A stretch of DNA of 64,000 nt from positions 1 through 64,000 of the forward strand of contig CAXHZO010000002.1 of NCBI GenBank assembly GCA_964022095.1. Direction: 5' to 3'. Positions within the stretch are counted from its first letter, which is position 1, and every line of letters starts with the position of its first letter. The DNA comes from an uncultured Arcobacteraceae bacterium. Its GTDB lineage: Bacteria; Campylobacterota; Campylobacteria; Campylobacterales; Arcobacteraceae. Under the pieces are notes generated by a model. The model did not search any database. It saw only the letters and a program-made list of their open reading frames with translations, and was not told the origin of the DNA. This document shows, in pieces, positions 1-64,000 of this stretch. A program made the position numbers and the translations under genes.

Positions 1-50
1 AAAAATAAAATAGATAAAATAGATAAAAATGCTAAAGTTTTAAACTGCAT
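1..50 (-). CDS. 5' end of an exported protein running off the window (possibly a TlpA/thioredoxin-like lipoprotein)
   Basis: ATG at 50 preceded by AGGA; reads MQFKTLAFLSILSILF, a signal-peptide-like start. Product guess is from Campylobacter synteny only. Confidence 0.55.
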   Translation of the reverse strand, partial: MQFKTLAFLSILSILF

Positions 51-111
51 TTTAATTCCTTTGGGTAAAATTATTTGTTGGGTAGGAATTTTACCCAAGT
101 GAGGCTTAAAT

Positions 112-645
112 ATGAAAAACGATCACAAAAGTGATTTTCGAGTATCATGTATTGAAAGATTAAAATTTTATAGCCGATTTTCAAAGTATTATAAAAATAA
201 AATTATTGTTAAAAATTTAAAAAAAATTATTGATGAAAACAGTGGCAAGAACGTGCTTCTTTATATCCCAATGGATATTGAAGTTGATGTTAATCCACTT
301 ATTAAACAGTTGCGAAAAAATAAAAATGTATATGTTCCATACATGCAAGGAGATAGTTTTAAGATAGTTAAATACAGGCTACCTTTAAAAACTAAAAGAT
401 TTGGGATAAAAGAACCAAATAACTCTTTTTGTAAACCTCATAAAATTGATATAGCTATCATTCCTGTTGTAGGAATTGATGAATTAGGAAAGCGTATTGG
501 TTTTGGAAAGGGAATGTATGATAGGTTCTTTGATAGACTAAAATACAGACCAACTATGGTTTTCACACAATTGATACTTTGTAAAAGTGACAAAATACTT
601 TCAAATGAATATGATATTCAAGCAGATTATATAATAACAACATAA
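112..645 (+). CDS. 5-formyltetrahydrofolate cyclo-ligase
   Basis: IIPVVGID...RIGFGKGMYDRF motif; directly upstream of rny. Confidence 0.92.
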   Translation: MKNDHKSDFRVSCIERLKFYSRFSKYYKNKIIVKNLKKIIDENSGKNVLLYIPMDIEVDVNPLIKQLRKNKNVYVPYMQGDSFKIVKYRLPLKTKRFGIKEPNNSFCKPHKIDIAIIPVVGIDELGKRIGFGKGMYDRFFDRLKYRPTMVFTQLILCKSDKILSNEYDIQADYIITT

Positions 646-654
646 GGTTTGGAT

Positions 655-2199
655 ATGGAATACGTTATAGTGGCAATACTTGCCGCAGTTTTAAGTGCTG
701 TGGTAACAATAGTTGTCGTAAAAAAATTAAATAAAGCAAAATTTCAAATATTTATTGAGCAGGCTAAAGCTAAAGCAAAAGTAATTGAACATGAAGCAGA
801 GGTAGCTTTAAAAGATGCTCAATTAAAAGCTAAAATTGAGTGTGACAAAGAGTTTAAAAATGCTAAAAAAGAGTATGAACATATGCTTTCTAAAATTGAG
901 AAGAAAGAAAGAGAGCTAAATGAACATCTTGAATCTGAATTAAAAGCTATCAAAAAAGAAAAAGATGAAATAGTTGAAAAAAATAAAAAAATTACGACTA
1001 TTAAAGATGGTTTAGAAACTCAAAAGAAAATCTATGAAAATAAAACAGTAGAAGCTATAAAAATACTTGAGAACTCATCAGGTTTAACATTAGGTGAAGC
1101 AAAAGATTTAATGATTAAAAAAGTTAAAGAAGATGCAAGAGCTGAAATCTCATCTATTTTTAGAAGAAAATTCAAATTAGCAGAACAAAATGCTAAAAAT
1201 GAAATCAATAATATGCTTTCAATGGCAGTTACTAGATATGCAGGTGAATTCGCAGCTGAGAGATTAATCAATAATATTCCTATTAATGATGAAGAAACAA
1301 AAGGTAAGATTATTGGTAAAGAGGGTAGAAATATCAAAGCTTTAGAGATGTTAATGGGAGTTGATATTATTATTGATGATACTCCAAATAATATCACTGT
1401 TTCTTCATTTAACTTATATAGAAGAGCAGTTGCTACTAAAACTATCAAAGAATTACTAGAAGATGGAAGAATTCAGCCTGCAAGAATTGAAGAAGTTTAC
1501 AAAAAAGTAAAAGCTGAATTTGATAGAAATATTTTAAAAGAGGGTGAAGATGTAGTTCTTGAATTAGGTATTAAATCTATGCATCCAGAACTAATGAAAC
1601 TAGTTGGTAGATTAAGATATAGAGCAAGTTATGGACAAAATGCCTTAGCTCATACTTTAGAAGTAGCAAATTTAGCTGGATTATTAGCATCACAAATGGG
1701 TGGAGATGCGATTCTTGCTAGACGTGCTGGACTTTTACATGATATTGGAAAAGCATTAACTCATGAAATGCCAGGAAGTCATGTGCACTTAGGTGCTGAG
1801 ATTTGTAGAAGATATGATGAATGTGATACTGTTATAAACGGAATTTATGCTCACCATGGTCATGAAGAACCTATAAATGTAGAATCAGCTTCAGTTTGTG
1901 CAGCAGATGCACTAAGTGCAGCAAGACCAGGTGCTAGAAGAGAAGTATTAGAAAGCTTCTTAAAAAGAGTGGAAGAGGTTGAAAATATTTCAACTAGTAA
2001 ACCAGGAGTTTTAAATGCATATGCAATTAATGCTGGACGAGAAGTAAGAGTAATAGTTCAAGCAGAACTTGTAAATGATGATGAATCTGTAATTTTGGCA
2101 ACTGAAATTGCAAAAGAGATTGAACAAAAAGTTCAATATCCAGGTGAAATTAAAGTAAATGTGATTAGAGAATTAAGGGCTGAATTTTACGCAAGATAA
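655..2199 (+). CDS. rny: Ribonuclease Y
   Basis: N-terminal TM helix, coiled coil, KH domain (KGKIIGKEGRNI), HD domain (LLHDIGK), DALSAARPGAR. ATG 655 fits the AAGG RBS better than TTG 649. Confidence 0.97.
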   Translation: MEYVIVAILAAVLSAVVTIVVVKKLNKAKFQIFIEQAKAKAKVIEHEAEVALKDAQLKAKIECDKEFKNAKKEYEHMLSKIEKKERELNEHLESELKAIKKEKDEIVEKNKKITTIKDGLETQKKIYENKTVEAIKILENSSGLTLGEAKDLMIKKVKEDARAEISSIFRRKFKLAEQNAKNEINNMLSMAVTRYAGEFAAERLINNIPINDEETKGKIIGKEGRNIKALEMLMGVDIIIDDTPNNITVSSFNLYRRAVATKTIKELLEDGRIQPARIEEVYKKVKAEFDRNILKEGEDVVLELGIKSMHPELMKLVGRLRYRASYGQNALAHTLEVANLAGLLASQMGGDAILARRAGLLHDIGKALTHEMPGSHVHLGAEICRRYDECDTVINGIYAHHGHEEPINVESASVCAADALSAARPGARREVLESFLKRVEEVENISTSKPGVLNAYAINAGREVRVIVQAELVNDDESVILATEIAKEIEQKVQYPGEIKVNVIRELRAEFYAR

Positions 2200-2215
2200 T
2201 ATAAAAAAGAGAACT

Positions 2216-2815
2216 ATGAAAACAATACCAAAACCAACAACTAAAATCATCGCAGGGAAATATAAAGGTAAGACATTAGAATTACCTTCATTAGAAGTTA
2301 CAAGAAGCTCAAAAGCTAGACTTAAAGAGTCTTTATTTAATGTTTTACAATTTGACATTATGGATAAAGTATTTATAGAAGCCTTTGCAGGAAGTGGTTC
2401 TATTGGTTTAGAAGCGGTAAGTAGAGGGGCTAAGAGATCTTATTTTATTGAATTAAATAAAAAGTCATATAATATTTTAATTCAAAATTGTAAATCTATT
2501 GATATGGATAAGTGTCAAACAATCCAAGGTGATACTTTTGTTCAAACTCCATTGGTTTTAGAGTTTTTAAAAAAATCTGCTGAAGAGTTGATTTTATATA
2601 TTGATCCACCATTTGACTATAGAGATGGAATGGAAAATATTTATGATTTATCTTTTGATATCGTTAGAAATATTGAAAATGAGAATATTTATCTAATAGT
2701 ATTTGAACATGTTTCAACTTTAGAAATGCCTGAAATTCTAGGTTCATTTTCACTGGATAGAACTAAGAAATTTGGTAAAAGTTCTCTTTCTTATTACACA
2801 TATACACAAGAGTAA
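2216..2815 (+). CDS. rsmD: 16S rRNA m2G966 methyltransferase
   Basis: IIAGKYKG, KESLFN, FAGSGSIGLEAVSRGA, DPPF. Confidence 0.93.
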   Translation: MKTIPKPTTKIIAGKYKGKTLELPSLEVTRSSKARLKESLFNVLQFDIMDKVFIEAFAGSGSIGLEAVSRGAKRSYFIELNKKSYNILIQNCKSIDMDKCQTIQGDTFVQTPLVLEFLKKSAEELILYIDPPFDYRDGMENIYDLSFDIVRNIENENIYLIVFEHVSTLEMPEILGSFSLDRTKKFGKSSLSYYTYTQE

Positions 2816-2820
2816 ATTTT

Positions 2821-3621
2821 ATGTTTAAATTCTCTTTATACTTTCTTCTTACAGTTATAGTAATGGTATTTGTTTTACCATTTATTTACACTGTTTCACC
2901 ATATGAACTAAATCCTTCAAAGATTTTGCAAGCTCCAAGTTTGGAACACATCTTTGGTACAGATAGATTAGGAAGAGATGTATTTGCAAGAGTTTTACTT
3001 GGTGGTCAAACATCACTTATTATTGGTTTTTTAGCAGCTGCTATTTCTTCAATAGTAGGACTTTTTATTGGAATAAATGCGGGATACTTCAAAGGTAATA
3101 TAGATAGAAGTATCACAATAATTATTGATTTATTTTTAACTTTCCCAACATTTTTTTTACTACTAGCTTTGGTTTCTTATATTCAAGCATCGGCTGTGAT
3201 TTTAATCATTGTGATTTCAATTACAGGTTGGATGGGAATGGCAAGAATGATAAGAAGTGAAAGTTTCGCAATATCAAATAGACCCTTCATAAAGATTCTA
3301 AGACTTGCAAATGTAAGTACATTTAAAATCATATTTAAATACTTTACACCCCTTTTAGCACCTATATTTTTAATTTCATTTACATTTGGAGTAGGTGGTT
3401 CTATTTTAGCTGAGTCTGGATTATCATTTTTAGGACTAGGAATTAATCCTCCTAATATGTCTTGGGGAAGTTTACTAAGTGATGGAAAAGCTGTTATTGA
3501 TATAGCTTGGTGGGTTAGTTTCTTCCCTGGTTTAATGATTTTTATAATTACATTTTGCTTAATGCAAATAAGTGATTTCTTACAAAGTAAAGCAAATCAA
3601 AAAGAGTTGCAACTTCAATAA
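2821..3621 (+). CDS. Peptide/nickel ABC transporter permease (DppC/OppC family)
   Basis: HIFGTDRLGRDVFAR, ESGLSFLGLG, SWG motifs; several TM segments; no partner subunits adjacent. Confidence 0.9.
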   Translation: MFKFSLYFLLTVIVMVFVLPFIYTVSPYELNPSKILQAPSLEHIFGTDRLGRDVFARVLLGGQTSLIIGFLAAAISSIVGLFIGINAGYFKGNIDRSITIIIDLFLTFPTFFLLLALVSYIQASAVILIIVISITGWMGMARMIRSESFAISNRPFIKILRLANVSTFKIIFKYFTPLLAPIFLISFTFGVGGSILAESGLSFLGLGINPPNMSWGSLLSDGKAVIDIAWWVSFFPGLMIFIITFCLMQISDFLQSKANQKELQLQ

Positions 3622-3625
3622 ACTA

Positions 3626-4447
3626 TTAAAGCTTTTTTAATAGTTTATCAAGTGCAGTTGTACTTAGAATTCTTTTTGCAAAGCCTAAAAGATATGTAGC
3701 TTTTGTAACGTAATATCTAGGCTTTGGTTTAGCTGTATTCATAATATCTAGTACTACATTTGCAACTGAACTTGCTGGTAGAGTAAAAGGAGTATTATCC
3801 TCTTTACTTTCTAATCTTGATTTTAATTGCTTTTTATAAGACTTTTCCCAAAAACTTCCCTCAATAGTAATATTCTCATTGAATTTTTTTAGAGCATTTT
3901 CTCTAAATTTTGAAGTTACGGGACCTGTGTTAATTGTAGAGATAAAAATATTTGTATTCATCACTTCTAATCTTAAAGTATCGTTTATACCCTCAATTGC
4001 ATATTTACTTGCATTATAAGCACCTCTAAATTTAAGTGAAATAATACCAAGTACTGATGAGTGTTGGATGATTTTTCCATACCCTTGTGCTCTAAATATT
4101 TTCATAGCTTGAATAGTAACTTCATGAAGTCCAAAGAAGTTTGTTTCAAACTGCTCTTTTAAAGTTTGTGTGCTTATATCTTCAACAGCTCCTGGTTGTC
4201 CATAACCAGCGTTATTAAAAACTGCATCTAATGTTTTATCTTCATTTAAAATTGTTTCAAAAGCCTTTGAAATATCTTCTTTATTTGTAACATCAAGTTT
4301 AAAGCTTATTAGTCCAAGTGATTTTAAATACTCTACATCTTTTTGCTCTCTTGCTGTTGCATAGACTTTTATATTATTGTTTTTAAGTAGTATTGCAGTT
4401 TCTAGTCCAATTCCAGTTGAACATCCAGTTATCAGTATATTTTGCAT
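3626..4447 (-). CDS. Short-chain dehydrogenase/reductase
   Basis: TGCSTGIG, NNAG, YNASK. Confidence 0.92.
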   Translation of the reverse strand: MQNILITGCSTGIGLETAILLKNNNIKVYATAREQKDVEYLKSLGLISFKLDVTNKEDISKAFETILNEDKTLDAVFNNAGYGQPGAVEDISTQTLKEQFETNFFGLHEVTIQAMKIFRAQGYGKIIQHSSVLGIISLKFRGAYNASKYAIEGINDTLRLEVMNTNIFISTINTGPVTSKFRENALKKFNENITIEGSFWEKSYKKQLKSRLESKEDNTPFTLPASSVANVVLDIMNTAKPKPRYYVTKATYLLGFAKRILSTTALDKLLKKL

Positions 4448-4517
4448 AATTTAACCTATATGTGTTTAATTTGTTGGTATTATAACGAAAAGATTTATTA
4501 TTAAAAAAAGGTATTTA

Positions 4518-5165
4518 ATGAAACCTCTATTAAATTTTATAATTTTAGCATTTTTGCTATTTTTTACAGCTTGTAGTTCAAAAAATGAAATAAATATAAA
4601 CGATAAGATGAAATCTGTGTCATTAGATAAATCAGTAGCAATTGCTAGTGTTCCTCCTACTGTTAAAAGTCCTGTTTCTATTGGTATTGGATTTGGTGGA
4701 TATATCTCAAGACATTTAGGTATCCATATGGGTACTAGTATTAGACCTGATATTTCAAATAGTGATGCTTTAAAATTAGAACGAGCTTTAAATTATAATA
4801 ATGTATCTTTATCAAATACTATTGCAAATGAGTTTGATAATTTGATGAGAGGTGATAGCTTTTATAAAGATAAGTATGTTCCTTTTGGAGCAAAATATAA
4901 AATTCATCTATATGTACCACAGTATTATTTAGATACGGCTACATTCTCTTCAAAAGCTATTGTTAAAGTAATAATTAATGCAAAGATTTATGATGAAAGT
5001 GATAGATTGATTTATGAAGATGTTCAAGAAAACGATTCTGTAGGTTCGTATTATGTTTATGATGAGAGTGAAATACTAAATTCAAAAGAAGTACTTCAAA
5101 AAGCAGTATCAAACTCTGTTAGAAACTGTATTGCTAAGATTATTATTCATATGAAAAAGAATTAA
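4518..5165 (+). CDS. Hypothetical lipoprotein
   Basis: Hydrophobic signal ending in lipobox FTAC. Confidence 0.75.
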   Translation: MKPLLNFIILAFLLFFTACSSKNEININDKMKSVSLDKSVAIASVPPTVKSPVSIGIGFGGYISRHLGIHMGTSIRPDISNSDALKLERALNYNNVSLSNTIANEFDNLMRGDSFYKDKYVPFGAKYKIHLYVPQYYLDTATFSSKAIVKVIINAKIYDESDRLIYEDVQENDSVGSYYVYDESEILNSKEVLQKAVSNSVRNCIAKIIIHMKKN

Positions 5166-5944
5166 TGACAAAAAAAGATTTAAAGATAAAAGAGCTTTTA
5201 GATTTAGAAGTATCTAGTAGAAATTCAAGCTTAGAACTTTCTTATGATAAGCCAGATCCATTATTGGTAGCTAGTAGATTTGATGATGAGTATAAAATAC
5301 TTTTATGTGCACTGTTTGGTTATGGAAAAGCATCATTAATTGTAAAGTTCTTAGATAGTTTAAATATGGATTTATTAACTCAAAGTGAAGATAGTATTGA
5401 AAAACAGTTAAATGGATTTTACTACAGGTTCCAAAATTCACAAGATGTTATAAAAATATTTCAAACTTTTAGAAATATGAAACAAGAGGTTTCTTTAAAT
5501 GAATTATTTAAAAATACTTATATAGAGCATAATTGTATATTAGAAGCTCTTGACTCAGTTATAAGAAAGATACACCAAATGGCTAATTATAAATCCCAAG
5601 GCTTTAAGTTCTTAGTCTCAAGTCCTTTTAAAAGAGATAAATTAGGAAATATTAAACTAGTAGGAAATGCTCCATATAAAAGATGGTTTATGTATCTTAG
5701 ATGGATGATAAGAAATGATGAACTTGATTTGGGATTATGGAGTGGAATTGATAAAAAAGATTTGATATTGCCACTTGATACTCATACTTTTAATGTATCA
5801 AAAACTATTGGATTGTTAGATAGAAAAACATATGACTTACAAAGTGCAGTTTTGATTACTCAAAAGTTAAGAGTGTTTGATGAGGTTGATCCTATAAAGT
5901 ATGATTTTGCTCTATATAGAATTGGTCAGGAAAAGATACTATAA
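5165..5944 (+). CDS. TIGR02757 family protein (HhH-GPD-like)
   Basis: PDP, KRWFMYLRWMIR, DLGLW, PLDTH, DPIKYDFAL. Confidence 0.9.
   Translation: MTKKDLKIKELLDLEVSSRNSSLELSYDKPDPLLVASRFDDEYKILLCALFGYGKASLIVKFLDSLNMDLLTQSEDSIEKQLNGFYYRFQNSQDVIKIFQTFRNMKQEVSLNELFKNTYIEHNCILEALDSVIRKIHQMANYKSQGFKFLVSSPFKRDKLGNIKLVGNAPYKRWFMYLRWMIRNDELDLGLWSGIDKKDLILPLDTHTFNVSKTIGLLDRKTYDLQSAVLITQKLRVFDEVDPIKYDFALYRIGQEKIL
5912..5938 (+). repeat. Left copy of duplicated gene 3' end (att-like junction)
   Basis: ctatatagaattggtcaggaaaagata encodes LYRIGQEKI; matches 14932-14958 at 21/27 nt. Confidence 0.8.
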
Positions 5945-6005
5945 TGCCTATAAATAGTTATTTTATTGAAATTATTATATTTATAAGTACATAGTTGGAG
6001 TCAAC

Positions 6006-6268
6006 TTGTTAAATAACGAAGAATTATTAATTAAACTAATGCAGTTACTTGATTTTGATATGAAAAATATAAAGCAAAAAATAAATTATTAACTGAAAAG
6101 TTAGAGGTACTAAACAATATGCAGGATGAACATAAACGTATGGATAGTTTATTAACAAGATTATCTGATTATTTAAATTGTGATGATACATTATTAGATA
6201 TTGAAAACAATGTTAAACAAGTTTTAGAAATAAAAGATAATAAAACTAGTAGAAAGAGTAAAGTATAA
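6006..6268 (+). pseudogene. Small helical protein gene (87 aa if repaired) frameshifted at or near an A6 run
   Basis: GGAG RBS, TTG 6006, stop 6090-6092; a second frame is open from ~6080 to TAA 6266-6268; one extra A at 6076-6081 joins them. Confidence 0.55.
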
Positions 6269-6337
6269 TTTTAATTAATTTTAACACTAAGCTGATATAC
6301 TACTAGATTCAAATAATAAGTATATTCAGGGATACAA

Positions 6338-9300
6338 ATGACTAATGAACATAAAATCGAAACAGATTTTATAAATAAACTAATCGATCTTAAATATTCA
6401 TATCGTCCAGATATTCGCAACAACCACTCACTTGAAAAAAACTTTAGAGAGAAGTTTGAAGAGTTAAACCAAGTAAATCTAAGTGATAATGAGTTTTCAA
6501 GATTACTTGAAAGTATTATAGATTCCGATGTATATACAGCTTCTAAAACTCTTAGAGAAAAAAACAGCTTTGAAAGAGAAGACGGTACGCCTTTATTTTA
6601 TACTCTAGTTAATACACAAGAGTGGTGTAAAAATAGCTTTGAAGTTATAAATCAGCTTCGTATGAATACAGATGAATCACATCATAGGTATGATGTTATT
6701 TTACTTATCAATGGTATCCCTATGGTACAAATAGAGCTTAAAACTTTAGATGTAAGCCCACGCCGTGCAATGGCTCAAATAATAGATTATAAAAATGATG
6801 CAGGAAATGGATACGCTAAAACACTTCTTTGTTTTATGCAACTCTTTATCGTAAGTAATCAAAACGATACTTGGTATTTTGCAAACAATAACAACACCCA
6901 TTTTAATTTTGATGCAGATGAGCGTTTTTTGCCATTTTATAGATATGCAGATCAGAAAAATAAAAAGATAACAAACCTTGATAAATTTACAAAAAGCTTT
7001 TTAAAAAAATGTACACTTGGTGATATGCTTAGTAAGTATATGGTTCTTGTAGCAGTAGAGCAAAAACTTCTAATGATGAGACCTTATCAAATCTATGCAG
7101 TTGAAGCCATAGTAGAAAGTATCCATCAAAACAGAGGCAATGGTTATATTTGGCATACTACAGGAAGCGGTAAAACTCTAACTTCTTTTAAAACTTCTAC
7201 TTTACTAAAAGATAATCCTGATATAGAAAAATGTCTGTTTGTCGTGGATAGAAAAGACTTAGATAGACAAACAAGAGAAGAGTTTAATAAGTTCCAAGAG
7301 GGATGTGTAGAAGAAAATACAAACACAAGTGAACTTGTAAAAAGACTACTTTCAACAGACTATGCAAATAAAGTGATAGTAACAACTATACAAAAACTAG
7401 GTCTGGCCCTTGATGATACTGCAAGAGATAATAAAAAAGGAAAGAAAAAAGAAAAAAGCTACAAAGAACAGCTAGAGCCTCTAAAAGATAAACGGATAGC
7501 TTTTATCTTTGATGAGTGTCATAGAAGCCAATTTGGAGATAACCATAAAGCTATAAAAGAGTTCTTCCCAAATGCACAACTTTTTGGTTTTACTGGTACT
7601 CCTATTTTTTCAAAGAACTCTACATACAAAGAGATAACTGGTGAAGAAAAAACTATAAAAACTACAGAGGCTATTTTTCAAAAAGAGCTACACGCTTATA
7701 CTATAACTCATGCCATAGATGATAGAAATGTATTAAGTTTTCATGTAGATTATTTTGAAGTAGATAATCAAGAGGCAAAAACAAAAGCTGGAAATATAAA
7801 ACAAAAAGCAGTAGTAGAAGCGATACTAGACAAACACAACACTGCTACAAACAACGGTAAGTTTAACGCCATATTAGCCTCAGCATCTATCAATGAAGCT
7901 ATAGAATACCATAGACTTTTCAAAGAAATCCAAAAAGAGAAACTAGAAGATAATCCTAACTACTATAGTTTAAATATAGCTTGTGTATTTTCTCCACCTG
8001 TACAAGTACTAGATAATGATAAAAATAAAAAAGACACTAAACAGATACAAGAAGACCTTATACAAGAAAAAGAAGACAATAAGAAAAATCCAGATGAGAA
8101 GAAAAAAGCATTAAATGAGATATTAAAAGATTACAATAAACAGTACGGTACAAACCACAATATAAATAACTTTGACCTCTACTATCAAGATGTCCAAAAA
8201 AGAATAAAAGATCAAAAATACCCAAACAAAGATTACGCTCATAAGCATAAGATAGATATAGTCATAGTAGTAGATATGCTTCTAACAGGCTTTGATTCTA
8301 AGTTTTTAAATACCCTTTATGTAGATAAAAACTTAAAATATCACGGACTTATCCAAGCCTTTTCAAGAACAAACAGAGTTTTAAACGATACTAAGCCTTA
8401 TGGAAATATCTTAGACTTTAGAGGACAACAAGACCAAGTGGATAGTGCTATCACACTATTTTCAGGAGAGCAAGACAAAGAGGCAGCCAAACTGATATGG
8501 CTTGTGGATTCTGCTCCTATAGTAATAGAGAAATATGAAGTAGCAGTAAAAGCAGTAGAGAAATTTATGCAATCACAAGGACTAGAAAGTACCCCAGAAG
8601 ATGTACTAAACCTAAAAGGGGATAATGCAAGAGGTGAGTTTATAAATCTTTTCAAAGATGTACAAAGACTAAAAACCCAACTAGACCAATACACAGATAT
8701 AAGCCAAGAAAATGAAAAAACAATAAAAAGCATAATGCCAATAGATACCCTAAGAGGCTTTAAAAGTGTCTATCTTGAAACAGCCAAAAAACTAAAAGCG
8801 ATGCAAGATAAAGGAGATGAAAACCTAGATGAAATAGTAGAGCAACTAGATTTTGAGTTTGTACTTTTTGCTTCTGCGGTTATTGACTATGATTATATTA
8901 TGTCTCTTATTGCTAAATATACAAGTCAAACAAAAACAACAAAAGAGAGTATGACAAAAGAGCAAATCATCTCACTAATAGATGCCGATGCTAAGTTTAT
9001 AGATGAAAGAGAAGATATAAAAGCGTATATCGATACCTTAGAGATGGGAAGCGGACTAAGTGAGGAGCAGATAAGAAAAGGATATGATGAGTTTAAAGCT
9101 AAAAAATCAGCTACTCAACTTGATAAATTAGCTCATAAGTATTCTATAGACTCTAAGGCTCTAAGTGAGTTTGTAGATATAACAATAGGTCGTATGATAC
9201 TTGATGGTGATATGCTTAGTGATCTTTTTATCCCTCTTGAACTTGGATGGAAAGAGAGAGGAAAAAAAGAGCTAGAACTTATGGAAGAGCTTATACCACT

Positions 9301-9355
9301 ACTTAAAAGAAAAGTAGGGGATAATGAAATATCGGGGTTAAGTGCTTATGAGTAA
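6338..9355 (+). CDS. hsdR: Type I restriction enzyme R subunit
   Basis: Nuclease motif D...QIELK, HTTGSGKT, DECHRSQ, FTGTP, MLLTGFD, QAFSRTNR. Confidence 0.97.
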   Translation: MTNEHKIETDFINKLIDLKYSYRPDIRNNHSLEKNFREKFEELNQVNLSDNEFSRLLESIIDSDVYTASKTLREKNSFEREDGTPLFYTLVNTQEWCKNSFEVINQLRMNTDESHHRYDVILLINGIPMVQIELKTLDVSPRRAMAQIIDYKNDAGNGYAKTLLCFMQLFIVSNQNDTWYFANNNNTHFNFDADERFLPFYRYADQKNKKITNLDKFTKSFLKKCTLGDMLSKYMVLVAVEQKLLMMRPYQIYAVEAIVESIHQNRGNGYIWHTTGSGKTLTSFKTSTLLKDNPDIEKCLFVVDRKDLDRQTREEFNKFQEGCVEENTNTSELVKRLLSTDYANKVIVTTIQKLGLALDDTARDNKKGKKKEKSYKEQLEPLKDKRIAFIFDECHRSQFGDNHKAIKEFFPNAQLFGFTGTPIFSKNSTYKEITGEEKTIKTTEAIFQKELHAYTITHAIDDRNVLSFHVDYFEVDNQEAKTKAGNIKQKAVVEAILDKHNTATNNGKFNAILASASINEAIEYHRLFKEIQKEKLEDNPNYYSLNIACVFSPPVQVLDNDKNKKDTKQIQEDLIQEKEDNKKNPDEKKKALNEILKDYNKQYGTNHNINNFDLYYQDVQKRIKDQKYPNKDYAHKHKIDIVIVVDMLLTGFDSKFLNTLYVDKNLKYHGLIQAFSRTNRVLNDTKPYGNILDFRGQQDQVDSAITLFSGEQDKEAAKLIWLVDSAPIVIEKYEVAVKAVEKFMQSQGLESTPEDVLNLKGDNARGEFINLFKDVQRLKTQLDQYTDISQENEKTIKSIMPIDTLRGFKSVYLETAKKLKAMQDKGDENLDEIVEQLDFEFVLFASAVIDYDYIMSLIAKYTSQTKTTKESMTKEQIISLIDADAKFIDEREDIKAYIDTLEMGSGLSEEQIRKGYDEFKAKKSATQLDKLAHKYSIDSKALSEFVDITIGRMILDGDMLSDLFIPLELGWKERGKKELELMEELIPLLKRKVGDNEISGLSAYE

Positions 9356-10637
9356 GAGTATTAAAAATATACCTGAAAGACGATTTCCTGAGTTCAAAGA
9401 AGAATGGAAAGAAGAGCCTTTTAATAAAGTATACACTTTAAAAGTGACAAATTCATTTTCAAGAGATAAACTAAATTATGAAAATGGTACAGTAAAAAAT
9501 ATACATTATGGGGATATACATACTAAATTTTCTACATTGTTTGATATAGAAAAAGAAAATGTTCCATATATTAATCCTTCAATATCATTAGAAAAAATAA
9601 AATTAGATAACTATTGTGTTGAAAGTGATATGATATTTGCAGATGCTTCAGAAGATTTAGATGGAGTTGGACAAAGTATCGAAATAGTTAATCTTAATAA
9701 TGAAAAACTTTTATCAGGATTACATACACTACAAGCTAGACAAAAAGAAAAAAAATTAATAACTGGATTTGGAGGTTATTTATTTCAATCTCCAAGTATT
9801 AAAGAAAGAATAAAAAAAGAGTCACAAGGTGCAAAAGTTCTAGGTATCTCTGGTGGAAGATTATCAAATATTGATATATATTATCCCCAAGATGAAGACG
9901 AACAAAAAAAAATAGCTGATTGTCTTACTTCTATTGATAACCTTATACTATCATCATCAAAAAAAGTTGAAGCGTTAAAAGAACATAAAAAAGGGCTAAT
10001 GCAACAACTTTTTCCAAAAGAGGGTGAAAGTGTACCTAATAAACGATTTCCTGAGTTTGTAGATAATGGAGATTGGTTAGAAAAAACACTTGATGATGTA
10101 GTTAATTATGAAAATGGTAAAGCACATGAAAATGATATTTTAGAAAGTGGTCAATATATTGTTGTTAATTCTAAATTTATTTCTACTCAGGGTGATGTGA
10201 AAAAATTTACAAATAAAGCTTTTTGTTTGGCAAATATTGATGATATTTTGATGGTTCTTAGTGATGTACCAAATGGCAGAGCTATTGCAAAATGTTTTTT
10301 TGTTGATAGTGATAATTTATATACTGTTAATCAGCGGATTTGTAGACTAAGTTCAAAAAAAGGTTATGTAAGTCAATTCCTTTTTTATATTATTAATAGA
10401 AATAAATACTTTTTATCATTTGATGATGGTATTAAACAAACAAATCTTAGAAAAATAGATGTATTAGATTGCCCTTTATTATTACCTCCAACAAAAGAAG
10501 AGCAAGAAAAAATATCTAATTTTATTTTTTCAATAGATAAATTAATAGATAACCAAACCAAAAAAGTAGAAGCATTAAAAGAACATAAAAAAGGGTTAAT
10601 GCAACAACTTTTCCCAAACAATGAGGTAGATAAATGA
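9348..10637 (+). CDS. hsdS: Type I R-M specificity subunit
   Basis: Two TRDs with repeated conserved regions (RFPEF; EQ.KI; KKVEALKEHKKGLMQQLFP twice); ATG 9348 overlaps the hsdR end. Confidence 0.96.
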   Translation: MSKSIKNIPERRFPEFKEEWKEEPFNKVYTLKVTNSFSRDKLNYENGTVKNIHYGDIHTKFSTLFDIEKENVPYINPSISLEKIKLDNYCVESDMIFADASEDLDGVGQSIEIVNLNNEKLLSGLHTLQARQKEKKLITGFGGYLFQSPSIKERIKKESQGAKVLGISGGRLSNIDIYYPQDEDEQKKIADCLTSIDNLILSSSKKVEALKEHKKGLMQQLFPKEGESVPNKRFPEFVDNGDWLEKTLDDVVNYENGKAHENDILESGQYIVVNSKFISTQGDVKKFTNKAFCLANIDDILMVLSDVPNGRAIAKCFFVDSDNLYTVNQRICRLSSKKGYVSQFLFYIINRNKYFLSFDDGIKQTNLRKIDVLDCPLLLPPTKEEQEKISNFIFSIDKLIDNQTKKVEALKEHKKGLMQQLFPNNEVDK

Positions 10638-11704
10638 GTAACAAACCAAAAATACATAAGTATAAAACTCAAAAAGGCTTAGTGAAAAAATTAAGAAGTG
10701 ATTTCTCAGGTATAGATTTTATACTACTTTTTGCATATAACGGTACAGGTAAGACACGACTATCAATGGAGTTTAAAGAAATAGGGAAAAGAAAAACAGG
10801 GCAAGATAGAGATACTCTCTATTTTAATGCCTTTACCGAAGACCTTTTTTCATGGTATAACGACTTTGATGGTGACAATGAACGATACATTAAGATAAAT
10901 TCAGATTCTCAATTTTTCTTAGGATTTAAAGAATTGGCTTTAGAGGATAAAATATTTTCCTATTTAGAGCGATATGCTGATTTTGATTTTAAAATAGACT
11001 ATGATACTTGGAAAGTGGTATTTTCTCGTGGAGATAGTGAGCATATTAAAGTATCTCGCGGAGAGGAAAATATGTTTATATGGTGTGTGTTTCTTGCTGT
11101 AGTACAGTTGGCAATAGATGAGAATGAATCATATAACTGGATAAAGTTTTTATATATAGATGACCCTATCTCTTCACTTGATGATAATAATGCCATAGCA
11201 GTAGCAAGTGATTTAGCAAATCTACTTAAAAATAGTAACGACAAGTTTAAAACTGTTATATCCTCACATCATAGTCTATTTTTTAATGTAATGTGTAATG
11301 AGTTAAAAACATTTACCCATAAAAAATATTTTTTACATAAAAAAGATGATACAAATGAATATACACTAAGAGCTACAGATGATACACCTTTTTTTCATCA
11401 TGTAGCGATGATAGATGCTTTAAAAAAAGCAGAAGAATCTGGTAAATTATATGCTTACCATTTTAATATGCTTAGAAATGTATTGGAAAAAACATCTACA
11501 TTTTTTGGATTTAAAGATTTTTCCGATTGTATAAAGGGAATTGAAGATGAAGCATTATATTCAAGAGCGTTAAACTTACTAAGCCATGGTAAATATTCTA
11601 TTTATGAGCCAAAAGAGATGGTAGAAGATAATAAAAAATTATTCAAAAAAATTTTAGAGGCATTTTTAGATAAATATAAATTTGATTTGCCAGAGTTACA
11701 TTAA
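10634..11704 (+). CDS. prrC: PrrC-type anticodon nuclease (ABC ATPase + HEPN)
   Basis: Walker A AYNGTGKT, PrrC box YFNAFTEDLFSWYND, signature VSRGEE, Walker B YIDDPISSLD, H-loop SSHH, LRNVLEK and RALNLLSH; embedded in an hsd operon. Confidence 0.88.
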   Translation: MSNKPKIHKYKTQKGLVKKLRSDFSGIDFILLFAYNGTGKTRLSMEFKEIGKRKTGQDRDTLYFNAFTEDLFSWYNDFDGDNERYIKINSDSQFFLGFKELALEDKIFSYLERYADFDFKIDYDTWKVVFSRGDSEHIKVSRGEENMFIWCVFLAVVQLAIDENESYNWIKFLYIDDPISSLDDNNAIAVASDLANLLKNSNDKFKTVISSHHSLFFNVMCNELKTFTHKKYFLHKKDDTNEYTLRATDDTPFFHHVAMIDALKKAEESGKLYAYHFNMLRNVLEKTSTFFGFKDFSDCIKGIEDEALYSRALNLLSHGKYSIYEPKEMVEDNKKLFKKILEAFLDKYKFDLPELH

Positions 11705-11719
11705 AAAGAGAGATGAAAA

Positions 11720-13402
11720 ATGAGTAATGAAGATCAAAATAAACTAGGTAAAACCCTTTGGGATATTGCAGATGAACTGCGTGGAGCTATGAATGCGGAT
11801 GATTTCCGTGATTATATGCTTTCATTTTTGTTTTTAAAGTATTTATCAAGTAATTATGAAACAGCTATAAAAAAAGAGCTAGGAAAAGACTATAAAGAAG
11901 ATACTCCTTTAACAATAGAAGAGATAGAAGTACCAAAGAAGAATGCAAAAGATTCTAAAGATACAGAGATAAAATTTAAAGTGATAACTCCTTTACAATT
12001 TTGGTATGATAAAAATCAAGGTGATATAAAAGAGATAGAAAAAATAATGCGTCGTAAGATTCACTATGTGATACAGCCCAAGTATCTATGGGGTGCGATA
12101 GTTGAAAGAGCTAGGATACAAAATAAAGACTTATTAAGTACCCTTAGTGAAGCATTTACACATATCGAAGATGACTCCTTTGAAAATAGTTTTAAAGGAC
12201 TATTTTCAGAGATAAATCTAAACTCTGAAAAACTAGGTAAAACATACGAAGATAAAAATGCAAAAATTTGTAAAATTATTACAAAGATAAATGAAGGTAT
12301 TTCGCAGTTTTCTACAAGTGTTGATAATCTTGGAAATGCTTATGAGTATTTAATCGGACAATTTGCCGCAGGTGGTGGTAAAAAAGCGGGAGAGTTTTAT
12401 ACGCCACAAGAGATTTCATCTATACTTTCAAAAATAGTTATCCTTGATTGTCAAGATCCAACTATGGGAGCAAAAAATAAACTAGATAAAGTATTTGATC
12501 TTACTTGTGGTTCAGGGTCTTTACTTTTAAATGTAAAAAACCAGTTAGGAAAAGATGGTGTTATAGGTAAAATCTACGGTCAAGAAAAAAACATAACAAC
12601 TTACAACCTTGCACGGATGAATATGCTACTTCATGGTGTAAAAGATAGTGAGTTTGAAATACACCACGGTGATACCCTTAGCAATGATTGGGATATGTTA
12701 AATGAAGAAAACCCATCAAAAAAAGTAGTGTTTGATGCAATAGTAGCTAATCCTCCTTTTTCCCTGCGTTGGACACCAAGCGATACTATGGCACAAGATT
12801 TCCGTTTCAAAGGGTATGGACTAGCTCCTAAGTCTGCGGCTGATTTTGCTTTTCTTTTACATGGATTTCACTTCTTATCAAAAGAGGGAACGATGGCTAT
12901 TATCTTACCTCATGGTGTATTGTTTCGTGGTGGAGCAGAAGCAAATATAAGAACAAAACTATTAAAAGATAATAACATAGATACAGTTATAGGATTACCA
13001 TCTAATCTATTTTTCTCAACAGGTATTCCAGTATGTATCATAGTACTTAAAAAGTGTAAAAAACATGATGATATACTTTTTATCAATGCAAGTGGAGAAG
13101 ATAGCTTTGAGAAGAAAAAAAGACAAAATTCACTAAGAGTTAGAGATATAGATAAGATAGTCTCAACTTATCAATACAGAAAAGAAGAAGATAGATATTC
13201 AAGACGAGTATCTATGGATGAGATAGAGACAAATGACTATAATCTAAATATCTCAAGATATATCACAACAGCTAAACCTGAAAAGCCTGTAAAATTGGAT
13301 GAGGTAAATAAAGAGCTTGTAGGTTTAGAAAAAGATATAGTTAACTATACTAAAGAGCATAATAAATTTTTAGAAGAGTTGGGATTATCAATTTTACCTT
13401 AG
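11720..13402 (+). CDS. hsdM: Type I R-M methyltransferase subunit
   Basis: LWDIADELRG, GEFYTP, DLTCGSGSLL, NPPF, LPHGVLFRG. Confidence 0.97.
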   Translation: MSNEDQNKLGKTLWDIADELRGAMNADDFRDYMLSFLFLKYLSSNYETAIKKELGKDYKEDTPLTIEEIEVPKKNAKDSKDTEIKFKVITPLQFWYDKNQGDIKEIEKIMRRKIHYVIQPKYLWGAIVERARIQNKDLLSTLSEAFTHIEDDSFENSFKGLFSEINLNSEKLGKTYEDKNAKICKIITKINEGISQFSTSVDNLGNAYEYLIGQFAAGGGKKAGEFYTPQEISSILSKIVILDCQDPTMGAKNKLDKVFDLTCGSGSLLLNVKNQLGKDGVIGKIYGQEKNITTYNLARMNMLLHGVKDSEFEIHHGDTLSNDWDMLNEENPSKKVVFDAIVANPPFSLRWTPSDTMAQDFRFKGYGLAPKSAADFAFLLHGFHFLSKEGTMAIILPHGVLFRGGAEANIRTKLLKDNNIDTVIGLPSNLFFSTGIPVCIIVLKKCKKHDDILFINASGEDSFEKKKRQNSLRVRDIDKIVSTYQYRKEEDRYSRRVSMDEIETNDYNLNISRYITTAKPEKPVKLDEVNKELVGLEKDIVNYTKEHNKFLEELGLSILP

Positions 13403-13674
13403 TAAAAAAAGCAATAGAATTAAAATATATAGATAAGCCAGAAGCAGATATAAATACAAAATATATTAAAGATTCAGCAAAGCTGATAAAAGAGTTAAAG
13501 GGGACAACTGCTGTAATAGTTTATGGTCCATTATTAATCATTAATATTTATGAAAATAAAGAGAATAAAATCTTTACTATAATGATGAATAAGTCTCAAC
13601 AGGAACTATTAAGTTCTCAACCTAGTTTACAAAATAGTCCTCATGAACTTATAGATATTATTAATAAGCAATAA
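13402..13674 (+). pseudogene. 5'-truncated gene remnant (90 sense codons, no standard start at the 5' end)
   Basis: Open frame VKKAIELKYIDKPEADINTK...PHELIDIINKQ* abutting the hsdM stop; nearest upstream in-frame stop at 13363. Confidence 0.6.
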
Positions 13675-13719
13675 GTATTATTAGAAATTGAAGATTATAA
13701 TGTTGAGTAATACTCATTA

Positions 13720-13748
13720 TTGACAATTAGGCGATATTCGCCTATAAT
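13720..13748 (+). promoter_or_regulatory. Consensus sigma70 promoter with embedded palindromic operator
   Basis: TTGACA (13720-13725), 17-bp spacer, TATAAT (13743-13748); TAGGCGA-tat-TCGCCTA at 13728-13744. Confidence 0.85.
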
Positions 13749-13771
13749 ATATAAAAACAAAAGATACAACT

Positions 13772-14221
13772 ATGACACAACAACAAATTAGTAAACTATT
13801 AGATGTACCAGATAGAACACTTAGAGATTGGAAAAAGAGTAGACAAAGATTATATAACTTATTAGAGTCATTAGAGTACGATGAAGCAAAAAAAAAGATA
13901 AATGCTGTAGATGTAGATGATGTAATAGTATTTGATCCCAGAGCTTACTCTCATAATCTTTTTTGGCAAACGAATAAACAAAGTGAACAAAAGGTGTACT
14001 CTATTATCTCAAACTATCTATCAACCATGAATGAAGATGATATAAAAACTCTATGTAAACAGTTTGGTAAAAATATGGTTAAAAGTGTACTTATAAGTAA
14101 ATATAAAAATATGTATGTAAAAGGTTATATATCTACAAATGGAATGGATATACCATTAGAGGGTACTTATAATCAAAATGAGATGTATAAACAACTACTA
14201 GGAATGATCAATGACTGTTAG
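13772..14221 (+). CDS. HTH-containing putative antitoxin/regulator
   Basis: N-terminal HTH (QQQISKLLDVPDRTLRDWK); overlaps the AbiEii-type gene. Confidence 0.7.
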   Translation: MTQQQISKLLDVPDRTLRDWKKSRQRLYNLLESLEYDEAKKKINAVDVDDVIVFDPRAYSHNLFWQTNKQSEQKVYSIISNYLSTMNEDDIKTLCKQFGKNMVKSVLISKYKNMYVKGYISTNGMDIPLEGTYNQNEMYKQLLGMINDC

Positions 14222-14885
14222 TGTAAAACAAGCTCTTGACAAAATTTGTAATGATAATATATTTAACGATGAGCTGTACTTCACTGGAGGTACAGCTTTG
14301 GCTTTTTATCTTAATCATAGAGTATCAGAAGATATTGATATAGTATCTTCAAAAGCTTTACCATATAGAAAAATTATTCCTTCTATCACAACAGTTGGAG
14401 GTACAAAACTAAAAGATGAAAATGTAACTGCTTTAAGAATGGCAGGATTGTTTCCCGATGAGTATATGATGAAATTTGTACTTGATGATGTAAAGCTAGA
14501 GTTCTTCCAAGCTAATAGACCTATTCAAAAAGAGATACTATCAAGTGCTACATTTACGAATTATGAAAACTCCAATTTAAAAATACTTGATGTTAAATCT
14601 GTAGCCAAGTTAAAAATAGTAGCATTGATCATGAGAGATAAGTCAAGAGATTTATTTGATTTTGGAAGTATCTTAGATCATAAGGTACTAAGTAACGAAG
14701 AGATAGTTGATTTATTTTCTAAAATGAAAAGTGAAATTAATAATGTAAAAGATATTGTTGATTTTATTAATTCAAAAAAAGAACCTACAGATGATGAAGC
14801 TGTTTATCTTAGTGAGAGTGATAGAATTGATTTAAGTTTTGAGGAGATAAAAGAACAAGTTGCCCTTTTTCTAAATTTATTGTAA
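14211..14885 (+). CDS. Nucleotidyltransferase, AbiEii/AbiGii toxin family
   Basis: FTGGTALAFYLNHRVSEDID and K...R.KSRDLFD motifs. Confidence 0.9.
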   Translation: MTVSVKQALDKICNDNIFNDELYFTGGTALAFYLNHRVSEDIDIVSSKALPYRKIIPSITTVGGTKLKDENVTALRMAGLFPDEYMMKFVLDDVKLEFFQANRPIQKEILSSATFTNYENSNLKILDVKSVAKLKIVALIMRDKSRDLFDFGSILDHKVLSNEEIVDLFSKMKSEINNVKDIVDFINSKKEPTDDEAVYLSESDRIDLSFEEIKEQVALFLNLL

Positions 14886-14931
14886 AAAGTACACCTTTTA
14901 AAATTATGTCTTAATTAAAGTACTTCCTTTC

Positions 14932-14958
14932 CTGTATAGAATCGGACAAGAGAAAATA
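14932..14958 (+). repeat. Right copy of duplicated TIGR02757 3' end (att-like junction)
   Basis: ctgtatagaatcggacaagagaaaata encodes LYRIGQEKI in intergenic DNA. Confidence 0.8.
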
Positions 14959-15027
14959 AATAAAATATTTAACTTTCAAAACATATAAGTTTTGATATTA
15001 TAATTCAAAATATTGTAGGAGAGCTAT

Positions 15028-15336
15028 ATGCCTAAACTTATCAAAATCAAACTAGAAGAAATATATGAAGTTCCAGATAATTGGGAAATTGTAGAAAATG
15101 AAGAAGGAATAAAAAAAATCAAAGTTGGAGAGAATGAATTCTATGATTTTGGAACGATGCCTTATTTATCTCCTTCATTACAAGCAGATGAAGAGATGAT
15201 GTTAACACCAGAAGAGTATCTAGAGTTACAAAATAAAGGTTTAGATTTATGTATTGCAGATTGTCAAATCACAAAAATTGAAGATGAAAGTGAAATCAAA
15301 AAAATCAAAGAACAACTTGATTTAGATGAAGATTAA
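15028..15336 (+). CDS. Small acidic hypothetical protein
   Basis: AGGAG RBS; 102-aa Glu/Asp-rich ORF. Confidence 0.75.
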   Translation: MPKLIKIKLEEIYEVPDNWEIVENEEGIKKIKVGENEFYDFGTMPYLSPSLQADEEMMLTPEEYLELQNKGLDLCIADCQITKIEDESEIKKIKEQLDLDED

Positions 15337-15348
15337 TAAATAATATAA

Positions 15349-15375
15349 GGTATGGAAATTTTAAATTTCCATACC
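15349..15375. terminator. Hairpin between convergent genes
   Basis: ggtatggaaatt-tta-aatttccatacc, perfect 12-bp stem. Confidence 0.65.
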
Positions 15376-16482
15376 ATTTTCTAGAAGTATTTTATTTCTT
15401 CCAGACTCTTTTGCTTCATATAAAAGCACATCAGCTTTTTGTAAAGTGTTCTCATAGCTATCATAACTATTTCTAATTGCAACACCAGCTGAGAATGTCA
15501 CTTTGATTTTTTGATTATTATAAACAAAGCTATTATCAGAGATAATCATTTTTATTCTTTTTAAATATTGAAGTAATTCTCTATTTAGTTTGAAGTGTAT
15601 TATTGAAACAAACTCTTCTCCACCGTATCTACAAACTACATCATGATCTCTTGTGTATTTTGCTAATACTTTTGCAAATGTTGAAAGAACAACATCTCCA
15701 CACTCATGACCATAAGTGTCATTTAGTGTTTTAAAGTGGTCTAAGTCAAAGAATACAACTGCATATTGAGTGTTATTTCTCATATATGAGCTTTCAATTT
15801 TTTTAAGCTCTTCTGTATAAGCTCTTCTTGTAAGAAGACCAGTTAAGTGATCTCTCATACTCTCATCTTTTGTTCTACTTAACTCTGCTTCTAAAGATTT
15901 TACTTTCTCTTCTAGCTCTTGAACTTTTGATTTCCCTGATTGTAATTTATCAGTTACATTATTCATTTCACTTTCGATAGAGCTTGCCGCATTGATAAGT
16001 TCTGTTTGAATTTTTGATAATGCATCTAATCCATCATCATTTATATCTATTGATTGAATTCTTTCTTTTATAGTTAGTACATTTTTTGAACCTGAACCAT
16101 TGCTTGTAATAGCTTCATTTAAATATTGTCCCATTAAAACAACAAATTTAGAAATATCTGAAGTTCTCTTTTTTACAACATTTTTATCTTTTTCAAATCT
16201 TTTAGTTATGAAGTTTTCTATTTGTTCTTGAACTTCTCTTTTAAATAAAATAGTAGAATCTTTTTCTATTTTTTCAAATAAAGCATCAACTTCACTATCA
16301 TCTTTATCACATATTGAAGGTAAAACTGAGTGTTTTAATAGGCTTGCAAGAGTGTCAACATTTTCAGTAGATACTCTTTTTAATAACAAAGGAACTACCT
16401 CTTCAAGAGTAGAGATATTGTTTTTTTCTACATCTGTCTTTTCTAAATCACTTAATTGAGTAATTAACGTTTCAAATTGCAT
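15361..16482 (-). CDS. Diguanylate cyclase (GGDEF)
   Basis: DHLTGL, DLDHFK, GGEEF, RxxD I-site (RDHD), preceding coiled coil. Confidence 0.93.
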   Translation of the reverse strand: MQFETLITQLSDLEKTDVEKNNISTLEEVVPLLLKRVSTENVDTLASLLKHSVLPSICDKDDSEVDALFEKIEKDSTILFKREVQEQIENFITKRFEKDKNVVKKRTSDISKFVVLMGQYLNEAITSNGSGSKNVLTIKERIQSIDINDDGLDALSKIQTELINAASSIESEMNNVTDKLQSGKSKVQELEEKVKSLEAELSRTKDESMRDHLTGLLTRRAYTEELKKIESSYMRNNTQYAVVFFDLDHFKTLNDTYGHECGDVVLSTFAKVLAKYTRDHDVVCRYGGEEFVSIIHFKLNRELLQYLKRIKMIISDNSFVYNNQKIKVTFSAGVAIRNSYDSYENTLQKADVLLYEAKESGRNKILLENGMEI

Positions 16483-16485
16483 TTT

Positions 16486-16929
16486 TTATCCTAATAATTT
16501 TTTTACCATCTCATTAATTCTTTTTCCATCAGCAACACCAGCAAACTTTTTAGTTGCACTACCCATAACTTTACCCATGTCTTTCATTGTTGTAGCTTCA
16601 ACTTGTTCGATAATCTCTTTCATACCAGTTTCAAGTTCTTCATCACTTAACTGTTTTGGTAAATACTCTTTAAAGATATCAGCTTGCTCTTGCTCTTTTG
16701 CTACAAGATCATCTCTTTTTGCTTCTGTATATTGAGATATTGCTTCTTCTCTTTGTTTGATACCTTTTTGAATAAGTTTAATTACATCTTCATCAGTTAA
16801 TTCTTTTCTCTCATCAACTTCAATTTGTTTTATTAATGTATTTATAGATCTAATTGAATCTCTTTTTACAATATTCTTTTCTCTCATTGCAGTTTTTAAA
16901 TCATCTTTTAACTGTTGTTTTAAACTCAT
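16486..16929 (-). CDS. GatB/YqeY domain protein
   Basis: LKDDLKTAMR, YLPKQLS, KDMGKVMG, ADGK. Confidence 0.93.
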   Translation of the reverse strand: MSLKQQLKDDLKTAMREKNIVKRDSIRSINTLIKQIEVDERKELTDEDVIKLIQKGIKQREEAISQYTEAKRDDLVAKEQEQADIFKEYLPKQLSDEELETGMKEIIEQVEATTMKDMGKVMGSATKKFAGVADGKRINEMVKKLLG

Positions 16930-16970
16930 TTATTATTATCCTTATTAAAATATTTTATTATTATATCTTT

Positions 16971-18929
16971 TTAGCTTTTAAAACTTTCTATTAATTCCTC
17001 AAGTTCTAAAAATCTTTCAACTTTTTCTTCATAGATTACTTCTGTTTCTTCAAGTTCTTTTGAAACTGCAACTATTCCCTTCTCTTCATAACACTTTGGA
17101 TCCATCAAGCAGTTATTTATTTGCTCAATTTGTTCTTCAAGCTTTTCAATTTCTTCAGGAAGTGTATCGTAATCCCTTTGATCTTTATACGATAATTTTG
17201 TTTGTTTTTTACTCTTTTGTGTCTCTTTTTTTGAAGAAGAATTGTTATTTGAAAAGTTTAGCTCTTTTTCTAAAGTAGAAAGTTCCAATATTTCTTTTTC
17301 AATCTCTAAATATTCAGTATAAGGTTGAAAGCTCTCTTCAACTAAACCATTTCCTTTAAATACAAATAGTTTCTTTGCAATCTTATCAACAAAATATCTA
17401 TCGTGAGATACAAATATTAAAGCACCTTGAAAATTCATTAAGTACTCTTCTAAAATATTAATCGTTGGAATATCTAAATCATTTGTAGGCTCATCAAGTA
17501 TTAAACAATCAACTTTTTTTGTAAATAAAAGAGCTAGTGCAACTCTATTTTTTTCTCCACCACTTAGCACTCCAATTTTTTTATCTAAGTACTCTTTAGG
17601 AAATAAAAAGTTTTTTAAATACCCATAAACATGTAAATTTCTTCCATCATCTAAAACAACTCTATCTCCACCATTTGGACAAAAAGTTTCTATCAAAGTT
17701 CTGTTGTCATCTAACATCTCTCTTTGTTGATCAAAGTATCCTATATCAAAATCACCTTTTTTGAATCTTCCTGAATCTATTTCCATTTTTTCCATGAAAA
17801 TTTTAAGTAGAGTTGATTTTCCACTTCCATTTGGCCCAACTATTGCTATTGTGTCTTTTTGTAATATTCTGCTTGTAAAATCTTTTATTAGAAGCTTATC
17901 CCCTAGTGATTTTGTAACATCATCTAATTCATAAAGCATTTTCTTTCTATTTTGTTGTTTCTCTTCGCTATTAAAAGATTTTTGCTCTCTTTGTAGTTCT
18001 ACTGACATTTTTTTAATTGCTGCTGGATTTGACTTAACTTTTTTCTTTAGATCTAAATACTCTGATTTTCTTCTTTCATTTCTTTTTCTTCTAGCCGTAA
18101 CTCCTCTTTGCATCCAGTGAGCTTCTCTTTTAACCAATCTAATCAGATTGTCATGATCTTTTTGCATATTTTCTAAAAGCTGTTGTTTTTGCTCTAAGTA
18201 TGAAGAATATCCACCATTGAATTTTCTTAAAACACCACCATCTACTTCAACAACGCTATTTGCAATATTATCGATAAAATATCTATCATGAGATATAAAA
18301 AGTAAAGTAAAGTTGTTTTTTAAAAGCATTTGTTCTAAGAACTCAACCATATAAACATCCAAGTGATTTGTAGGCTCATCTAACAATAAAACATCAGGCT
18401 TTTTTAGAAGTAACCCCGCTAAACTAACTCTTCTTTGCTCTCCACCACTAAGTAAGTTTACATCTTTATTTTCATACTGCTTTAATTTGAATTCAATTAA
18501 AACTCTTTCTATTGTATTATCTAAATCCCAAGCATTGTGAAAGTCAATAAAAGTTGCTAATTCACTTTGTTTATTTAATAACTCTTTATTTTCATAATCT
18601 TCTGCAAGTTTAGTTGTTAAATCTTCATATTGAGTTTTTGCAGCTTTTAGTTCAGTTAATTGTGCTTCAATAGCTTGTCTAACTGTTAAATTTGAAGCAA
18701 ATTTTGGTTGTTGGTCTAGCATTTCAATTTTTACAGATTTATCAATTGACATTTCTCCATAATCAGGCTCAACTGTTCCCATAATTACTTTAAATAAAGT
18801 TGATTTACCTTGGCCATTTTGTCCAATAACTGCAATTCTTTGACCCTGTGTTAAAGTAAAGTTTGCATCTTTTAAAATTACTTTTGTGTCATATTGTTTA
18901 GAGATGTTTTGTAAGTCTACTAGTGCCAT
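16971..18929 (-). CDS. ABC-F family ATPase (Uup-like)
   Basis: Two ABC cassettes (GQNGQGKST/LSGGE/DEPTN; GPNGSGKST/LSGGE/DEPTN), no TM, KLSYK C-terminal coil. Confidence 0.92.
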   Translation of the reverse strand: MALVDLQNISKQYDTKVILKDANFTLTQGQRIAVIGQNGQGKSTLFKVIMGTVEPDYGEMSIDKSVKIEMLDQQPKFASNLTVRQAIEAQLTELKAAKTQYEDLTTKLAEDYENKELLNKQSELATFIDFHNAWDLDNTIERVLIEFKLKQYENKDVNLLSGGEQRRVSLAGLLLKKPDVLLLDEPTNHLDVYMVEFLEQMLLKNNFTLLFISHDRYFIDNIANSVVEVDGGVLRKFNGGYSSYLEQKQQLLENMQKDHDNLIRLVKREAHWMQRGVTARRKRNERRKSEYLDLKKKVKSNPAAIKKMSVELQREQKSFNSEEKQQNRKKMLYELDDVTKSLGDKLLIKDFTSRILQKDTIAIVGPNGSGKSTLLKIFMEKMEIDSGRFKKGDFDIGYFDQQREMLDDNRTLIETFCPNGGDRVVLDDGRNLHVYGYLKNFLFPKEYLDKKIGVLSGGEKNRVALALLFTKKVDCLILDEPTNDLDIPTINILEEYLMNFQGALIFVSHDRYFVDKIAKKLFVFKGNGLVEESFQPYTEYLEIEKEILELSTLEKELNFSNNNSSSKKETQKSKKQTKLSYKDQRDYDTLPEEIEKLEEQIEQINNCLMDPKCYEEKGIVAVSKELEETEVIYEEKVERFLELEELIESFKS

Positions 18930-19043
18930 TAATTTTTCATATTCCTTAATGTATTTTTTGAAAGTTTAAATATTGATTTTTGTTAAATAGTTTTTTGTAT
19001 GATACCTAAAAGAGGGTTAAAAAATTTAGTTGTGAGTTTAGAG

Positions 19044-19991
19044 TTAAAAGAAGTTTTTATCTAAAACTTCAATTAACTCTTTTACTGTAGAAATTGAATC
19101 ATCAAATAATACTTTTTGATCATCTGTTAATTCTAGTTCAATGATTTTTTCAATTCCTTTACTTCCTAACATCACAGGCACTCCACCTACAACATTTTCA
19201 TAACCATATTCACCCTCTAAAAGTGTTGCACATGGATATATTTTCTTTTCATTGTTTAAAATTGATTCAACCATCAAAGAAGTTGCATGTGCTGGTGCGT
19301 AGTATGCTGAACCAGTTTCTAATAATTTTACTATTTGAAGACCACCATTTTTTGTTTTTTCAACAATATTATCAATATCTTCTTTATTAAGTAAATTTTC
19401 AATACAAATTCCAGCAACTGTAGAGTGATTTGGCAGTGGTACCATAGAATCTCCATGCCCACCCATTACTGATGATTCTATTTGTCCCGCACCATAACCT
19501 AATTTTTCTAAAATAAAGTGACTCATTCTTGCACTATCTAAAATTCCTGCCATTCCTATTACTTTTTCTTTTTTAAAGCCTGATGTTTTAAGTGCTGTGT
19601 AAACCATTGCATCTAATGGATTTGAAACTACAATTATAATTGCATTTGGGCAGTTTTGTTTTATATCTTCAATAACAGATTTCATGATTTTTGCATTTGT
19701 TAATAATAAATCATCTCTACTCATCCCTGGTTTTCTAGGAATTCCAGCTGTAATTACTACTATATCACTTCCTTTTAAATCATCAGCTGATTTTGCAGGT
19801 CTTACTATTGTGTGAGATTTTGCTGCATTTGCACTTTGTGAAATATCTAAACTCATCGCTTCAACTATATTTTCTCTTATATCTTTTAATACGATATTTG
19901 AACATACAGCTTTATTAGCTAATGAATAAGCTAAAGTTGAACCAACATTTCCCGCCCCAATAATGCAAACTTTTTTATTAATCAATCTCAT
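19044..19991 (-). CDS. mdh: Malate dehydrogenase (LDH-like)
   Basis: GAGNVG, AGIPRKPGMSRDDLL (Arg specificity residue), SNPLD, GGHGD; start may be TTG 19985. Confidence 0.93.
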   Translation of the reverse strand: MRLINKKVCIIGAGNVGSTLAYSLANKAVCSNIVLKDIRENIVEAMSLDISQSANAAKSHTIVRPAKSADDLKGSDIVVITAGIPRKPGMSRDDLLLTNAKIMKSVIEDIKQNCPNAIIIVVSNPLDAMVYTALKTSGFKKEKVIGMAGILDSARMSHFILEKLGYGAGQIESSVMGGHGDSMVPLPNHSTVAGICIENLLNKEDIDNIVEKTKNGGLQIVKLLETGSAYYAPAHATSLMVESILNNEKKIYPCATLLEGEYGYENVVGGVPVMLGSKGIEKIIELELTDDQKVLFDDSISTVKELIEVLDKNFF

Positions 19992-20078
19992 TCCTTCATG
20001 TATAGTAATAGTAATTTATTTTACGCAATGATACAGTATGATATATAAAAATATTATTATTTTAATATATCAAAAGGA

Positions 20079-22412
20079 TTATTTCTTTACTGCATCAAAA
20101 TTTCCTTTGATTTGTATATTATCAGAAGATTTCATATTTAAGCTACCTTTTATTAGTTCTGCTTCATCTCCATAAAAAGTACCAGAGCCACCAGCTCCTT
20201 TTGTTGTATTAGATGGAGAAAATGAAATAGTTGAAAAAAACTTATCTGCAGAGCCTTCAAAATTTAATTCCCTTGAAGTGCCATCACCTACATCATTGAT
20301 ATTTATTTTACCATTTGTTAGTTGGTTAAAGTTTGCTCCAAAATCAATATCCATAGAAATTGTTGTATCTTCAGGTATATCTACTTTATTTTTATTAATA
20401 TCTTTTAAATATTGTGAACCTGTATTGAATTCATGATTATTAAAATTACCATTGTATGAAGCATTAGCAGTAGTATTATATAAGTATGAAGAACTAGTAA
20501 TATTATCAATACTATTTATTACATCACTTAATAAAATATCCTCTTCATTTGTATTGTTATTAGAACTATCATCATTGTCATCATCTGTAAAAATATCAAG
20601 AATACCACCTAGTATACTATCGTCATTTGTTGTATCAGAAACATCAGCAACAACATCTTCAACAGTGTCAGTAGTATTATTTGTAACAGAGTTGTCTTCT
20701 GTAATAGTATCAGCAACATTTTCTACAATATTCTCAGTAGTATCAGAAACATCAGCAACAACATCTTCAACCGTGTCAGTAGTATTATCAGTAATAGCAG
20801 GAGTATCTTCACTATTATTCTCTGTGATAGTATCAGTAGTGTTCTCAACTACTTCCTCAACTGTATCGGTATTATCTTCTACATTATTATCAGTAGTTTC
20901 ATCATCTGTGAAAATATCAAGAATACCACCTAGTATACTATCGTCATTTGTTGTTTCAGTAACATTTTCTACAATATTCTCAGTAGTATCAGAAACATCA
21001 GTAACAACATCTTCAACAGTGTCAGTAGTATTATTTGTAACAGAGTTGTCTTCTGTAATAGTATCAGCAACATTTTCTACAATATTCTCAGTAGTATCAG
21101 AAACATCAGCAACAACATCTTCAACCGTGTCAGTAGTATTATCAGTAATAGCAGGAGTATCTTCACTATTATTCTCTGTGATAGTATCAGTAGTGTTCTC
21201 AACTACTTCCTCAACTGTATCGGTATTATCTTCTACATTATTATCAGTAGTTTCATCATCTGTGAAAATATCAAGAATACCACCTAGTATACTATCGTCA
21301 TTTGTTGTATCAGCAACATTTTCTACAAGATTTTCAGTAGTATCAGAAACATCAGCAACAACATCTTCAACCGTGTCAGTAGTATTATCAGTAATAGCAG
21401 GAGTATCTTCACTATTATTCTCTGTGATAGTATCAGTAGTGTTCTCAACTACTTCCTCAACTGTATCAGCATTGTTTTCTAGTTCATTTTCAGTAGTGTC
21501 AGAAACATCTGCAACTACATCTTCAACCGTGTCAGATGTATAAGCAGTATCCTCACTATTATTAGAATCATCAGTAACAGAGTTATTTTGACTATTAGAA
21601 ACAATATTTGTATTTTCATCTTCTAAAGTATTGACATCTGTTTCTTGTGAAGTAATTACTTCTGTATTTCTTTGAGACTCTTCTGAATTTATAGGTTTAT
21701 TATCAATTATTAGTTTATCTTTATTTAGCTCTTGTGTTTCCTTAATTGTAATTTTATTATTAGCTACGGGGTCTTTTTTAATCACAGATATTGAATCATT
21801 TGCAAGGTTTTTTTCAATAGTTAAATTTTGGTTAATATTTTTTATATCATTCTTTTTTATCTTACGAACTTCTAATGGTTCGTTTGTTCTTTCTTTTAAT
21901 ATTTCTATAAATTCACCTTTAAATACTTCAACACTAGCATTAGTTATAATATTTGTTATTTCAATTTTACCTTCTGTACAGAATATTTTTTCTATATTTT
22001 CATCTATTTGAGTAACTATTTGTGTACCTCTAATTCCTATTGAGGCAGTTTTTGTTTTTAATTTAAAATTTTTAGGAACAATTTTTCCTATTTTCCCTGT
22101 AATTGTTCTAAAAACACCTTTTGTCATAGAGAATTCTGCTTTTGAATTTAAATTATCAAATATATAATTATTAATCTTGAAAACAGAGTTTTGACCAACT
22201 GTAATAATTGTTTCATCATTAAAAAGTATTTGTAATTTTGTATTTTTTTTTGTAGTTAATATATCTTTTTTATAAAAGATAGTATTTTTATTTACATCAA
22301 TTGCTTTTCCATCCCTTATAATTTCAGCTTTTCCTTTAAAAGCGACAACCTTCCCAACATTAGCTAGTAAAAAACTACTTAAAATAAAAAATAGTATTAT
22401 TGTTTTTCTCAT
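20079..22412 (-). CDS. Secreted FecR-domain protein with acidic repeat stalk and TbpB-like C-terminal beta-barrel
   Basis: Signal peptide, FecR motif (KTKTASIGIRGT, EGKIEI), D/E/T/N repeats, C-terminus ASYNG...DIDFG...GTFYGDEAELIKG...GNFDAVKK. Confidence 0.8.
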   Translation of the reverse strand: MRKTIILFFILSSFLLANVGKVVAFKGKAEIIRDGKAIDVNKNTIFYKKDILTTKKNTKLQILFNDETIITVGQNSVFKINNYIFDNLNSKAEFSMTKGVFRTITGKIGKIVPKNFKLKTKTASIGIRGTQIVTQIDENIEKIFCTEGKIEITNIITNASVEVFKGEFIEILKERTNEPLEVRKIKKNDIKNINQNLTIEKNLANDSISVIKKDPVANNKITIKETQELNKDKLIIDNKPINSEESQRNTEVITSQETDVNTLEDENTNIVSNSQNNSVTDDSNNSEDTAYTSDTVEDVVADVSDTTENELENNADTVEEVVENTTDTITENNSEDTPAITDNTTDTVEDVVADVSDTTENLVENVADTTNDDSILGGILDIFTDDETTDNNVEDNTDTVEEVVENTTDTITENNSEDTPAITDNTTDTVEDVVADVSDTTENIVENVADTITEDNSVTNNTTDTVEDVVTDVSDTTENIVENVTETTNDDSILGGILDIFTDDETTDNNVEDNTDTVEEVVENTTDTITENNSEDTPAITDNTTDTVEDVVADVSDTTENIVENVADTITEDNSVTNNTTDTVEDVVADVSDTTNDDSILGGILDIFTDDDNDDSSNNNTNEEDILLSDVINSIDNITSSSYLYNTTANASYNGNFNNHEFNTGSQYLKDINKNKVDIPEDTTISMDIDFGANFNQLTNGKININDVGDGTSRELNFEGSADKFFSTISFSPSNTTKGAGGSGTFYGDEAELIKGSLNMKSSDNIQIKGNFDAVKK
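20575..21535. repeat. Intragenic modular tandem repeats
   Basis: Near-identical blocks at offsets 354 bp (20761/21115) and 246 bp (21115/21361); three SILGGILDIFTDD units near 20581, 20902 and 21256. Confidence 0.92.
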
Positions 22413-22421
22413 TTTTAACCT

Positions 22422-24029
22422 TTAAAAATTAAATGATTTAATAAAATTGATTTTTCCCTCAATCTCTTCATATATATATGGATCTTGGTTTGAATCATTA
22501 TCAACGTATGACATAGAAAATAAAATTTGATTATTTTCTGAAAATTTATTTAAATATACCATTGAAATCAAAAAGTTATTATCTTTTCTTTTTGATTCAA
22601 ATAAAGGATTATAATCCATATATTTATTTACCGTAAACTGTGAAGATAATTTTATCATATTTTTCTTATTAATCAAATATATATACTCAAAACCACTGCT
22701 ATATGCAAGTTTGTCAATATCATTTCTTGAATTGTAAATTGATGAATTTTTTGATAATTTTGAATAAACTGATAGATTTTTTAAAAAATTATATTTTAAA
22801 AATAGAGCATAATTATTATAGTTCTTATCTTTATTATTAGTACTTAAATATAGAACCCTTTGATATTTTAATGATAGGTAAATAAGTCTCGAAGCTAAAT
22901 CAGTACTTAAAGAAAAGGAGTCAAAGTCATTTACTTCTTTTTTTATTCTTGTTGCTTCAAAGTTTAAAGAATATATTTGATTATTTTTTTTGTCACTAAA
23001 TAATATTGATGGTTTATATGAAAATACTGTCATATTTTGATCTTTTTCATTAAAGTAGTTTTTATTGAAAACCAAAAAAGAATTTTTAATTGCAAGATCC
23101 TTTTTTGTATTTATAAAATTAAGGGAAAAAGCTTCATTATGAAAATTATCTATTATTGGTTTTTCTGAACTTACGATAATATTATTTAAACCAGGTAATT
23201 TATATTCGTTTGATTCAACACCATTATTAACGTTGCTATTTCTACCAACTCCCACCATAATAGAACCATTAATAAAGTTAGTTTTGGGCTTTTTATTTAA
23301 CTCTTCTAAATATTTGTTAACAAGTTTTTTAGATTTTGGAGTAATATTTGCTTTTGATAAAGTTTCGTATTCTTTTTTAGCTAAGGATTTCAGCTTTAGT
23401 TTATGTAATAATTTAGCATATATTAATCTAGCTTGATTGAAACTAGGTTTTATAATTAATACTCTTTCAAGTGCCGCAGTAGCTTCATCAATTAATCCAA
23501 TTTTTATAGCACTTAGGGCCAAAAAATAGTTAATATTTAAATTGTCATTATGTTTAATGAAAAGTTTAAAAAATTTACTATAGGCTTTTTTATACTCTCC
23601 TATATTATACATTGTTGAAGCACTTATATATTCATTAGAGTTTTCAATATCTTGAATAAATTCATTATTCTCTTGAGGGTTCTCTTCTACTTTATTTACT
23701 ATTACTTCTTTGTCTGACATATATATAATTGAATACTTAGGTTCTTTATCAAACTTTTTTATGTAAGTATCTTTATATGTAGAGTTTTTCTTTAAAAATA
23801 TTTGGAGATCCTTTGCTTTTTCTATAGTTTTTATATTATTTATTATTAAACTATAATCTCCTTTTAAATGGGTTCTAATAATAATATTTTCATTTGGTAT
23901 TAGTATTACAGTTTCAAAAAAATATTTCTTTATAACATCTAAATACTTACTAGATGCAACATATAAAGTATATGAGTTAGCATAAAGTGTAGAAATAGAT
24001 AAAAGAAAAACTAAAAACAACTTATACAT
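22422..24029 (-). CDS. Outer-membrane protein: SPOR-like + TPR + beta-barrel (Slam/DUF560-like)
   Basis: Signal peptide, TPR (EATAALERVLIIKP...ARL), G...NSNVN barrel start, SNQDPYIY, terminal Phe. Confidence 0.72.
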   Translation of the reverse strand: MYKLFLVFLLSISTLYANSYTLYVASSKYLDVIKKYFFETVILIPNENIIIRTHLKGDYSLIINNIKTIEKAKDLQIFLKKNSTYKDTYIKKFDKEPKYSIIYMSDKEVIVNKVEENPQENNEFIQDIENSNEYISASTMYNIGEYKKAYSKFFKLFIKHNDNLNINYFLALSAIKIGLIDEATAALERVLIIKPSFNQARLIYAKLLHKLKLKSLAKKEYETLSKANITPKSKKLVNKYLEELNKKPKTNFINGSIMVGVGRNSNVNNGVESNEYKLPGLNNIIVSSEKPIIDNFHNEAFSLNFINTKKDLAIKNSFLVFNKNYFNEKDQNMTVFSYKPSILFSDKKNNQIYSLNFEATRIKKEVNDFDSFSLSTDLASRLIYLSLKYQRVLYLSTNNKDKNYNNYALFLKYNFLKNLSVYSKLSKNSSIYNSRNDIDKLAYSSGFEYIYLINKKNMIKLSSQFTVNKYMDYNPLFESKRKDNNFLISMVYLNKFSENNQILFSMSYVDNDSNQDPYIYEEIEGKINFIKSFNF

Positions 24030-24061
24030 ATAATTTCCTATTTTTTTATTTTGTTACATAA

Positions 24062-26194
24062 CTATTTTTCATTATGTATAAATATTCTTTCAAATTTTTT
24101 ATTGGGGTTTTGTATATAAAAATTTGATCTTTCTAAATATATTTGATATATCTTTGATGAACTAGTCATAGATAATTCTTTGAAAATTTTTGATGATAAT
24201 TGAAAATTTTCTTCATAATAAAACTTTAATCCTTCATCATACTTTTCCATTTCTCTATCATTTTGTTTATCATGCAAAATTTCCCATATTCTTACGGGAT
24301 CATTTTTACCTTTTACTTTTATAAAGTCTAAAAACCTATAATTAAAAGGTTCTTTTAGAGAGTCTTTTGTAAACTCTGATATTATAATTTTAACACCATA
24401 ATATTTACATAAAGACTCAATTCTTGAACCAAGATTTATAGTATCTCCAATAACTGTATAGTCACTTCGTCCTATACTTCCAATCTCTCCAATAGTTGCA
24501 CTACCAGTGGTTATTCCTATTCCTATCTCAATCTTTGGAAGATTATTCTGAAAATAGTATTTATTGATATTATCTAAAATATTAATTTGTTCAATAGCAG
24601 TTTTAACAGCTTTATCTGCATGGTTTTCTATATCAAATGGAGCATTCCAGTAAGCCATAATTGCATCACCAATGTACTTATCAATTGTTCCATTGTTTTT
24701 TGTTATTATTTCACTCATTGGAGTTAAATAGTGATTTAAATAATTAACTAAAATTTTTGGATCACCTATTTTTTCTGAAATAGAAGTAAATTGTCTTATA
24801 TCACTAAAAAAAATAGTAATATTTTTATTTTGTGACTGAAGTTGATTTTTGTCTGTATTATTAATCAACTGTTCCATTACATCTTTTGAAACTTTTGATG
24901 CAAATTTATTTTTTATTTCTTCTTTCTTTCTCACTTCAAAAAAATAGTCAAGAATTAAACTACTTGCAGAACTAAATATTAGTGCTAAAATAGGAAATAG
25001 GGTATTGATTACTAAATACTCTTTAAATAAGAGATAATAATTTAAATAAAAGATTAAGACGGTCATTCCTAAAAAATATATTGGTATTATTACAATAGCT
25101 ATTTTTTTTATTAATATATAATTTATAAATACAATTAAAAATATAAATAAAATATTAACAGCTAAAATCCAAGATGGCTTAAATAAGTAGTCTTGATTTA
25201 ATATATTATCAATTGCATTGGCATGAACTTCTACTCCAGGGAAAACTGATTCAAATGGAGTAGCTCTTAAATCCATTAGTGCTGCAGCTGAAGTACCAAC
25301 TAATGCAATCTTATTTTCTATGTCTTTTTTACTAAAGGAATTATTATAAATATCTAATGCAGATATATATGTAAATGTTTTTTCTTTTCCTCTAAAATTA
25401 ATTAATACTCTTCCAAATCGGTCTGTTTGTATTTTATAATTGTCTAGATGAATGTTTTCAACACCATTTTCATCATAGTTAATAATGACTTTTTGAATTC
25501 CTAGTGCAATTCTTAAAATTTCTAATGAAAGAGAAGGATATAAAGAATCTTCATATGATATAATCATGGGAATACTTCTTATAATCCCTCCTTCATCTGG
25601 TATATTATTGAAAAAACCACTTGAATATGAATTATTTTGAATAATTGGTATATTCAAGATTGTTCCCTGCGCTTGTATTAAATAATCTTTTCCAAGGTTC
25701 TTGTTTTTTTCTATAAAAATTGTTTGGATAGATGGAGCTTCTTTTGATATATGATTCTTATCTTTAAACTCAAATTGATATCCAAGTATTGTTGGTGTTG
25801 ATGCTATTGTTTGTGCAAATTGTAGATCATAGTTTGGCAAATTTTCTTTTTTTATATTATATTTTTTTAAAATTTTATGGGGAGATGTTCTGTCTGCTTC
25901 TGCAAAAACAATATCAAGTCCAATTATTGCAACATTCGCTTTATGTAAGTTTTCTAGAATTTTAGAAAGTTTATCTCTTGACCAAGGCCATTGACCAAGA
26001 TTTTTTAAAGACTTTTCATCAATATCAATAATCACTACACTATTACTTTGTGGAGAGGTTTCTCCTCTTACATTAAACATAAAGTCTCTAATTCTATTAT
26101 CAAAAGAGTCAGGTAATTTAGGGAAGAAAAGATATATTGAAGATAGAAATATACTTATAAATATAATTATTGAAAGAGATAAAAGCTTGTTCAT
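24062..26194 (-). CDS. CHASE2-domain class III adenylate cyclase
   Basis: IIDIDEKSL..LGQWPWSR, PGVEVHA, three TM, FSDIRQFT, IDKYIGDAIMA, DYTVIGDTINLGSRIE. Confidence 0.93.
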   Translation of the reverse strand: MNKLLSLSIIIFISIFLSSIYLFFPKLPDSFDNRIRDFMFNVRGETSPQSNSVVIIDIDEKSLKNLGQWPWSRDKLSKILENLHKANVAIIGLDIVFAEADRTSPHKILKKYNIKKENLPNYDLQFAQTIASTPTILGYQFEFKDKNHISKEAPSIQTIFIEKNKNLGKDYLIQAQGTILNIPIIQNNSYSSGFFNNIPDEGGIIRSIPMIISYEDSLYPSLSLEILRIALGIQKVIINYDENGVENIHLDNYKIQTDRFGRVLINFRGKEKTFTYISALDIYNNSFSKKDIENKIALVGTSAAALMDLRATPFESVFPGVEVHANAIDNILNQDYLFKPSWILAVNILFIFLIVFINYILIKKIAIVIIPIYFLGMTVLIFYLNYYLLFKEYLVINTLFPILALIFSSASSLILDYFFEVRKKEEIKNKFASKVSKDVMEQLINNTDKNQLQSQNKNITIFFSDIRQFTSISEKIGDPKILVNYLNHYLTPMSEIITKNNGTIDKYIGDAIMAYWNAPFDIENHADKAVKTAIEQINILDNINKYYFQNNLPKIEIGIGITTGSATIGEIGSIGRSDYTVIGDTINLGSRIESLCKYYGVKIIISEFTKDSLKEPFNYRFLDFIKVKGKNDPVRIWEILHDKQNDREMEKYDEGLKFYYEENFQLSSKIFKELSMTSSSKIYQIYLERSNFYIQNPNKKFERIFIHNEK

Positions 26195-26195
26195 T

Positions 26196-28532
26196 TTATA
26201 TATCTAACTGATTCTTTTCTAGTTCCCCATTTGTATACTTCTTAAAAGCATCACTATTAAAGAAAAAATCAAGTAAATATTTATCTATCTCACCATTGTT
26301 AGCTATTCTATATAGTATGTTCTTTACTTGAGATAATCGCATCGTTTCTTTATATGGCCTGTCATTTGCAGTTAATGCTTCAAATACATCTGCTAAAATC
26401 ATAATTCTATCTTCAAGGGAAATTTGATCTTCATTTAAGCCTCTTGGATAGCCTTGACCATTTAATTTTTCATGGTGGTTACAAGCGATATTCAGAACGT
26501 TTTTATACTTTTTAGGGAAGGGTAATGATGAAATCATATCATAAGATAAATACGCATGATGTCTAATTTTATCTAGCTCTTCAGGTGTTAAGGTACCTTT
26601 CTTTATAGATAAGTTATAAGTCTCATTTTGATTTAATATGAAAATATTTTCTCCATCAATTTCATATTTTTCTTCTGAGATTTTATTAAGCATTTTTTCA
26701 TCTTTTTCACTCATAAACTCTGAGCCAACATTTAGTTTTTTGATAAATGCTTTGTATTTATCTAATTTATCAACTTCCTTTTCAAACTCATCTTTTGGAA
26801 GTAATTGTTTTAATGATTTAATTTCTAAATCTTTTTTGATTAGTTCAATTCTTTGTTCAATCAGCTCAATTCTATCAAAGATTTTTTCTAGCTTTGTTGC
26901 TTTATCCATAATATAATCTGGAATTGAAATTTTTCCAACATCATGCATCCATGCAGCTAGTGCTAACTCTTTATAATTTATTGCATCATATTTTATATCT
27001 TTATAGACTGTTTGATCATCATTTATTGCTTCTGCAATCATTAAAGCTATTTTCTCAACTTTTTCAATATGACAAGAAGTATATGGTGATTTAGCATCAA
27101 TAGCTTTTGCAATTGTCGTGACAAAAGCATCAAGTAGATTTTCTAAGTCATTTACTAGTTGAATATTTGTTATTGTTACTGCTGCTTGAGATGCTAAATA
27201 TTTTATTACTTTTTCATCAAACTTATTAAACTCTAATATTTCATTTTCACAATTTTCATCAACTTTATTTATTAGTTGTAATACCCCTATAGTTTCATCT
27301 TCATGGTTAATCAAAGGTATGACTAACATAGACTTTGATCTATATCCTGTTAATGCATCAAATTTCTTTGTACCAGCAAATTCATAATCATCAACTGTAT
27401 ACACGTCTTTTATATTAATTGTTCTTTTTTCATTTGCACAAACTACTGATACCATAGAGTTATTTGTATTTGTGTCTCTTTCATATAATTCTAATGCAGG
27501 CCAATTTAGATTATCTTTTGAAGTACTTAAATCTGTACCTAAGATATCATTTTGAACAACTTTAAAGTTTAGGTACTTCTCATCTTTTGACTTAATATAA
27601 AGTGTTCCTGCTTGAGCATTTGTAAGTTTTCTAGTTAGTGTTAAGATATCTTCAAGTAGTTTATCTTTGTCATTCTCACTTGATAGTGTTAGGTTGATAT
27701 TCATTATTTCATCAAGTTCACTTTGAGTTAATACATCTCTTTTTAATTTACCTGTATTTACATGGATAACATCACCTTCTTTTAATACCTTTCCATTATA
27801 ATTTAGTAAAGAACACTCTTTTATATCATTTAAAATCTCATTATAATAATTAGGTTTTAAGTGATAATAAAATATTGAAAGATCATCTCTTTTTAATGCT
27901 TTTAAATTCTCTAAAATAAGTTCAGGTGTTAAGTGCTCACTTGCTTTTGCTAAGCCATTTAATCTATTTGGGAAAGAACACTCTAAAAGTAAAGATTTGA
28001 TTTTTTTATCTTTGTTTATTAAGTCAATTAAATCATAGTTTATATAAGTATCACCACTAATTACAAATGACTCATCTTTTTTATTAATCAAATAACCACA
28101 AGCACCGTCGATATGATTTGCTTTTATAGGTTTTATTTTATAATCATCTATAAAAATCTCTTCTTCTAAAGAGATAGTTTCTAATACTAAAGAATCTTGA
28201 GTGCTATTTAGAAGTTTTATTTTTGTGAAGTCTGGCCAAACTGTATCATTAAAAAAGTGTGCACTTAGTACATCAATTGTCTCTTTTAGTCCGTAAATCT
28301 TTAATGGCTTTTCTCTTTTGTCAAAGAATCCCTCAATTACATATGGTAGGTCAGATATGTGATCTGCGTGAGAGTGTGTTATAAATATATGATCAACTTC
28401 TAGTGTTTCATCACCTAAAGCTCCAACAATATTTCCTGCATCAATAATAATGTTTTTAAATATTTGAAATGATGTAGTATTGTGGCCTTTTGTTTTACTA
28501 CCACTAGCCCCTAAGATTTTTATGTAGTTCAA
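26196..28532 (-). CDS. Class II cAMP phosphodiesterase (MBL fold)-GAF-HD-GYP fusion
   Basis: THSHADH, FNDTVWPDF, GAF (GYRSKSMLVIPL...GVLQLINK), MHDVGK, HHEKLNGQGYP. Confidence 0.9.
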   Translation of the reverse strand: MNYIKILGASGSKTKGHNTTSFQIFKNIIIDAGNIVGALGDETLEVDHIFITHSHADHISDLPYVIEGFFDKREKPLKIYGLKETIDVLSAHFFNDTVWPDFTKIKLLNSTQDSLVLETISLEEEIFIDDYKIKPIKANHIDGACGYLINKKDESFVISGDTYINYDLIDLINKDKKIKSLLLECSFPNRLNGLAKASEHLTPELILENLKALKRDDLSIFYYHLKPNYYNEILNDIKECSLLNYNGKVLKEGDVIHVNTGKLKRDVLTQSELDEIMNINLTLSSENDKDKLLEDILTLTRKLTNAQAGTLYIKSKDEKYLNFKVVQNDILGTDLSTSKDNLNWPALELYERDTNTNNSMVSVVCANEKRTINIKDVYTVDDYEFAGTKKFDALTGYRSKSMLVIPLINHEDETIGVLQLINKVDENCENEILEFNKFDEKVIKYLASQAAVTITNIQLVNDLENLLDAFVTTIAKAIDAKSPYTSCHIEKVEKIALMIAEAINDDQTVYKDIKYDAINYKELALAAWMHDVGKISIPDYIMDKATKLEKIFDRIELIEQRIELIKKDLEIKSLKQLLPKDEFEKEVDKLDKYKAFIKKLNVGSEFMSEKDEKMLNKISEEKYEIDGENIFILNQNETYNLSIKKGTLTPEELDKIRHHAYLSYDMISSLPFPKKYKNVLNIACNHHEKLNGQGYPRGLNEDQISLEDRIMILADVFEALTANDRPYKETMRLSQVKNILYRIANNGEIDKYLLDFFFNSDAFKKYTNGELEKNQLDI

Positions 28533-28602
28533 GTTACAACCTTCTATAAGATTAGAATATTATAACAAAAAATGCTTTCTAATTGATTATTTTTATAAAT
28601 AT

Positions 28603-29484
28603 TTAATGGTCATTTATTAAAAAATCATCATAGGGATCCATATGAATATTAATAATCCAGTCTCTTTTTTCATCAAGCTTTTTTATTTTCATTTCAATTG
28701 AATCTGTTGTTCTATGAGCATCCATAAGTGTGATTAGACAGTCAAATACAAGATGCACTTCAACAAAAGTTTGATGTCCTGCTTCTCTTGTTTTTAATAA
28801 ATGATATGCATTTACTTGTTTACTATTTTTAATTATATTTTTTATTTCACTCACAATTTCTTCATCAACTGCTCTATCAAGTAAAACTAAAACACCATCA
28901 TGAATTAATTCATATGCTGAATAGATAATATATATTGCAATACCACCACCAACAAAAACATCGATAAGTTCTATTCCTGTGAAGTTTACAAGTACAAGTG
29001 ATATTAAAACAGCTGCATTTGAGTAAACATCAGTTTTATAGTGTAACGCATCTGCTTTGATTACCATTGAGTTAGTTTTTTTAGCAACTTTATTTAAAAA
29101 TATTACTAATGAAACAGTAATTATTAAAGATATAATCATTACTATAATAGAGATATCAACATACTGAGAAACTTCACCATTTATTGCTTTTTGAACTGCT
29201 TGATAAAGTAAGAAAAGTCCAGATATAGTAATAATAGTACCTTCTATAACAGAAGCTAAAGCTTCGATTTTTCCTCTACCATAGTTAAACTCTTTATCAG
29301 CAGGTTTTTCTGCATTTGATATAGCAAAGTAATTGAAGATTGATACAAACATATCTAAAACAGAATCAATAGCAGATGCTAAAACAGCAACTGAACCACT
29401 AGCAATTCCAATAACAAGTTTGATAAGTGTTAGTATAGCAGCAACGCTAGAAGATACTACCGTTGCTTTTTTTTGAAGTGTCAT
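28603..29484 (-). CDS. Cation diffusion facilitator (FieF-like)
   Basis: SAIDSVLD, YGRGKIE, ADALHYKTD, IHMDP. Confidence 0.92.
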   Translation of the reverse strand: MTLQKKATVVSSSVAAILTLIKLVIGIASGSVAVLASAIDSVLDMFVSIFNYFAISNAEKPADKEFNYGRGKIEALASVIEGTIITISGLFLLYQAVQKAINGEVSQYVDISIIVMIISLIITVSLVIFLNKVAKKTNSMVIKADALHYKTDVYSNAAVLISLVLVNFTGIELIDVFVGGGIAIYIIYSAYELIHDGVLVLLDRAVDEEIVSEIKNIIKNSKQVNAYHLLKTREAGHQTFVEVHLVFDCLITLMDAHRTTDSIEMKIKKLDEKRDWIINIHMDPYDDFLINDH

Positions 29485-29488
29485 GATA

Positions 29489-30658
29489 TTAGTTGTTTTC
29501 TACAAACTCTTTGATTCTTTTGATTCCCTCTTGAATTGATGCTAAGTCTGTAGCAAATGAGAATCTAAAGTAACCTTCTGTTCCAAATGCAAGACCTGGA
29601 ACAACTGCAACTCCTTTTTGCTCTAATAAATCAGAACAAAATTTCATTGAATCATTTGTAACTTCTTTGATATTGATGAATAAATAAAATGCACCATCTG
29701 GATCAATAGTTGATAATCCTTTGATTGCATTAAATGATTCTACTGCAATATTTTTTCTTTTTTCAAATTCAACTCTCATCATTTCAATTGTTTCATCAGC
29801 TTCACCTTCAAGTGCAGGTATTGCTGCCCATTGAGTTACTGAGTTAACATTTGATGTTACTTGACCTTGTAATTTGATCATAGCTTTAATGATTTCAGTT
29901 TTTGGAGTTGCAATATAACCAAATCTCCATCCAGTCATAGCCACTGCTTTACTTAAGCCATTAATAGTAACTGTTCTTTGGAACATGTCATCACTAATTT
30001 GGGCAGCTGCTGTGAATTTTTTTCCGTTGTACATAATCTTTTCATACATCTCATCTGAGAATACTAAAATATCTGTTCCAACTAAAACTTCAGCAATTGC
30101 TTCAAGCTCTTCTTTTGTATAAACTGCACCAGTTGGATTAGAAGGTGTATTTAATAAAAGAACTTTAGTTCTTGGTGTAATAGCAGCTTTTAATTGTTCT
30201 GCTGTAATTTTAAATTCAGTTGTATCATCAGTATCAATAAATACTGGAACTCCATCAGAAAATTTAACTTGTTCTGGATATGTAACCCAATATGGTGCTG
30301 GAATAATTACTTCATCACCTTCTTCAATTAATAATTGAAATAGGTTAAATAATGAATGTTTCGCTCCATTACTAATAACAATGTTATCTAATTTGTAATC
30401 TAAATCATGATCTTTTTTTAATTTATTAATAATTGCTTGCTTGGTTTGAGTTATTCCTTCAACTGCTGTATATTTAGTGTGTCCATCTTTAATAGCTTGT
30501 ATTGCTGCTTCTTTGATTTTTTCAGGAGTGTTAAAATCTGGTTCTCCTGCACTAAAACTTAGAATATCTTTACCTTGAGCTTTTAACTCTCTTCCTAAGG
30601 CAGTTATTGCCATAGTAACTGATGGAGACAGGTTCTCCATTCTGCTCGCAATTTTCAT
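29489..30658 (-). CDS. Aspartate aminotransferase (class I PLP)
   Basis: GEPDF, PSNPTG, SDEMY, SKAVAMTGWRFG; ATG 30658 after AGGA. Confidence 0.92.
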   Translation of the reverse strand: MKIASRMENLSPSVTMAITALGRELKAQGKDILSFSAGEPDFNTPEKIKEAAIQAIKDGHTKYTAVEGITQTKQAIINKLKKDHDLDYKLDNIVISNGAKHSLFNLFQLLIEEGDEVIIPAPYWVTYPEQVKFSDGVPVFIDTDDTTEFKITAEQLKAAITPRTKVLLLNTPSNPTGAVYTKEELEAIAEVLVGTDILVFSDEMYEKIMYNGKKFTAAAQISDDMFQRTVTINGLSKAVAMTGWRFGYIATPKTEIIKAMIKLQGQVTSNVNSVTQWAAIPALEGEADETIEMMRVEFEKRKNIAVESFNAIKGLSTIDPDGAFYLFINIKEVTNDSMKFCSDLLEQKGVAVVPGLAFGTEGYFRFSFATDLASIQEGIKRIKEFVENN

Positions 30659-30742
30659 TCGCAAATTCCTTAATAAAATTTTGATTATATATTATTTAGA
30701 TATAATTCGCAGATTATAACAAAAATAGACTTAAGGATTTGT

Positions 30743-31336
30743 TTGATTTTCGAAATAGAAGTGGCTGGAAAGCGAATAGACGTTCATCTTGAAAATAAAA
30801 AGCATATAAAACATTGTTATTTAAGAGTTTTAAAAGCTAATATGATTCAAATAAGAGCTAATAGATATTTCGATATTTACGATGCTCATGAACTACTAAA
30901 AAGAAAAATATCTTGGATTGAAAAATCTATTAAACAATTAGAAAAAAAGAGTTTAAATAGCGATGAATTTTTATATCTTGGAGTAAGAAAAAAACTTGAA
31001 GATTATAATATAAAAGATTTGGACAAGTTTTACAAAAAAGAGATAGAAAAATATATATTTCCATTTATTGAAAAATACTCAAAAATGATGGATGTACACC
31101 CAACTTCTACAAAGTTTAGAAAAAATAAAAGAACATGGGGATCATGTAACTATAAAAATGGCTTAAATTTTAATTACTTACTAATGAAATATCCATTGCA
31201 TATTATGGAGTATATTGTTATTCATGAATTAGCTCATATTGAACATAAAAATCACTCCCAAAAGTTTTGGAAATTAGTTGAAAAGTTTTGTCCTGAGTAC
31301 AAAAAAATAGAAAAAGAGTTTAAGACTCTTTTATAA
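30743..31336 (+). CDS. YgjP/DUF45 (M48-like) metallopeptidase family protein
   Basis: RTWGSC, YIVIHELAH, NHSQKFW. Confidence 0.88.
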   Translation: MIFEIEVAGKRIDVHLENKKHIKHCYLRVLKANMIQIRANRYFDIYDAHELLKRKISWIEKSIKQLEKKSLNSDEFLYLGVRKKLEDYNIKDLDKFYKKEIEKYIFPFIEKYSKMMDVHPTSTKFRKNKRTWGSCNYKNGLNFNYLLMKYPLHIMEYIVIHELAHIEHKNHSQKFWKLVEKFCPEYKKIEKEFKTLL

Positions 31337-31736
31337 TTCTTCTTATTTCTTCAAATTTTTTGAAAATATGCTCATTTGTGGCTTTATTTTCAAAAATAGC
31401 ATTAGATTTTTCATTATAATACTCTATTGGTTCTTTGGGTTTTTCTTTTTTTTCAATTTTATTTGTTACAAAAAAAGCTATATCTTCGACATTTGCAATA
31501 TTGATTTTTTTTAATAATGATTTTATATCGCCTTTGTTATACTCAAACTCCATTTTATAAACAGGATGGGTTAATACAAAATAAAGTGTTTGCTTCTTTA
31601 TATAAGCAAACTTAATTCCTTTTCTTAATTTTAAAGGAAGTAGCTCTATGAGTCTTTCTATTGATGATGATGTATTAATCTTTCTGAATTCAGGATTTTT
31701 TTTAAGATGACTAAGAATTTCATTCAATTTTTTCAT
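31320..31736 (-). CDS. Hypothetical protein, DciA/DUF721-like
   Basis: TLYFVLTHPVYKMEF pattern resembles a KH-like DciA domain. Confidence 0.55.
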   Translation of the reverse strand: MKKLNEILSHLKKNPEFRKINTSSSIERLIELLPLKLRKGIKFAYIKKQTLYFVLTHPVYKMEFEYNKGDIKSLLKKINIANVEDIAFFVTNKIEKKEKPKEPIEYYNEKSNAIFENKATNEHIFKKFEEIRRIIKES

Positions 31737-31832
31737 GTTGTTATTATAGCAGGAATTTTATTATCAGCTAATGGTTGTGGTTACAAAGGTGACCCAGTTT
31801 ATGTAAAAACTCAAAAAGAAGTTAAAAAGTAA
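31707..31832 (+). CDS. Small lipoprotein, LptM/YifL-like (41 aa; absent from the ORF track)
   Basis: MTKNFIQFFHVVIIAGILLSANGCGYKGDPVYVKTQKEVKK; stop overlaps the nadB ATG (TAATG). Confidence 0.7.
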   Translation: MTKNFIQFFHVVIIAGILLSANGCGYKGDPVYVKTQKEVKK

Positions 31833-33280
31833 TGACTTATGATTATGTAATAATTGGTGCGGGGATGGCAGGTCTAAACGCTGCTAGACTAATACCAAAA
31901 GATAAAAAAGTATTAATACTTTGTAAGATGTCTCCATGGAATTGTAATACCTTTTGGGCTCAAGGTGGTATTGCAACTGCTGTTGATGAAGATGATGTTC
32001 CTATGCATATTAAAGATACTTTAGAAGCAGGTGTTTATCATAATGATGAAAAAGCAGTTGAACTATTAAGTACAAAATCACTTGATGCTGTGCAAAACTT
32101 AATTGATTCTGGCATGAAATTTGATAAAACATCAAAAGGAAAATTAGCCTTTACAAAAGAAGCAGCTCATAGTAGAAATAGAATTTTACATGCAGATGGT
32201 GATGCAACTGGAAGAATGATTCATATGTTCTTATTAGAACAGTGCAAGCATGAAGTTGTGACTCAAGCAGTGGTAAATGATTTATTAATAAAAGATGATG
32301 TTTGTTACGGAGTTCAATATTATGTTAGTGAAACAGAACAAAAAGTAGCTTATGCAAATAATGTCTTTATTGCAAGTGGTGGTGTAGGTTCAATTTATAG
32401 GTACCATACTAACTCAACTGCAAATGCAGGAGAAATTCAAGGTATTATTGCAGAAAAAAACTTACCACTAAAAGATATGGAAATGATGCAATTTCACCCA
32501 ACTGTTGTTAGAGGAACTTCATTTGCTAGAAAGCCACTTTTAAGTGAAGCTTTAAGAGGTGAGGGTGCTCATGTTGTTGATGAAAATGGTTACAGGTTTT
32601 TATTTGATTATCATGAAGGTGGAGAATTAGCACCAAGAGATGTGGTAAGTAGATCAATTTTTGATTATAATCAAAAAACAGGTCTTGGTGTATTTTTATC
32701 ATTTAAAAACTTTGAAAAGAATGCTTTTAAAAAGAGATTTCCAAATATTTACGCAAACTTAAAAGAACTAGGTTATGAATTGCCTTTTGAAAATGTTCCT
32801 ATTTCTCCAGCATTTCACTATTCAATGGGTGGAATTGATGTAGAAATGAATGGAAAAGTAAAAGGAATGAAAAACTTATATGCCATTGGTGAATCTGCAT
32901 GTACTGGAGTACATGGTGCAAATAGATTAGCATCAAATTCATTACTTGAAGCACTTGTATTTTCTCAACTAGCTGTAGAGGATAGTGAAAAAAATAATTT
33001 TCAAATAACTAAAGATAATTATAGTAAAAGTATTATAGAGTACACTAGGAATAAGGTTATTGATAAAGAAATAAAAAATAATCTTAGAGAAATAATGTGG
33101 AGTAATGCTGGAATTGTAAGAGAAAAATCAAAATTAGAAGAATCACTAAAACAGATTGAAGGTTATTTAACTCATGATGTTGGAAGATTATTATATTTAA
33201 GATTATTAACTGCAAGATCTATTCTAAAAGGTGCAATTAATAGAAAAGAATCATTAGGTGCTCACTATATTAAAAATTGA
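31832..33280 (+). CDS. nadB: L-aspartate oxidase
   Basis: GAGMAGL, WAQGGIA, EAAHS, QFHPT, LAPRDVVSR, HGANRLASNSLLE, ESLGAH. Confidence 0.95.
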   Translation: MTYDYVIIGAGMAGLNAARLIPKDKKVLILCKMSPWNCNTFWAQGGIATAVDEDDVPMHIKDTLEAGVYHNDEKAVELLSTKSLDAVQNLIDSGMKFDKTSKGKLAFTKEAAHSRNRILHADGDATGRMIHMFLLEQCKHEVVTQAVVNDLLIKDDVCYGVQYYVSETEQKVAYANNVFIASGGVGSIYRYHTNSTANAGEIQGIIAEKNLPLKDMEMMQFHPTVVRGTSFARKPLLSEALRGEGAHVVDENGYRFLFDYHEGGELAPRDVVSRSIFDYNQKTGLGVFLSFKNFEKNAFKKRFPNIYANLKELGYELPFENVPISPAFHYSMGGIDVEMNGKVKGMKNLYAIGESACTGVHGANRLASNSLLEALVFSQLAVEDSEKNNFQITKDNYSKSIIEYTRNKVIDKEIKNNLREIMWSNAGIVREKSKLEESLKQIEGYLTHDVGRLLYLRLLTARSILKGAINRKESLGAHYIKN

Positions 33281-33304
33281 CACTTTCTTGACAAAAAATT
33301 GACA
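33277..33304. promoter_or_regulatory. Triple direct repeat TTGACA with 11-bp period (OmpR/PhoB-type box)
   Basis: TTGACA at 33277, 33288 and 33299, upstream of nhaD. Confidence 0.55.
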
Positions 33305-33401
33305 TTTTCTATTATTTTTAAGGCTACTTACGGCAAAATCTATTCTAATTTCTGCTCAAAATAGAAAAAATCTTAAGGGCATATTTTATCAAGGAGAATT
33401 A

Positions 33402-34796
33402 ATGTTAAAAATTTTAATGACATTACTGTTATCGTCAGTGGCGTTATTTGCAGCTAGTGGAGCTTCTGGAACTGCAGAAGTTGCACCAGATATTACTATG
33501 ACATGGGTTGGATTCGCGTGTTTAGTAATTTTCGTAATCGGATATTATTTTGTTGCTGCAGAAGAAAAATATGAAATCGATAAGGCTAAACCTGCGTTAT
33601 TTATCGGTACATTTATGTTTATGTTAGTTGCATTGTATTATGCGTTAAATGGTTTAGATTTAGGGCTTGTACATACAGAAGCACAACACTTAATCTTAGA
33701 GATTGCTGGTATTTTCTTCTTCTTATTTGTTGCTATGACATATATTGAATCATTAATTCACATGGGTGTTTTTGATAGATTAAAATATAACTTAGTATCA
33801 AAGGGATACACATATAGAAAATTATTCTGGGTAACTGGTATTATCGCATTTTTCTTATCTCCAATCGCAGATAACTTAACAACTGCATTAATTTTATCAA
33901 CTGTTTTAATTACTATTGAAAAAACAAGAAAAGACTTCTTAGTTCCTGGTGCTATTAATATCGTTGTTGCAGCAAATGCTGGTGGTGCTTGGTCTCCATT
34001 TGGTGATATTACTACACTTATGGCTTGGACTGCGGGTAAGGGTACATTTACTGACTTCTTATTCTTATTTCCAGCTTCAATTATTGGATACTTAGTAACA
34101 GCTGTTATTTTATCTAAATTTGTACCAGATGTTAAACCTGATTTTGATGCTTCAAAAGAGGAAAAACCTGCTATGGCAGAAGGTGCAAAAGTTGTTATGG
34201 GATTAGGTGTATTTACTATTTTCTGTGCAGTTATGTCACACCAAGTATTACATTTACCAGCTATGTGGGGTATGATGTTTGGTCTTTCTTTACTTAAAAT
34301 TTATTCTTATGGACTTAAAAGAAAATATGGTTCAGATCACTTCAATATTTTCCATTCTATGGCAAAAATTGAAAACAATACATTAATGTTCTTCTTTGGT
34401 ATTTTAGCAGCTGTTGGTGCATTATACTTCATTGGATGGTTAGCATTAGCAGTTATTGTTTATGATCCTTCAGTATTAGGACCAACTTGGTCAAATATTG
34501 GTGTTGGATTCTTATCTGCAATCGTTGATAATGTTCCTGTTATGTCAGCAGTACTTAAAGCATCTCCAGAAATGGGATTAGATCAATGGATGCTTGTTAC
34601 ATTAACAGCTGGTGTTGGTGGTTCTTTAATTTCATTTGGATCTGCAGCTGGTGTTGGTGTTATGGGTAAATTACATGGTATTTATACATTCGGTTCACAC
34701 ATGAAATATGCGTGGGTAATCTTAATTGGTTATATTGTTTCTTGTGCAGTTTGGTATGTTCAATATCAAGTTTTAGGATTCTATCACGTTGGATAA
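33402..34796 (+). CDS. nhaD: Na+/H+ antiporter NhaD
   Basis: KAKPAL, ADNLTTAL, ANAGGAWSPFGDITT, SAIVDNVP, GSAAGV. Confidence 0.93.
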   Translation: MLKILMTLLLSSVALFAASGASGTAEVAPDITMTWVGFACLVIFVIGYYFVAAEEKYEIDKAKPALFIGTFMFMLVALYYALNGLDLGLVHTEAQHLILEIAGIFFFLFVAMTYIESLIHMGVFDRLKYNLVSKGYTYRKLFWVTGIIAFFLSPIADNLTTALILSTVLITIEKTRKDFLVPGAINIVVAANAGGAWSPFGDITTLMAWTAGKGTFTDFLFLFPASIIGYLVTAVILSKFVPDVKPDFDASKEEKPAMAEGAKVVMGLGVFTIFCAVMSHQVLHLPAMWGMMFGLSLLKIYSYGLKRKYGSDHFNIFHSMAKIENNTLMFFFGILAAVGALYFIGWLALAVIVYDPSVLGPTWSNIGVGFLSAIVDNVPVMSAVLKASPEMGLDQWMLVTLTAGVGGSLISFGSAAGVGVMGKLHGIYTFGSHMKYAWVILIGYIVSCAVWYVQYQVLGFYHVG

Positions 34797-34835
34797 AGTA
34801 AAAGTGCTTTAGGCACTTTTACTTCACTTCTTTTT
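34796..34835 (+). terminator. Rho-independent terminator
   Basis: aagtaaaagtgc-tttag-gcacttttactt followed by a T-rich tail. Confidence 0.75.
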
Positions 34836-34939
34836 ATTCTTTTCTACTAATTCACTTTTAACTAACTTTTCGATAAAATATTCAATTAAATTTTTGTAAC
34901 AAACAAGCACTTTTTGTGTTTAATCAAGGAAAAACATAT

Positions 34940-36475
34940 ATGAAACATGTACCAATAGTTGTATTAGATTTCGGTAGTCAATATACTCAAATTATTGCAA
35001 GAAAATTAAGAGAATCAGGTGTTTATTCTGAAATAGTTCCTTACAGTGAAAGTATTGAAGATATTATGGCTAGAACTCCAAAGGGTATTATCCTTTCTGG
35101 TGGTCCAGCTTCTGTTTATGCACCAGATGCATACCACCCTGATGCAACAATTTTTGAATTAGGACTTCCTATTTTAGGTATTTGTTATGGAATGCAGTTA
35201 ATTTCACAACATTTTGGTGGAAGTGTAATTCCAGCAGATCATCATGAATATGGTAAAGCTAAATTAAAATTTGAAAAAGAGAGTGAAATATTTAAAGACA
35301 CTACTGATGGACAAACTGTATGGATGTCACATGGAGATAGAGTTGAAAATATTCCAGAAGGTTTTCAAAAAATCGCTACAAGTGAAAACTCTCCATTTGC
35401 TGCAATTGCAGATTTAGATAGACTTGTTTATGCATTCCAATTCCACCCTGAAGTATACCATTCAGATGAGGGATCAAAATTACTTAAAAACTTTGCAAAA
35501 CATATTTGTGGTTGTGAATCAACATGGAATATGGGTTCATTCGCAAAAGAACAAATCAAAAAAGTTCAAGACCAAGTAGGAAATAAAAAAGTACTATGTG
35601 GTGTATCAGGTGGTGTTGATTCATCAGTTGTTGCTACACTATTAGCTGAAGCTATTGGTGATCAACTTATCCCTGTATTTGTTGATAATGGATTATTAAG
35701 AGCAAATGAAAGAGAACAAGTTGAAGCTATGTTCAAAACTAGAGGTGTTGATTTAATCACTGTTGATGCTAGTGAAACTTTCTTAGAAAGACTTGCAGGT
35801 GTAACTGATCCTGAAACAAAAAGAAAAATTATCGGTGAAACATTTATCGAAGTATTCGATGAAGAATCTAAAAAACACGATGGTATTGAGTTCTTAGCCC
35901 AAGGTACACTTTATACAGATGTTATTGAGTCAGTATCAGTTAAAGGACCATCTAAAACTATCAAATCTCACCACAATGTAGGTGGATTACCTGATTGGAT
36001 GACATTTGAGTTAATCGAGCCATTAAGAGAAATCTTCAAAGATGAAGTAAGACTTTTAGGACTTGAATTAGGACTTCCAAAAGATATGATTGGTAGACAT
36101 CCTTTCCCTGGACCAGGACTTGCTATTAGAGTAATGGGTGATGTAAATAAGCCTGATTTAGAAATCTTAAGAAAAGCTGATACTATTATGTTAGACGTAT
36201 TACATGCTACTGGATTATACGACAAAACATGGCAAGCATTTACAGTACTTCTAAATGTAAAATCAGTAGGTGTTATGGGTGATAACAGAACTTACGATAA
36301 CACTGTTTGTGTAAGAATAGTAGAAGCAACAGATGGTATGACTGCAACATTTGCACATATCCCTCATGATGTATTAGAAACAATCTCTAGAAGAATTATC
36401 AACGAAGTTGATGGAATCAATAGAGTAGTTTATGATATTTCTTCAAAACCACCAGCAACTATCGAGTGGGAATAA
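34940..36475 (+). CDS. guaA: GMP synthase (glutamine-hydrolysing)
   Basis: [36 protein letters not shown] 34940 after AAGGA. Confidence 0.98.
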
Positions 36476-36579
36476 TTTCTAACAATTTTCACGCATCTTT
36501 CACCAAAGTTTGGCTCGATGTACTTGTAGTACACCTTCGCCAAACTTTGGCAAAATCTACATAAAACTTGTTAGAAATT
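36474..36579. repeat. ~106-bp nested palindromic element (REP/MITE-like or structured RNA)
   Basis: Outer IR aatttctaacaa/ttgttagaaatt, inner IR ccaaagtttggc/gccaaactttgg, apical tgtac/gtaca. Confidence 0.75.
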
Positions 36580-36648
36580 CTCTGACAAACTATATAACCT
36601 ATAAAACAATTTAACTTTTTTGTATAATTAAATAAAAAAGGATTAAAT

Positions 36649-37017
36649 TTGAAAAGAGATTGGGATATTATTAGAACAATATTATTAAAGACTGAGAATA
36701 AGGAAGAATTCTCTCCTATTACACTAAGTGATTTTTCTACTGATAAAAGAGCATTTGTATCTTACAATGTAGAGTTATTACTTGAATCAGGTTTAATAAA
36801 AGGTTATATGTCAAGTATAAATAATGATTCTAGGATAGGTCAAGACTTCTCAATCTATCGACTTACATGGGAAGGACATGAATTTCTTGATTCAATTAAG
36901 AATGATAATGTATGGAAAAAGACAAAAGATACATTTAGTCAGAATTGTATTTCTATGTCTTTTGACTTAATGAAATCTATGGCAAATGAAGTGGCTAAGC
37001 CTCTTCTAGGTTTATAA
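36649..37017 (+). CDS. DUF2513 family protein
   Basis: MKRDWDIIRTILL, LTWEGHEFLDSIK..VW. Confidence 0.88.
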   Translation: MKRDWDIIRTILLKTENKEEFSPITLSDFSTDKRAFVSYNVELLLESGLIKGYMSSINNDSRIGQDFSIYRLTWEGHEFLDSIKNDNVWKKTKDTFSQNCISMSFDLMKSMANEVAKPLLGL

Positions 37018-37035
37018 ATTAAAGGATATATTCTA

Positions 37036-37662
37036 ATGCAAGACTCTATTTATGAAGAAAAAGCTGAATTTTCTTTATCTTCTGGATTTGACCATCACTT
37101 CAAAATGTTCAAACCATATGGTTGTGTGAGTCAATTTAAACCAAAACCAAAGAAAAGTAAGACTTTATTAGGTGATCACTATGATTTCCCTGAAGGTACG
37201 ATGGCGATTGGTAGATTGGATATGGATTCTGAAGGTTTACTTTTACTTACAACAGATGGTATGACAAGTTATAAAGTTAGAGATAAAAGTATAGAAAAAG
37301 AGTACTATGTTCAAGTTGATGGAAAGATTTCTGATGAAGCAATATTAAAGTTATGCAATGGCGTAGAGATTAGTACAAATGGAAAAACATACATGACTCT
37401 TCCTTGCAAGGCTTTTAAGCTAGAGCAAGAACCAACACTACCTTCACGAGGTAGAAATATTCGTAACGCAAAGCATGGAGAAACTTCATGGGCTTCTATT
37501 ACTGTTACTGAAGGTAAGTTTCGACAAGTGCGAAAAATGACAGCAGTTGTAGGTTTTCCTACTTTAAGATTAGTAAGAGTTCGTATAGGAAATATTCATA
37601 TTGATAATTTACAACCAAGTGAAGTAGTTAATTTGAATAATTTAGATGATGTATTTATTTAA
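37036..37662 (+). CDS. rRNA pseudouridine synthase (RsuA family, RluE-like)
   Basis: FKPYG, GRLDMDSEGLLLLT, EGKFRQVRKMTA.VGFPTLRLVR. Confidence 0.9.
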   Translation: MQDSIYEEKAEFSLSSGFDHHFKMFKPYGCVSQFKPKPKKSKTLLGDHYDFPEGTMAIGRLDMDSEGLLLLTTDGMTSYKVRDKSIEKEYYVQVDGKISDEAILKLCNGVEISTNGKTYMTLPCKAFKLEQEPTLPSRGRNIRNAKHGETSWASITVTEGKFRQVRKMTAVVGFPTLRLVRVRIGNIHIDNLQPSEVVNLNNLDDVFI

Positions 37663-37725
37663 AACCTTTTTTCATAAAATTTCACTACAATCACTTTTTA
37701 AAATATATTTATAAATAGGTATAAA

Positions 37726-38475
37726 ATGGTTGAGTTAAATTATAAAAAAGTCGGTACTGGTTCAAAAACTATGATTTTGATGCATGAGTGGATGGGAGAT
37801 CATACAAACTATCATACATGTATTCCTTTTTTAAATACTAGTGCTTTTACTTATATTTTTGTTGATTTTAGAGGCTATGGTTTATCAAAGGATATTCAAG
37901 GTGAGTTTACTTTTGAAGAGATGGTAAGTGATATTAAGAACTTAGTATCAAAACTTGGTCTAGAAGAGTTTTATTTGCTAGGTCATTCTATGTCTTCACT
38001 TATAGCCCAAAAGCTTGCAATGGATTTAAAAAATCAAATAAAAGAACTGTTTTTAATAACTCCTATTTTACCAACAGGTATAAAAATGAAAGAAGCTTCA
38101 AAACAAAAGCTTTTAGATGATGTTAAAAACCAAAATAATGTTATAGAAAATGTAGTAAATCAAGCAAGCAAAAGATACAACAATACTTGGAGAAACTACA
38201 GAATAAATCTAGCTCATAGTTGCTCTACATTGGAAGCAAAAGTTTCATATATGAATATGTATCTATCAAATGATTTTAGTGAAGAGATAAAAGGTTTAGA
38301 TACTAAAATTACAGTTATAACTGGAAAACATGACTTGCCAGCTTTTCATAAAAACTCTTTAGAAAAAAGATTTATGAACTATTATACAAATATCAGTTTT
38401 ATAGAGTGTATGGAATCAGGTCATTATCCTATGATTGAGTGTCCAGTATTTTTCTCAACAGCCATAGATAAGTAG
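37726..38475 (+). CDS. Alpha/beta hydrolase
   Basis: DFRGYG, GHSMS, GHYPM. Confidence 0.85.
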   Translation: MVELNYKKVGTGSKTMILMHEWMGDHTNYHTCIPFLNTSAFTYIFVDFRGYGLSKDIQGEFTFEEMVSDIKNLVSKLGLEEFYLLGHSMSSLIAQKLAMDLKNQIKELFLITPILPTGIKMKEASKQKLLDDVKNQNNVIENVVNQASKRYNNTWRNYRINLAHSCSTLEAKVSYMNMYLSNDFSEEIKGLDTKITVITGKHDLPAFHKNSLEKRFMNYYTNISFIECMESGHYPMIECPVFFSTAIDK

Positions 38476-38476
38476 T

Positions 38477-39178
38477 ATGAAAGAAAAGATATATTTAATC
38501 CCTGGTCTTATGTGTGATGAAAGATTATGGAGTGCAATTATACCTTATTTAGAAGATAAATATGAGCTAATAAACTTACCAATACCTTTAATTGAAAATT
38601 TTGATATGGCTTTAAAAGAGTTAGAAAATATTATAGAAGATGAAAATATAAATCTTTTAGGTTTTTCATTAGGCGCTTATTTAGCTTCTTATTTTACTAT
38701 AAAAAATCCAACAAAAGTAAAAAGGCTTTTTTTATTAGCTGGAACACCAGGAAGTATGAATGAAGATGAAATTATAAAAAGAAAAATGACTTTAAATCAA
38801 ATAGAAAAATTTGGATTTAAAGGCCTATCTCATAAGGTTGTTTTAACACTATTAAAAGAAAAAAACCATGATAATATTGAGTTAATAGAACTAATAAAAG
38901 ATATGTTTAAAAAGCTAGGAAAAGATGTTTATAAAATTCAAATTAAGTCAAGCTTCAATAGAATAGATATATCAAATGAATTGAAAAACTTAAAAATACC
39001 TATTAGATTTTTTTATAGCAAAGAAGACAAACTTTTAAACTATGAGATTTTAAATAAATTTACACAAGAAGATAAACATATATCATTGGTTTCAAAAGAG
39101 GGCTCAAGCCACATGCTACCTTTAGAAGAGTCAAAAGATGTATCAAAAGAGATTATAAAATGGATGGAAATTAGTTAA
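38477..39178 (+). CDS. Alpha/beta hydrolase
   Basis: IPGLMCDERLW, GFSLG, SSHMLPLE. Confidence 0.85.
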   Translation: MKEKIYLIPGLMCDERLWSAIIPYLEDKYELINLPIPLIENFDMALKELENIIEDENINLLGFSLGAYLASYFTIKNPTKVKRLFLLAGTPGSMNEDEIIKRKMTLNQIEKFGFKGLSHKVVLTLLKEKNHDNIELIELIKDMFKKLGKDVYKIQIKSSFNRIDISNELKNLKIPIRFFYSKEDKLLNYEILNKFTQEDKHISLVSKEGSSHMLPLEESKDVSKEIIKWMEIS

Positions 39179-39213
39179 AATCGATTTTTACAAAAATACA
39201 AGGATAATATATT

Positions 39214-39831
39214 TTGGAATTTTTACAAACAATTATAAAATCACTAAATGTAATGAGTACATATGAAGCAATAGCTATGCTTTTAGCAATAGCTTATATT
39301 TTACTAGCTATTAAACAAAGCCTTTGGTGTTGGCCAGCTGCATTTATTTCAACACTTATATATACTATACTTTTTTATGATGTTTCACTTCTTATGGATT
39401 CAGCTTTAAATGCTTACTATCTTATTATGGCAGTTTATGGTTGGTATTCTTGGAAGTATGGAGGAAAGTTAGAAGAAAAGGATTTAGAAGTATCAACTTA
39501 TGGTATAAACAAAAATATTCAAATCATTTTTATTTTAAGCATTGTATCTTTAGCTTTTGGATACATCATGGCAAATTATACAAGTGCTGATTTTGCATAT
39601 GTTGACTCTTTTACTACTGTATTTGCTGTATTTGCAACTTATATGCTTGCTAAAAAAGTTATAGAAAACTGGATATATTGGATTGTTATTGATGTGATTT
39701 CAATTTATATTTATATTCAAAAAGGTTTAAATCTAACAGCAGTTTTATTTATGATTTATACTATATTAGCAATTGTTGCTTACCTAGATTGGAAAAAAGA
39801 TTATGACTTTAGAAAAGCTCAAACAGTATAA
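39214..39831 (+). CDS. pnuC: PnuC-family vitamin transporter
   Basis: WCWP, YGWYSW, DSFTT, ENWIYWIVID. Confidence 0.88.
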   Translation: MEFLQTIIKSLNVMSTYEAIAMLLAIAYILLAIKQSLWCWPAAFISTLIYTILFYDVSLLMDSALNAYYLIMAVYGWYSWKYGGKLEEKDLEVSTYGINKNIQIIFILSIVSLAFGYIMANYTSADFAYVDSFTTVFAVFATYMLAKKVIENWIYWIVIDVISIYIYIQKGLNLTAVLFMIYTILAIVAYLDWKKDYDFRKAQTV

Positions 39832-40558
39832 TATATTTCAAGATGAAGAAATTTTTAGTTTTAAAAAACTAAAAAATCAAGGATTTTGTAATATTAACTA
39901 TCATTTAAAAACTTCTAAAAAATCTTATGTTTTAAGGGAGTTTATAAGTGATAAAACTGTAAATATTAGTAGAAACTTTGAGTTTAAAGTTCAAAAAAAA
40001 GCTTTTAAAAAAGGTATTGCTGCAAAGCCTATTTACTTAGACAAAGACAAAAGATTTATGATATATGAATTTTTAGATGGAAAGCATAAAGAAGAGTTAA
40101 ATAAAAATGAATTAAAAACTTTGATGAAAACAGTAAAAAAGCTTCATAAAATCAAAATCAAATCAAAGCAAACCAATTTAAAAAAAGAGCTAAAAAATTA
40201 TACATACTTAAAAACTAATCAAGCAAAAAAAAGCTTGTCTATTTGTAAAAAAGAGTTAAAAAACTTAGACAAATATAATAAAAATATAGTTATATGTCAC
40301 CATGACTTAAATCCCAAAAATATTTTATTTACTAAAAACACAATAAAACTTATTGATTGGGAATATGCAGGATTAAATGATAGTTTTTTTGATTTAGCAA
40401 CAATTTGTTATGAATTTGATTTAAGTAAAAAAGAGCAAAAATATCTATTAAAACAGTATTTAAAACAATACACAAAAAAAGATATTTTGAAGCTAAATTC
40501 ATATATTAAAATCTATAAACATATTTGTAAACTATGGTTTTTAAGTTTAGATGTTTAA
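39803..40558 (+). CDS. Choline/thiamine kinase-like phosphotransferase
   Basis: CHHDLNPKNI, LIDWEYAG, FFDLA; overlaps pnuC. Confidence 0.82.
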   Translation: MTLEKLKQYNIFQDEEIFSFKKLKNQGFCNINYHLKTSKKSYVLREFISDKTVNISRNFEFKVQKKAFKKGIAAKPIYLDKDKRFMIYEFLDGKHKEELNKNELKTLMKTVKKLHKIKIKSKQTNLKKELKNYTYLKTNQAKKSLSICKKELKNLDKYNKNIVICHHDLNPKNILFTKNTIKLIDWEYAGLNDSFFDLATICYEFDLSKKEQKYLLKQYLKQYTKKDILKLNSYIKIYKHICKLWFLSLDV

Positions 40559-40578
40559 ATGCAGGATAATTTATAAAA

Positions 40579-43092
40579 ATGAATAAGCTACCAATAAATG
40601 ATGTCTTAGATGATATAAAAGAAACACTAAATCAAAACTCTACTTTGGTTTTACAAGCACCACCAGGGGCTGGTAAAAGTACGCTTGTTCCTATTTCATT
40701 ACTAAAAGAGACGTGGTTAGGTGATAAGATGATTATCATGCTAGAACCAAGAAGAGTAGCAGCTCGTATGGTAGCATCCCAAATGGCAAAACTACTTGGA
40801 GAAGAAGTAGGTCAAAGTGTTGGTTATCAAGTCAAAATGGAGAGTTGTTTTTCAAAAGAGACAAAACTACTAGTTGTCACTGAAGCAATATTAGTGCGTA
40901 AACTTCAAAGTGACCAAGCTTTAGAAGATGTGGCTATGATAATCTTTGATGAATTTCATGAAAGAAGTATTCATACTGATTTATCACTAGCTTTATCTTT
41001 GCAAGTTCAAGAGTTACTAAGAGATGATTTAAAACTTTTGATTATGTCAGCAACGCTAAATTCACAGCAGTTGGTAAATCTTTTGGGTGAAGTACCTGTT
41101 ATTAGCTCCAAAGGTAAGTCATATCATGTTCAAAATATATATTTAGAACCAAATATCAAACAACCTGATTTTAAAAGTATAAATGCACTTTTATATGATA
41201 CAACACTAAAAGCTCTAAAAGAAGATGAAGGGGACATATTAGTTTTTTTAGCAGGAGCAAAAGAGATTAGAACTCTTCAAAATGTATTAGAAGAGAAATT
41301 AAAAGATGAAGATATTGAAGTTCTTCCTTTGTATTCTGCTTTAAGTAAAGAAGCTCAAGATAAGGCAATAGGAACATTAACTAAAAGAAAAATAATACTC
41401 TCAACAAACATCGCTCAAACTTCACTTACAATTTCTGGTGTTAAAGTAGTGATTGACTCAGGCTTAGAAAAGCAGTCACTTTACAATTATTCAACAGCAA
41501 TGAATCATCTAAATCTAGCATTTATCTCAAATGATAGTGCTATTCAAAGAGCAGGGCGAGCAGGAAGATTAAGTAGTGGAAAGTGCTATAAACTTTGGCA
41601 TGAAAAAAAGATACTTCAAGACTCTACGAAACCAGAGATTTTAAGAAGCGATTTGAGTTCGTTTTTTTTAGAGATAGCTTTATGGGGAATAGAAGATATA
41701 AAAGAGCTAAAGTTCTTGGATTACCCTTTAAAAGAAATTGAGCAAAGCACTAAAAAGATACTTCAAGAACTAAAGATGTTAGATGATGATTTTGAAATAA
41801 CTAATCTTGGAAAAAAGTCATTATCCCTTGGTGTTCATCCTAGGTTTGCTTTTATGATATTAAAAGCAAATGAGCTTGGATTTGCATATGAAACTTGTAT
41901 TTTAGCTTCAATGTTAAGTGAAAAGGATATTTTTAAAAACAGTTTTAATGATTCTAATATCTATTCTAGGTTTATTCATCTATATGAAAAAGATTTCAAT
42001 AGTTCTTTTATAAATACTTTTCTTGCAAAAAATATCTTAAAACAAGCACAGTTTTTCTATAAAAAACTAAAAGCTATAGAAGAGGTAAAAGTATCTAAAA
42101 AAAATATAGATGAAGAGACTCTTAGTATCATTTTACTTTTTGCATATCCTGATAGACTAGCAAAGCAAAGAAGTAAAAATGATAATAAATACAAACTAAG
42201 TAATGGCAAAGGTGCAATTTTAAACAATGAAGATAGTCTATTTAATGAAGCATTTTTAATAACACCAATGCTAAATGCCCAAAATAAAGATTCATATATA
42301 AATCAAGCCCTAAAAATATCACTAAACACAATAGAAGAGTATTTTAAAGAGTATATTCAAACAAAAGAATCAATCACTTACAATAAAGAGACGAAAAAAT
42401 TTGATATAAGAGAAGTTTGTAGTTTTTATGAACTAGAACTTTACTCAAAAGCAATATCTTCTAATGGTAAGCATAATTACTCAGATTTATTTTGTGATTT
42501 GATAAAAAAAGAGGGATTAGAGCTTTTAAATTGGAGTAAAAAAGCAATTGATTTAAAACACAGGGTTATTTTTATACATGAGCATATACCAAATGAATTA
42601 TCAAGTTTTAGTGATGAAGATTTAATAAATAGTTTAGATGTTTGGTTAAAGCCATATTTGACGGATATAAAAACTATGAAAGAGCTTGAAAGCTTAGATA
42701 TTTATACTATTTTATTATCTTCAATACCTTGGGAAAATCAACAATTAGTTGATACTTTAGCTCCAAGTCATATAAAAGTACCAAGTGGTTCAAGTATCAA
42801 AATTGATTATTCAAATACACAAACACCAATACTAGCAGTGAAAATACAAGAGATGTTTGGGATGAGTGATACTCCAAAAATATTAAATGGTCAAATTCCT
42901 CTTCAAGTTCATCTTTTAAGTCCAGCTTTAAGGCCTATTCAAATAACATATGATTTAAAAAGTTTTTGGGAAAATTCATATACTGAAGTTAAAAAAGAGT
43001 TGTTTTCAAAATATAAAAAACACTATTGGCCAGATAATCCATATGAGGCAATAGCTACAAATAAAACAAAAAAGAATATAAGGTTAATATAA
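40579..43092 (+). CDS. hrpB: ATP-dependent RNA helicase HrpB
   Basis: APPGAGKST, DEFHER, SAT, QRAGRAGR, C-terminal LLSPA.RPIQIT.DL.SFW, KHYWP. Confidence 0.95.
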   Translation: MNKLPINDVLDDIKETLNQNSTLVLQAPPGAGKSTLVPISLLKETWLGDKMIIMLEPRRVAARMVASQMAKLLGEEVGQSVGYQVKMESCFSKETKLLVVTEAILVRKLQSDQALEDVAMIIFDEFHERSIHTDLSLALSLQVQELLRDDLKLLIMSATLNSQQLVNLLGEVPVISSKGKSYHVQNIYLEPNIKQPDFKSINALLYDTTLKALKEDEGDILVFLAGAKEIRTLQNVLEEKLKDEDIEVLPLYSALSKEAQDKAIGTLTKRKIILSTNIAQTSLTISGVKVVIDSGLEKQSLYNYSTAMNHLNLAFISNDSAIQRAGRAGRLSSGKCYKLWHEKKILQDSTKPEILRSDLSSFFLEIALWGIEDIKELKFLDYPLKEIEQSTKKILQELKMLDDDFEITNLGKKSLSLGVHPRFAFMILKANELGFAYETCILASMLSEKDIFKNSFNDSNIYSRFIHLYEKDFNSSFINTFLAKNILKQAQFFYKKLKAIEEVKVSKKNIDEETLSIILLFAYPDRLAKQRSKNDNKYKLSNGKGAILNNEDSLFNEAFLITPMLNAQNKDSYINQALKISLNTIEEYFKEYIQTKESITYNKETKKFDIREVCSFYELELYSKAISSNGKHNYSDLFCDLIKKEGLELLNWSKKAIDLKHRVIFIHEHIPNELSSFSDEDLINSLDVWLKPYLTDIKTMKELESLDIYTILLSSIPWENQQLVDTLAPSHIKVPSGSSIKIDYSNTQTPILAVKIQEMFGMSDTPKILNGQIPLQVHLLSPALRPIQITYDLKSFWENSYTEVKKELFSKYKKHYWPDNPYEAIATNKTKKNIRLI

Positions 43093-43094
43093 AT

Positions 43095-43955
43095 TTGTCA
43101 GAAAAAATAAAATCAATAGACACAGGCGTACTTTTTATGCTTGCAAGTGCAGTTTTAGGGGCACTAAATGGAGCAGTTGCTAAATATTTATCTTCTGATA
43201 TGGATCCTTTAGAAATAGTTTTTTACAGAAATTTAATTGGTATAGTTATTGTTGTATTCACCTTAAAAAAATTTACTGTTTCATTTGATACTTCAAGAGT
43301 TCATCTACTTTTATTAAGAGGAGTTTTTGGAGCAACTGCAATGGTTTTGTTTTTTTATACAATTGCTACAATTCCCTTAGGAGAAGCAGTTGTCTTAAAT
43401 AGAACATCACCATTTTTTGTAACAATACTTGCATACTATTTAGTAAAAGAGAGTATTAATTTAAGAACATTTTTTGCACTTATAATTGGGTTTATCGGTA
43501 TTATATTTATTATGAAACCTTTTGGTGTTGAAATATCTTTTGAACATATATTAGGTGTCTTAGGCGGTTTTTTTGCAGCATGTGCTTATGCAACAATCAA
43601 AAAAATAAAAGATATCTATGATGCAAGATTAATTATGCTTTCATTTATGAGTGTTGGTATGTTAATTCCTTTAGGATTGTATTTATTTACTTCTATTGTG
43701 GAGTTTAAAATTTATACTGATCCTTTAATTTGGGCATTAATAGGATTTATGGCTTTTATTTCAACCGCTTCTCAATGGTTTATCACAAGAGCATATAGTT
43801 TAAGTAAAGCTAGTATTATTGGAGTTGTTAGTTATACAAATATTCCTTTTTCTATAGGTTTTGGTGTGATACTGGGAGATTTATTTCCTGATATGTATAC
43901 TTTTATTGGGATTACTTTAATTGTAATTGGTGGGATAATAGTTAGTAAAAAGTAA
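43095..43955 (+). CDS. DMT/EamA family transporter
   Basis: About 10 TM segments in two EamA halves. Confidence 0.85.
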   Translation: MSEKIKSIDTGVLFMLASAVLGALNGAVAKYLSSDMDPLEIVFYRNLIGIVIVVFTLKKFTVSFDTSRVHLLLLRGVFGATAMVLFFYTIATIPLGEAVVLNRTSPFFVTILAYYLVKESINLRTFFALIIGFIGIIFIMKPFGVEISFEHILGVLGGFFAACAYATIKKIKDIYDARLIMLSFMSVGMLIPLGLYLFTSIVEFKIYTDPLIWALIGFMAFISTASQWFITRAYSLSKASIIGVVSYTNIPFSIGFGVILGDLFPDMYTFIGITLIVIGGIIVSKK

Positions 43956-44035
43956 TTGAAGAATTTACTAACTATTGAATTTAGAAATATTTTCTGTTAG
44001 ACTTTGGCTTGTTAGATATTAACTAAGGAGAAAAA

Positions 44036-44347
44036 ATGATTAGAGTAAGTGTTTTATACCCAAATGGTGAAGATGTGAAGTTTGATATGGACTATTATTT
44101 AAATACTCATATCCCAATGGCAGGAGAACTAGTAGGTGATGCTTTAAAAGGTGCAAATATAGATCAAGGACTAGCAAATGGTATACCAGGTGAACCAATA
44201 GCATATGTAGTTATGACTCATCTTACATTTGAATCAGTTGAATCATTTCAAGAAGCTTTTTCACCCCATGCTGAAAAAATTATGGCAGATTTACCTAACT
44301 TTACTAATTCTAAGCCAATAATTCAAATAAGTGAAGCAAAAGTATAA
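44036..44347 (+). CDS. EthD family protein
   Basis: VLYP, FDMDYYLNTHIP, IMADLPNFTN. Confidence 0.88.
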   Translation: MIRVSVLYPNGEDVKFDMDYYLNTHIPMAGELVGDALKGANIDQGLANGIPGEPIAYVVMTHLTFESVESFQEAFSPHAEKIMADLPNFTNSKPIIQISEAKV

Positions 44348-44359
44348 CTAAAGTAAAAA

Positions 44360-45328
44360 ATGTCAGATTCAATTTTATATAAAAATATTGGTACTGAATT
44401 AAACTTAGGAAGCCTAAACTCAATTGAAACTATTCAAACCTTATGGAGTGGATATGGTCAGTTAGTTAGGCTAAGATTTGAAAAAAATAGTATCATTGTA
44501 AAACATATAAAGCTACCAAAAACAAGCTCTCATCCACAAGGGTGGAATACAAACTTATCACATAAAAGAAAACTAAAATCATATAAAGTAGAAGTAAACT
44601 GGTATGGAAACTTTTCAAAACAAAAAGATAAAAGATGTATTATTCCACAAGGTTTAAAAACTTTTCAAACTAAAAATGAGTGGCTTATAGTTATGGAAGA
44701 TTTGGCAACTCTTGGCTTTAACACAACTACTCTTGAAGCTTCAAAACAGCAAATTATATCTGCTCTTACATGGCTAGCAAATTTTCATGCTAAATACTTA
44801 AATACAAAAAGTGAAGTAGTTTGGGAAATAGGAACTTATTGGCATTTGGATACTAGACCTGATGAATTAGAAGTTTTAGATGATATTGAGCTTAAAAAAT
44901 ATGCAAAAAAAATTGATGAGGTACTAAATAATAGTAAATATAAAACTATAGTTCATGGTGATGCAAAGCTTGCAAATTTTTGTTTTACTGTTGATGGAAA
45001 ATCTTGTGCAGCAGTTGATTTTCAATATGTAGGGCATGGATGTGCTATGAAAGATGTTGTATATTTTATGAGTAGTGCAATACCACCACAAGATTGTGAA
45101 AAAATGCAACCGTGGCTTTTAGATACTTATTTTAAAGCCTTAAATGAAGCTATTAAATACTATAAACCCAATATAAATACAACAGATTTAGAAGATGAAT
45201 ACAGAGCGTTATTTGAGATTTCTTGGGCAGATTTTCAAAGATTTGTTAAAGGCTGGAATCCTAATCATTTTAAAATTAATTCATATACAGAAAATTTGAC
45301 AAAAAAAGCAATAAAACTTTTAAGCTAA
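44360..45328 (+). CDS. Phosphotransferase (APH/EcKinase-like)
   Basis: QTLWSGYG, HGDAKLANF, VDFQYVG. Confidence 0.85.
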   Translation: MSDSILYKNIGTELNLGSLNSIETIQTLWSGYGQLVRLRFEKNSIIVKHIKLPKTSSHPQGWNTNLSHKRKLKSYKVEVNWYGNFSKQKDKRCIIPQGLKTFQTKNEWLIVMEDLATLGFNTTTLEASKQQIISALTWLANFHAKYLNTKSEVVWEIGTYWHLDTRPDELEVLDDIELKKYAKKIDEVLNNSKYKTIVHGDAKLANFCFTVDGKSCAAVDFQYVGHGCAMKDVVYFMSSAIPPQDCEKMQPWLLDTYFKALNEAIKYYKPNINTTDLEDEYRALFEISWADFQRFVKGWNPNHFKINSYTENLTKKAIKLLS

Positions 45329-45364
45329 TTTTTTATGTTAAAATCCAAATAAAAAAGAATAAAA

Positions 45365-45931
45365 ATGTTTAAAACCAATGACTATTGGGAAGAAGAATTC
45401 CAAGACTTAGAAGAAAAAGATTTAGATGGTATTTATTTTGATAATTGTACTTTTATTAAGTGTGATTTCTCAAAAAGTATTATTAGTTCTTGTAAATTTA
45501 CTGAGTGTATTTTTATAAATTGTGATTTATCTTTATGTAGTTTAAAATCATCAACATTTAATGATGTTACATTTAAAAACTCAAAGATTATTGGAGTTTC
45601 TTGGAGTAACTGTCTTGAGCCTTTTGATGTTAGTTTTGAGAATTGTAATATTTCACAAAACTCTTTTCACTTACTTGATTTAAGACAAATGAGATTTATA
45701 GATTCTTTAATAAAAGATTGTGGCTTTGAACAGTGTAATTTAGAAAAGGCATTATTTGATAATTGTGATTTAGAATTAACTACATTTGTAAATAATAACC
45801 TAAAAAAGGCTAATTTTGAGACTTCTAAAAACTATTTAATTGATCCTAAATATAATGACCTAGAAAAAGCTCAATTTAGTTTACCAGAAGCTTTAAGTTT
45901 TTTAAGTTTATTACCTATAAAAATAAAATAA
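45365..45931 (+). CDS. Pentapeptide repeat protein
   Basis: Runs of (C/A)xFxx pentapeptides; C-terminal AQFSLPEALSFL. Confidence 0.9.
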   Translation: MFKTNDYWEEEFQDLEEKDLDGIYFDNCTFIKCDFSKSIISSCKFTECIFINCDLSLCSLKSSTFNDVTFKNSKIIGVSWSNCLEPFDVSFENCNISQNSFHLLDLRQMRFIDSLIKDCGFEQCNLEKALFDNCDLELTTFVNNNLKKANFETSKNYLIDPKYNDLEKAQFSLPEALSFLSLLPIKIK

Positions 45932-45937
45932 AGTTTT

Positions 45938-46327
45938 TTAGTTTTTTTTGAAAAATACTTTATAGTTTTTATAACAGTTTATGATTTCTAAAATCAAAAC
46001 AGCCAAAATACCCATAATCCAGTATAAAAGCCATTGACTTATCATTCCAATAAAACCATCTTCTGAAATATAATCCACTACTTGAAATATAAGAAAAATA
46101 GTTATTGTAGATTTTAAAGATAAATTATTTTTGTTAAAATCTATTAGTTGATAATCTTTTAATTTGATTTTGAAATATACAAATATTAGACTCAATGGAA
46201 TTAAAGCTAGTAAAAAAAGATACTCTTGTTTTATCATCTCAATTGTTTTTGCTTGACCAAATACATATAAGTAAACACTAAGTATGCCTATAAATGTGAA
46301 AAGAAAAATATATTGTGTTTTAATCAA
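45938..46327 (-). CDS. Hypothetical membrane protein
   Basis: About four hydrophobic segments. Confidence 0.65.
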   Translation of the reverse strand: MIKTQYIFLFTFIGILSVYLYVFGQAKTIEMIKQEYLFLLALIPLSLIFVYFKIKLKDYQLIDFNKNNLSLKSTITIFLIFQVVDYISEDGFIGMISQWLLYWIMGILAVLILEIINCYKNYKVFFKKN

Positions 46328-46463
46328 ATTTAAGTCCTATTTTAAAGGGAATTCTAACAGATATATTCTTAATGATTTAAAACTTCCCAATTTAACCCTT
46401 ATGTAAAAGTGTATGTGCTAATATTTCAATCGATTTTGACAATTATTTTTTATAGGGACAACA

Positions 46464-47756
46464 ATGAGATTTTTATTACTTCTTATACCTTTTATGATGT
46501 ATTCAGCTAATTTGAATTTTACATTATTTAAAAAAGAGGGTGAAGTTAAAGGTAATACATTACTAGTAATAGGTGGAATACATGGAAACGAACCTGGCGG
46601 ATATTTTGGTGCAGCTTTTTTAGAAAAATATTATGATATAAAAAGTGGTTCTCTTTGGCTTACTCCAAATTTAAATTTTGATAGCATAATTACCAATAAA
46701 AGAGGTATTTATGGTGATATGAATAGAAAATTTAGTGAGATTAAAAAAAGTGATAAAGATTATGAAATAGTTACAAAAGTTAAAGAGTATATCTTAAATG
46801 AAAAAGTAGATTTAGTATTAAACTTACATGATGGTTTTGGTTTTTATAGAAATAAATACGAAAATGCAATTTTTAATCCAAATGCATGGGGTCAAGCAAC
46901 TATTATAGATCAGGATAAAATTCATGGTCTTGAGAAGTTTGGTGATTTAGACAAAATTGCAAAAACTGTTAGTAAGAAGTTAAATGGCGATGATTTATAT
47001 CAAGACTATCACTCATTTGGGGTAAAGAATACAGAAACAAAATTTAAAGATGAACAACAACAATTATCTTTAACTTTTTTTGCGGTAACTCACAATAAAC
47101 CTGCATTTGCAATTGAAACAAGTAAAAATATCACTGATCTAACTCAAAAAGTAATATATCAACTAAAATCAATAGAAGAGTTTATGAATATTATGGGTAT
47201 TGAATTTGAAAGAAAATTTGATATAAATAATTATGAAGATGTTAAACAAAAAGTCTATGATTTTGAGAAGGTAGTAATAAACAATAATATAGAGTTATCA
47301 TTAAGTAATATAAATAAAACTTTGAGATATGTTCCTATGAAAAAAGATGATAATAAAATAGAATTTTCTCATGTTTTAGGTGCTTATTCTTATAAAAATG
47401 GCATTTACACTTTTCATATAGGAAATAAAAAAATATGCAATATCTATCCTCAATATTTCAAATTAGGGAAAAGTGAAAATCCTATAAAAATTGAAATTGA
47501 CGATAAAGTACAAGATGTAAAATTTGGATCACAAATAAATATTAAAGATCACTTTAAAATACTAAAAGACGGGTATAGAGTAAATATTATTGGATTTAGT
47601 AAAAGTGGGGTAGATAGTGAAGATGGTATCTTAATTCATAAAGATGATATTTTAAATAGATATTCAATTGATAAAGGTAATAAACAATATAGAGCAGAGT
47701 TTTATAAAGATGGTGATTTTTATGGGATGATTGTTCTTAATTTTGAGGATAAATAA
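46464..47756 (+). CDS. M99 family peptidoglycan carboxypeptidase (Pgp1/Csd4-like)
   Basis: GGIHGNEPGG, DMNRKF, LNLHDG, WGQ..IIDQ, AFAIETSK. Confidence 0.88.
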   Translation: MRFLLLLIPFMMYSANLNFTLFKKEGEVKGNTLLVIGGIHGNEPGGYFGAAFLEKYYDIKSGSLWLTPNLNFDSIITNKRGIYGDMNRKFSEIKKSDKDYEIVTKVKEYILNEKVDLVLNLHDGFGFYRNKYENAIFNPNAWGQATIIDQDKIHGLEKFGDLDKIAKTVSKKLNGDDLYQDYHSFGVKNTETKFKDEQQQLSLTFFAVTHNKPAFAIETSKNITDLTQKVIYQLKSIEEFMNIMGIEFERKFDINNYEDVKQKVYDFEKVVINNNIELSLSNINKTLRYVPMKKDDNKIEFSHVLGAYSYKNGIYTFHIGNKKICNIYPQYFKLGKSENPIKIEIDDKVQDVKFGSQINIKDHFKILKDGYRVNIIGFSKSGVDSEDGILIHKDDILNRYSIDKGNKQYRAEFYKDGDFYGMIVLNFEDK

Positions 47757-47758
47757 TT

Positions 47759-48463
47759 TTGAAAAAAGAGAAAATATATTTAATTCCTGGTTTCATGACA
47801 GATGAGAGACTATGGAGTCGAATTAAACCAATACTAGAACACAAATATGAATTAGTGCATATTCCTATCCCAAATACTGAAGATTTTGATGAGATGAATC
47901 AATGTATATTAGATGTAATAAAAGATGAGAAAATAAATATTTTAGGTTTTTCTTTAGGTGGTTATATTGCTTCTTATTTTAGTTTAAAATATCCCCATAA
48001 AGTAAATAAACTTTTCGTAGTTGCTGTTACTCCAAGTGCAACAAATAAAGAAGATGAACTTAGAAGAAAAGAAAAACTAGAAATCATAAAAAAAGATGGT
48101 TTCAAACCTTTAGGTTTTGAAAAGGCAAAATCATTAGTTGAGCCTAAAAATAAAGAAGATAATGAACTAATTCAAATAATTGAAGATATGTATAATGATT
48201 TTGGGATGGATGCTTTTATTACTCAAATGAATAGCACTTTTAATAGATTAGATCTATTTGAAGATTTAGATAAGTTAGATATTCCTGTTTGGTTTTTTGT
48301 AAGTTTAAATGATAGACTTTTAAATAAAGATTCATTAACAAAATTATTAACTAAACCAAAAAGATTAAATGTCATATCAAGAGAGGGAACAAGTCATAAT
48401 ATCCCTTTAGAAGAGCCACTTAAACTTTCAGAATATATCAAAAACTGGATGCAAGAAAGCTAA
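47759..48463 (+). CDS. Alpha/beta hydrolase (paralog of 38477-39178)
   Basis: IPGFMTDERLW, GFSLGG, TSHNIPLE. Confidence 0.85.
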   Translation: MKKEKIYLIPGFMTDERLWSRIKPILEHKYELVHIPIPNTEDFDEMNQCILDVIKDEKINILGFSLGGYIASYFSLKYPHKVNKLFVVAVTPSATNKEDELRRKEKLEIIKKDGFKPLGFEKAKSLVEPKNKEDNELIQIIEDMYNDFGMDAFITQMNSTFNRLDLFEDLDKLDIPVWFFVSLNDRLLNKDSLTKLLTKPKRLNVISREGTSHNIPLEEPLKLSEYIKNWMQES

Positions 48464-48529
48464 TATTTTTTTTGATATATTTAAGCTATTTTTTTTGGAT
48501 ACACTTTTAAAAAAATTCAAAGAGTTTAA

Positions 48530-49522
48530 ATGTTTAAAATATTTTTATTTACAATCCTTTTAATAAGTTTATCTTTTGGACATGGAATGTCTGATGCAGA
48601 AAAGCAAATCATTGTTGATGGTGGAAATTTACACTATATTTATATTGGTGCAGTTCATATGCTGTGGGGATTTGATCACCTTTTATTTGTATTGGGAATA
48701 ATATTCTTTTTACAAACTTTTAAAGATATAGTTAAATATATTACTGCTTTTACAATAGGCCATTCAATAACATTAATTCTTGCTACTTTTAATGCAATTG
48801 CAATTAATTATTACATCATAGATGCAATAATAGCTTTAAGTGTGTGTTTAATTGGAGTTATAAATTTAGGTTTATTAAAAAAGTATGTAGATTTTACTTC
48901 AAATAAGATGCTTACTTTAATATTTGGCTTAGGCCTTATTCATGGTTTAGGATTATCTACACGACTGCAACAACTACCTTTAAATCAAGATAATTTACTA
49001 CTTAATATTATCTCATTTAATATTGGTATTGAACTTGGCCAAATTGCTGCATTGGCAGTAATGTTAATATTAATTAATACTCTTCGTAAATCTAAAAACT
49101 TTAAGATTGTTTCAACAATTATAAACTCTTTAATTGTAATGGCAGGAATTTATTTCTTTATATATCAAGTAGTTGAATATAAAAATAATGTAAACTCTGG
49201 GAGAGATACTATAACTATAGTTATTCCAGCAAAGGGTGAAAAAGAGTATAAATTATGGCTAGAGACTGACAATAAACTACAATACTCTTGGAGTACTAAT
49301 CCAAAAACATCTATATATTTTGATTTTCATGGGGAACCAGCTGCTGATACAACGGGCTATTTTAAAAGCTATAAAGAGTCTACAAAAAGTGAAGATAAAG
49401 GAGAGTTAGTTGCTTCTTTTATAGGGACACATGGTTGGTATTGGAAAAATGAAAGTTCAAATAATATCACGATAAATCTAAATATAAATGGAACTTATAA
49501 GCGAATGGATAACTATAAATAG
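48530..49522 (+). CDS. HupE/UreJ family protein with extra C-terminal soluble domain
   Basis: HG after the signal, GFDHLLF, FTIGHSITL, HGLG, FNIGIELGQ; C-terminal FDFHGEP...GTHGWYWKN. Confidence 0.85.
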   Translation: MFKIFLFTILLISLSFGHGMSDAEKQIIVDGGNLHYIYIGAVHMLWGFDHLLFVLGIIFFLQTFKDIVKYITAFTIGHSITLILATFNAIAINYYIIDAIIALSVCLIGVINLGLLKKYVDFTSNKMLTLIFGLGLIHGLGLSTRLQQLPLNQDNLLLNIISFNIGIELGQIAALAVMLILINTLRKSKNFKIVSTIINSLIVMAGIYFFIYQVVEYKNNVNSGRDTITIVIPAKGEKEYKLWLETDNKLQYSWSTNPKTSIYFDFHGEPAADTTGYFKSYKESTKSEDKGELVASFIGTHGWYWKNESSNNITINLNINGTYKRMDNYK

Positions 49523-49733
49523 GCCTTATAAATGAATAGATATTCATTAGAAAAACTTATAAAAATAGAGATAAAATACTATCCTCTTTTAATATTATTA
49601 AAAAAATGTAACCTTTCTTAAGTGCTTTTATATAGGGATTTTTTAATATGTTATAAATGATTTTTTTTCAATGTTTTGTTAATGCTACGTTTAATTGATA
49701 TAATCCTGAAAAATTAGTTTTAGGATTGTATTC

Positions 49734-50609
49734 GTGTTATTTAACAAAGAGTTTAAAAAAGATAACTTTACAACAAGTGATAATATAAAAATAAACTATG
49801 TATGTGGTGGTAGAGGTGAACCCTTAGTATTACTACATGGTTACCCTCAAACACATAGTATGTGGGCAGATGTTGCTAATGAATTATCAAAAGAATATTT
49901 TGTTATATGTCCAGACTTAAGAGGTTATGGTGATAGTTCTAAACCAAAAGGTTTAGATAACCACGAAAACTATTCAAAAAAAGTTATGGCAAATGATATA
50001 ATTGAATTAATAAAAGATTTAAATTTTGATGAATTTTTTATCGCAGGTCATGATAGGGGAGCTAGAGTTACACATAGAATATGTTTAGATTATCCTCACA
50101 TGGTAAAAAAAGCTTGTGTATTAGATATTGCGCCTACTTTTCATATGTTTTTAAATAGTGATATGAATTTTTCAACTGGTTATTATCATTGGTTCTTTTT
50201 AATACAAGAGGGTAATTTACCGGAAACTCTTATTGGAAATAATTCAGAATACTATTTAAAAGAGAAATTAAAAAGATGGAGTGCTCCTGGGGCAGTTTTC
50301 AAACAAGAAGCAGTTGATGAGTATGTTAGATGTTTTGATAAAGATATGATTCATGCTACTTGTGAAGATTATAGAGCTTCTGCAACAATTGATATGCAAG
50401 ATGATGCTTTTTCTAGAGATAGAAAAATTACTATGCCACTTTTAGCTTTGTGGGGTGAAAAAGGTTTTATTAATAAAAACTATAATGTAATAGATGTTTG
50501 GAAAGATTATGCAAATGATATTACGGGAAAAGCATTAGATTGCGGTCATTTTTTAGCAGAAGAGGCTTCTAGTGATGTAATCTCAGAGTTTAGAAAATTT
50601 TTTAAATAG
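49734..50609 (+). CDS. Haloacetate (fluoroacetate) dehalogenase-like alpha/beta hydrolase
   Basis: HGYPQT, GHDRGARV, LDIAPT, YYHWFF, CEDYRA, CGHF. Confidence 0.85.
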   Translation: MLFNKEFKKDNFTTSDNIKINYVCGGRGEPLVLLHGYPQTHSMWADVANELSKEYFVICPDLRGYGDSSKPKGLDNHENYSKKVMANDIIELIKDLNFDEFFIAGHDRGARVTHRICLDYPHMVKKACVLDIAPTFHMFLNSDMNFSTGYYHWFFLIQEGNLPETLIGNNSEYYLKEKLKRWSAPGAVFKQEAVDEYVRCFDKDMIHATCEDYRASATIDMQDDAFSRDRKITMPLLALWGEKGFINKNYNVIDVWKDYANDITGKALDCGHFLAEEASSDVISEFRKFFK

Positions 50610-50617
50610 GGAATATT

Positions 50618-50929
50618 TTGGGGAAAAGAACAACTGACAATAAAAACAATGAAAAAATAAAAAAAGAGTTTGCAAGAGTAATAAAAAATGCTCAGATTAC
50701 TGCATTTATATTTTTTATACTTTTAACACCTACTATTGTTTTGAAAGTAAAAGAAAAAGAAGAGATCTTTGGTATGAATGAAGATATGTGGTTAAAAGCT
50801 TCTGTTGCAGGTTTTATAATATATTTAGGCTATATGATATTTTTATGGAAATGTCCAAATTGTGGGAAATATCCAGGTCGAGGTTGGTTTAGAAAAGAGT
50901 GTGACAACTGTGGGTGTGAACTAAGTTAA
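50618..50929 (+). CDS. Small membrane protein with C-terminal zinc ribbon
   Basis: Two TM helices, then CPNC...CDNC. Confidence 0.7.
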   Translation: MGKRTTDNKNNEKIKKEFARVIKNAQITAFIFFILLTPTIVLKVKEKEEIFGMNEDMWLKASVAGFIIYLGYMIFLWKCPNCGKYPGRGWFRKECDNCGCELS

Positions 50930-50941
50930 AAAGAGGTTTTA

Positions 50942-51142
50942 TTAAACCTCTTCTTTAAACTTAGGTGTACATTTTTTTGAAATAATACAAACAGGACAAA
51001 AATCTACAAGTCCAGCAATTAATGGTATAACTCCAAGGTAAAACCATGGGTTTTCTAAATAAAAACCAATTGCAATTAATACTAATCCAACAACAATTCT
51101 AAATGGTCTACAAAAAGCTCTAATCTTGTCAAAAATATTCAT
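50942..51142 (-). CDS. DUF2892 (YgaP-like) membrane protein
   Basis: RIVVGL...GVIPLIAGL..FCP; ATG 51142 after AAGGAG. Confidence 0.8.
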   Translation of the reverse strand: MNIFDKIRAFCRPFRIVVGLVLIAIGFYLENPWFYLGVIPLIAGLVDFCPVCIISKKCTPKFKEEV

Positions 51143-51291
51143 TTGTGACTCCTTTATCAATATTATATCTTTTTTTGGAATTATATATAATTAAACTTAA
51201 TATCTATTGAATAAGTTTTACTTATAAATAAATTACTAAACACTAATTAAACATAGTAAGGTTAAAATAAAAAATTAAAAAGGAAAATCAA

Positions 51292-52359
51292 ATGAGAATT
51301 TTTATTATGTTTATGCTTATTTTTCAAGTATCACTTTTTGCAAATTATAGTGCAAAAAAAATTGTTTCAAATCTTGGTGTAGTTTGGGGTATGGACTTTA
51401 TTGATGAAAATAAAATAGTTGTTAATATTAAAGATGGAAAGATTTTATTACATGATTTAAAGCAAAATAAAACTAAAACTTTAATAGAAATTGATGTTTA
51501 TAATAAGGGCCAAGGTGGATTATTAGATGTTAAAATTTCTCCTAATTTTAAAGATGATAAAACAATATTTTTTACTTATGTAAAAAATGTAAACTCTTAT
51601 GGTGCTACAACTTTAGCAAAAGCAAAATTTATAAATGAAAAACTTGAAAACTTTGAAGATATATTAGTGACAAAATCAACAACAAGCAATAATGTACACT
51701 TTGGAAGTAGAATAACTTTCGATAAGAATGGACATATATTTTTTGGAGTAGGTGATAGAGGTACAAGACCTAATGGTCAAGATTTAACCAATCATTCAGG
51801 AACTATAATGAGATTAAATCTTGATGGTTCAATTCCTAAAGATAATCCATTTGTAGCTGATGAATCTATTTTAGATGAAATATATACTTATGGACATAGA
51901 AACCCTCAAGGTCTATTTTATGACAAAAAGAATAATAGATTATGGGAAATTGAGCATGGTCCAAGGGGTGGAGATGAAATTAACTTAATACAAAAGTCAA
52001 AAAATTATGGTTGGCCTGTGGTTTCAAAAGGAAAAGAGTATTGGAATACTTTTAGTGTAGGCGTAAAGCATAAAGATGGGATGGAAGATGCTAAGAAATA
52101 TTACATACCTTCAATTGCTCCTAGTTCAATTGTTTATTATGATCAAGATGTATATAAAGATTTAAAAGGAAAACTTTTAGCAGGGGCTTTAAAACTTACA
52201 CATATAAATATTTTAACACTTGATGAAAATGCAAATATTATAAATGAGGATAGAATTTTAAAAAGCTTAGCTCAAAGAGTAAGAAATATAGCTATTTCGC
52301 CTAAAGGTTATATCTATTTTTCAACTGATAGTGGTAGTATATATTTACTTGAAAAATAG
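51292..52359 (+). CDS. PQQ-dependent sugar dehydrogenase (YliI-like)
   Basis: GQGGLLD, HFGSRI, GHRNPQG, EHGPRGGDEIN, NYGWP. Confidence 0.92.
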   Translation: MRIFIMFMLIFQVSLFANYSAKKIVSNLGVVWGMDFIDENKIVVNIKDGKILLHDLKQNKTKTLIEIDVYNKGQGGLLDVKISPNFKDDKTIFFTYVKNVNSYGATTLAKAKFINEKLENFEDILVTKSTTSNNVHFGSRITFDKNGHIFFGVGDRGTRPNGQDLTNHSGTIMRLNLDGSIPKDNPFVADESILDEIYTYGHRNPQGLFYDKKNNRLWEIEHGPRGGDEINLIQKSKNYGWPVVSKGKEYWNTFSVGVKHKDGMEDAKKYYIPSIAPSSIVYYDQDVYKDLKGKLLAGALKLTHINILTLDENANIINEDRILKSLAQRVRNIAISPKGYIYFSTDSGSIYLLEK

Positions 52360-52374
52360 TCTTGATATTTTTTG

Positions 52375-52412
52375 AAAAAAACTAGAATTCTTCTTTTCTT
52401 CTAGTTTTTTTT
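52375..52412. terminator. Bidirectional terminator
   Basis: aaaaaaactagaa...ttctagttttttt between convergent genes. Confidence 0.65.
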
Positions 52413-52460
52413 CTATTTTATAGGAAAGCTCTTTTAGTTTTTTTGGTTCATAAATATTTT

Positions 52461-53570
52461 TCATTTCTTATCCAAATAGTTTTGAAGCTCTTTTATTGCT
52501 GCTTCATTTTTAATTCTAAATTTTATTTCGATTCTTCTCGAAGCATTTTTATCTTCAACACCTTTTTGTAAAATCATATCTGAATATGACCTTCCACTAG
52601 CGCTTACGTATTTTGTTAGTAAATCTTTATTTACAATATTTGATTCAAATAAAAACTTCATAACTTCTAGTGCTCTTTGTTGTGATAACTCAAGATTAGC
52701 TAAGTATGTACCATCACTATTTGTATGTCCTTCGATTATTATGCTATCAATATATTTTTTTATATCATTATTATCAAAAAGTGCAGACATATAGTTCTTT
52801 AAAATAGATTTTAATTCTTCTTTTGAGTCCTCTTTTAGTTTGTATTCACCTTGTCCAAATAAAATATTTGAAGAGAATTTTATGGCACCACTTTTTGAAT
52901 CAATATCGATTGAATTACCAAGTTTTTCTTTTAGTTTTGTAATTACAGTTAGTTTAATACCTGTTAAGTGTTTGATTTTTGTTTTTGTAATATCAAACTC
53001 TTCTACAAGTTTTTGATGTACTTTTAGCTGCTCTAGTAGTTTATCTTGTAAAAGCCCTAATTCATCATCTTTTAGTTTTATAAAGTTGTTTTTTTCATCA
53101 AGTTTTACTTGTAAGCTATCTAACTTATTTGTTTCATCTTTTAATTTTAATTCATAATCTAAAAGTAGGGCTTTGAGTTTTTCTATTTCTTCATTTGATA
53201 AATTAACATTTTTTAAAGCATCATCTAAAGATAGTTTTAAGTTCTCTTGATTTTCTTCTAGTTGTGAATATAGTTTTTGTGATTGTGCTAAATCAAAAGC
53301 TAATCTAGTATTTTCTTCTAATGAAGATTTTAATTTTTTATTAATATCTTCAAGTTGAGATGTTCTACTTTTTAGCTCTTCTTCACTCATATTTAATGCA
53401 AGTTTTTCTTTTTCTAAATCTGTTTTAATAGCTTGTAGGTCAGTTTGAGTATATAAGTATTTTATAATAATTGCACCAATTACAAGTATAAAAACAAATA
53501 GCAATCCTGCCATTAAATCTGCATAAGATATCCAGAAGTTTTCATTGTTTTCTTTATTATTGTTGTACAT
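52461..53570 (-). CDS. MotB/OmpA family protein (ZorB-like)
   Basis: FWISYADLMAGL TM with Asp, long coiled coil, IEGHT..G...NLELSQQRA, SRRIEI. Confidence 0.88.
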   Translation of the reverse strand: MYNNNKENNENFWISYADLMAGLLFVFILVIGAIIIKYLYTQTDLQAIKTDLEKEKLALNMSEEELKSRTSQLEDINKKLKSSLEENTRLAFDLAQSQKLYSQLEENQENLKLSLDDALKNVNLSNEEIEKLKALLLDYELKLKDETNKLDSLQVKLDEKNNFIKLKDDELGLLQDKLLEQLKVHQKLVEEFDITKTKIKHLTGIKLTVITKLKEKLGNSIDIDSKSGAIKFSSNILFGQGEYKLKEDSKEELKSILKNYMSALFDNNDIKKYIDSIIIEGHTNSDGTYLANLELSQQRALEVMKFLFESNIVNKDLLTKYVSASGRSYSDMILQKGVEDKNASRRIEIKFRIKNEAAIKELQNYLDKK

Positions 53571-53572
53571 GA

Positions 53573-54793
53573 CTATTTAGAGATCTCTTTAAACTCTTGT
53601 AAATCTTCAATAATTTTGACTGTTTGCGTATCAATAGCCTCAAGTGAAGTTTTGAGTTTTTCAGTAAATTTTGTATCGTAGTCATCTAATTCTTGTGTAA
53701 ATTTCCAACCAATTTTATCTGTTTCATTTTTCATAGTATTGATATTTTTAATCACACTTGAATAAATCTCTTCAACATTTGTTGAGTTTAGGTTTGAAAG
53801 TGTTGAGTTTAGATTTTCAATATTTTGACTTAAAATATTTGTACTATTTTGATAGTCATCTTTTTGTTCAGTAAATTTTGACATATTTGTCTCTATATTC
53901 AAAGTCATAAGTTTTATTTGTTCGAATAGTTTTTCAAAATTTTCAACATTTGATTTAATATTATGAACTAAAAGTTGCTCTTCTTTGATAATTGTTTCTA
54001 CCACTTGAGCTCTTTTTTCAAGTGAGTTATTGATTTCATTTAATAAATTAGTTGATGTGATTTGCTCAAATAGTTGACTCATTTTTTCAAAGTTTTTCAT
54101 ACTGCTTTGTAAGTGAATTGATTCAATATCAAGTTTTGTCCAAAAGAATGACTTAGTGTTTTCTTTGATAATAAATACATCATGCTCAAACCTACTCATA
54201 CCAATTTTTTCAAAAAATATCCACCAAAGTGATAAAAAAATACCATAAATTGATACATAAAAAGCAGTGCCAACACCACCTAAAAGTACAGTGATTTCTT
54301 TTTCTAAAGCACTAGAAGTTCCAGAAGAAAAATCAGGCATAGAAAATGCAATTGAGATAAATGTACCCAAAATACCAAGTGTGGGAAAAACCCCTGAAGC
54401 TATCGATGAGAAGTTTGTATTTCTAATATTACTAGTGAACTCTTTTAAAAAGTCATCAACATTACCGTTTGCTTTTGTTGTTTCCCCAATAGTTAGAAGA
54501 TTGTCATTTATGTAGTTTTTTAAATGCTCAACTAATTGTTTATATTGAGATTTAAATTTGCATGATACATAATAAGCATTATGTTTTACAAAAAATAGAT
54601 ATATAAAATAAATAAATCCAATAAGAATCACACTATGAATTTCTACTTTTAGTGGAAAATATTCAAAGTAACCAAGTACAACTAATGCAAAAACTAAAGT
54701 TGGAACAGTAAGTAAATTAAAAATTCTAGCACTAGCTTTGCAGTGAGTGTAGAAGTTCTTATTTAGAAATATAAAGTCTTCTCGTGTAACCAT
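53573..54793 (-). CDS. MotA/TolQ/ExbB proton channel protein with long helical tail (ZorA-like)
   Basis: FPTLGILGTF, GVGTAFYVSIYG, ~200-aa helical C-terminus. Confidence 0.85.
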   Translation of the reverse strand: MVTREDFIFLNKNFYTHCKASARIFNLLTVPTLVFALVVLGYFEYFPLKVEIHSVILIGFIYFIYLFFVKHNAYYVSCKFKSQYKQLVEHLKNYINDNLLTIGETTKANGNVDDFLKEFTSNIRNTNFSSIASGVFPTLGILGTFISIAFSMPDFSSGTSSALEKEITVLLGGVGTAFYVSIYGIFLSLWWIFFEKIGMSRFEHDVFIIKENTKSFFWTKLDIESIHLQSSMKNFEKMSQLFEQITSTNLLNEINNSLEKRAQVVETIIKEEQLLVHNIKSNVENFEKLFEQIKLMTLNIETNMSKFTEQKDDYQNSTNILSQNIENLNSTLSNLNSTNVEEIYSSVIKNINTMKNETDKIGWKFTQELDDYDTKFTEKLKTSLEAIDTQTVKIIEDLQEFKEISK

Positions 54794-54856
54794 ATTAAAT
54801 CCCTTTTATGGAAATATTTTAACTTAAAAATATTAACCAATGTATAACAATATTGA

Positions 54857-55558
54857 TTAGATTTTAAACTCTATTTTTTTATTAATACTAATCTCTTTTT
54901 GACTTATATTTGATTGATAAACTAATACTTCAACACCTTGCTTTGTAACTTCCTCAAAAATTTGGGCATACTTTTTATCTATTTCATGTGCAATTCTAAA
55001 AGGTAAATCATCAGTTCTTTGAATTACATATAACATCACAGCTCTATGTCCTTCCTTTGCCATGTCTCTAAGCTCTTCTAAATGTTTTTGACCTCTTGTA
55101 GTTTTAGCATCTGGAAAAGCAAGTATATCTCCAAGATTTAAGCTAACACTTTTAATCTCTACAAAGCATTTTGTATCTTCATTTTCATTCCATAATAAAA
55201 TATCAATTCTAGAGTTTTGATTTCCATATTTTTGTTCAGGCTTTAAGTTATCATAACCTTGAAGCTCTTTTATTACTCCATTTTCAATAGCTTCAATTGC
55301 AATTTTATTTGCAACACCAGTGTTTGTACAAATAAGCTCTTTTCCCATCTTTGTTAATTCTAAAGTATATTTTAATTTTCTTTTTGGATTATCATGATGT
55401 GATACCCATACATCACAATTTTCTTCAATACAACTTGTCATTGCTCCACTATTTGGTACGTGTGCAGTTACTTCTTGTCCATCATCTAGTATGACATCTG
55501 CTAAAAATCTTTTGTATCTTTTTATTAGTTTTCCATGGATTAAATTGTCAAATTGCAT
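54857..55558 (-). CDS. sfsA: DNA/RNA nuclease SfsA
   Basis: RYKRFLADV, AHVPNSG, SRID, VEIKSV, FPDA.T.RGQKHL. Confidence 0.95.
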   Translation of the reverse strand: MQFDNLIHGKLIKRYKRFLADVILDDGQEVTAHVPNSGAMTSCIEENCDVWVSHHDNPKRKLKYTLELTKMGKELICTNTGVANKIAIEAIENGVIKELQGYDNLKPEQKYGNQNSRIDILLWNENEDTKCFVEIKSVSLNLGDILAFPDAKTTRGQKHLEELRDMAKEGHRAVMLYVIQRTDDLPFRIAHEIDKKYAQIFEEVTKQGVEVLVYQSNISQKEISINKKIEFKI

Positions 55559-55643
55559 ACAAATTCCTATTAAGTTTTACTATATTTTTTTTATACCAAG
55601 AGTATAATATTAATACTTAATTAGTAATACAAAAGAGGTTATT

Positions 55644-56942
55644 TTGCAAGATAAAATACATAGAAAAAGAGATAAGTCACTAGGACTATTAGAACTAATC
55701 GCTATTGCCCTTGGTGGAATGGTAGGTGGAGGTATTTTCACAATACTAGGTATCTCTGTTTCTATGATTGGTGCATATACTCCTATTGCTATATTTATAG
55801 GTGGAGTAGTTGCAGGTTTTGCTGCTTATTCTTATATAAAATTAGGAGTTTATTATAAAGATGAAGGAGCTTCTTATTCTTTTATAAAAAGAACATTTCC
55901 TAACTCTAAAATAGAAGCTTCACTTATTGGCTGGTGGGTAATATTTGGATATATAAGTACTTTGGCTTTATATTCATATACATTTTCTTCATATGCGATT
56001 AGTTCATATACTGATAGTGATATTGTAAGAAAACTTGTTGCAGGAGCTATTATATTAGTTTTTACACTTATAAATGTTTGGAGTGTAAAAGGTATGGGGA
56101 AAATAGAAGATATCATGGTTTATACTAAATTGATAATCTTAGTTGTAATCTCTTTTGTTTTAATAAATAACTCTCAAACTACACTTCCAGTACTATTTAG
56201 TGAAACTAAAGATGTTAGTTTTAGTGCTATTTTAATAGTTTCTTCTATTACTTTTGTAGCATATGAAGGTTTTCAATTAGTTATAAATGCAGTAAATGAA
56301 ATGCATAATCCAGAAAAAAATATACCAAGAGCAATTTATAGTGCAATTGGTCTTGCTATTTTAATATATGTAATAATAGCCCTTGGAGCAATTTTAGCAA
56401 TTTCTTTTGAAGATATTATCGCAAATGAAGAGTATGCCCTTGCAAGTGGAGCAAATAAAGTATTAGGTCACTTAGGAAATAATCTAGTAATCTTTGGAGC
56501 ACTGCTTGCAACAAGTAGTGCGATTAGTAGTACTTTGTTTGGAGCTTCAAGACAAATGTCTATTGTTGCAAAAGATGGATTGTTCCCAAATTTTTTATCA
56601 AAAAGAAATGAAATAAATATTCCTGTAAATGCTATTTGGACTATGGCAATTTTAGCTTTTATTTTAGTTTTAAGTGGAACTTTACAATTGATTTTAGAGT
56701 TTGGTAGTATTACATTTTTGATTGTTTCACTTCTTATGGCAATAGCAAATTTTAAAATAAAAGATAAAACAAACTCTTCAACTTTTGTTTTGATAGTTTC
56801 AATAATAGTATTAAGTGTAAGTACCTCACTTATAATTTATTATGAATACTTACATCAAATAGAACAACTTTTCTTTATAGTAAGTATTTATGTAGTATTA
56901 ACTTTATCTTCTATTTATTATGCAAAAAAGAGTAAATCTTAA
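55644..56942 (+). CDS. APC family amino-acid permease
   Basis: GGMVGGGIF, FVAYEGF, EKNIPRAI; about 12 TM. Confidence 0.9.
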   Translation: MQDKIHRKRDKSLGLLELIAIALGGMVGGGIFTILGISVSMIGAYTPIAIFIGGVVAGFAAYSYIKLGVYYKDEGASYSFIKRTFPNSKIEASLIGWWVIFGYISTLALYSYTFSSYAISSYTDSDIVRKLVAGAIILVFTLINVWSVKGMGKIEDIMVYTKLIILVVISFVLINNSQTTLPVLFSETKDVSFSAILIVSSITFVAYEGFQLVINAVNEMHNPEKNIPRAIYSAIGLAILIYVIIALGAILAISFEDIIANEEYALASGANKVLGHLGNNLVIFGALLATSSAISSTLFGASRQMSIVAKDGLFPNFLSKRNEINIPVNAIWTMAILAFILVLSGTLQLILEFGSITFLIVSLLMAIANFKIKDKTNSSTFVLIVSIIVLSVSTSLIIYYEYLHQIEQLFFIVSIYVVLTLSSIYYAKKSKS

Positions 56943-57820
56943 TCAAAAATTTGATTAGATGAAAATTTATATTTAATATCTAAAAACTCAAACTCTAAAT
57001 AATTTGCTTGCAATAAAAGCCTTGAGTTTTTGGTATATTTTATTCTTTGTTCAAGTGATAAGTTTTTATTTAAAATATCATTAGAAATATTTTCATCTAT
57101 TCCATAAACTGGATCACCTATAATACTATGACCAATTGAGTCTAAGTGAACTCTTATTTGATGTTGCCTTCCAGTTAGTGGTATTGCTTGAATCAAAGTT
57201 TGATCTTTTTCTTTATCATATCTAATTGGTTTAACAAAAGTAATTGATTCTTTTCCATCTTTTGATGTTGTCATTTTTAGTTTTATTTTAGAGTTTGAAT
57301 TTGAAATTGGCTTATCTATTTTTATGTCTTTTTTAAGTTCTTTATTTACAATTGCTAGATATTTTTTAGTGTATTGCTTTGTTTCAAACATAGGTTTTAA
57401 AACAGCTTCACTAAATTTGTTTTTAGAAACTAAAACAAGTCCTGAAGTCTCTTTATCTATTCTATGTACTAAACTAGCATTTTCCCCATATAAATATCTA
57501 ATTTCATCAAGTAGGGTATAAGAATAATCATTTGTTGAAGTAGGATGAACTAATAATCCACTTGGTTTATCAAATATTGCAAAAAAGAAGTTTTCAAAAA
57601 TAGGTTTTAAGCTTTTTGTGCTTGCTTCAAAGGTTGTTATAAAAATAGATTTACATTTTAGTTTTTCATTTTGTTGAATTCTTCTATTTTTTTCATCTGT
57701 AATTTTACCTTTCTTTAAAAGCTCTAAAGTTAAGTTAATATCTAAGTTAATATCTTCATTTAAAAAATCTTCAATTTTTTTGTTTCTAATAGTAGTAAAC
57801 TCTTTTTTTATATATGGCAA
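56939..57820 (-). CDS. RluA family pseudouridine synthase
   Basis: KPSGLLVHP, HRIDKETSG, TGRQHQIRVH, IIGDPVYG. Confidence 0.92.
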   Translation of the reverse strand: MPYIKKEFTTIRNKKIEDFLNEDINLDINLTLELLKKGKITDEKNRRIQQNEKLKCKSIFITTFEASTKSLKPIFENFFFAIFDKPSGLLVHPTSTNDYSYTLLDEIRYLYGENASLVHRIDKETSGLVLVSKNKFSEAVLKPMFETKQYTKKYLAIVNKELKKDIKIDKPISNSNSKIKLKMTTSKDGKESITFVKPIRYDKEKDQTLIQAIPLTGRQHQIRVHLDSIGHSIIGDPVYGIDENISNDILNKNLSLEQRIKYTKNSRLLLQANYLEFEFLDIKYKFSSNQIFD

Positions 57821-57900
57821 AACACTTCCTTCAAATCTATTTGAAAGTATACAAAAAGTAAACTAATATAAAATCTAAAATTATTAAAAAAGAGACGCTT

Positions 57901-59469
57901 ATGCCTAAACTGTTCAAAAACTTTATTATCTTTGGTGCAATACTTATTGTAATTCTATCATTTTTTCACAACTTATTTATGTGGTTAACCCTAATTTACT
58001 TTGGAATTGTTTTACTTGGTATTTATGATTTAAGACAGACTAAACATTCATTGTGGAGAAATTTTCCAGTTATTGGTAGATTAAGATGGGTGTTTGAAGA
58101 GTTAAGACCTCCTATTAGACAATATTTTATAGAATCAGATATTGATGGAGTACCAATTAGTAGACAGCAAAGAACTGTTGTTTATAGAAGATCAAAAAAA
58201 CAAGCTAGTACAATTCCTTTTGGTACAAAAATGGATGTATATAAAGATGGTTATGAATGGATTGGACACTCTTTAAATGCACTAAAAGCACACGATTTGC
58301 ACCTAAACCCAAGAGTTAAAATAGGTGGAATAGAGTGTAAAAAACCATATGAAGCTTCTATATTAAATATTTCAGCCATGAGTTTTGGATCACTTAGTGC
58401 AAATGCAGTATTAGCATTAGGACATGGGGCAAAGATTGGAAACTTTGCTTTAAATACAGGTGAGGGTGGATTAAGTAGATATCATTTAGCTACTAATTGT
58501 GATTTAATATGGCAAGTAGGAACTGGATATTTTGGTTGTAGAACAGTTGATGGGAATTTTGATGAAAAGAAATTTGAAGAAAAAAGTCAAAAAGAAAACG
58601 TAAAAATGATAGAAATAAAACTATCTCAAGGTGCAAAACCAGGTCATGGTGGAATATTACCTGCAAATAAAAACACAGCAGAGATTGCAGAAGATAGAGG
58701 AGTTAAAGCAAATACAAGAGTTGATTCTCCTCCCACTCACAGTGCCTTTTCAAATGCAACTGGACTTTTAAGATTTATTCAAAAATTAAGAAAACTAAGT
58801 GGTGGAAAGCCAGTTGGATTTAAACTTTGTGTAGGTAGAAAAGAGGATTTTATTGATATTTGTAAAGCTATGATTGAACTTGATATTAAACCTGATTTTA
58901 TTACAGTTGATGGAGGTGAAGGTGGTACGGGTGCTGCACCATTAGAATATACAAACTCTGTTGGAATGCCTCTTAGAGAAGCATTAGTTTTTGTAATTGA
59001 TTGTTTAAATGGATTTGATTTAAAAGATGATATTAAAGTAATAGCATCTGGAAAAATATTAAATGGAATGGATATTACAAAAGCTTTATGTATAGGTGCT
59101 GATTTAACTGCAAGTGCTAGGGGTATGATGTTAAGTCTAGGATGTATCCAAGCACTAGCATGCCATAAAAATACTTGTCCAACTGGTGTTGCAACACAAG
59201 ATCATAGACTAGCAAAAGGTTTAGTAGTAGAAGATAAAAAACAAAGAGTTGCAAACTTTCATGAAATGACTTTAGAAAGTTTTATAGAAATCCTTGCATC
59301 TGCTGGTTTAGATACTCCAAATAAATTAAATAGAACACATATCTTTAGAAGATTAGATCAAACTACATACAAAAGATATGATGAATTATTCCCAATTATG
59401 CAAAGAGGGGATTTATTAACTGCTCCTTATCCAAAACAGTTTGAAAGGTTTATGATAAAAACTGCTTAG
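57901..59469 (+). CDS. FMN-binding glutamate synthase family protein
   Basis: SAMSFGSLS, NTGEGG, IKLSQGAKPGHGG, DGGEGGTGAAP, CIQALAC...CPTGVATQ. Confidence 0.92.
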   Translation: MPKLFKNFIIFGAILIVILSFFHNLFMWLTLIYFGIVLLGIYDLRQTKHSLWRNFPVIGRLRWVFEELRPPIRQYFIESDIDGVPISRQQRTVVYRRSKKQASTIPFGTKMDVYKDGYEWIGHSLNALKAHDLHLNPRVKIGGIECKKPYEASILNISAMSFGSLSANAVLALGHGAKIGNFALNTGEGGLSRYHLATNCDLIWQVGTGYFGCRTVDGNFDEKKFEEKSQKENVKMIEIKLSQGAKPGHGGILPANKNTAEIAEDRGVKANTRVDSPPTHSAFSNATGLLRFIQKLRKLSGGKPVGFKLCVGRKEDFIDICKAMIELDIKPDFITVDGGEGGTGAAPLEYTNSVGMPLREALVFVIDCLNGFDLKDDIKVIASGKILNGMDITKALCIGADLTASARGMMLSLGCIQALACHKNTCPTGVATQDHRLAKGLVVEDKKQRVANFHEMTLESFIEILASAGLDTPNKLNRTHIFRRLDQTTYKRYDELFPIMQRGDLLTAPYPKQFERFMIKTA

Positions 59470-59518
59470 TCAAAAGTTAATTAACAAAGAAATACAAAAA
59501 AGTTTAATATAATTGCGT

Positions 59519-60427
59519 ATGAATTATGCGCAACTAAAAAATGAAATACTAAAAAATATAAAAAATACTACAAAAGAGATAAAAAGAGTTTTCCACGGAC
59601 GTGGAAACTTTTATGATGATTTTGAATATCTAACAATTGATAGCTTAGATAACTTACTACTAATAAGTCTTTTCAATAAAATAGATGAAGAGGTATATAA
59701 ATCAATTTTAGAAGTTATTGATGAGGTCTTAAAACAAAAAGATTATGAAATAGTTTTAGTTCAACACCGATATAAAAAAGATGAAATATATGAAGTAATA
59801 AAAGGTGAAATACCAAAAGAGTTTATTGCTTATGAAAATGGTTTAAAATATTCACTTAGTTTTTCAAACCAAAATATAGGTTTGTTTTTTGATATGAAAG
59901 CTGGACGAGAATATATTTCTAGTATTTGTAAAGATAAAAATGTATTAAATTTATTTTCTTATACTTGTGCCTTTAGTGTAAGTGCGATAAATGCAGGTGC
60001 ATCAAAAGTAGTAAATGTTGATATGTCAAAGGGTGCATTAAGTACAGGAAGAGTCAATCATCATCTAAATAAACTTGATACAAAAAAAGTAAAATTTATG
60101 CCTTATAATATTTTAAAATCTTGGAGTAGAATTAGAAAAGAAGCCCCATATGATATTATTATAATTGACCCACCATCTTTTCAAAAAGGTAGTTTTGCTG
60201 CAACAAAAGATTATGAAAAGATTATAAAAAAACTTCATGAATTAGCAAATGAAAATTGTATTGTACTATCTTGTTTAAATGCTCCAGAGTTAGATTCAAA
60301 GTTTATAAAAGATAAGTTTGCTGAATTTGCCCAAAGTTTTAAATATGAAAAAACTGTAAAAAATCTAACTGAATTTGTAACAAATAATGAAGAAAAAAGC
60401 TTGAAAAACTTAGTGTTTTTTAAGTAA
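59519..60427 (+). CDS. Class I SAM-dependent methyltransferase (RlmI/RlmK-like)
   Basis: GLFFDM, VLNLFSYTCAFS, DPPSF. Confidence 0.88.
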   Translation: MNYAQLKNEILKNIKNTTKEIKRVFHGRGNFYDDFEYLTIDSLDNLLLISLFNKIDEEVYKSILEVIDEVLKQKDYEIVLVQHRYKKDEIYEVIKGEIPKEFIAYENGLKYSLSFSNQNIGLFFDMKAGREYISSICKDKNVLNLFSYTCAFSVSAINAGASKVVNVDMSKGALSTGRVNHHLNKLDTKKVKFMPYNILKSWSRIRKEAPYDIIIIDPPSFQKGSFAATKDYEKIIKKLHELANENCIVLSCLNAPELDSKFIKDKFAEFAQSFKYEKTVKNLTEFVTNNEEKSLKNLVFFK

Positions 60428-60491
60428 AATCAGAGTTTATTTACTTTTTTTTAGATAAAATCCCGACTTTAAAAACACACAAGGAAAATAA

Positions 60492-61733
60492 GTGGTAGAG
60501 AAAAATAGATGGCTAATGGCACTAAGTGCTGTAGGTGTGCATATCTGTATTGGTTCAGTATATGCTTGGAGTGTATATGTTAAACCTATTCAAACACAAA
60601 TGAACTGGGATTTAACAGATGTAACAATTGCGTTTAGTGTTGCGATATTCTTCTTAGGATTAAGTGCAGCTTTAATGGGTAAATTTGTTGAGAAAAATGG
60701 TCCAAGAGTATCTGCAATTATTGCAGCTTCATTGTTTGGTTTAGGAACTATGGGGTCTGGACTTGCAATTATGATGGAATCAAAATTGTTATTGTACTTC
60801 TTTTATGGAGTATTAGGTGGATGTGGACTTGGTATTGGATATATTTCTCCAGTTTCAACACTAGTAAAATGGTTCCCTGATAAAAGAGGTATGGCAACAG
60901 GACTTGCAATTATGGGATTTGGCTTCGCATCTGCTGTTTGGGGACCAACAATCAAAGTTTTAATTGAAGCAGTTGGAATTTCTGGAACATTCTTTATTTT
61001 AGGTGCAGTTTACTTTGTAATAATGTTTGCATCAGCACTTTATTTAGAAAAACCAGAAGAGGGTTATTTACCAGAAGGATTTAAAAAGAAAGTTGAATCT
61101 GGTAAAAAGAAAATCAAAAAAGACCTTGCTAATTTAGGATTAAACCAAGCTATTAAAACTCCAAGATTTTATGGCCTTTGGATTATGTTATTTATCAATG
61201 TAACTTGTGGTATTGCTATTATTGGTGTTGCTTCACCTTTATTACAAGAAGTACTTGGTGTATCTGCAATAGCAGCAGCTGCAGCTGTTGGTTTAATGGG
61301 TATTTTTAATGGTGCAGGTAGAATTATGTGGGCATCATTATCTGACTTTTTAACAAGACCTGTTGTTTATGTAATTTTCTTCGCAACTCAAGCAATTGCA
61401 TTTTATATGTTGCCTTCTATTACTGAAATTGTTGTATTTCAAGTGGTATTATACTTTATTATGACTTGTTATGGTGGCGGATTTGCTTCAATCCCAGCAT
61501 ATATTGGAGATATCTTTGGAACAAAAGAGCTTGGTGCTATTCATGGATATATCTTAACAGCATGGGCAGCAGCAGGACTTGTTGGTCCATTAATCATCTC
61601 AATGGTTAAAGATGCAACTGGATCATACTCTCAAACACTATATGTATTTGCTGCATTCTTTGTGGTTGCATTTATTGTTTCACTTTTAATGATAGTAAAT
61701 ATTAGAAGTATTAAAAAACAAAATAAACACTAA
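60492..61733 (+). CDS. MFS transporter, oxalate:formate antiporter (OFA) family
   Basis: GSVYAWS, KWFPDKRGMATG..IMGFG, YGGGFA. Confidence 0.9.
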   Translation: MVEKNRWLMALSAVGVHICIGSVYAWSVYVKPIQTQMNWDLTDVTIAFSVAIFFLGLSAALMGKFVEKNGPRVSAIIAASLFGLGTMGSGLAIMMESKLLLYFFYGVLGGCGLGIGYISPVSTLVKWFPDKRGMATGLAIMGFGFASAVWGPTIKVLIEAVGISGTFFILGAVYFVIMFASALYLEKPEEGYLPEGFKKKVESGKKKIKKDLANLGLNQAIKTPRFYGLWIMLFINVTCGIAIIGVASPLLQEVLGVSAIAAAAAVGLMGIFNGAGRIMWASLSDFLTRPVVYVIFFATQAIAFYMLPSITEIVVFQVVLYFIMTCYGGGFASIPAYIGDIFGTKELGAIHGYILTAWAAAGLVGPLIISMVKDATGSYSQTLYVFAAFFVVAFIVSLLMIVNIRSIKKQNKH

Positions 61734-61752
61734 AAAGAGTTTAACTCTTTTT
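61732..61752. terminator. Bidirectional terminator
   Basis: aaaaagagt-tta-actcttttt between convergent stops. Confidence 0.65.
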
Positions 61753-62437
61753 AGATGTTTCTAACATCAATAAAACTACCTGATTCAAACTCATCAAATT
61801 TATCAATAACTTTATCTAATCTACTTGCAGCTTGAGTAGGAGTTTGGATTTCTCCATTTTTTAATCTTTGTGCTGAAGTAAATACAGTATCATCAATTTC
61901 AAATCTAATATAATCAGTCATAGGTGTTTCAATTACACCAGGAGCAACTGCTAATAGTTTTGTATTTATCATCTCTTTAGAATAAAGGTTTATAAGCATA
62001 TTAAGTCCAGCTTTTGATAAAGAGTAAGCTGCCCATCCATTTGAGCCATTTACAGCTGCTCCTGAAGATATAGCGACTACTTTTTTTGTATTAATCTTTG
62101 CTAAAATATCTAATAGCTCTTTATTTGCATAAACATTTAAACTATAAACTTCATTTAACTCTTCAGTTGATAGCTCAAATGATGATTTAATTTCTCCTAA
62201 CATTCCAGCATTTAAATATACAAGTTCAATCTTTTTTTCATTTAATATAATATGTTCTAAATTGCTTTTGATATTATTAATATCTGCTAAATCACATTGA
62301 ATATATTTAAAATGTTTATTTGTAATATTTGGTTTTGTTCTGGCTATTCCAATAACATTAAAGCCTTTATTTAAATAAAGTTGTGTTAATGCTAATCCTA
62401 ATCCTGAACTACAACCTGTAATTAATACTTTATTCAT
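61751..62437 (-). CDS. Short-chain dehydrogenase (sepiapterin/benzil reductase-like)
   Basis: TGCSSGLG, NAG, ISSGAA, YSLSK, APGVIETPM. Confidence 0.88.
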   Translation of the reverse strand: MNKVLITGCSSGLGLALTQLYLNKGFNVIGIARTKPNITNKHFKYIQCDLADINNIKSNLEHIILNEKKIELVYLNAGMLGEIKSSFELSTEELNEVYSLNVYANKELLDILAKINTKKVVAISSGAAVNGSNGWAAYSLSKAGLNMLINLYSKEMINTKLLAVAPGVIETPMTDYIRFEIDDTVFTSAQRLKNGEIQTPTQAASRLDKVIDKFDEFESGSFIDVRNI

Positions 62438-62551
62438 ATATACATCCTTTTTATAATTGTTATAGTAGATTAAAGTAGGTTAAAATATATTTAGATATAA
62501 TCAATTCACTTTAAAAAAGGGAAGAAAGTATATTTATACTTTGACTTAAAA

Positions 62552-63688
62552 TTGCAACAATTTAAAATAACAGATAAAATTAAAAACCTTCAATTAGATG
62601 ATATAGAAGACAAACTTTTTTACTACTCATATGATAATAGAAGTTTAAAAGCACTACTTAGAAATAATGTTTCAAAAGATGACGTATCTTATGTTTCTGC
62701 TTATAGCAGTTTTAGAGGTGAAGTTTATGAAAATGTAATCTATGAATTACTTTTACAATATGCTATTACAAATGAAGATATTACAAGATTTGTATTAAAA
62801 GGCCCGTATCAAAATAAAGAGAATTTATATATTAAAAGCGGACTTTTAATAGACAGTAGTTCTCAAATAGTATATAGATCTGCATACAAAGATATATCTG
62901 AGTTTGATGCACTATTTTTTACACAAGATAGCATTTATTTTGTAGAAATGAGTACTTCAAAAAAAACAGCAAGTTTAAATAAAAGACTTGCTAAAAAGCA
63001 TGCTTTATTAAAATTGATTTTTCCTAACTTAAATATTAAAGCTTTAATTGTAGTAACTAAAGGTTCAATTGGTCTTAAAAACTTCCCTGACTATGCTACT
63101 ATTTGGGTTACAAATGATTTAGATGATGATAAACTATTAGAAAAAATCATTTTTGCAAAAAAAGCAAAAAAAGATATTCAATCTCTTAATCCTCCAAAAC
63201 AAAAGAAATTTATTGAAACTTTAAAAGTTAGATACAAGAAATTCCAATATTTTCCAACTTTACAATGGATATTAGATAGGTCAAGATCACATAAGTTTTT
63301 TGATGTAGATTTAAAGTTTTTCTCTTCATCAAGACTTAGTTTATATTTTGACTTATATACAAAACTTTATATAGGATATTTATCAACACAAGAGTTTACA
63401 AAGATTTATTCAGACTTTGAATTTAAAGTAAAAACTGATAGGGTTATTGTAACTATAGAAAAAGTTAATCAAACACAATTAGACTTAGTATACTACGCAA
63501 AACTTACAAATGGCAAATTAAAAAGAATAAGAGTTCAAGAAGATAATGTTTCAATAAAAGATAAAGAACCAGATGGTTTTACAAATGCAGAAGTTAGATT
63601 TTTTATGAAAGTTCTTGAAGAGAAACATGCTTTAAATGAAACAAATATAAAGCATATTTCTAATAATTTAGATTTAATCGACTATTAG
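62552..63688 (+). CDS. Hypothetical protein with possible PD-(D/E)XK fold
   Basis: RGEVYE...EFDALF...FVEMSTSK spacing. Confidence 0.5.
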   Translation: MQQFKITDKIKNLQLDDIEDKLFYYSYDNRSLKALLRNNVSKDDVSYVSAYSSFRGEVYENVIYELLLQYAITNEDITRFVLKGPYQNKENLYIKSGLLIDSSSQIVYRSAYKDISEFDALFFTQDSIYFVEMSTSKKTASLNKRLAKKHALLKLIFPNLNIKALIVVTKGSIGLKNFPDYATIWVTNDLDDDKLLEKIIFAKKAKKDIQSLNPPKQKKFIETLKVRYKKFQYFPTLQWILDRSRSHKFFDVDLKFFSSSRLSLYFDLYTKLYIGYLSTQEFTKIYSDFEFKVKTDRVIVTIEKVNQTQLDLVYYAKLTNGKLKRIRVQEDNVSIKDKEPDGFTNAEVRFFMKVLEEKHALNETNIKHISNNLDLIDY

Positions 63689-64000
63689 AAGATTAAATCT
63701 TTTTGCATTTTGTCATATTTATAAATATCATCTCTAAATTGTAGTTTTCCATTTTCATCAACCCAAGAAGTTAAATACACAATATGTACTGGAATTCTTT
63801 TCTTTAATCCAATATCTTTTTTCTCAATATCACTTAGTACTTCATTAGCTTTATCATAATCAAGATTTGCGTCATATGAAGAGATTGTTTTTAGTAATTC
63901 TTTAGGATCTGCTAATCTAATACAACCATGCGAAAATGCTCTTTTTGACCTTCTAAATAGTGATTTAGCAGGTGTATCATGCATATATACTGAGTATTTA
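63685..64000 (-). CDS. L,D-transpeptidase (YcbB-like), 3' part; runs off the window
   Basis: YMHDTP, FSHGCIR, VHIVYLTSW, FRDDIY; frame open to the window edge. Confidence 0.9.
   Translation of the reverse strand, partial: KYSVYMHDTPAKSLFRRSKRAFSHGCIRLADPKELLKTISSYDANLDYDKANEVLSDIEKKDIGLKKRIPVHIVYLTSWVDENGKLQFRDDIYKYDKMQKDLIF

Follow-up and report, generated by a model that had tools for sequence, protein, structure and literature searches.

Might protein export and cAMP signalling be linked in this bacterium? They may be, since a predicted adenylate cyclase, a phosphodiesterase, a Slam-type pore and a cargo-like FecR protein are encoded side by side in the window, that is, the whole stretch of 64,000 nucleotides that was analysed. 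The four genes lie co-directionally on the minus strand, and the ORF coordinates bear out the intergenic gaps of 1, 32 and 9 nt reported in a first-pass annotation of the sequence; the four domain architectures that it had described likewise hold, as judged by Pfam, motifs and AlphaFold2 models. The genes, and a candidate promoter element ahead of them, are:

28559..28567, minus strand: candidate extended -10-like box TGTTATAAT, 27 nt ahead of the gene A start codon (TTG), picked out by eye
26196..28532, minus strand: gene A, class-II phosphodiesterase (metallo-beta-lactamase fold)-GAF-HD-GYP protein, 778 aa, TTG start (Pfam and motifs)
24062..26194, minus strand: gene B, predicted receptor-type class III adenylate cyclase, 710 aa (Pfam, conserved residues)
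22422..24029, minus strand: gene C, predicted Slam/T11SS-family outer-membrane protein, 535 aa (family homology and fold)
20079..22412, minus strand: gene D, predicted T11SS cargo with N-terminal FecR domain, 777 aa (Pfam, fold, profiles)

These genes, which had been proposed to form a single system, recur in identical order in 8 of 21 related Campylobacterota loci, so that their arrangement is not due to chance. An AGAAGG ribosome-binding site precedes gene A at 28545-28540. The -10-like box is a lead only, since a consensus promoter scan of this AT-rich DNA found no more sites than chance would give (67, with 69.2 expected).

Gene A is predicted to be a class-II cAMP phosphodiesterase combined with a GAF domain and an HD-GYP phosphodiesterase. 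Pfam recognizes PDEase_II with 61.4 bits (residues 46-215), GAF with 50.5 bits (290-454) and HD_5 with 113.8 bits (637-751), and the motifs THSHADH, MHDVGK and HHEKLNGQGYP are legible in the translation. Homologues of gene A are found immediately upstream of the cyclase in 9 of the 21 Campylobacterota loci. The cyclase itself, gene B, is by its sequence a receptor-type class III adenylate cyclase with an outward-facing CHASE2 sensor. It contains CHASE2 (209.2 bits, residues 19-355) and Guanylate_cyc (83.6 bits, 455-632) domains, arranged as one N-terminal membrane helix, periplasmic CHASE2, three membrane helices and the catalytic domain, the helices being read from the sequence. The two residues previously singled out as adenine-specifying, the lysine of IDKYIGD and the aspartate of DYTVIGD, are present as K506 and D578; together with D465, D510, N587 and R591 they are conserved without exception in the 12 cyclases aligned, and we take these residues, following the class III cyclase literature, to have substrate-specifying or catalytic roles. 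No cAMP receptor gene was found within the window.

Gene C was modelled with the following domains:

23718..23975, minus strand: SPOR-like alpha/beta domain, residues 19-104 (AlphaFold2; SPOR in relatives)
23298..23636, minus strand: TPR domain of seven helices, residues 132-244 (Pfam, AlphaFold2)
22428..23279, minus strand: 14-strand beta-barrel, residues 251-534, ending in Phe (AlphaFold2 model)

In this model (pLDDT 89.2), a signal helix precedes the alpha/beta domain, whose elements are E19-27, H30-43, E49-53, E59-66, H69-82, E89-93 and E100-104; the TPR helices lead into 14 long strands, and the C-terminus reads ...KSFNF. The protein had been described as Slam-like, with a SPOR-like domain, and profile searches gave a divided answer on both counts. 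Pfam detects only TPR families in gene C; SPOR (PF05036) has no match in the window's own copy, but is found in 18 of 39 relatives at E<=1 (best 6.3e-6), and 37 of the 39 match TPR_Slam (PF24575) at the same threshold (best 1.4e-7). Similarly, the DUF560/SlipAM profile PF04575 matches neither the whole protein at E<=10, nor its barrel alone at E<=0.1, nor the barrels of the close relatives (0 of 10 among L001-L011, E<=0.1), whereas members of the wider barrel family do match it. A barrel-only profile (A3, with the window's gene C sequence as its first row) retrieved 6303 representatives at E<=1e-3. Pfam was checked for 90 of the best 150, and among the 75 listed, counted by eye, SlipAM was detected at E<=0.01 in 42 and at or above the 22-bit cut-off in 35, the best score among them being 58.7 bits over profile positions 11-288 of 288. 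Barrels encoded next to FecR genes matched SlipAM at 25 of the 27 betaproteobacterial loci and at 1 of the 19 from Campylobacterota. A direct comparison of window-like with SlipAM-positive barrel profiles yielded a weak match (55%, E 1.2e-4). In the ESM Atlas, the gene C barrel has a feature score of 0.97 to clusters in which 85-89% of the members are SlipAM, and its structure matches TPR+SlipAM clusters with TM 0.92-0.95 over 279-286 residues. The best solved Foldseek matches are the 14-strand barrels OmpG (TM 0.62-0.72 by target), CymA and FadL; since no solved Slam structure is among the matches listed, this fold test rests on predicted models. It is family-level homology and predicted fold, rather than a direct Pfam match, that support the Slam-like character of gene C, and on this footing the earlier assignment stands.

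It seemed conceivable that gene C has no relation to the FecR protein and is instead a porin for polysaccharide export, like PgaA, BcsC or PelB. Such porins have the same TPR-plus-barrel plan, BcsC appears at Foldseek ranks 14 and 17, and PgaA homologues bear a PF04575 assignment (PMC8406197). However, the gene C model has 14 strands, its TM to BcsC is only 0.26-0.29, glycosyltransferase and polysaccharide genes are absent from the four-gene cluster and its flanks, and the following gene always encodes a FecR/TbpB-like protein. We disfavour this explanation and consider it highly improbable.

That following gene, gene D, has these features:

22362..22412, minus strand: Sec-type signal peptide MRKTIILFFILSSFLLA, approximately residues 1-17 (read from sequence)
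21960..22262, minus strand: FecR domain (PF04773), residues 51-151 (Pfam, 46.7 bits)
20538..21797, minus strand: acidic low-complexity linker, approximately residues 206-625 (composition)
20632-21388, inside the acidic linker: 354-nt x2.1 tandem repeat, 98% identity (repeat scan)
20082..20531, minus strand: C-terminal 8-strand TbpB-like barrel, residues 628-777 (AlphaFold2, Foldseek, hhalign)

The signal peptide lacks a lipobox cysteine, the sole Cys of the protein being residue 145, and the gene D sequence contains neither a membrane helix after the signal peptide nor a cytoplasmic anti-sigma domain. Each of the 36 proteins scanned at related loci has a FecR match listed, in 35 cases at or above the Pfam cut-off of 24 bits. 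The middle of gene D consists of 29% Asp+Glu and 2% Lys+Arg, with T 81, D 73, N 57, V 51 and E 50 among the 420 residues of the linker. In relatives the linker is A/E/Q-rich and of other length; a spacer of variable length separates the FecR and C-terminal domains in all of them, and some have duplicated C-terminal barrels. The TbpB-like barrel attributed to gene D in the first-pass annotation is well borne out: its C-terminal 150 residues are modelled as an 8-strand barrel (AlphaFold2 pLDDT 86.5), with TbpB, NHBA (TM 0.63-0.74 by target), LbpB, the fHbp C-barrel (0.66) and PmSLP as top Foldseek matches. Compared directly with Pfam TbpB_B_D, gene D gives a weak match (E 0.021, 15.8 bits, below the 26-bit cut-off), and its C-terminal profile finds no match in the PDB by sequence. 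Five of 8 distant Campylobacterota FecR proteins score at least 26 bits with TbpB_B_D, and hhalign matches the gene D C-terminal profile to that of the TbpB_B_D-positive relatives with 97.5% and E 7.8e-12; the relatives' profile, searched against the PDB, finds TbpB (7e-17), LbpB (9e-11) and NHBA (2e-10). The barrel is presumed to be a T11SS targeting domain, and genes C and D probably constitute a type 11 (Slam/DUF560-family) secretion pair.

We surveyed 51 related loci, 21 from Campylobacterota and 30 betaproteobacterial. A FecR ORF immediately follows the outer-membrane protein gene in 46 of them, a gene order thus shared by two phyla; among the five where none was called, four end at the contig end and L043 has a FecR-like ORF recognized by eye. 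Since a cyclase is nearby in only 17 of the 51, the conserved core is the predicted type 11 secretion pair, to which the cAMP enzymes are attached in an Arcobacter-like group. CHASE2 cyclases are present in 13 of the 21 Campylobacterota loci, placed upstream of the pair with the phosphodiesterase, upstream without it, or convergently downstream. In 4 of the 30 betaproteobacterial loci, a cyclase-domain ORF lies 7-9 kb upstream; three were confirmed as CHASE2+Guanylate_cyc, and L036, whose ORF is cut by the locus start, has the cyclase domain only. In L004, L014 and L015, each with 10 kb of upstream sequence, and in L020, with 8.7 kb, the pair is surrounded by housekeeping genes and no cyclase is present; the same is seen in L017, L019 and L021, where the upstream sequence extends over only 1.6-3.1 kb. 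One further Campylobacterota locus lacking a cyclase has no upstream sequence. As these loci and 26 of the 30 betaproteobacterial ones have no cyclase nearby, the pair needs no adjacent cyclase, and such cyclase-free pairs weigh against an obligatory four-part machine.

The same pairs, at seven Campylobacterota loci (four with 8.7-10 kb upstream, three with <3.2 kb) and the 26 betaproteobacterial ones, speak for a self-contained T11SS pair that displays the FecR protein as a binding protein or adhesin, the cyclase and phosphodiesterase merely sharing an operon or regulon; cAMP would then govern the surface protein or be co-expressed with it, and no protein contact would carry a signal across the envelope. 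Slam1 cargo is reported to be translocated unfolded, and fully, to the cell surface (PMC9090332). In that case the FecR domain would end up outside the cell and be separated from the periplasmic CHASE2 domain, unless translocation is partial. The variable linkers and duplicated C-terminal barrels of the relatives resemble fast-evolving surface proteins, and NCBIfam has a weak match, far below cut-off, between gene D and the Leptospira surface adhesin Lsa33 (E 8.7e-7). In Sinorhizobium, moreover, FecR-domain and TPR proteins are described as cAMP-Clr targets dispensable for perception (PMC5498481). However, CHASE2 cyclases occur near the pair in three Campylobacterota arrangements and, in a few Betaproteobacteria, no more than 10 kb away, too often for a single accident of inheritance, and FecR domains are also described alongside CHASE2 kinases where there is no secretion pore (PMC5192318). 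We regard display without contact as possible, yet rather unlikely.

The explanation that we propose, and to which we give an even chance, is that the locus combines a cyclic-nucleotide module with a type 11 secretion pair, and that cyclase activity depends on how much of the FecR protein has yet to leave the periplasm or the pore. The first module would make and destroy the cyclic nucleotide by means of the CHASE2 receptor adenylate cyclase and the PDE(class II)-GAF-HD-GYP protein. In the second, the pore would be gene C, with its peptidoglycan-binding-like SPOR domain, TPR and 14-strand barrel, and the cargo gene D, a Sec-exported, non-lipidated protein with a FecR domain, a long acidic spacer and the TbpB-like barrel as export tag. 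Gene C would carry the FecR protein as far as the outer membrane or across it. According to the literature, other bacteria too encode FecR-domain proteins next to CHASE2 sensors, and the FecR domain could be the periplasmic partner of the CHASE2 domain here; the fraction of FecR protein remaining in the periplasm, or caught part-way in the pore, would therefore set cyclase activity, and the gene A phosphodiesterase would reset the signal. Direct control of cAMP through FecR-CHASE2 contact, taken by itself, is a tentative proposal with somewhat less than even prospects.

The bridge envisaged in the first-pass annotation would have the outer-membrane protein act as a receptor rather than an exporter, as FecA and Sinorhizobium NsrA do, and the FecR protein stay periplasmic, its barrel docking to or plugging the outer-membrane protein while its FecR domain touches CHASE2. 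Both the outer-membrane NsrA and the CHASE2 cyclase CyaK are described as required for perception in Sinorhizobium (PMC7529298; PMC13001267), such a pathway has been proposed for Arcobacter (PMC9239204), and the spacer found in all relatives, albeit of variable length, is consistent with a bridge. Against this, in the families to which the gene C barrel and the gene D C-terminal domain belong, the members that have been tested serve cargo export, and Pfam scans of gene C and its relatives found no STN or TonB-box-type signalling domain in the outer-membrane protein, making the bridge distinctly improbable. The architectures, the Slam-like outer-membrane protein and the TbpB-like cargo barrel survive from that interpretation, whose bridge and control of cAMP by export are tentative.

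Known Slam/T11SS examples are Neisseria Slam1-TbpB and Slam2-HpuA, Xenorhabdus NilB-NilC and HrpB-HrpC, and Haemophilus hemophilin. Slam proteins are described as combining a TPR domain with a predicted 14-strand DUF560 barrel, their genes adjoining that of an 8-strand-barrel cargo (PMC5449769); the window's pair is alike in its periplasmic TPR, 14-strand barrel and adjoining cargo gene, as is gene D in its Sec signal and C-terminal 8-strand TbpB-like barrel. Gene D also agrees with predicted T11SS cargos, for which a variable N-terminal 'effector' and a disordered or helical spacer are reported (PMC12282271; PMC5449769). Unlike in these systems, the gene C barrel has diverged too far to match PF04575 itself, the outer-membrane protein has an extra N-terminal SPOR-like domain, the effector is a FecR domain, and the pair is joined to cyclic-nucleotide enzymes in a host within Campylobacterota. 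FecR does not figure in the list of some ten cargo architectures given in section 15 of PMC12282271, in whose supplement FecR co-occurrence (201 cases) has an FDR of 0.24, above the limit of 0.10.

The four-gene cluster and the idea of a trans-envelope pathway are already published (mBio 2022, PMC9239204): the same CHASE2 adenylate cyclase, cAMP phosphodiesterase, FecR-domain protein and TPR protein are described from Campylobacterota, and the authors place the four genes in one pathway, spread by gene transfer. The earlier statement that no such system is characterised in this phylum holds for experiments, but the cluster itself was in print. Unlike here, the FecR protein is labelled there as outer-membrane and the gene C counterpart as a plain TPR protein, and Slam, DUF560 and a TbpB-like domain go unmentioned in the cluster sections of that paper; the secretion-system reading appears to be new.

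In the NsrA-CyaK/CyaD1/CyaD2-Clr system of Sinorhizobium meliloti, an outer-membrane beta-barrel is similarly needed for a CHASE2 cyclase response to an outside signal, and the FecR-domain protein SMc02177 and TPR protein SMb20495 belong to the same cAMP circuit (PMC5498481). These two differ from their counterparts here in being transcriptional targets of cAMP-Clr, dispensable for perception; the NsrA/Cya genes do not form one operon, and a secretion role goes unreported in the accounts cited. FecA-FecR-FecI signalling likewise pairs a FecR-type periplasmic domain with an outer-membrane barrel protein, unlike gene D includes an anti-sigma domain, and involves an ECF sigma factor and a TonB-dependent receptor, genes for neither of which were found within the window. 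Operons of LysM-FecR proteins and CHASE2 histidine kinases are described from Burkholderiales and Pseudomonas aeruginosa (PMC5192318). The Burkholderia 'BiofilmReg' and P. aeruginosa PA4035-like pairs resemble the window in placing a secreted FecR-domain protein beside a CHASE2 sensor, with a peptidoglycan-binding module present. They differ in having a histidine kinase output and, as described, neither an outer-membrane pore nor a TbpB-like tag; peptidoglycan binding falls to LysM on the FecR protein in those systems, whereas here it would fall to the SPOR-like domain on the pore.

Four genes, here called A to D, follow one another in the same orientation on the minus strand, with spacings of 1, 32 and 9 nt:

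28532..26196, minus strand, gene A, 778-aa ORF, phosphodiesterase-GAF-HD-GYP protein
26194..24062, minus strand, gene B, 710-aa ORF, CHASE2 class III cyclase
24029..22422, minus strand, gene C, 535-aa ORF, outer-membrane protein and putative pore
22412..20079, minus strand, gene D, 777-aa ORF, FecR-domain protein and predicted cargo

The genes on either side are ordinary and share this strand: a cation-efflux gene precedes the cluster, and a malate/lactate-dehydrogenase-like gene follows it. Ahead of gene A, one can read by eye the box TGTTATAAT as well as AGAAGG, a ribosome-binding site. The DNA has a G+C content of 22-30% here; a consensus promoter scan performed at chance level (67 promoter-like sites, compared with 69.2 expected), and a terminator scan returned three terminator-like sites, every one inside a gene, so that it is from the gene spacing of 1-32 nt that we infer co-transcription of the cluster. 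No Rfam family reached its gathering score anywhere in the window (1-64000). Elsewhere, the window also carries a defence-type island (6338-14882, plus strand), in which an ATPase gene is inserted between the S and M subunit genes of a type I restriction-modification system:

6338-9352, plus strand, type I restriction-modification R subunit
9342-10634, plus strand, type I restriction-modification S subunit
10634-11701, plus strand, AAA_13 ATPase gene
11720-13399, plus strand, type I restriction-modification M subunit
13772-14218, plus strand, unassigned 149-aa ORF preceding the AbiEii toxin-like gene
14211-14882, plus strand, AbiEii toxin-like nucleotidyltransferase gene, at the end of the island

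The first-pass annotation had read genes A and B as a dual phosphodiesterase and a CHASE2 adenylate cyclase, a reading that stands on Pfam matches, motifs and invariant residues. Gene A matches the class-II cAMP phosphodiesterases (PDEase_II, PF02112; 61.4 bits, cut-off 23.7), GAF (50.5 bits) and the HD-GYP-type domain HD_5 (113.8 bits), and it keeps the HxHxDH, HD and GYP motifs. As judged from family match and metal-binding motifs, it belongs to both the class-II phosphodiesterases and the HD-GYP proteins, with predicted substrates. Gene B combines a CHASE2 domain (209.2 bits) with a class III cyclase domain (83.6 bits), in which residues D465, K506, D510, D578, N587 and R591 are invariant in all 12 aligned cyclases from the window and related loci; we take these to be the two metal aspartates, the ATP-selecting Lys/Asp pair and the transition-state Asn/Arg. 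Both domains and the key residues identify gene B as a predicted CHASE2 class III adenylate cyclase. No cNMP-binding or CRP-type gene was found among the 51 other ORFs of the window at E<=1e-8, and the reader of the cAMP signal would therefore be encoded elsewhere. A GGDEF diguanylate cyclase with a long coiled N-terminal part is encoded on the shared strand, 3.6 kb beyond the downstream end of the cluster (15361-16482, minus strand, 136.3 bits); alongside the HD-GYP part of gene A, this gene is a hint of c-di-GMP traffic close to the cluster.

Gene C had been described as a Slam-like protein with a SPOR-like domain. Its likeness to Slam holds through its own barrel family, its fold and its neighbours in the ESM Atlas, but not through a direct match to PF04575 (DUF560/SlipAM), which is absent at E<=10 for the whole protein and at E<=0.1 for the barrel alone; Pfam recognizes TPR repeats only. 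The 52 relatives of gene C, at 33-62% identity, come from Arcobacter-like sources. A structural model built with 39 sequences (pLDDT 89.2) comprises a signal helix, an alpha/beta domain (residues 19-104), a disordered link, a TPR domain of seven helices (132-244) and a barrel of 14 long strands (251-534) that is predicted with pLDDT mostly >90. This arrangement fits the architectural definition of Slam as a TPR domain followed by a predicted 14-strand barrel, as given in one report (PMC5449769), and 37 of the 39 relatives match the TPR_Slam family PF24575 at E<=1. The alpha/beta domain appears SPOR-like: among the 39 relatives, 18 match Pfam SPOR at E<=1 (best 6.3e-6), although the window's own copy does not. 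At one related locus, L016, where the pore is a 443-aa form without a SPOR domain of its own, two genes upstream lies the gene of a separate 303-aa protein that carries a SPOR domain at its C-terminus (42.3 bits; L016:7503-8411). Among the PDB matches listed for the barrel, the closest are the 14-strand proteins OmpG, CymA and FadL, and no Slam entry is present; a sequence profile of the whole protein (A1) retrieved TPR proteins only from the solved structures. The possibility that gene C is a polysaccharide exporter was considered and rejected.

The link to Slam emerges from the barrel family. We searched a barrel-only alignment of the window and 27 loci (A3) against 1.84 billion representatives and obtained 6303 matches at E<=1e-3, the best 150 of which were all <1e-37. 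Among the 75 listed of 90 proteins scanned from these best 150, SlipAM was detected at E<=0.01 in 42, counted by eye, and its 22-bit cut-off was reached by 35; the strongest match listed (58.7 bits) spans the whole model. For barrels encoded beside FecR genes, SlipAM is listed in 25 of 27 betaproteobacterial proteins (13 at >=22 bits), compared to only one of 19 from Campylobacterota, which is not that of the window. In a stricter test, the profile of window-like barrels (A9) aligns only weakly with that of SlipAM-positive ones (A10; 55%, E 1.2e-4, 265 columns), with the motifs 'G.GYDSN' and 'N.SN...Y.Y' lining up. In the ESM Atlas, residues 247-535 reach a score of 0.97, with 201-207 features shared with clusters whose members carry SlipAM in 85-89% of cases, and by structure they retrieve TPR+SlipAM clusters with TM 0.92-0.95 over 279-286 residues, a comparison between predicted models that uses Atlas clusters in place of a solved Slam. 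We conclude from these profiles and models that gene C belongs to the superfamily of Slam/T11SS barrels, in a branch that has diverged.

The gene for the predicted cargo of this pore, a protein with a C-terminal 8-strand barrel, begins only 9 nt later. By eye, gene D starts with a Sec-type signal peptide, MRKTIILFFILSSFLLA, followed by NVGK; as the peptide has no lipobox Cys, the protein would resemble the hemophilins in being a cargo of the soluble type. A FecR domain (46.7 bits, residues 51-151) is succeeded by a spacer of ~420 residues, 29% acidic and 2% basic, and by 150 beta-rich residues at the end. Within the spacer, a 354-nt unit is present 2.1 times at 98% identity (window 20632-21388), which suggests a recent expansion; the repeat also gives rise to an artefactual 363-aa ORF on the other strand (20452-21543). 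This plan of signal peptide, N-terminal effector, disordered or helical spacer and C-terminal 8-strand barrel is identical to one described for predicted T11SS cargo (PMC12282271, section 15). All 57 proteins retrieved with the end of gene D as query carry a FecR domain. Five relatives of 470 to 810 aa (P0055, P0058, P0092, P0097 and P0098; A2), one of them named as from Arcobacter acticola, have two tandem TbpB-like end domains and, in place of the acidic Thr/Asp/Asn-rich spacer, one rich in Ala/Glu/Gln.

Directly, the end of gene D matches PF01298 weakly (E 0.021, 15.8 bits with a cut-off of 26), over profile positions 3-126 of 126. At distant Campylobacterota loci, the protein encoded in the same position reaches at least 26 bits for TbpB_B_D in five of eight cases and sub-threshold scores in the other three, and a profile of these eight ends (A5) matches the solved structures of TbpB (7e-17), LbpB (9e-11) and NHBA (2e-10). 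Window-like ends (A4), which by sequence retrieve no solved structure at E<=10, align with A5 at 97.5% probability (hhalign, E 7.8e-12). The model of the window's own end has eight strands (pLDDT 86.5), and its best Foldseek matches, almost all of them Slam-dependent proteins, include TbpB, NHBA (TM 0.63-0.74 by target), LbpB, the C-barrel of fHbp (0.66) and PmSLP. For the betaproteobacterial ends (A6), the comparison with A5 yields 51.6% (hhalign, E 1.5e-4), no solved structure is found by sequence at E<=1, and PF01298 is absent in all 20 FecR proteins scanned. Taken together, the Sec signal and the predicted TbpB/NHBA/fHbp-type 8-strand barrel assign gene D to the putative T11SS cargo. Gene D does not show the hallmarks of a FecIRA-type anti-sigma factor, which are a cytoplasmic anti-sigma domain, one membrane helix and partner genes for an ECF sigma factor and a TonB-dependent transducer: its FecR domain follows directly after the signal peptide, and at E<=1e-8, the 51 other ORFs of the window include no ECF sigma gene and no sigma-70 r2/r4 or TonB-dependent receptor domains. 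By sequence, a profile of the FecR domain (A8) gave only chance-level matches to solved structures.

The alignment of gene C led to 51 related loci (Campylobacterota 21, Betaproteobacteria 30), and in 46 of them a FecR-domain ORF directly follows the gene for the outer-membrane protein. Four of the other five end at or in that gene, and in L043 the downstream ORF is disrupted, with a FecR-like start by eye. A FecR match is listed for all 36 downstream proteins scanned, the one in L049 (22.2 bits) being under the 24-bit Pfam cut-off. One representative, P0144 (1163 aa), is predicted to unite a Slam-like barrel (3-301) with a FecR domain (358-458) in one polypeptide; whether the fusion is genuine or comes from a gene call that reads through, the order of pore, then FecR, is unchanged. 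Very long ORFs of 3-6 kb follow the FecR gene in L034, L039, L048 and L021, the last of which encodes RCC1 and PKD repeats. From family membership and gene order, we consider it highly probable that genes C and D are related as pore and cargo.

The four genes had been expected to occur together. Phosphodiesterase and cyclase do precede the pair of pore and FecR genes, as in the window, at eight of the 21 Campylobacterota loci, but elsewhere the pair is often found with one or both of them missing nearby. L013 has the phosphodiesterase, the cyclase and a cut pore gene, in L011 the cut falls inside the cyclase, a cyclase without a phosphodiesterase is present in L012 and L018, and in L016 the cyclase is convergent and downstream of the pair; L008 starts inside the pore gene. 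Campylobacterota totals are 13 of 21 for the cyclase and nine of 21 for the phosphodiesterase, counted within 10-kb flanks, so that a cyclase elsewhere in the genome would escape. The flanks covered at L004, L014 and L015 (10 kb upstream), at L020 (8.7 kb) and at L017, L019 and L021 (1.6-3.1 kb) contain no cyclase, and the neighbours at the cyclase-less loci are housekeeping or other signalling genes. In Betaproteobacteria, four of 30 loci (L036, L039, L043 and L047, from Burkholderiales MAGs) have a cyclase-domain ORF on the same strand, 7-9 kb ahead of the pair; three of these are CHASE2+Guanylate_cyc proteins, while in L036, cut by the locus start, only the cyclase domain is seen. In L039 (771-13641), the genes lying between cyclase and pair include one for an amine oxidase and one for a MORN-repeat protein with a caspase domain (Peptidase_C14). 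Because the FecR gene follows the pore gene in 46 of 51 loci and the cyclase is found at only some of them, the pore-cargo pair is the invariant unit; the cAMP enzymes are its frequent but dispensable neighbour. As the pair is present in many Betaproteobacteria, the question reaches beyond one genus.

How far the two halves of the cluster are coupled can be weighed from several sides. CHASE2 cyclases recur near the pair in three different arrangements, secreted FecR-domain proteins are described as independently paired with CHASE2 kinases in Burkholderiales and Pseudomonas (PMC5192318), and Sinorhizobium CHASE2 cyclases are reported to need an outer-membrane barrel protein to perceive an outside signal, all of which speaks for a coupling to cAMP. 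The main rival reading is that genes C and D form a surface-protein module merely co-expressed with the cAMP enzymes. Against coupling, Slam1 is reported to carry unfolded cargo fully across the membrane, with untranslocated cargo being degraded (PMC9090332), and the Sinorhizobium FecR-domain protein is described as a cAMP target that is dispensable for perception (PMC5498481). In view of these two observations, direct control of CHASE2 by FecR seems to us possible, but somewhat less probable than its absence. Complex prediction for CHASE2 residues 25-341 (A7) and FecR residues 18-200 (A8) scored 0.00 in two runs without controls, a result that counts neither for nor against binding.

The four-gene cluster and the idea of a trans-envelope pathway are already in print (PMC9239204), which lowers the importance that the first-pass annotation had attached to them; the same paper states that all Campylobacterota adenylate cyclases carry CHASE2. 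For the T11SS reading of the cluster, none of the papers listed by full-text searches links FecR or CHASE2 with T11SS, and the main texts of two T11SS surveys mention neither of these domains nor Arcobacter. The supplement of one survey gives FecR co-occurrence an FDR of 0.24, above the survey's threshold, and in one preprint that contains both FecR and a T11SS term, FecR refers to neighbouring iron regulators. If the T11SS reading is true, it would extend the system to a divergent barrel clade of Arcobacter-like bacteria that the Pfam DUF560 model misses, add a new, FecR-bearing class of cargo, and reveal a secretion pair that is genetically wired to cyclic-nucleotide enzymes. It would also provide a concrete candidate partner for CHASE2 sensor domains, whose recognized factors or ligands were described as not known in 2016 (PMC5192318).

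A full secretion-coupled second-messenger switch, which would combine FecR-CHASE2 binding with a Slam-type pore, we regard as unlikely, yet its steps can be laid out. The FecR domain of the cargo would bind the periplasmic CHASE2 domain and thereby set adenylate cyclase activity, and the pore would either remove the FecR protein from the periplasm or hold it part-way, with the C-terminal barrel outside, the acidic spacer threaded through the 14-strand pore and the FecR domain inside. The cell would then register export, or a pull on the end exposed at the surface, as a cAMP signal. With such a switch, a type 11 secretion system would for the first time have a role in signalling, and the CHASE2 domain would have a named protein ligand; in its logic, the switch would resemble the export of FlgM or ExsE.
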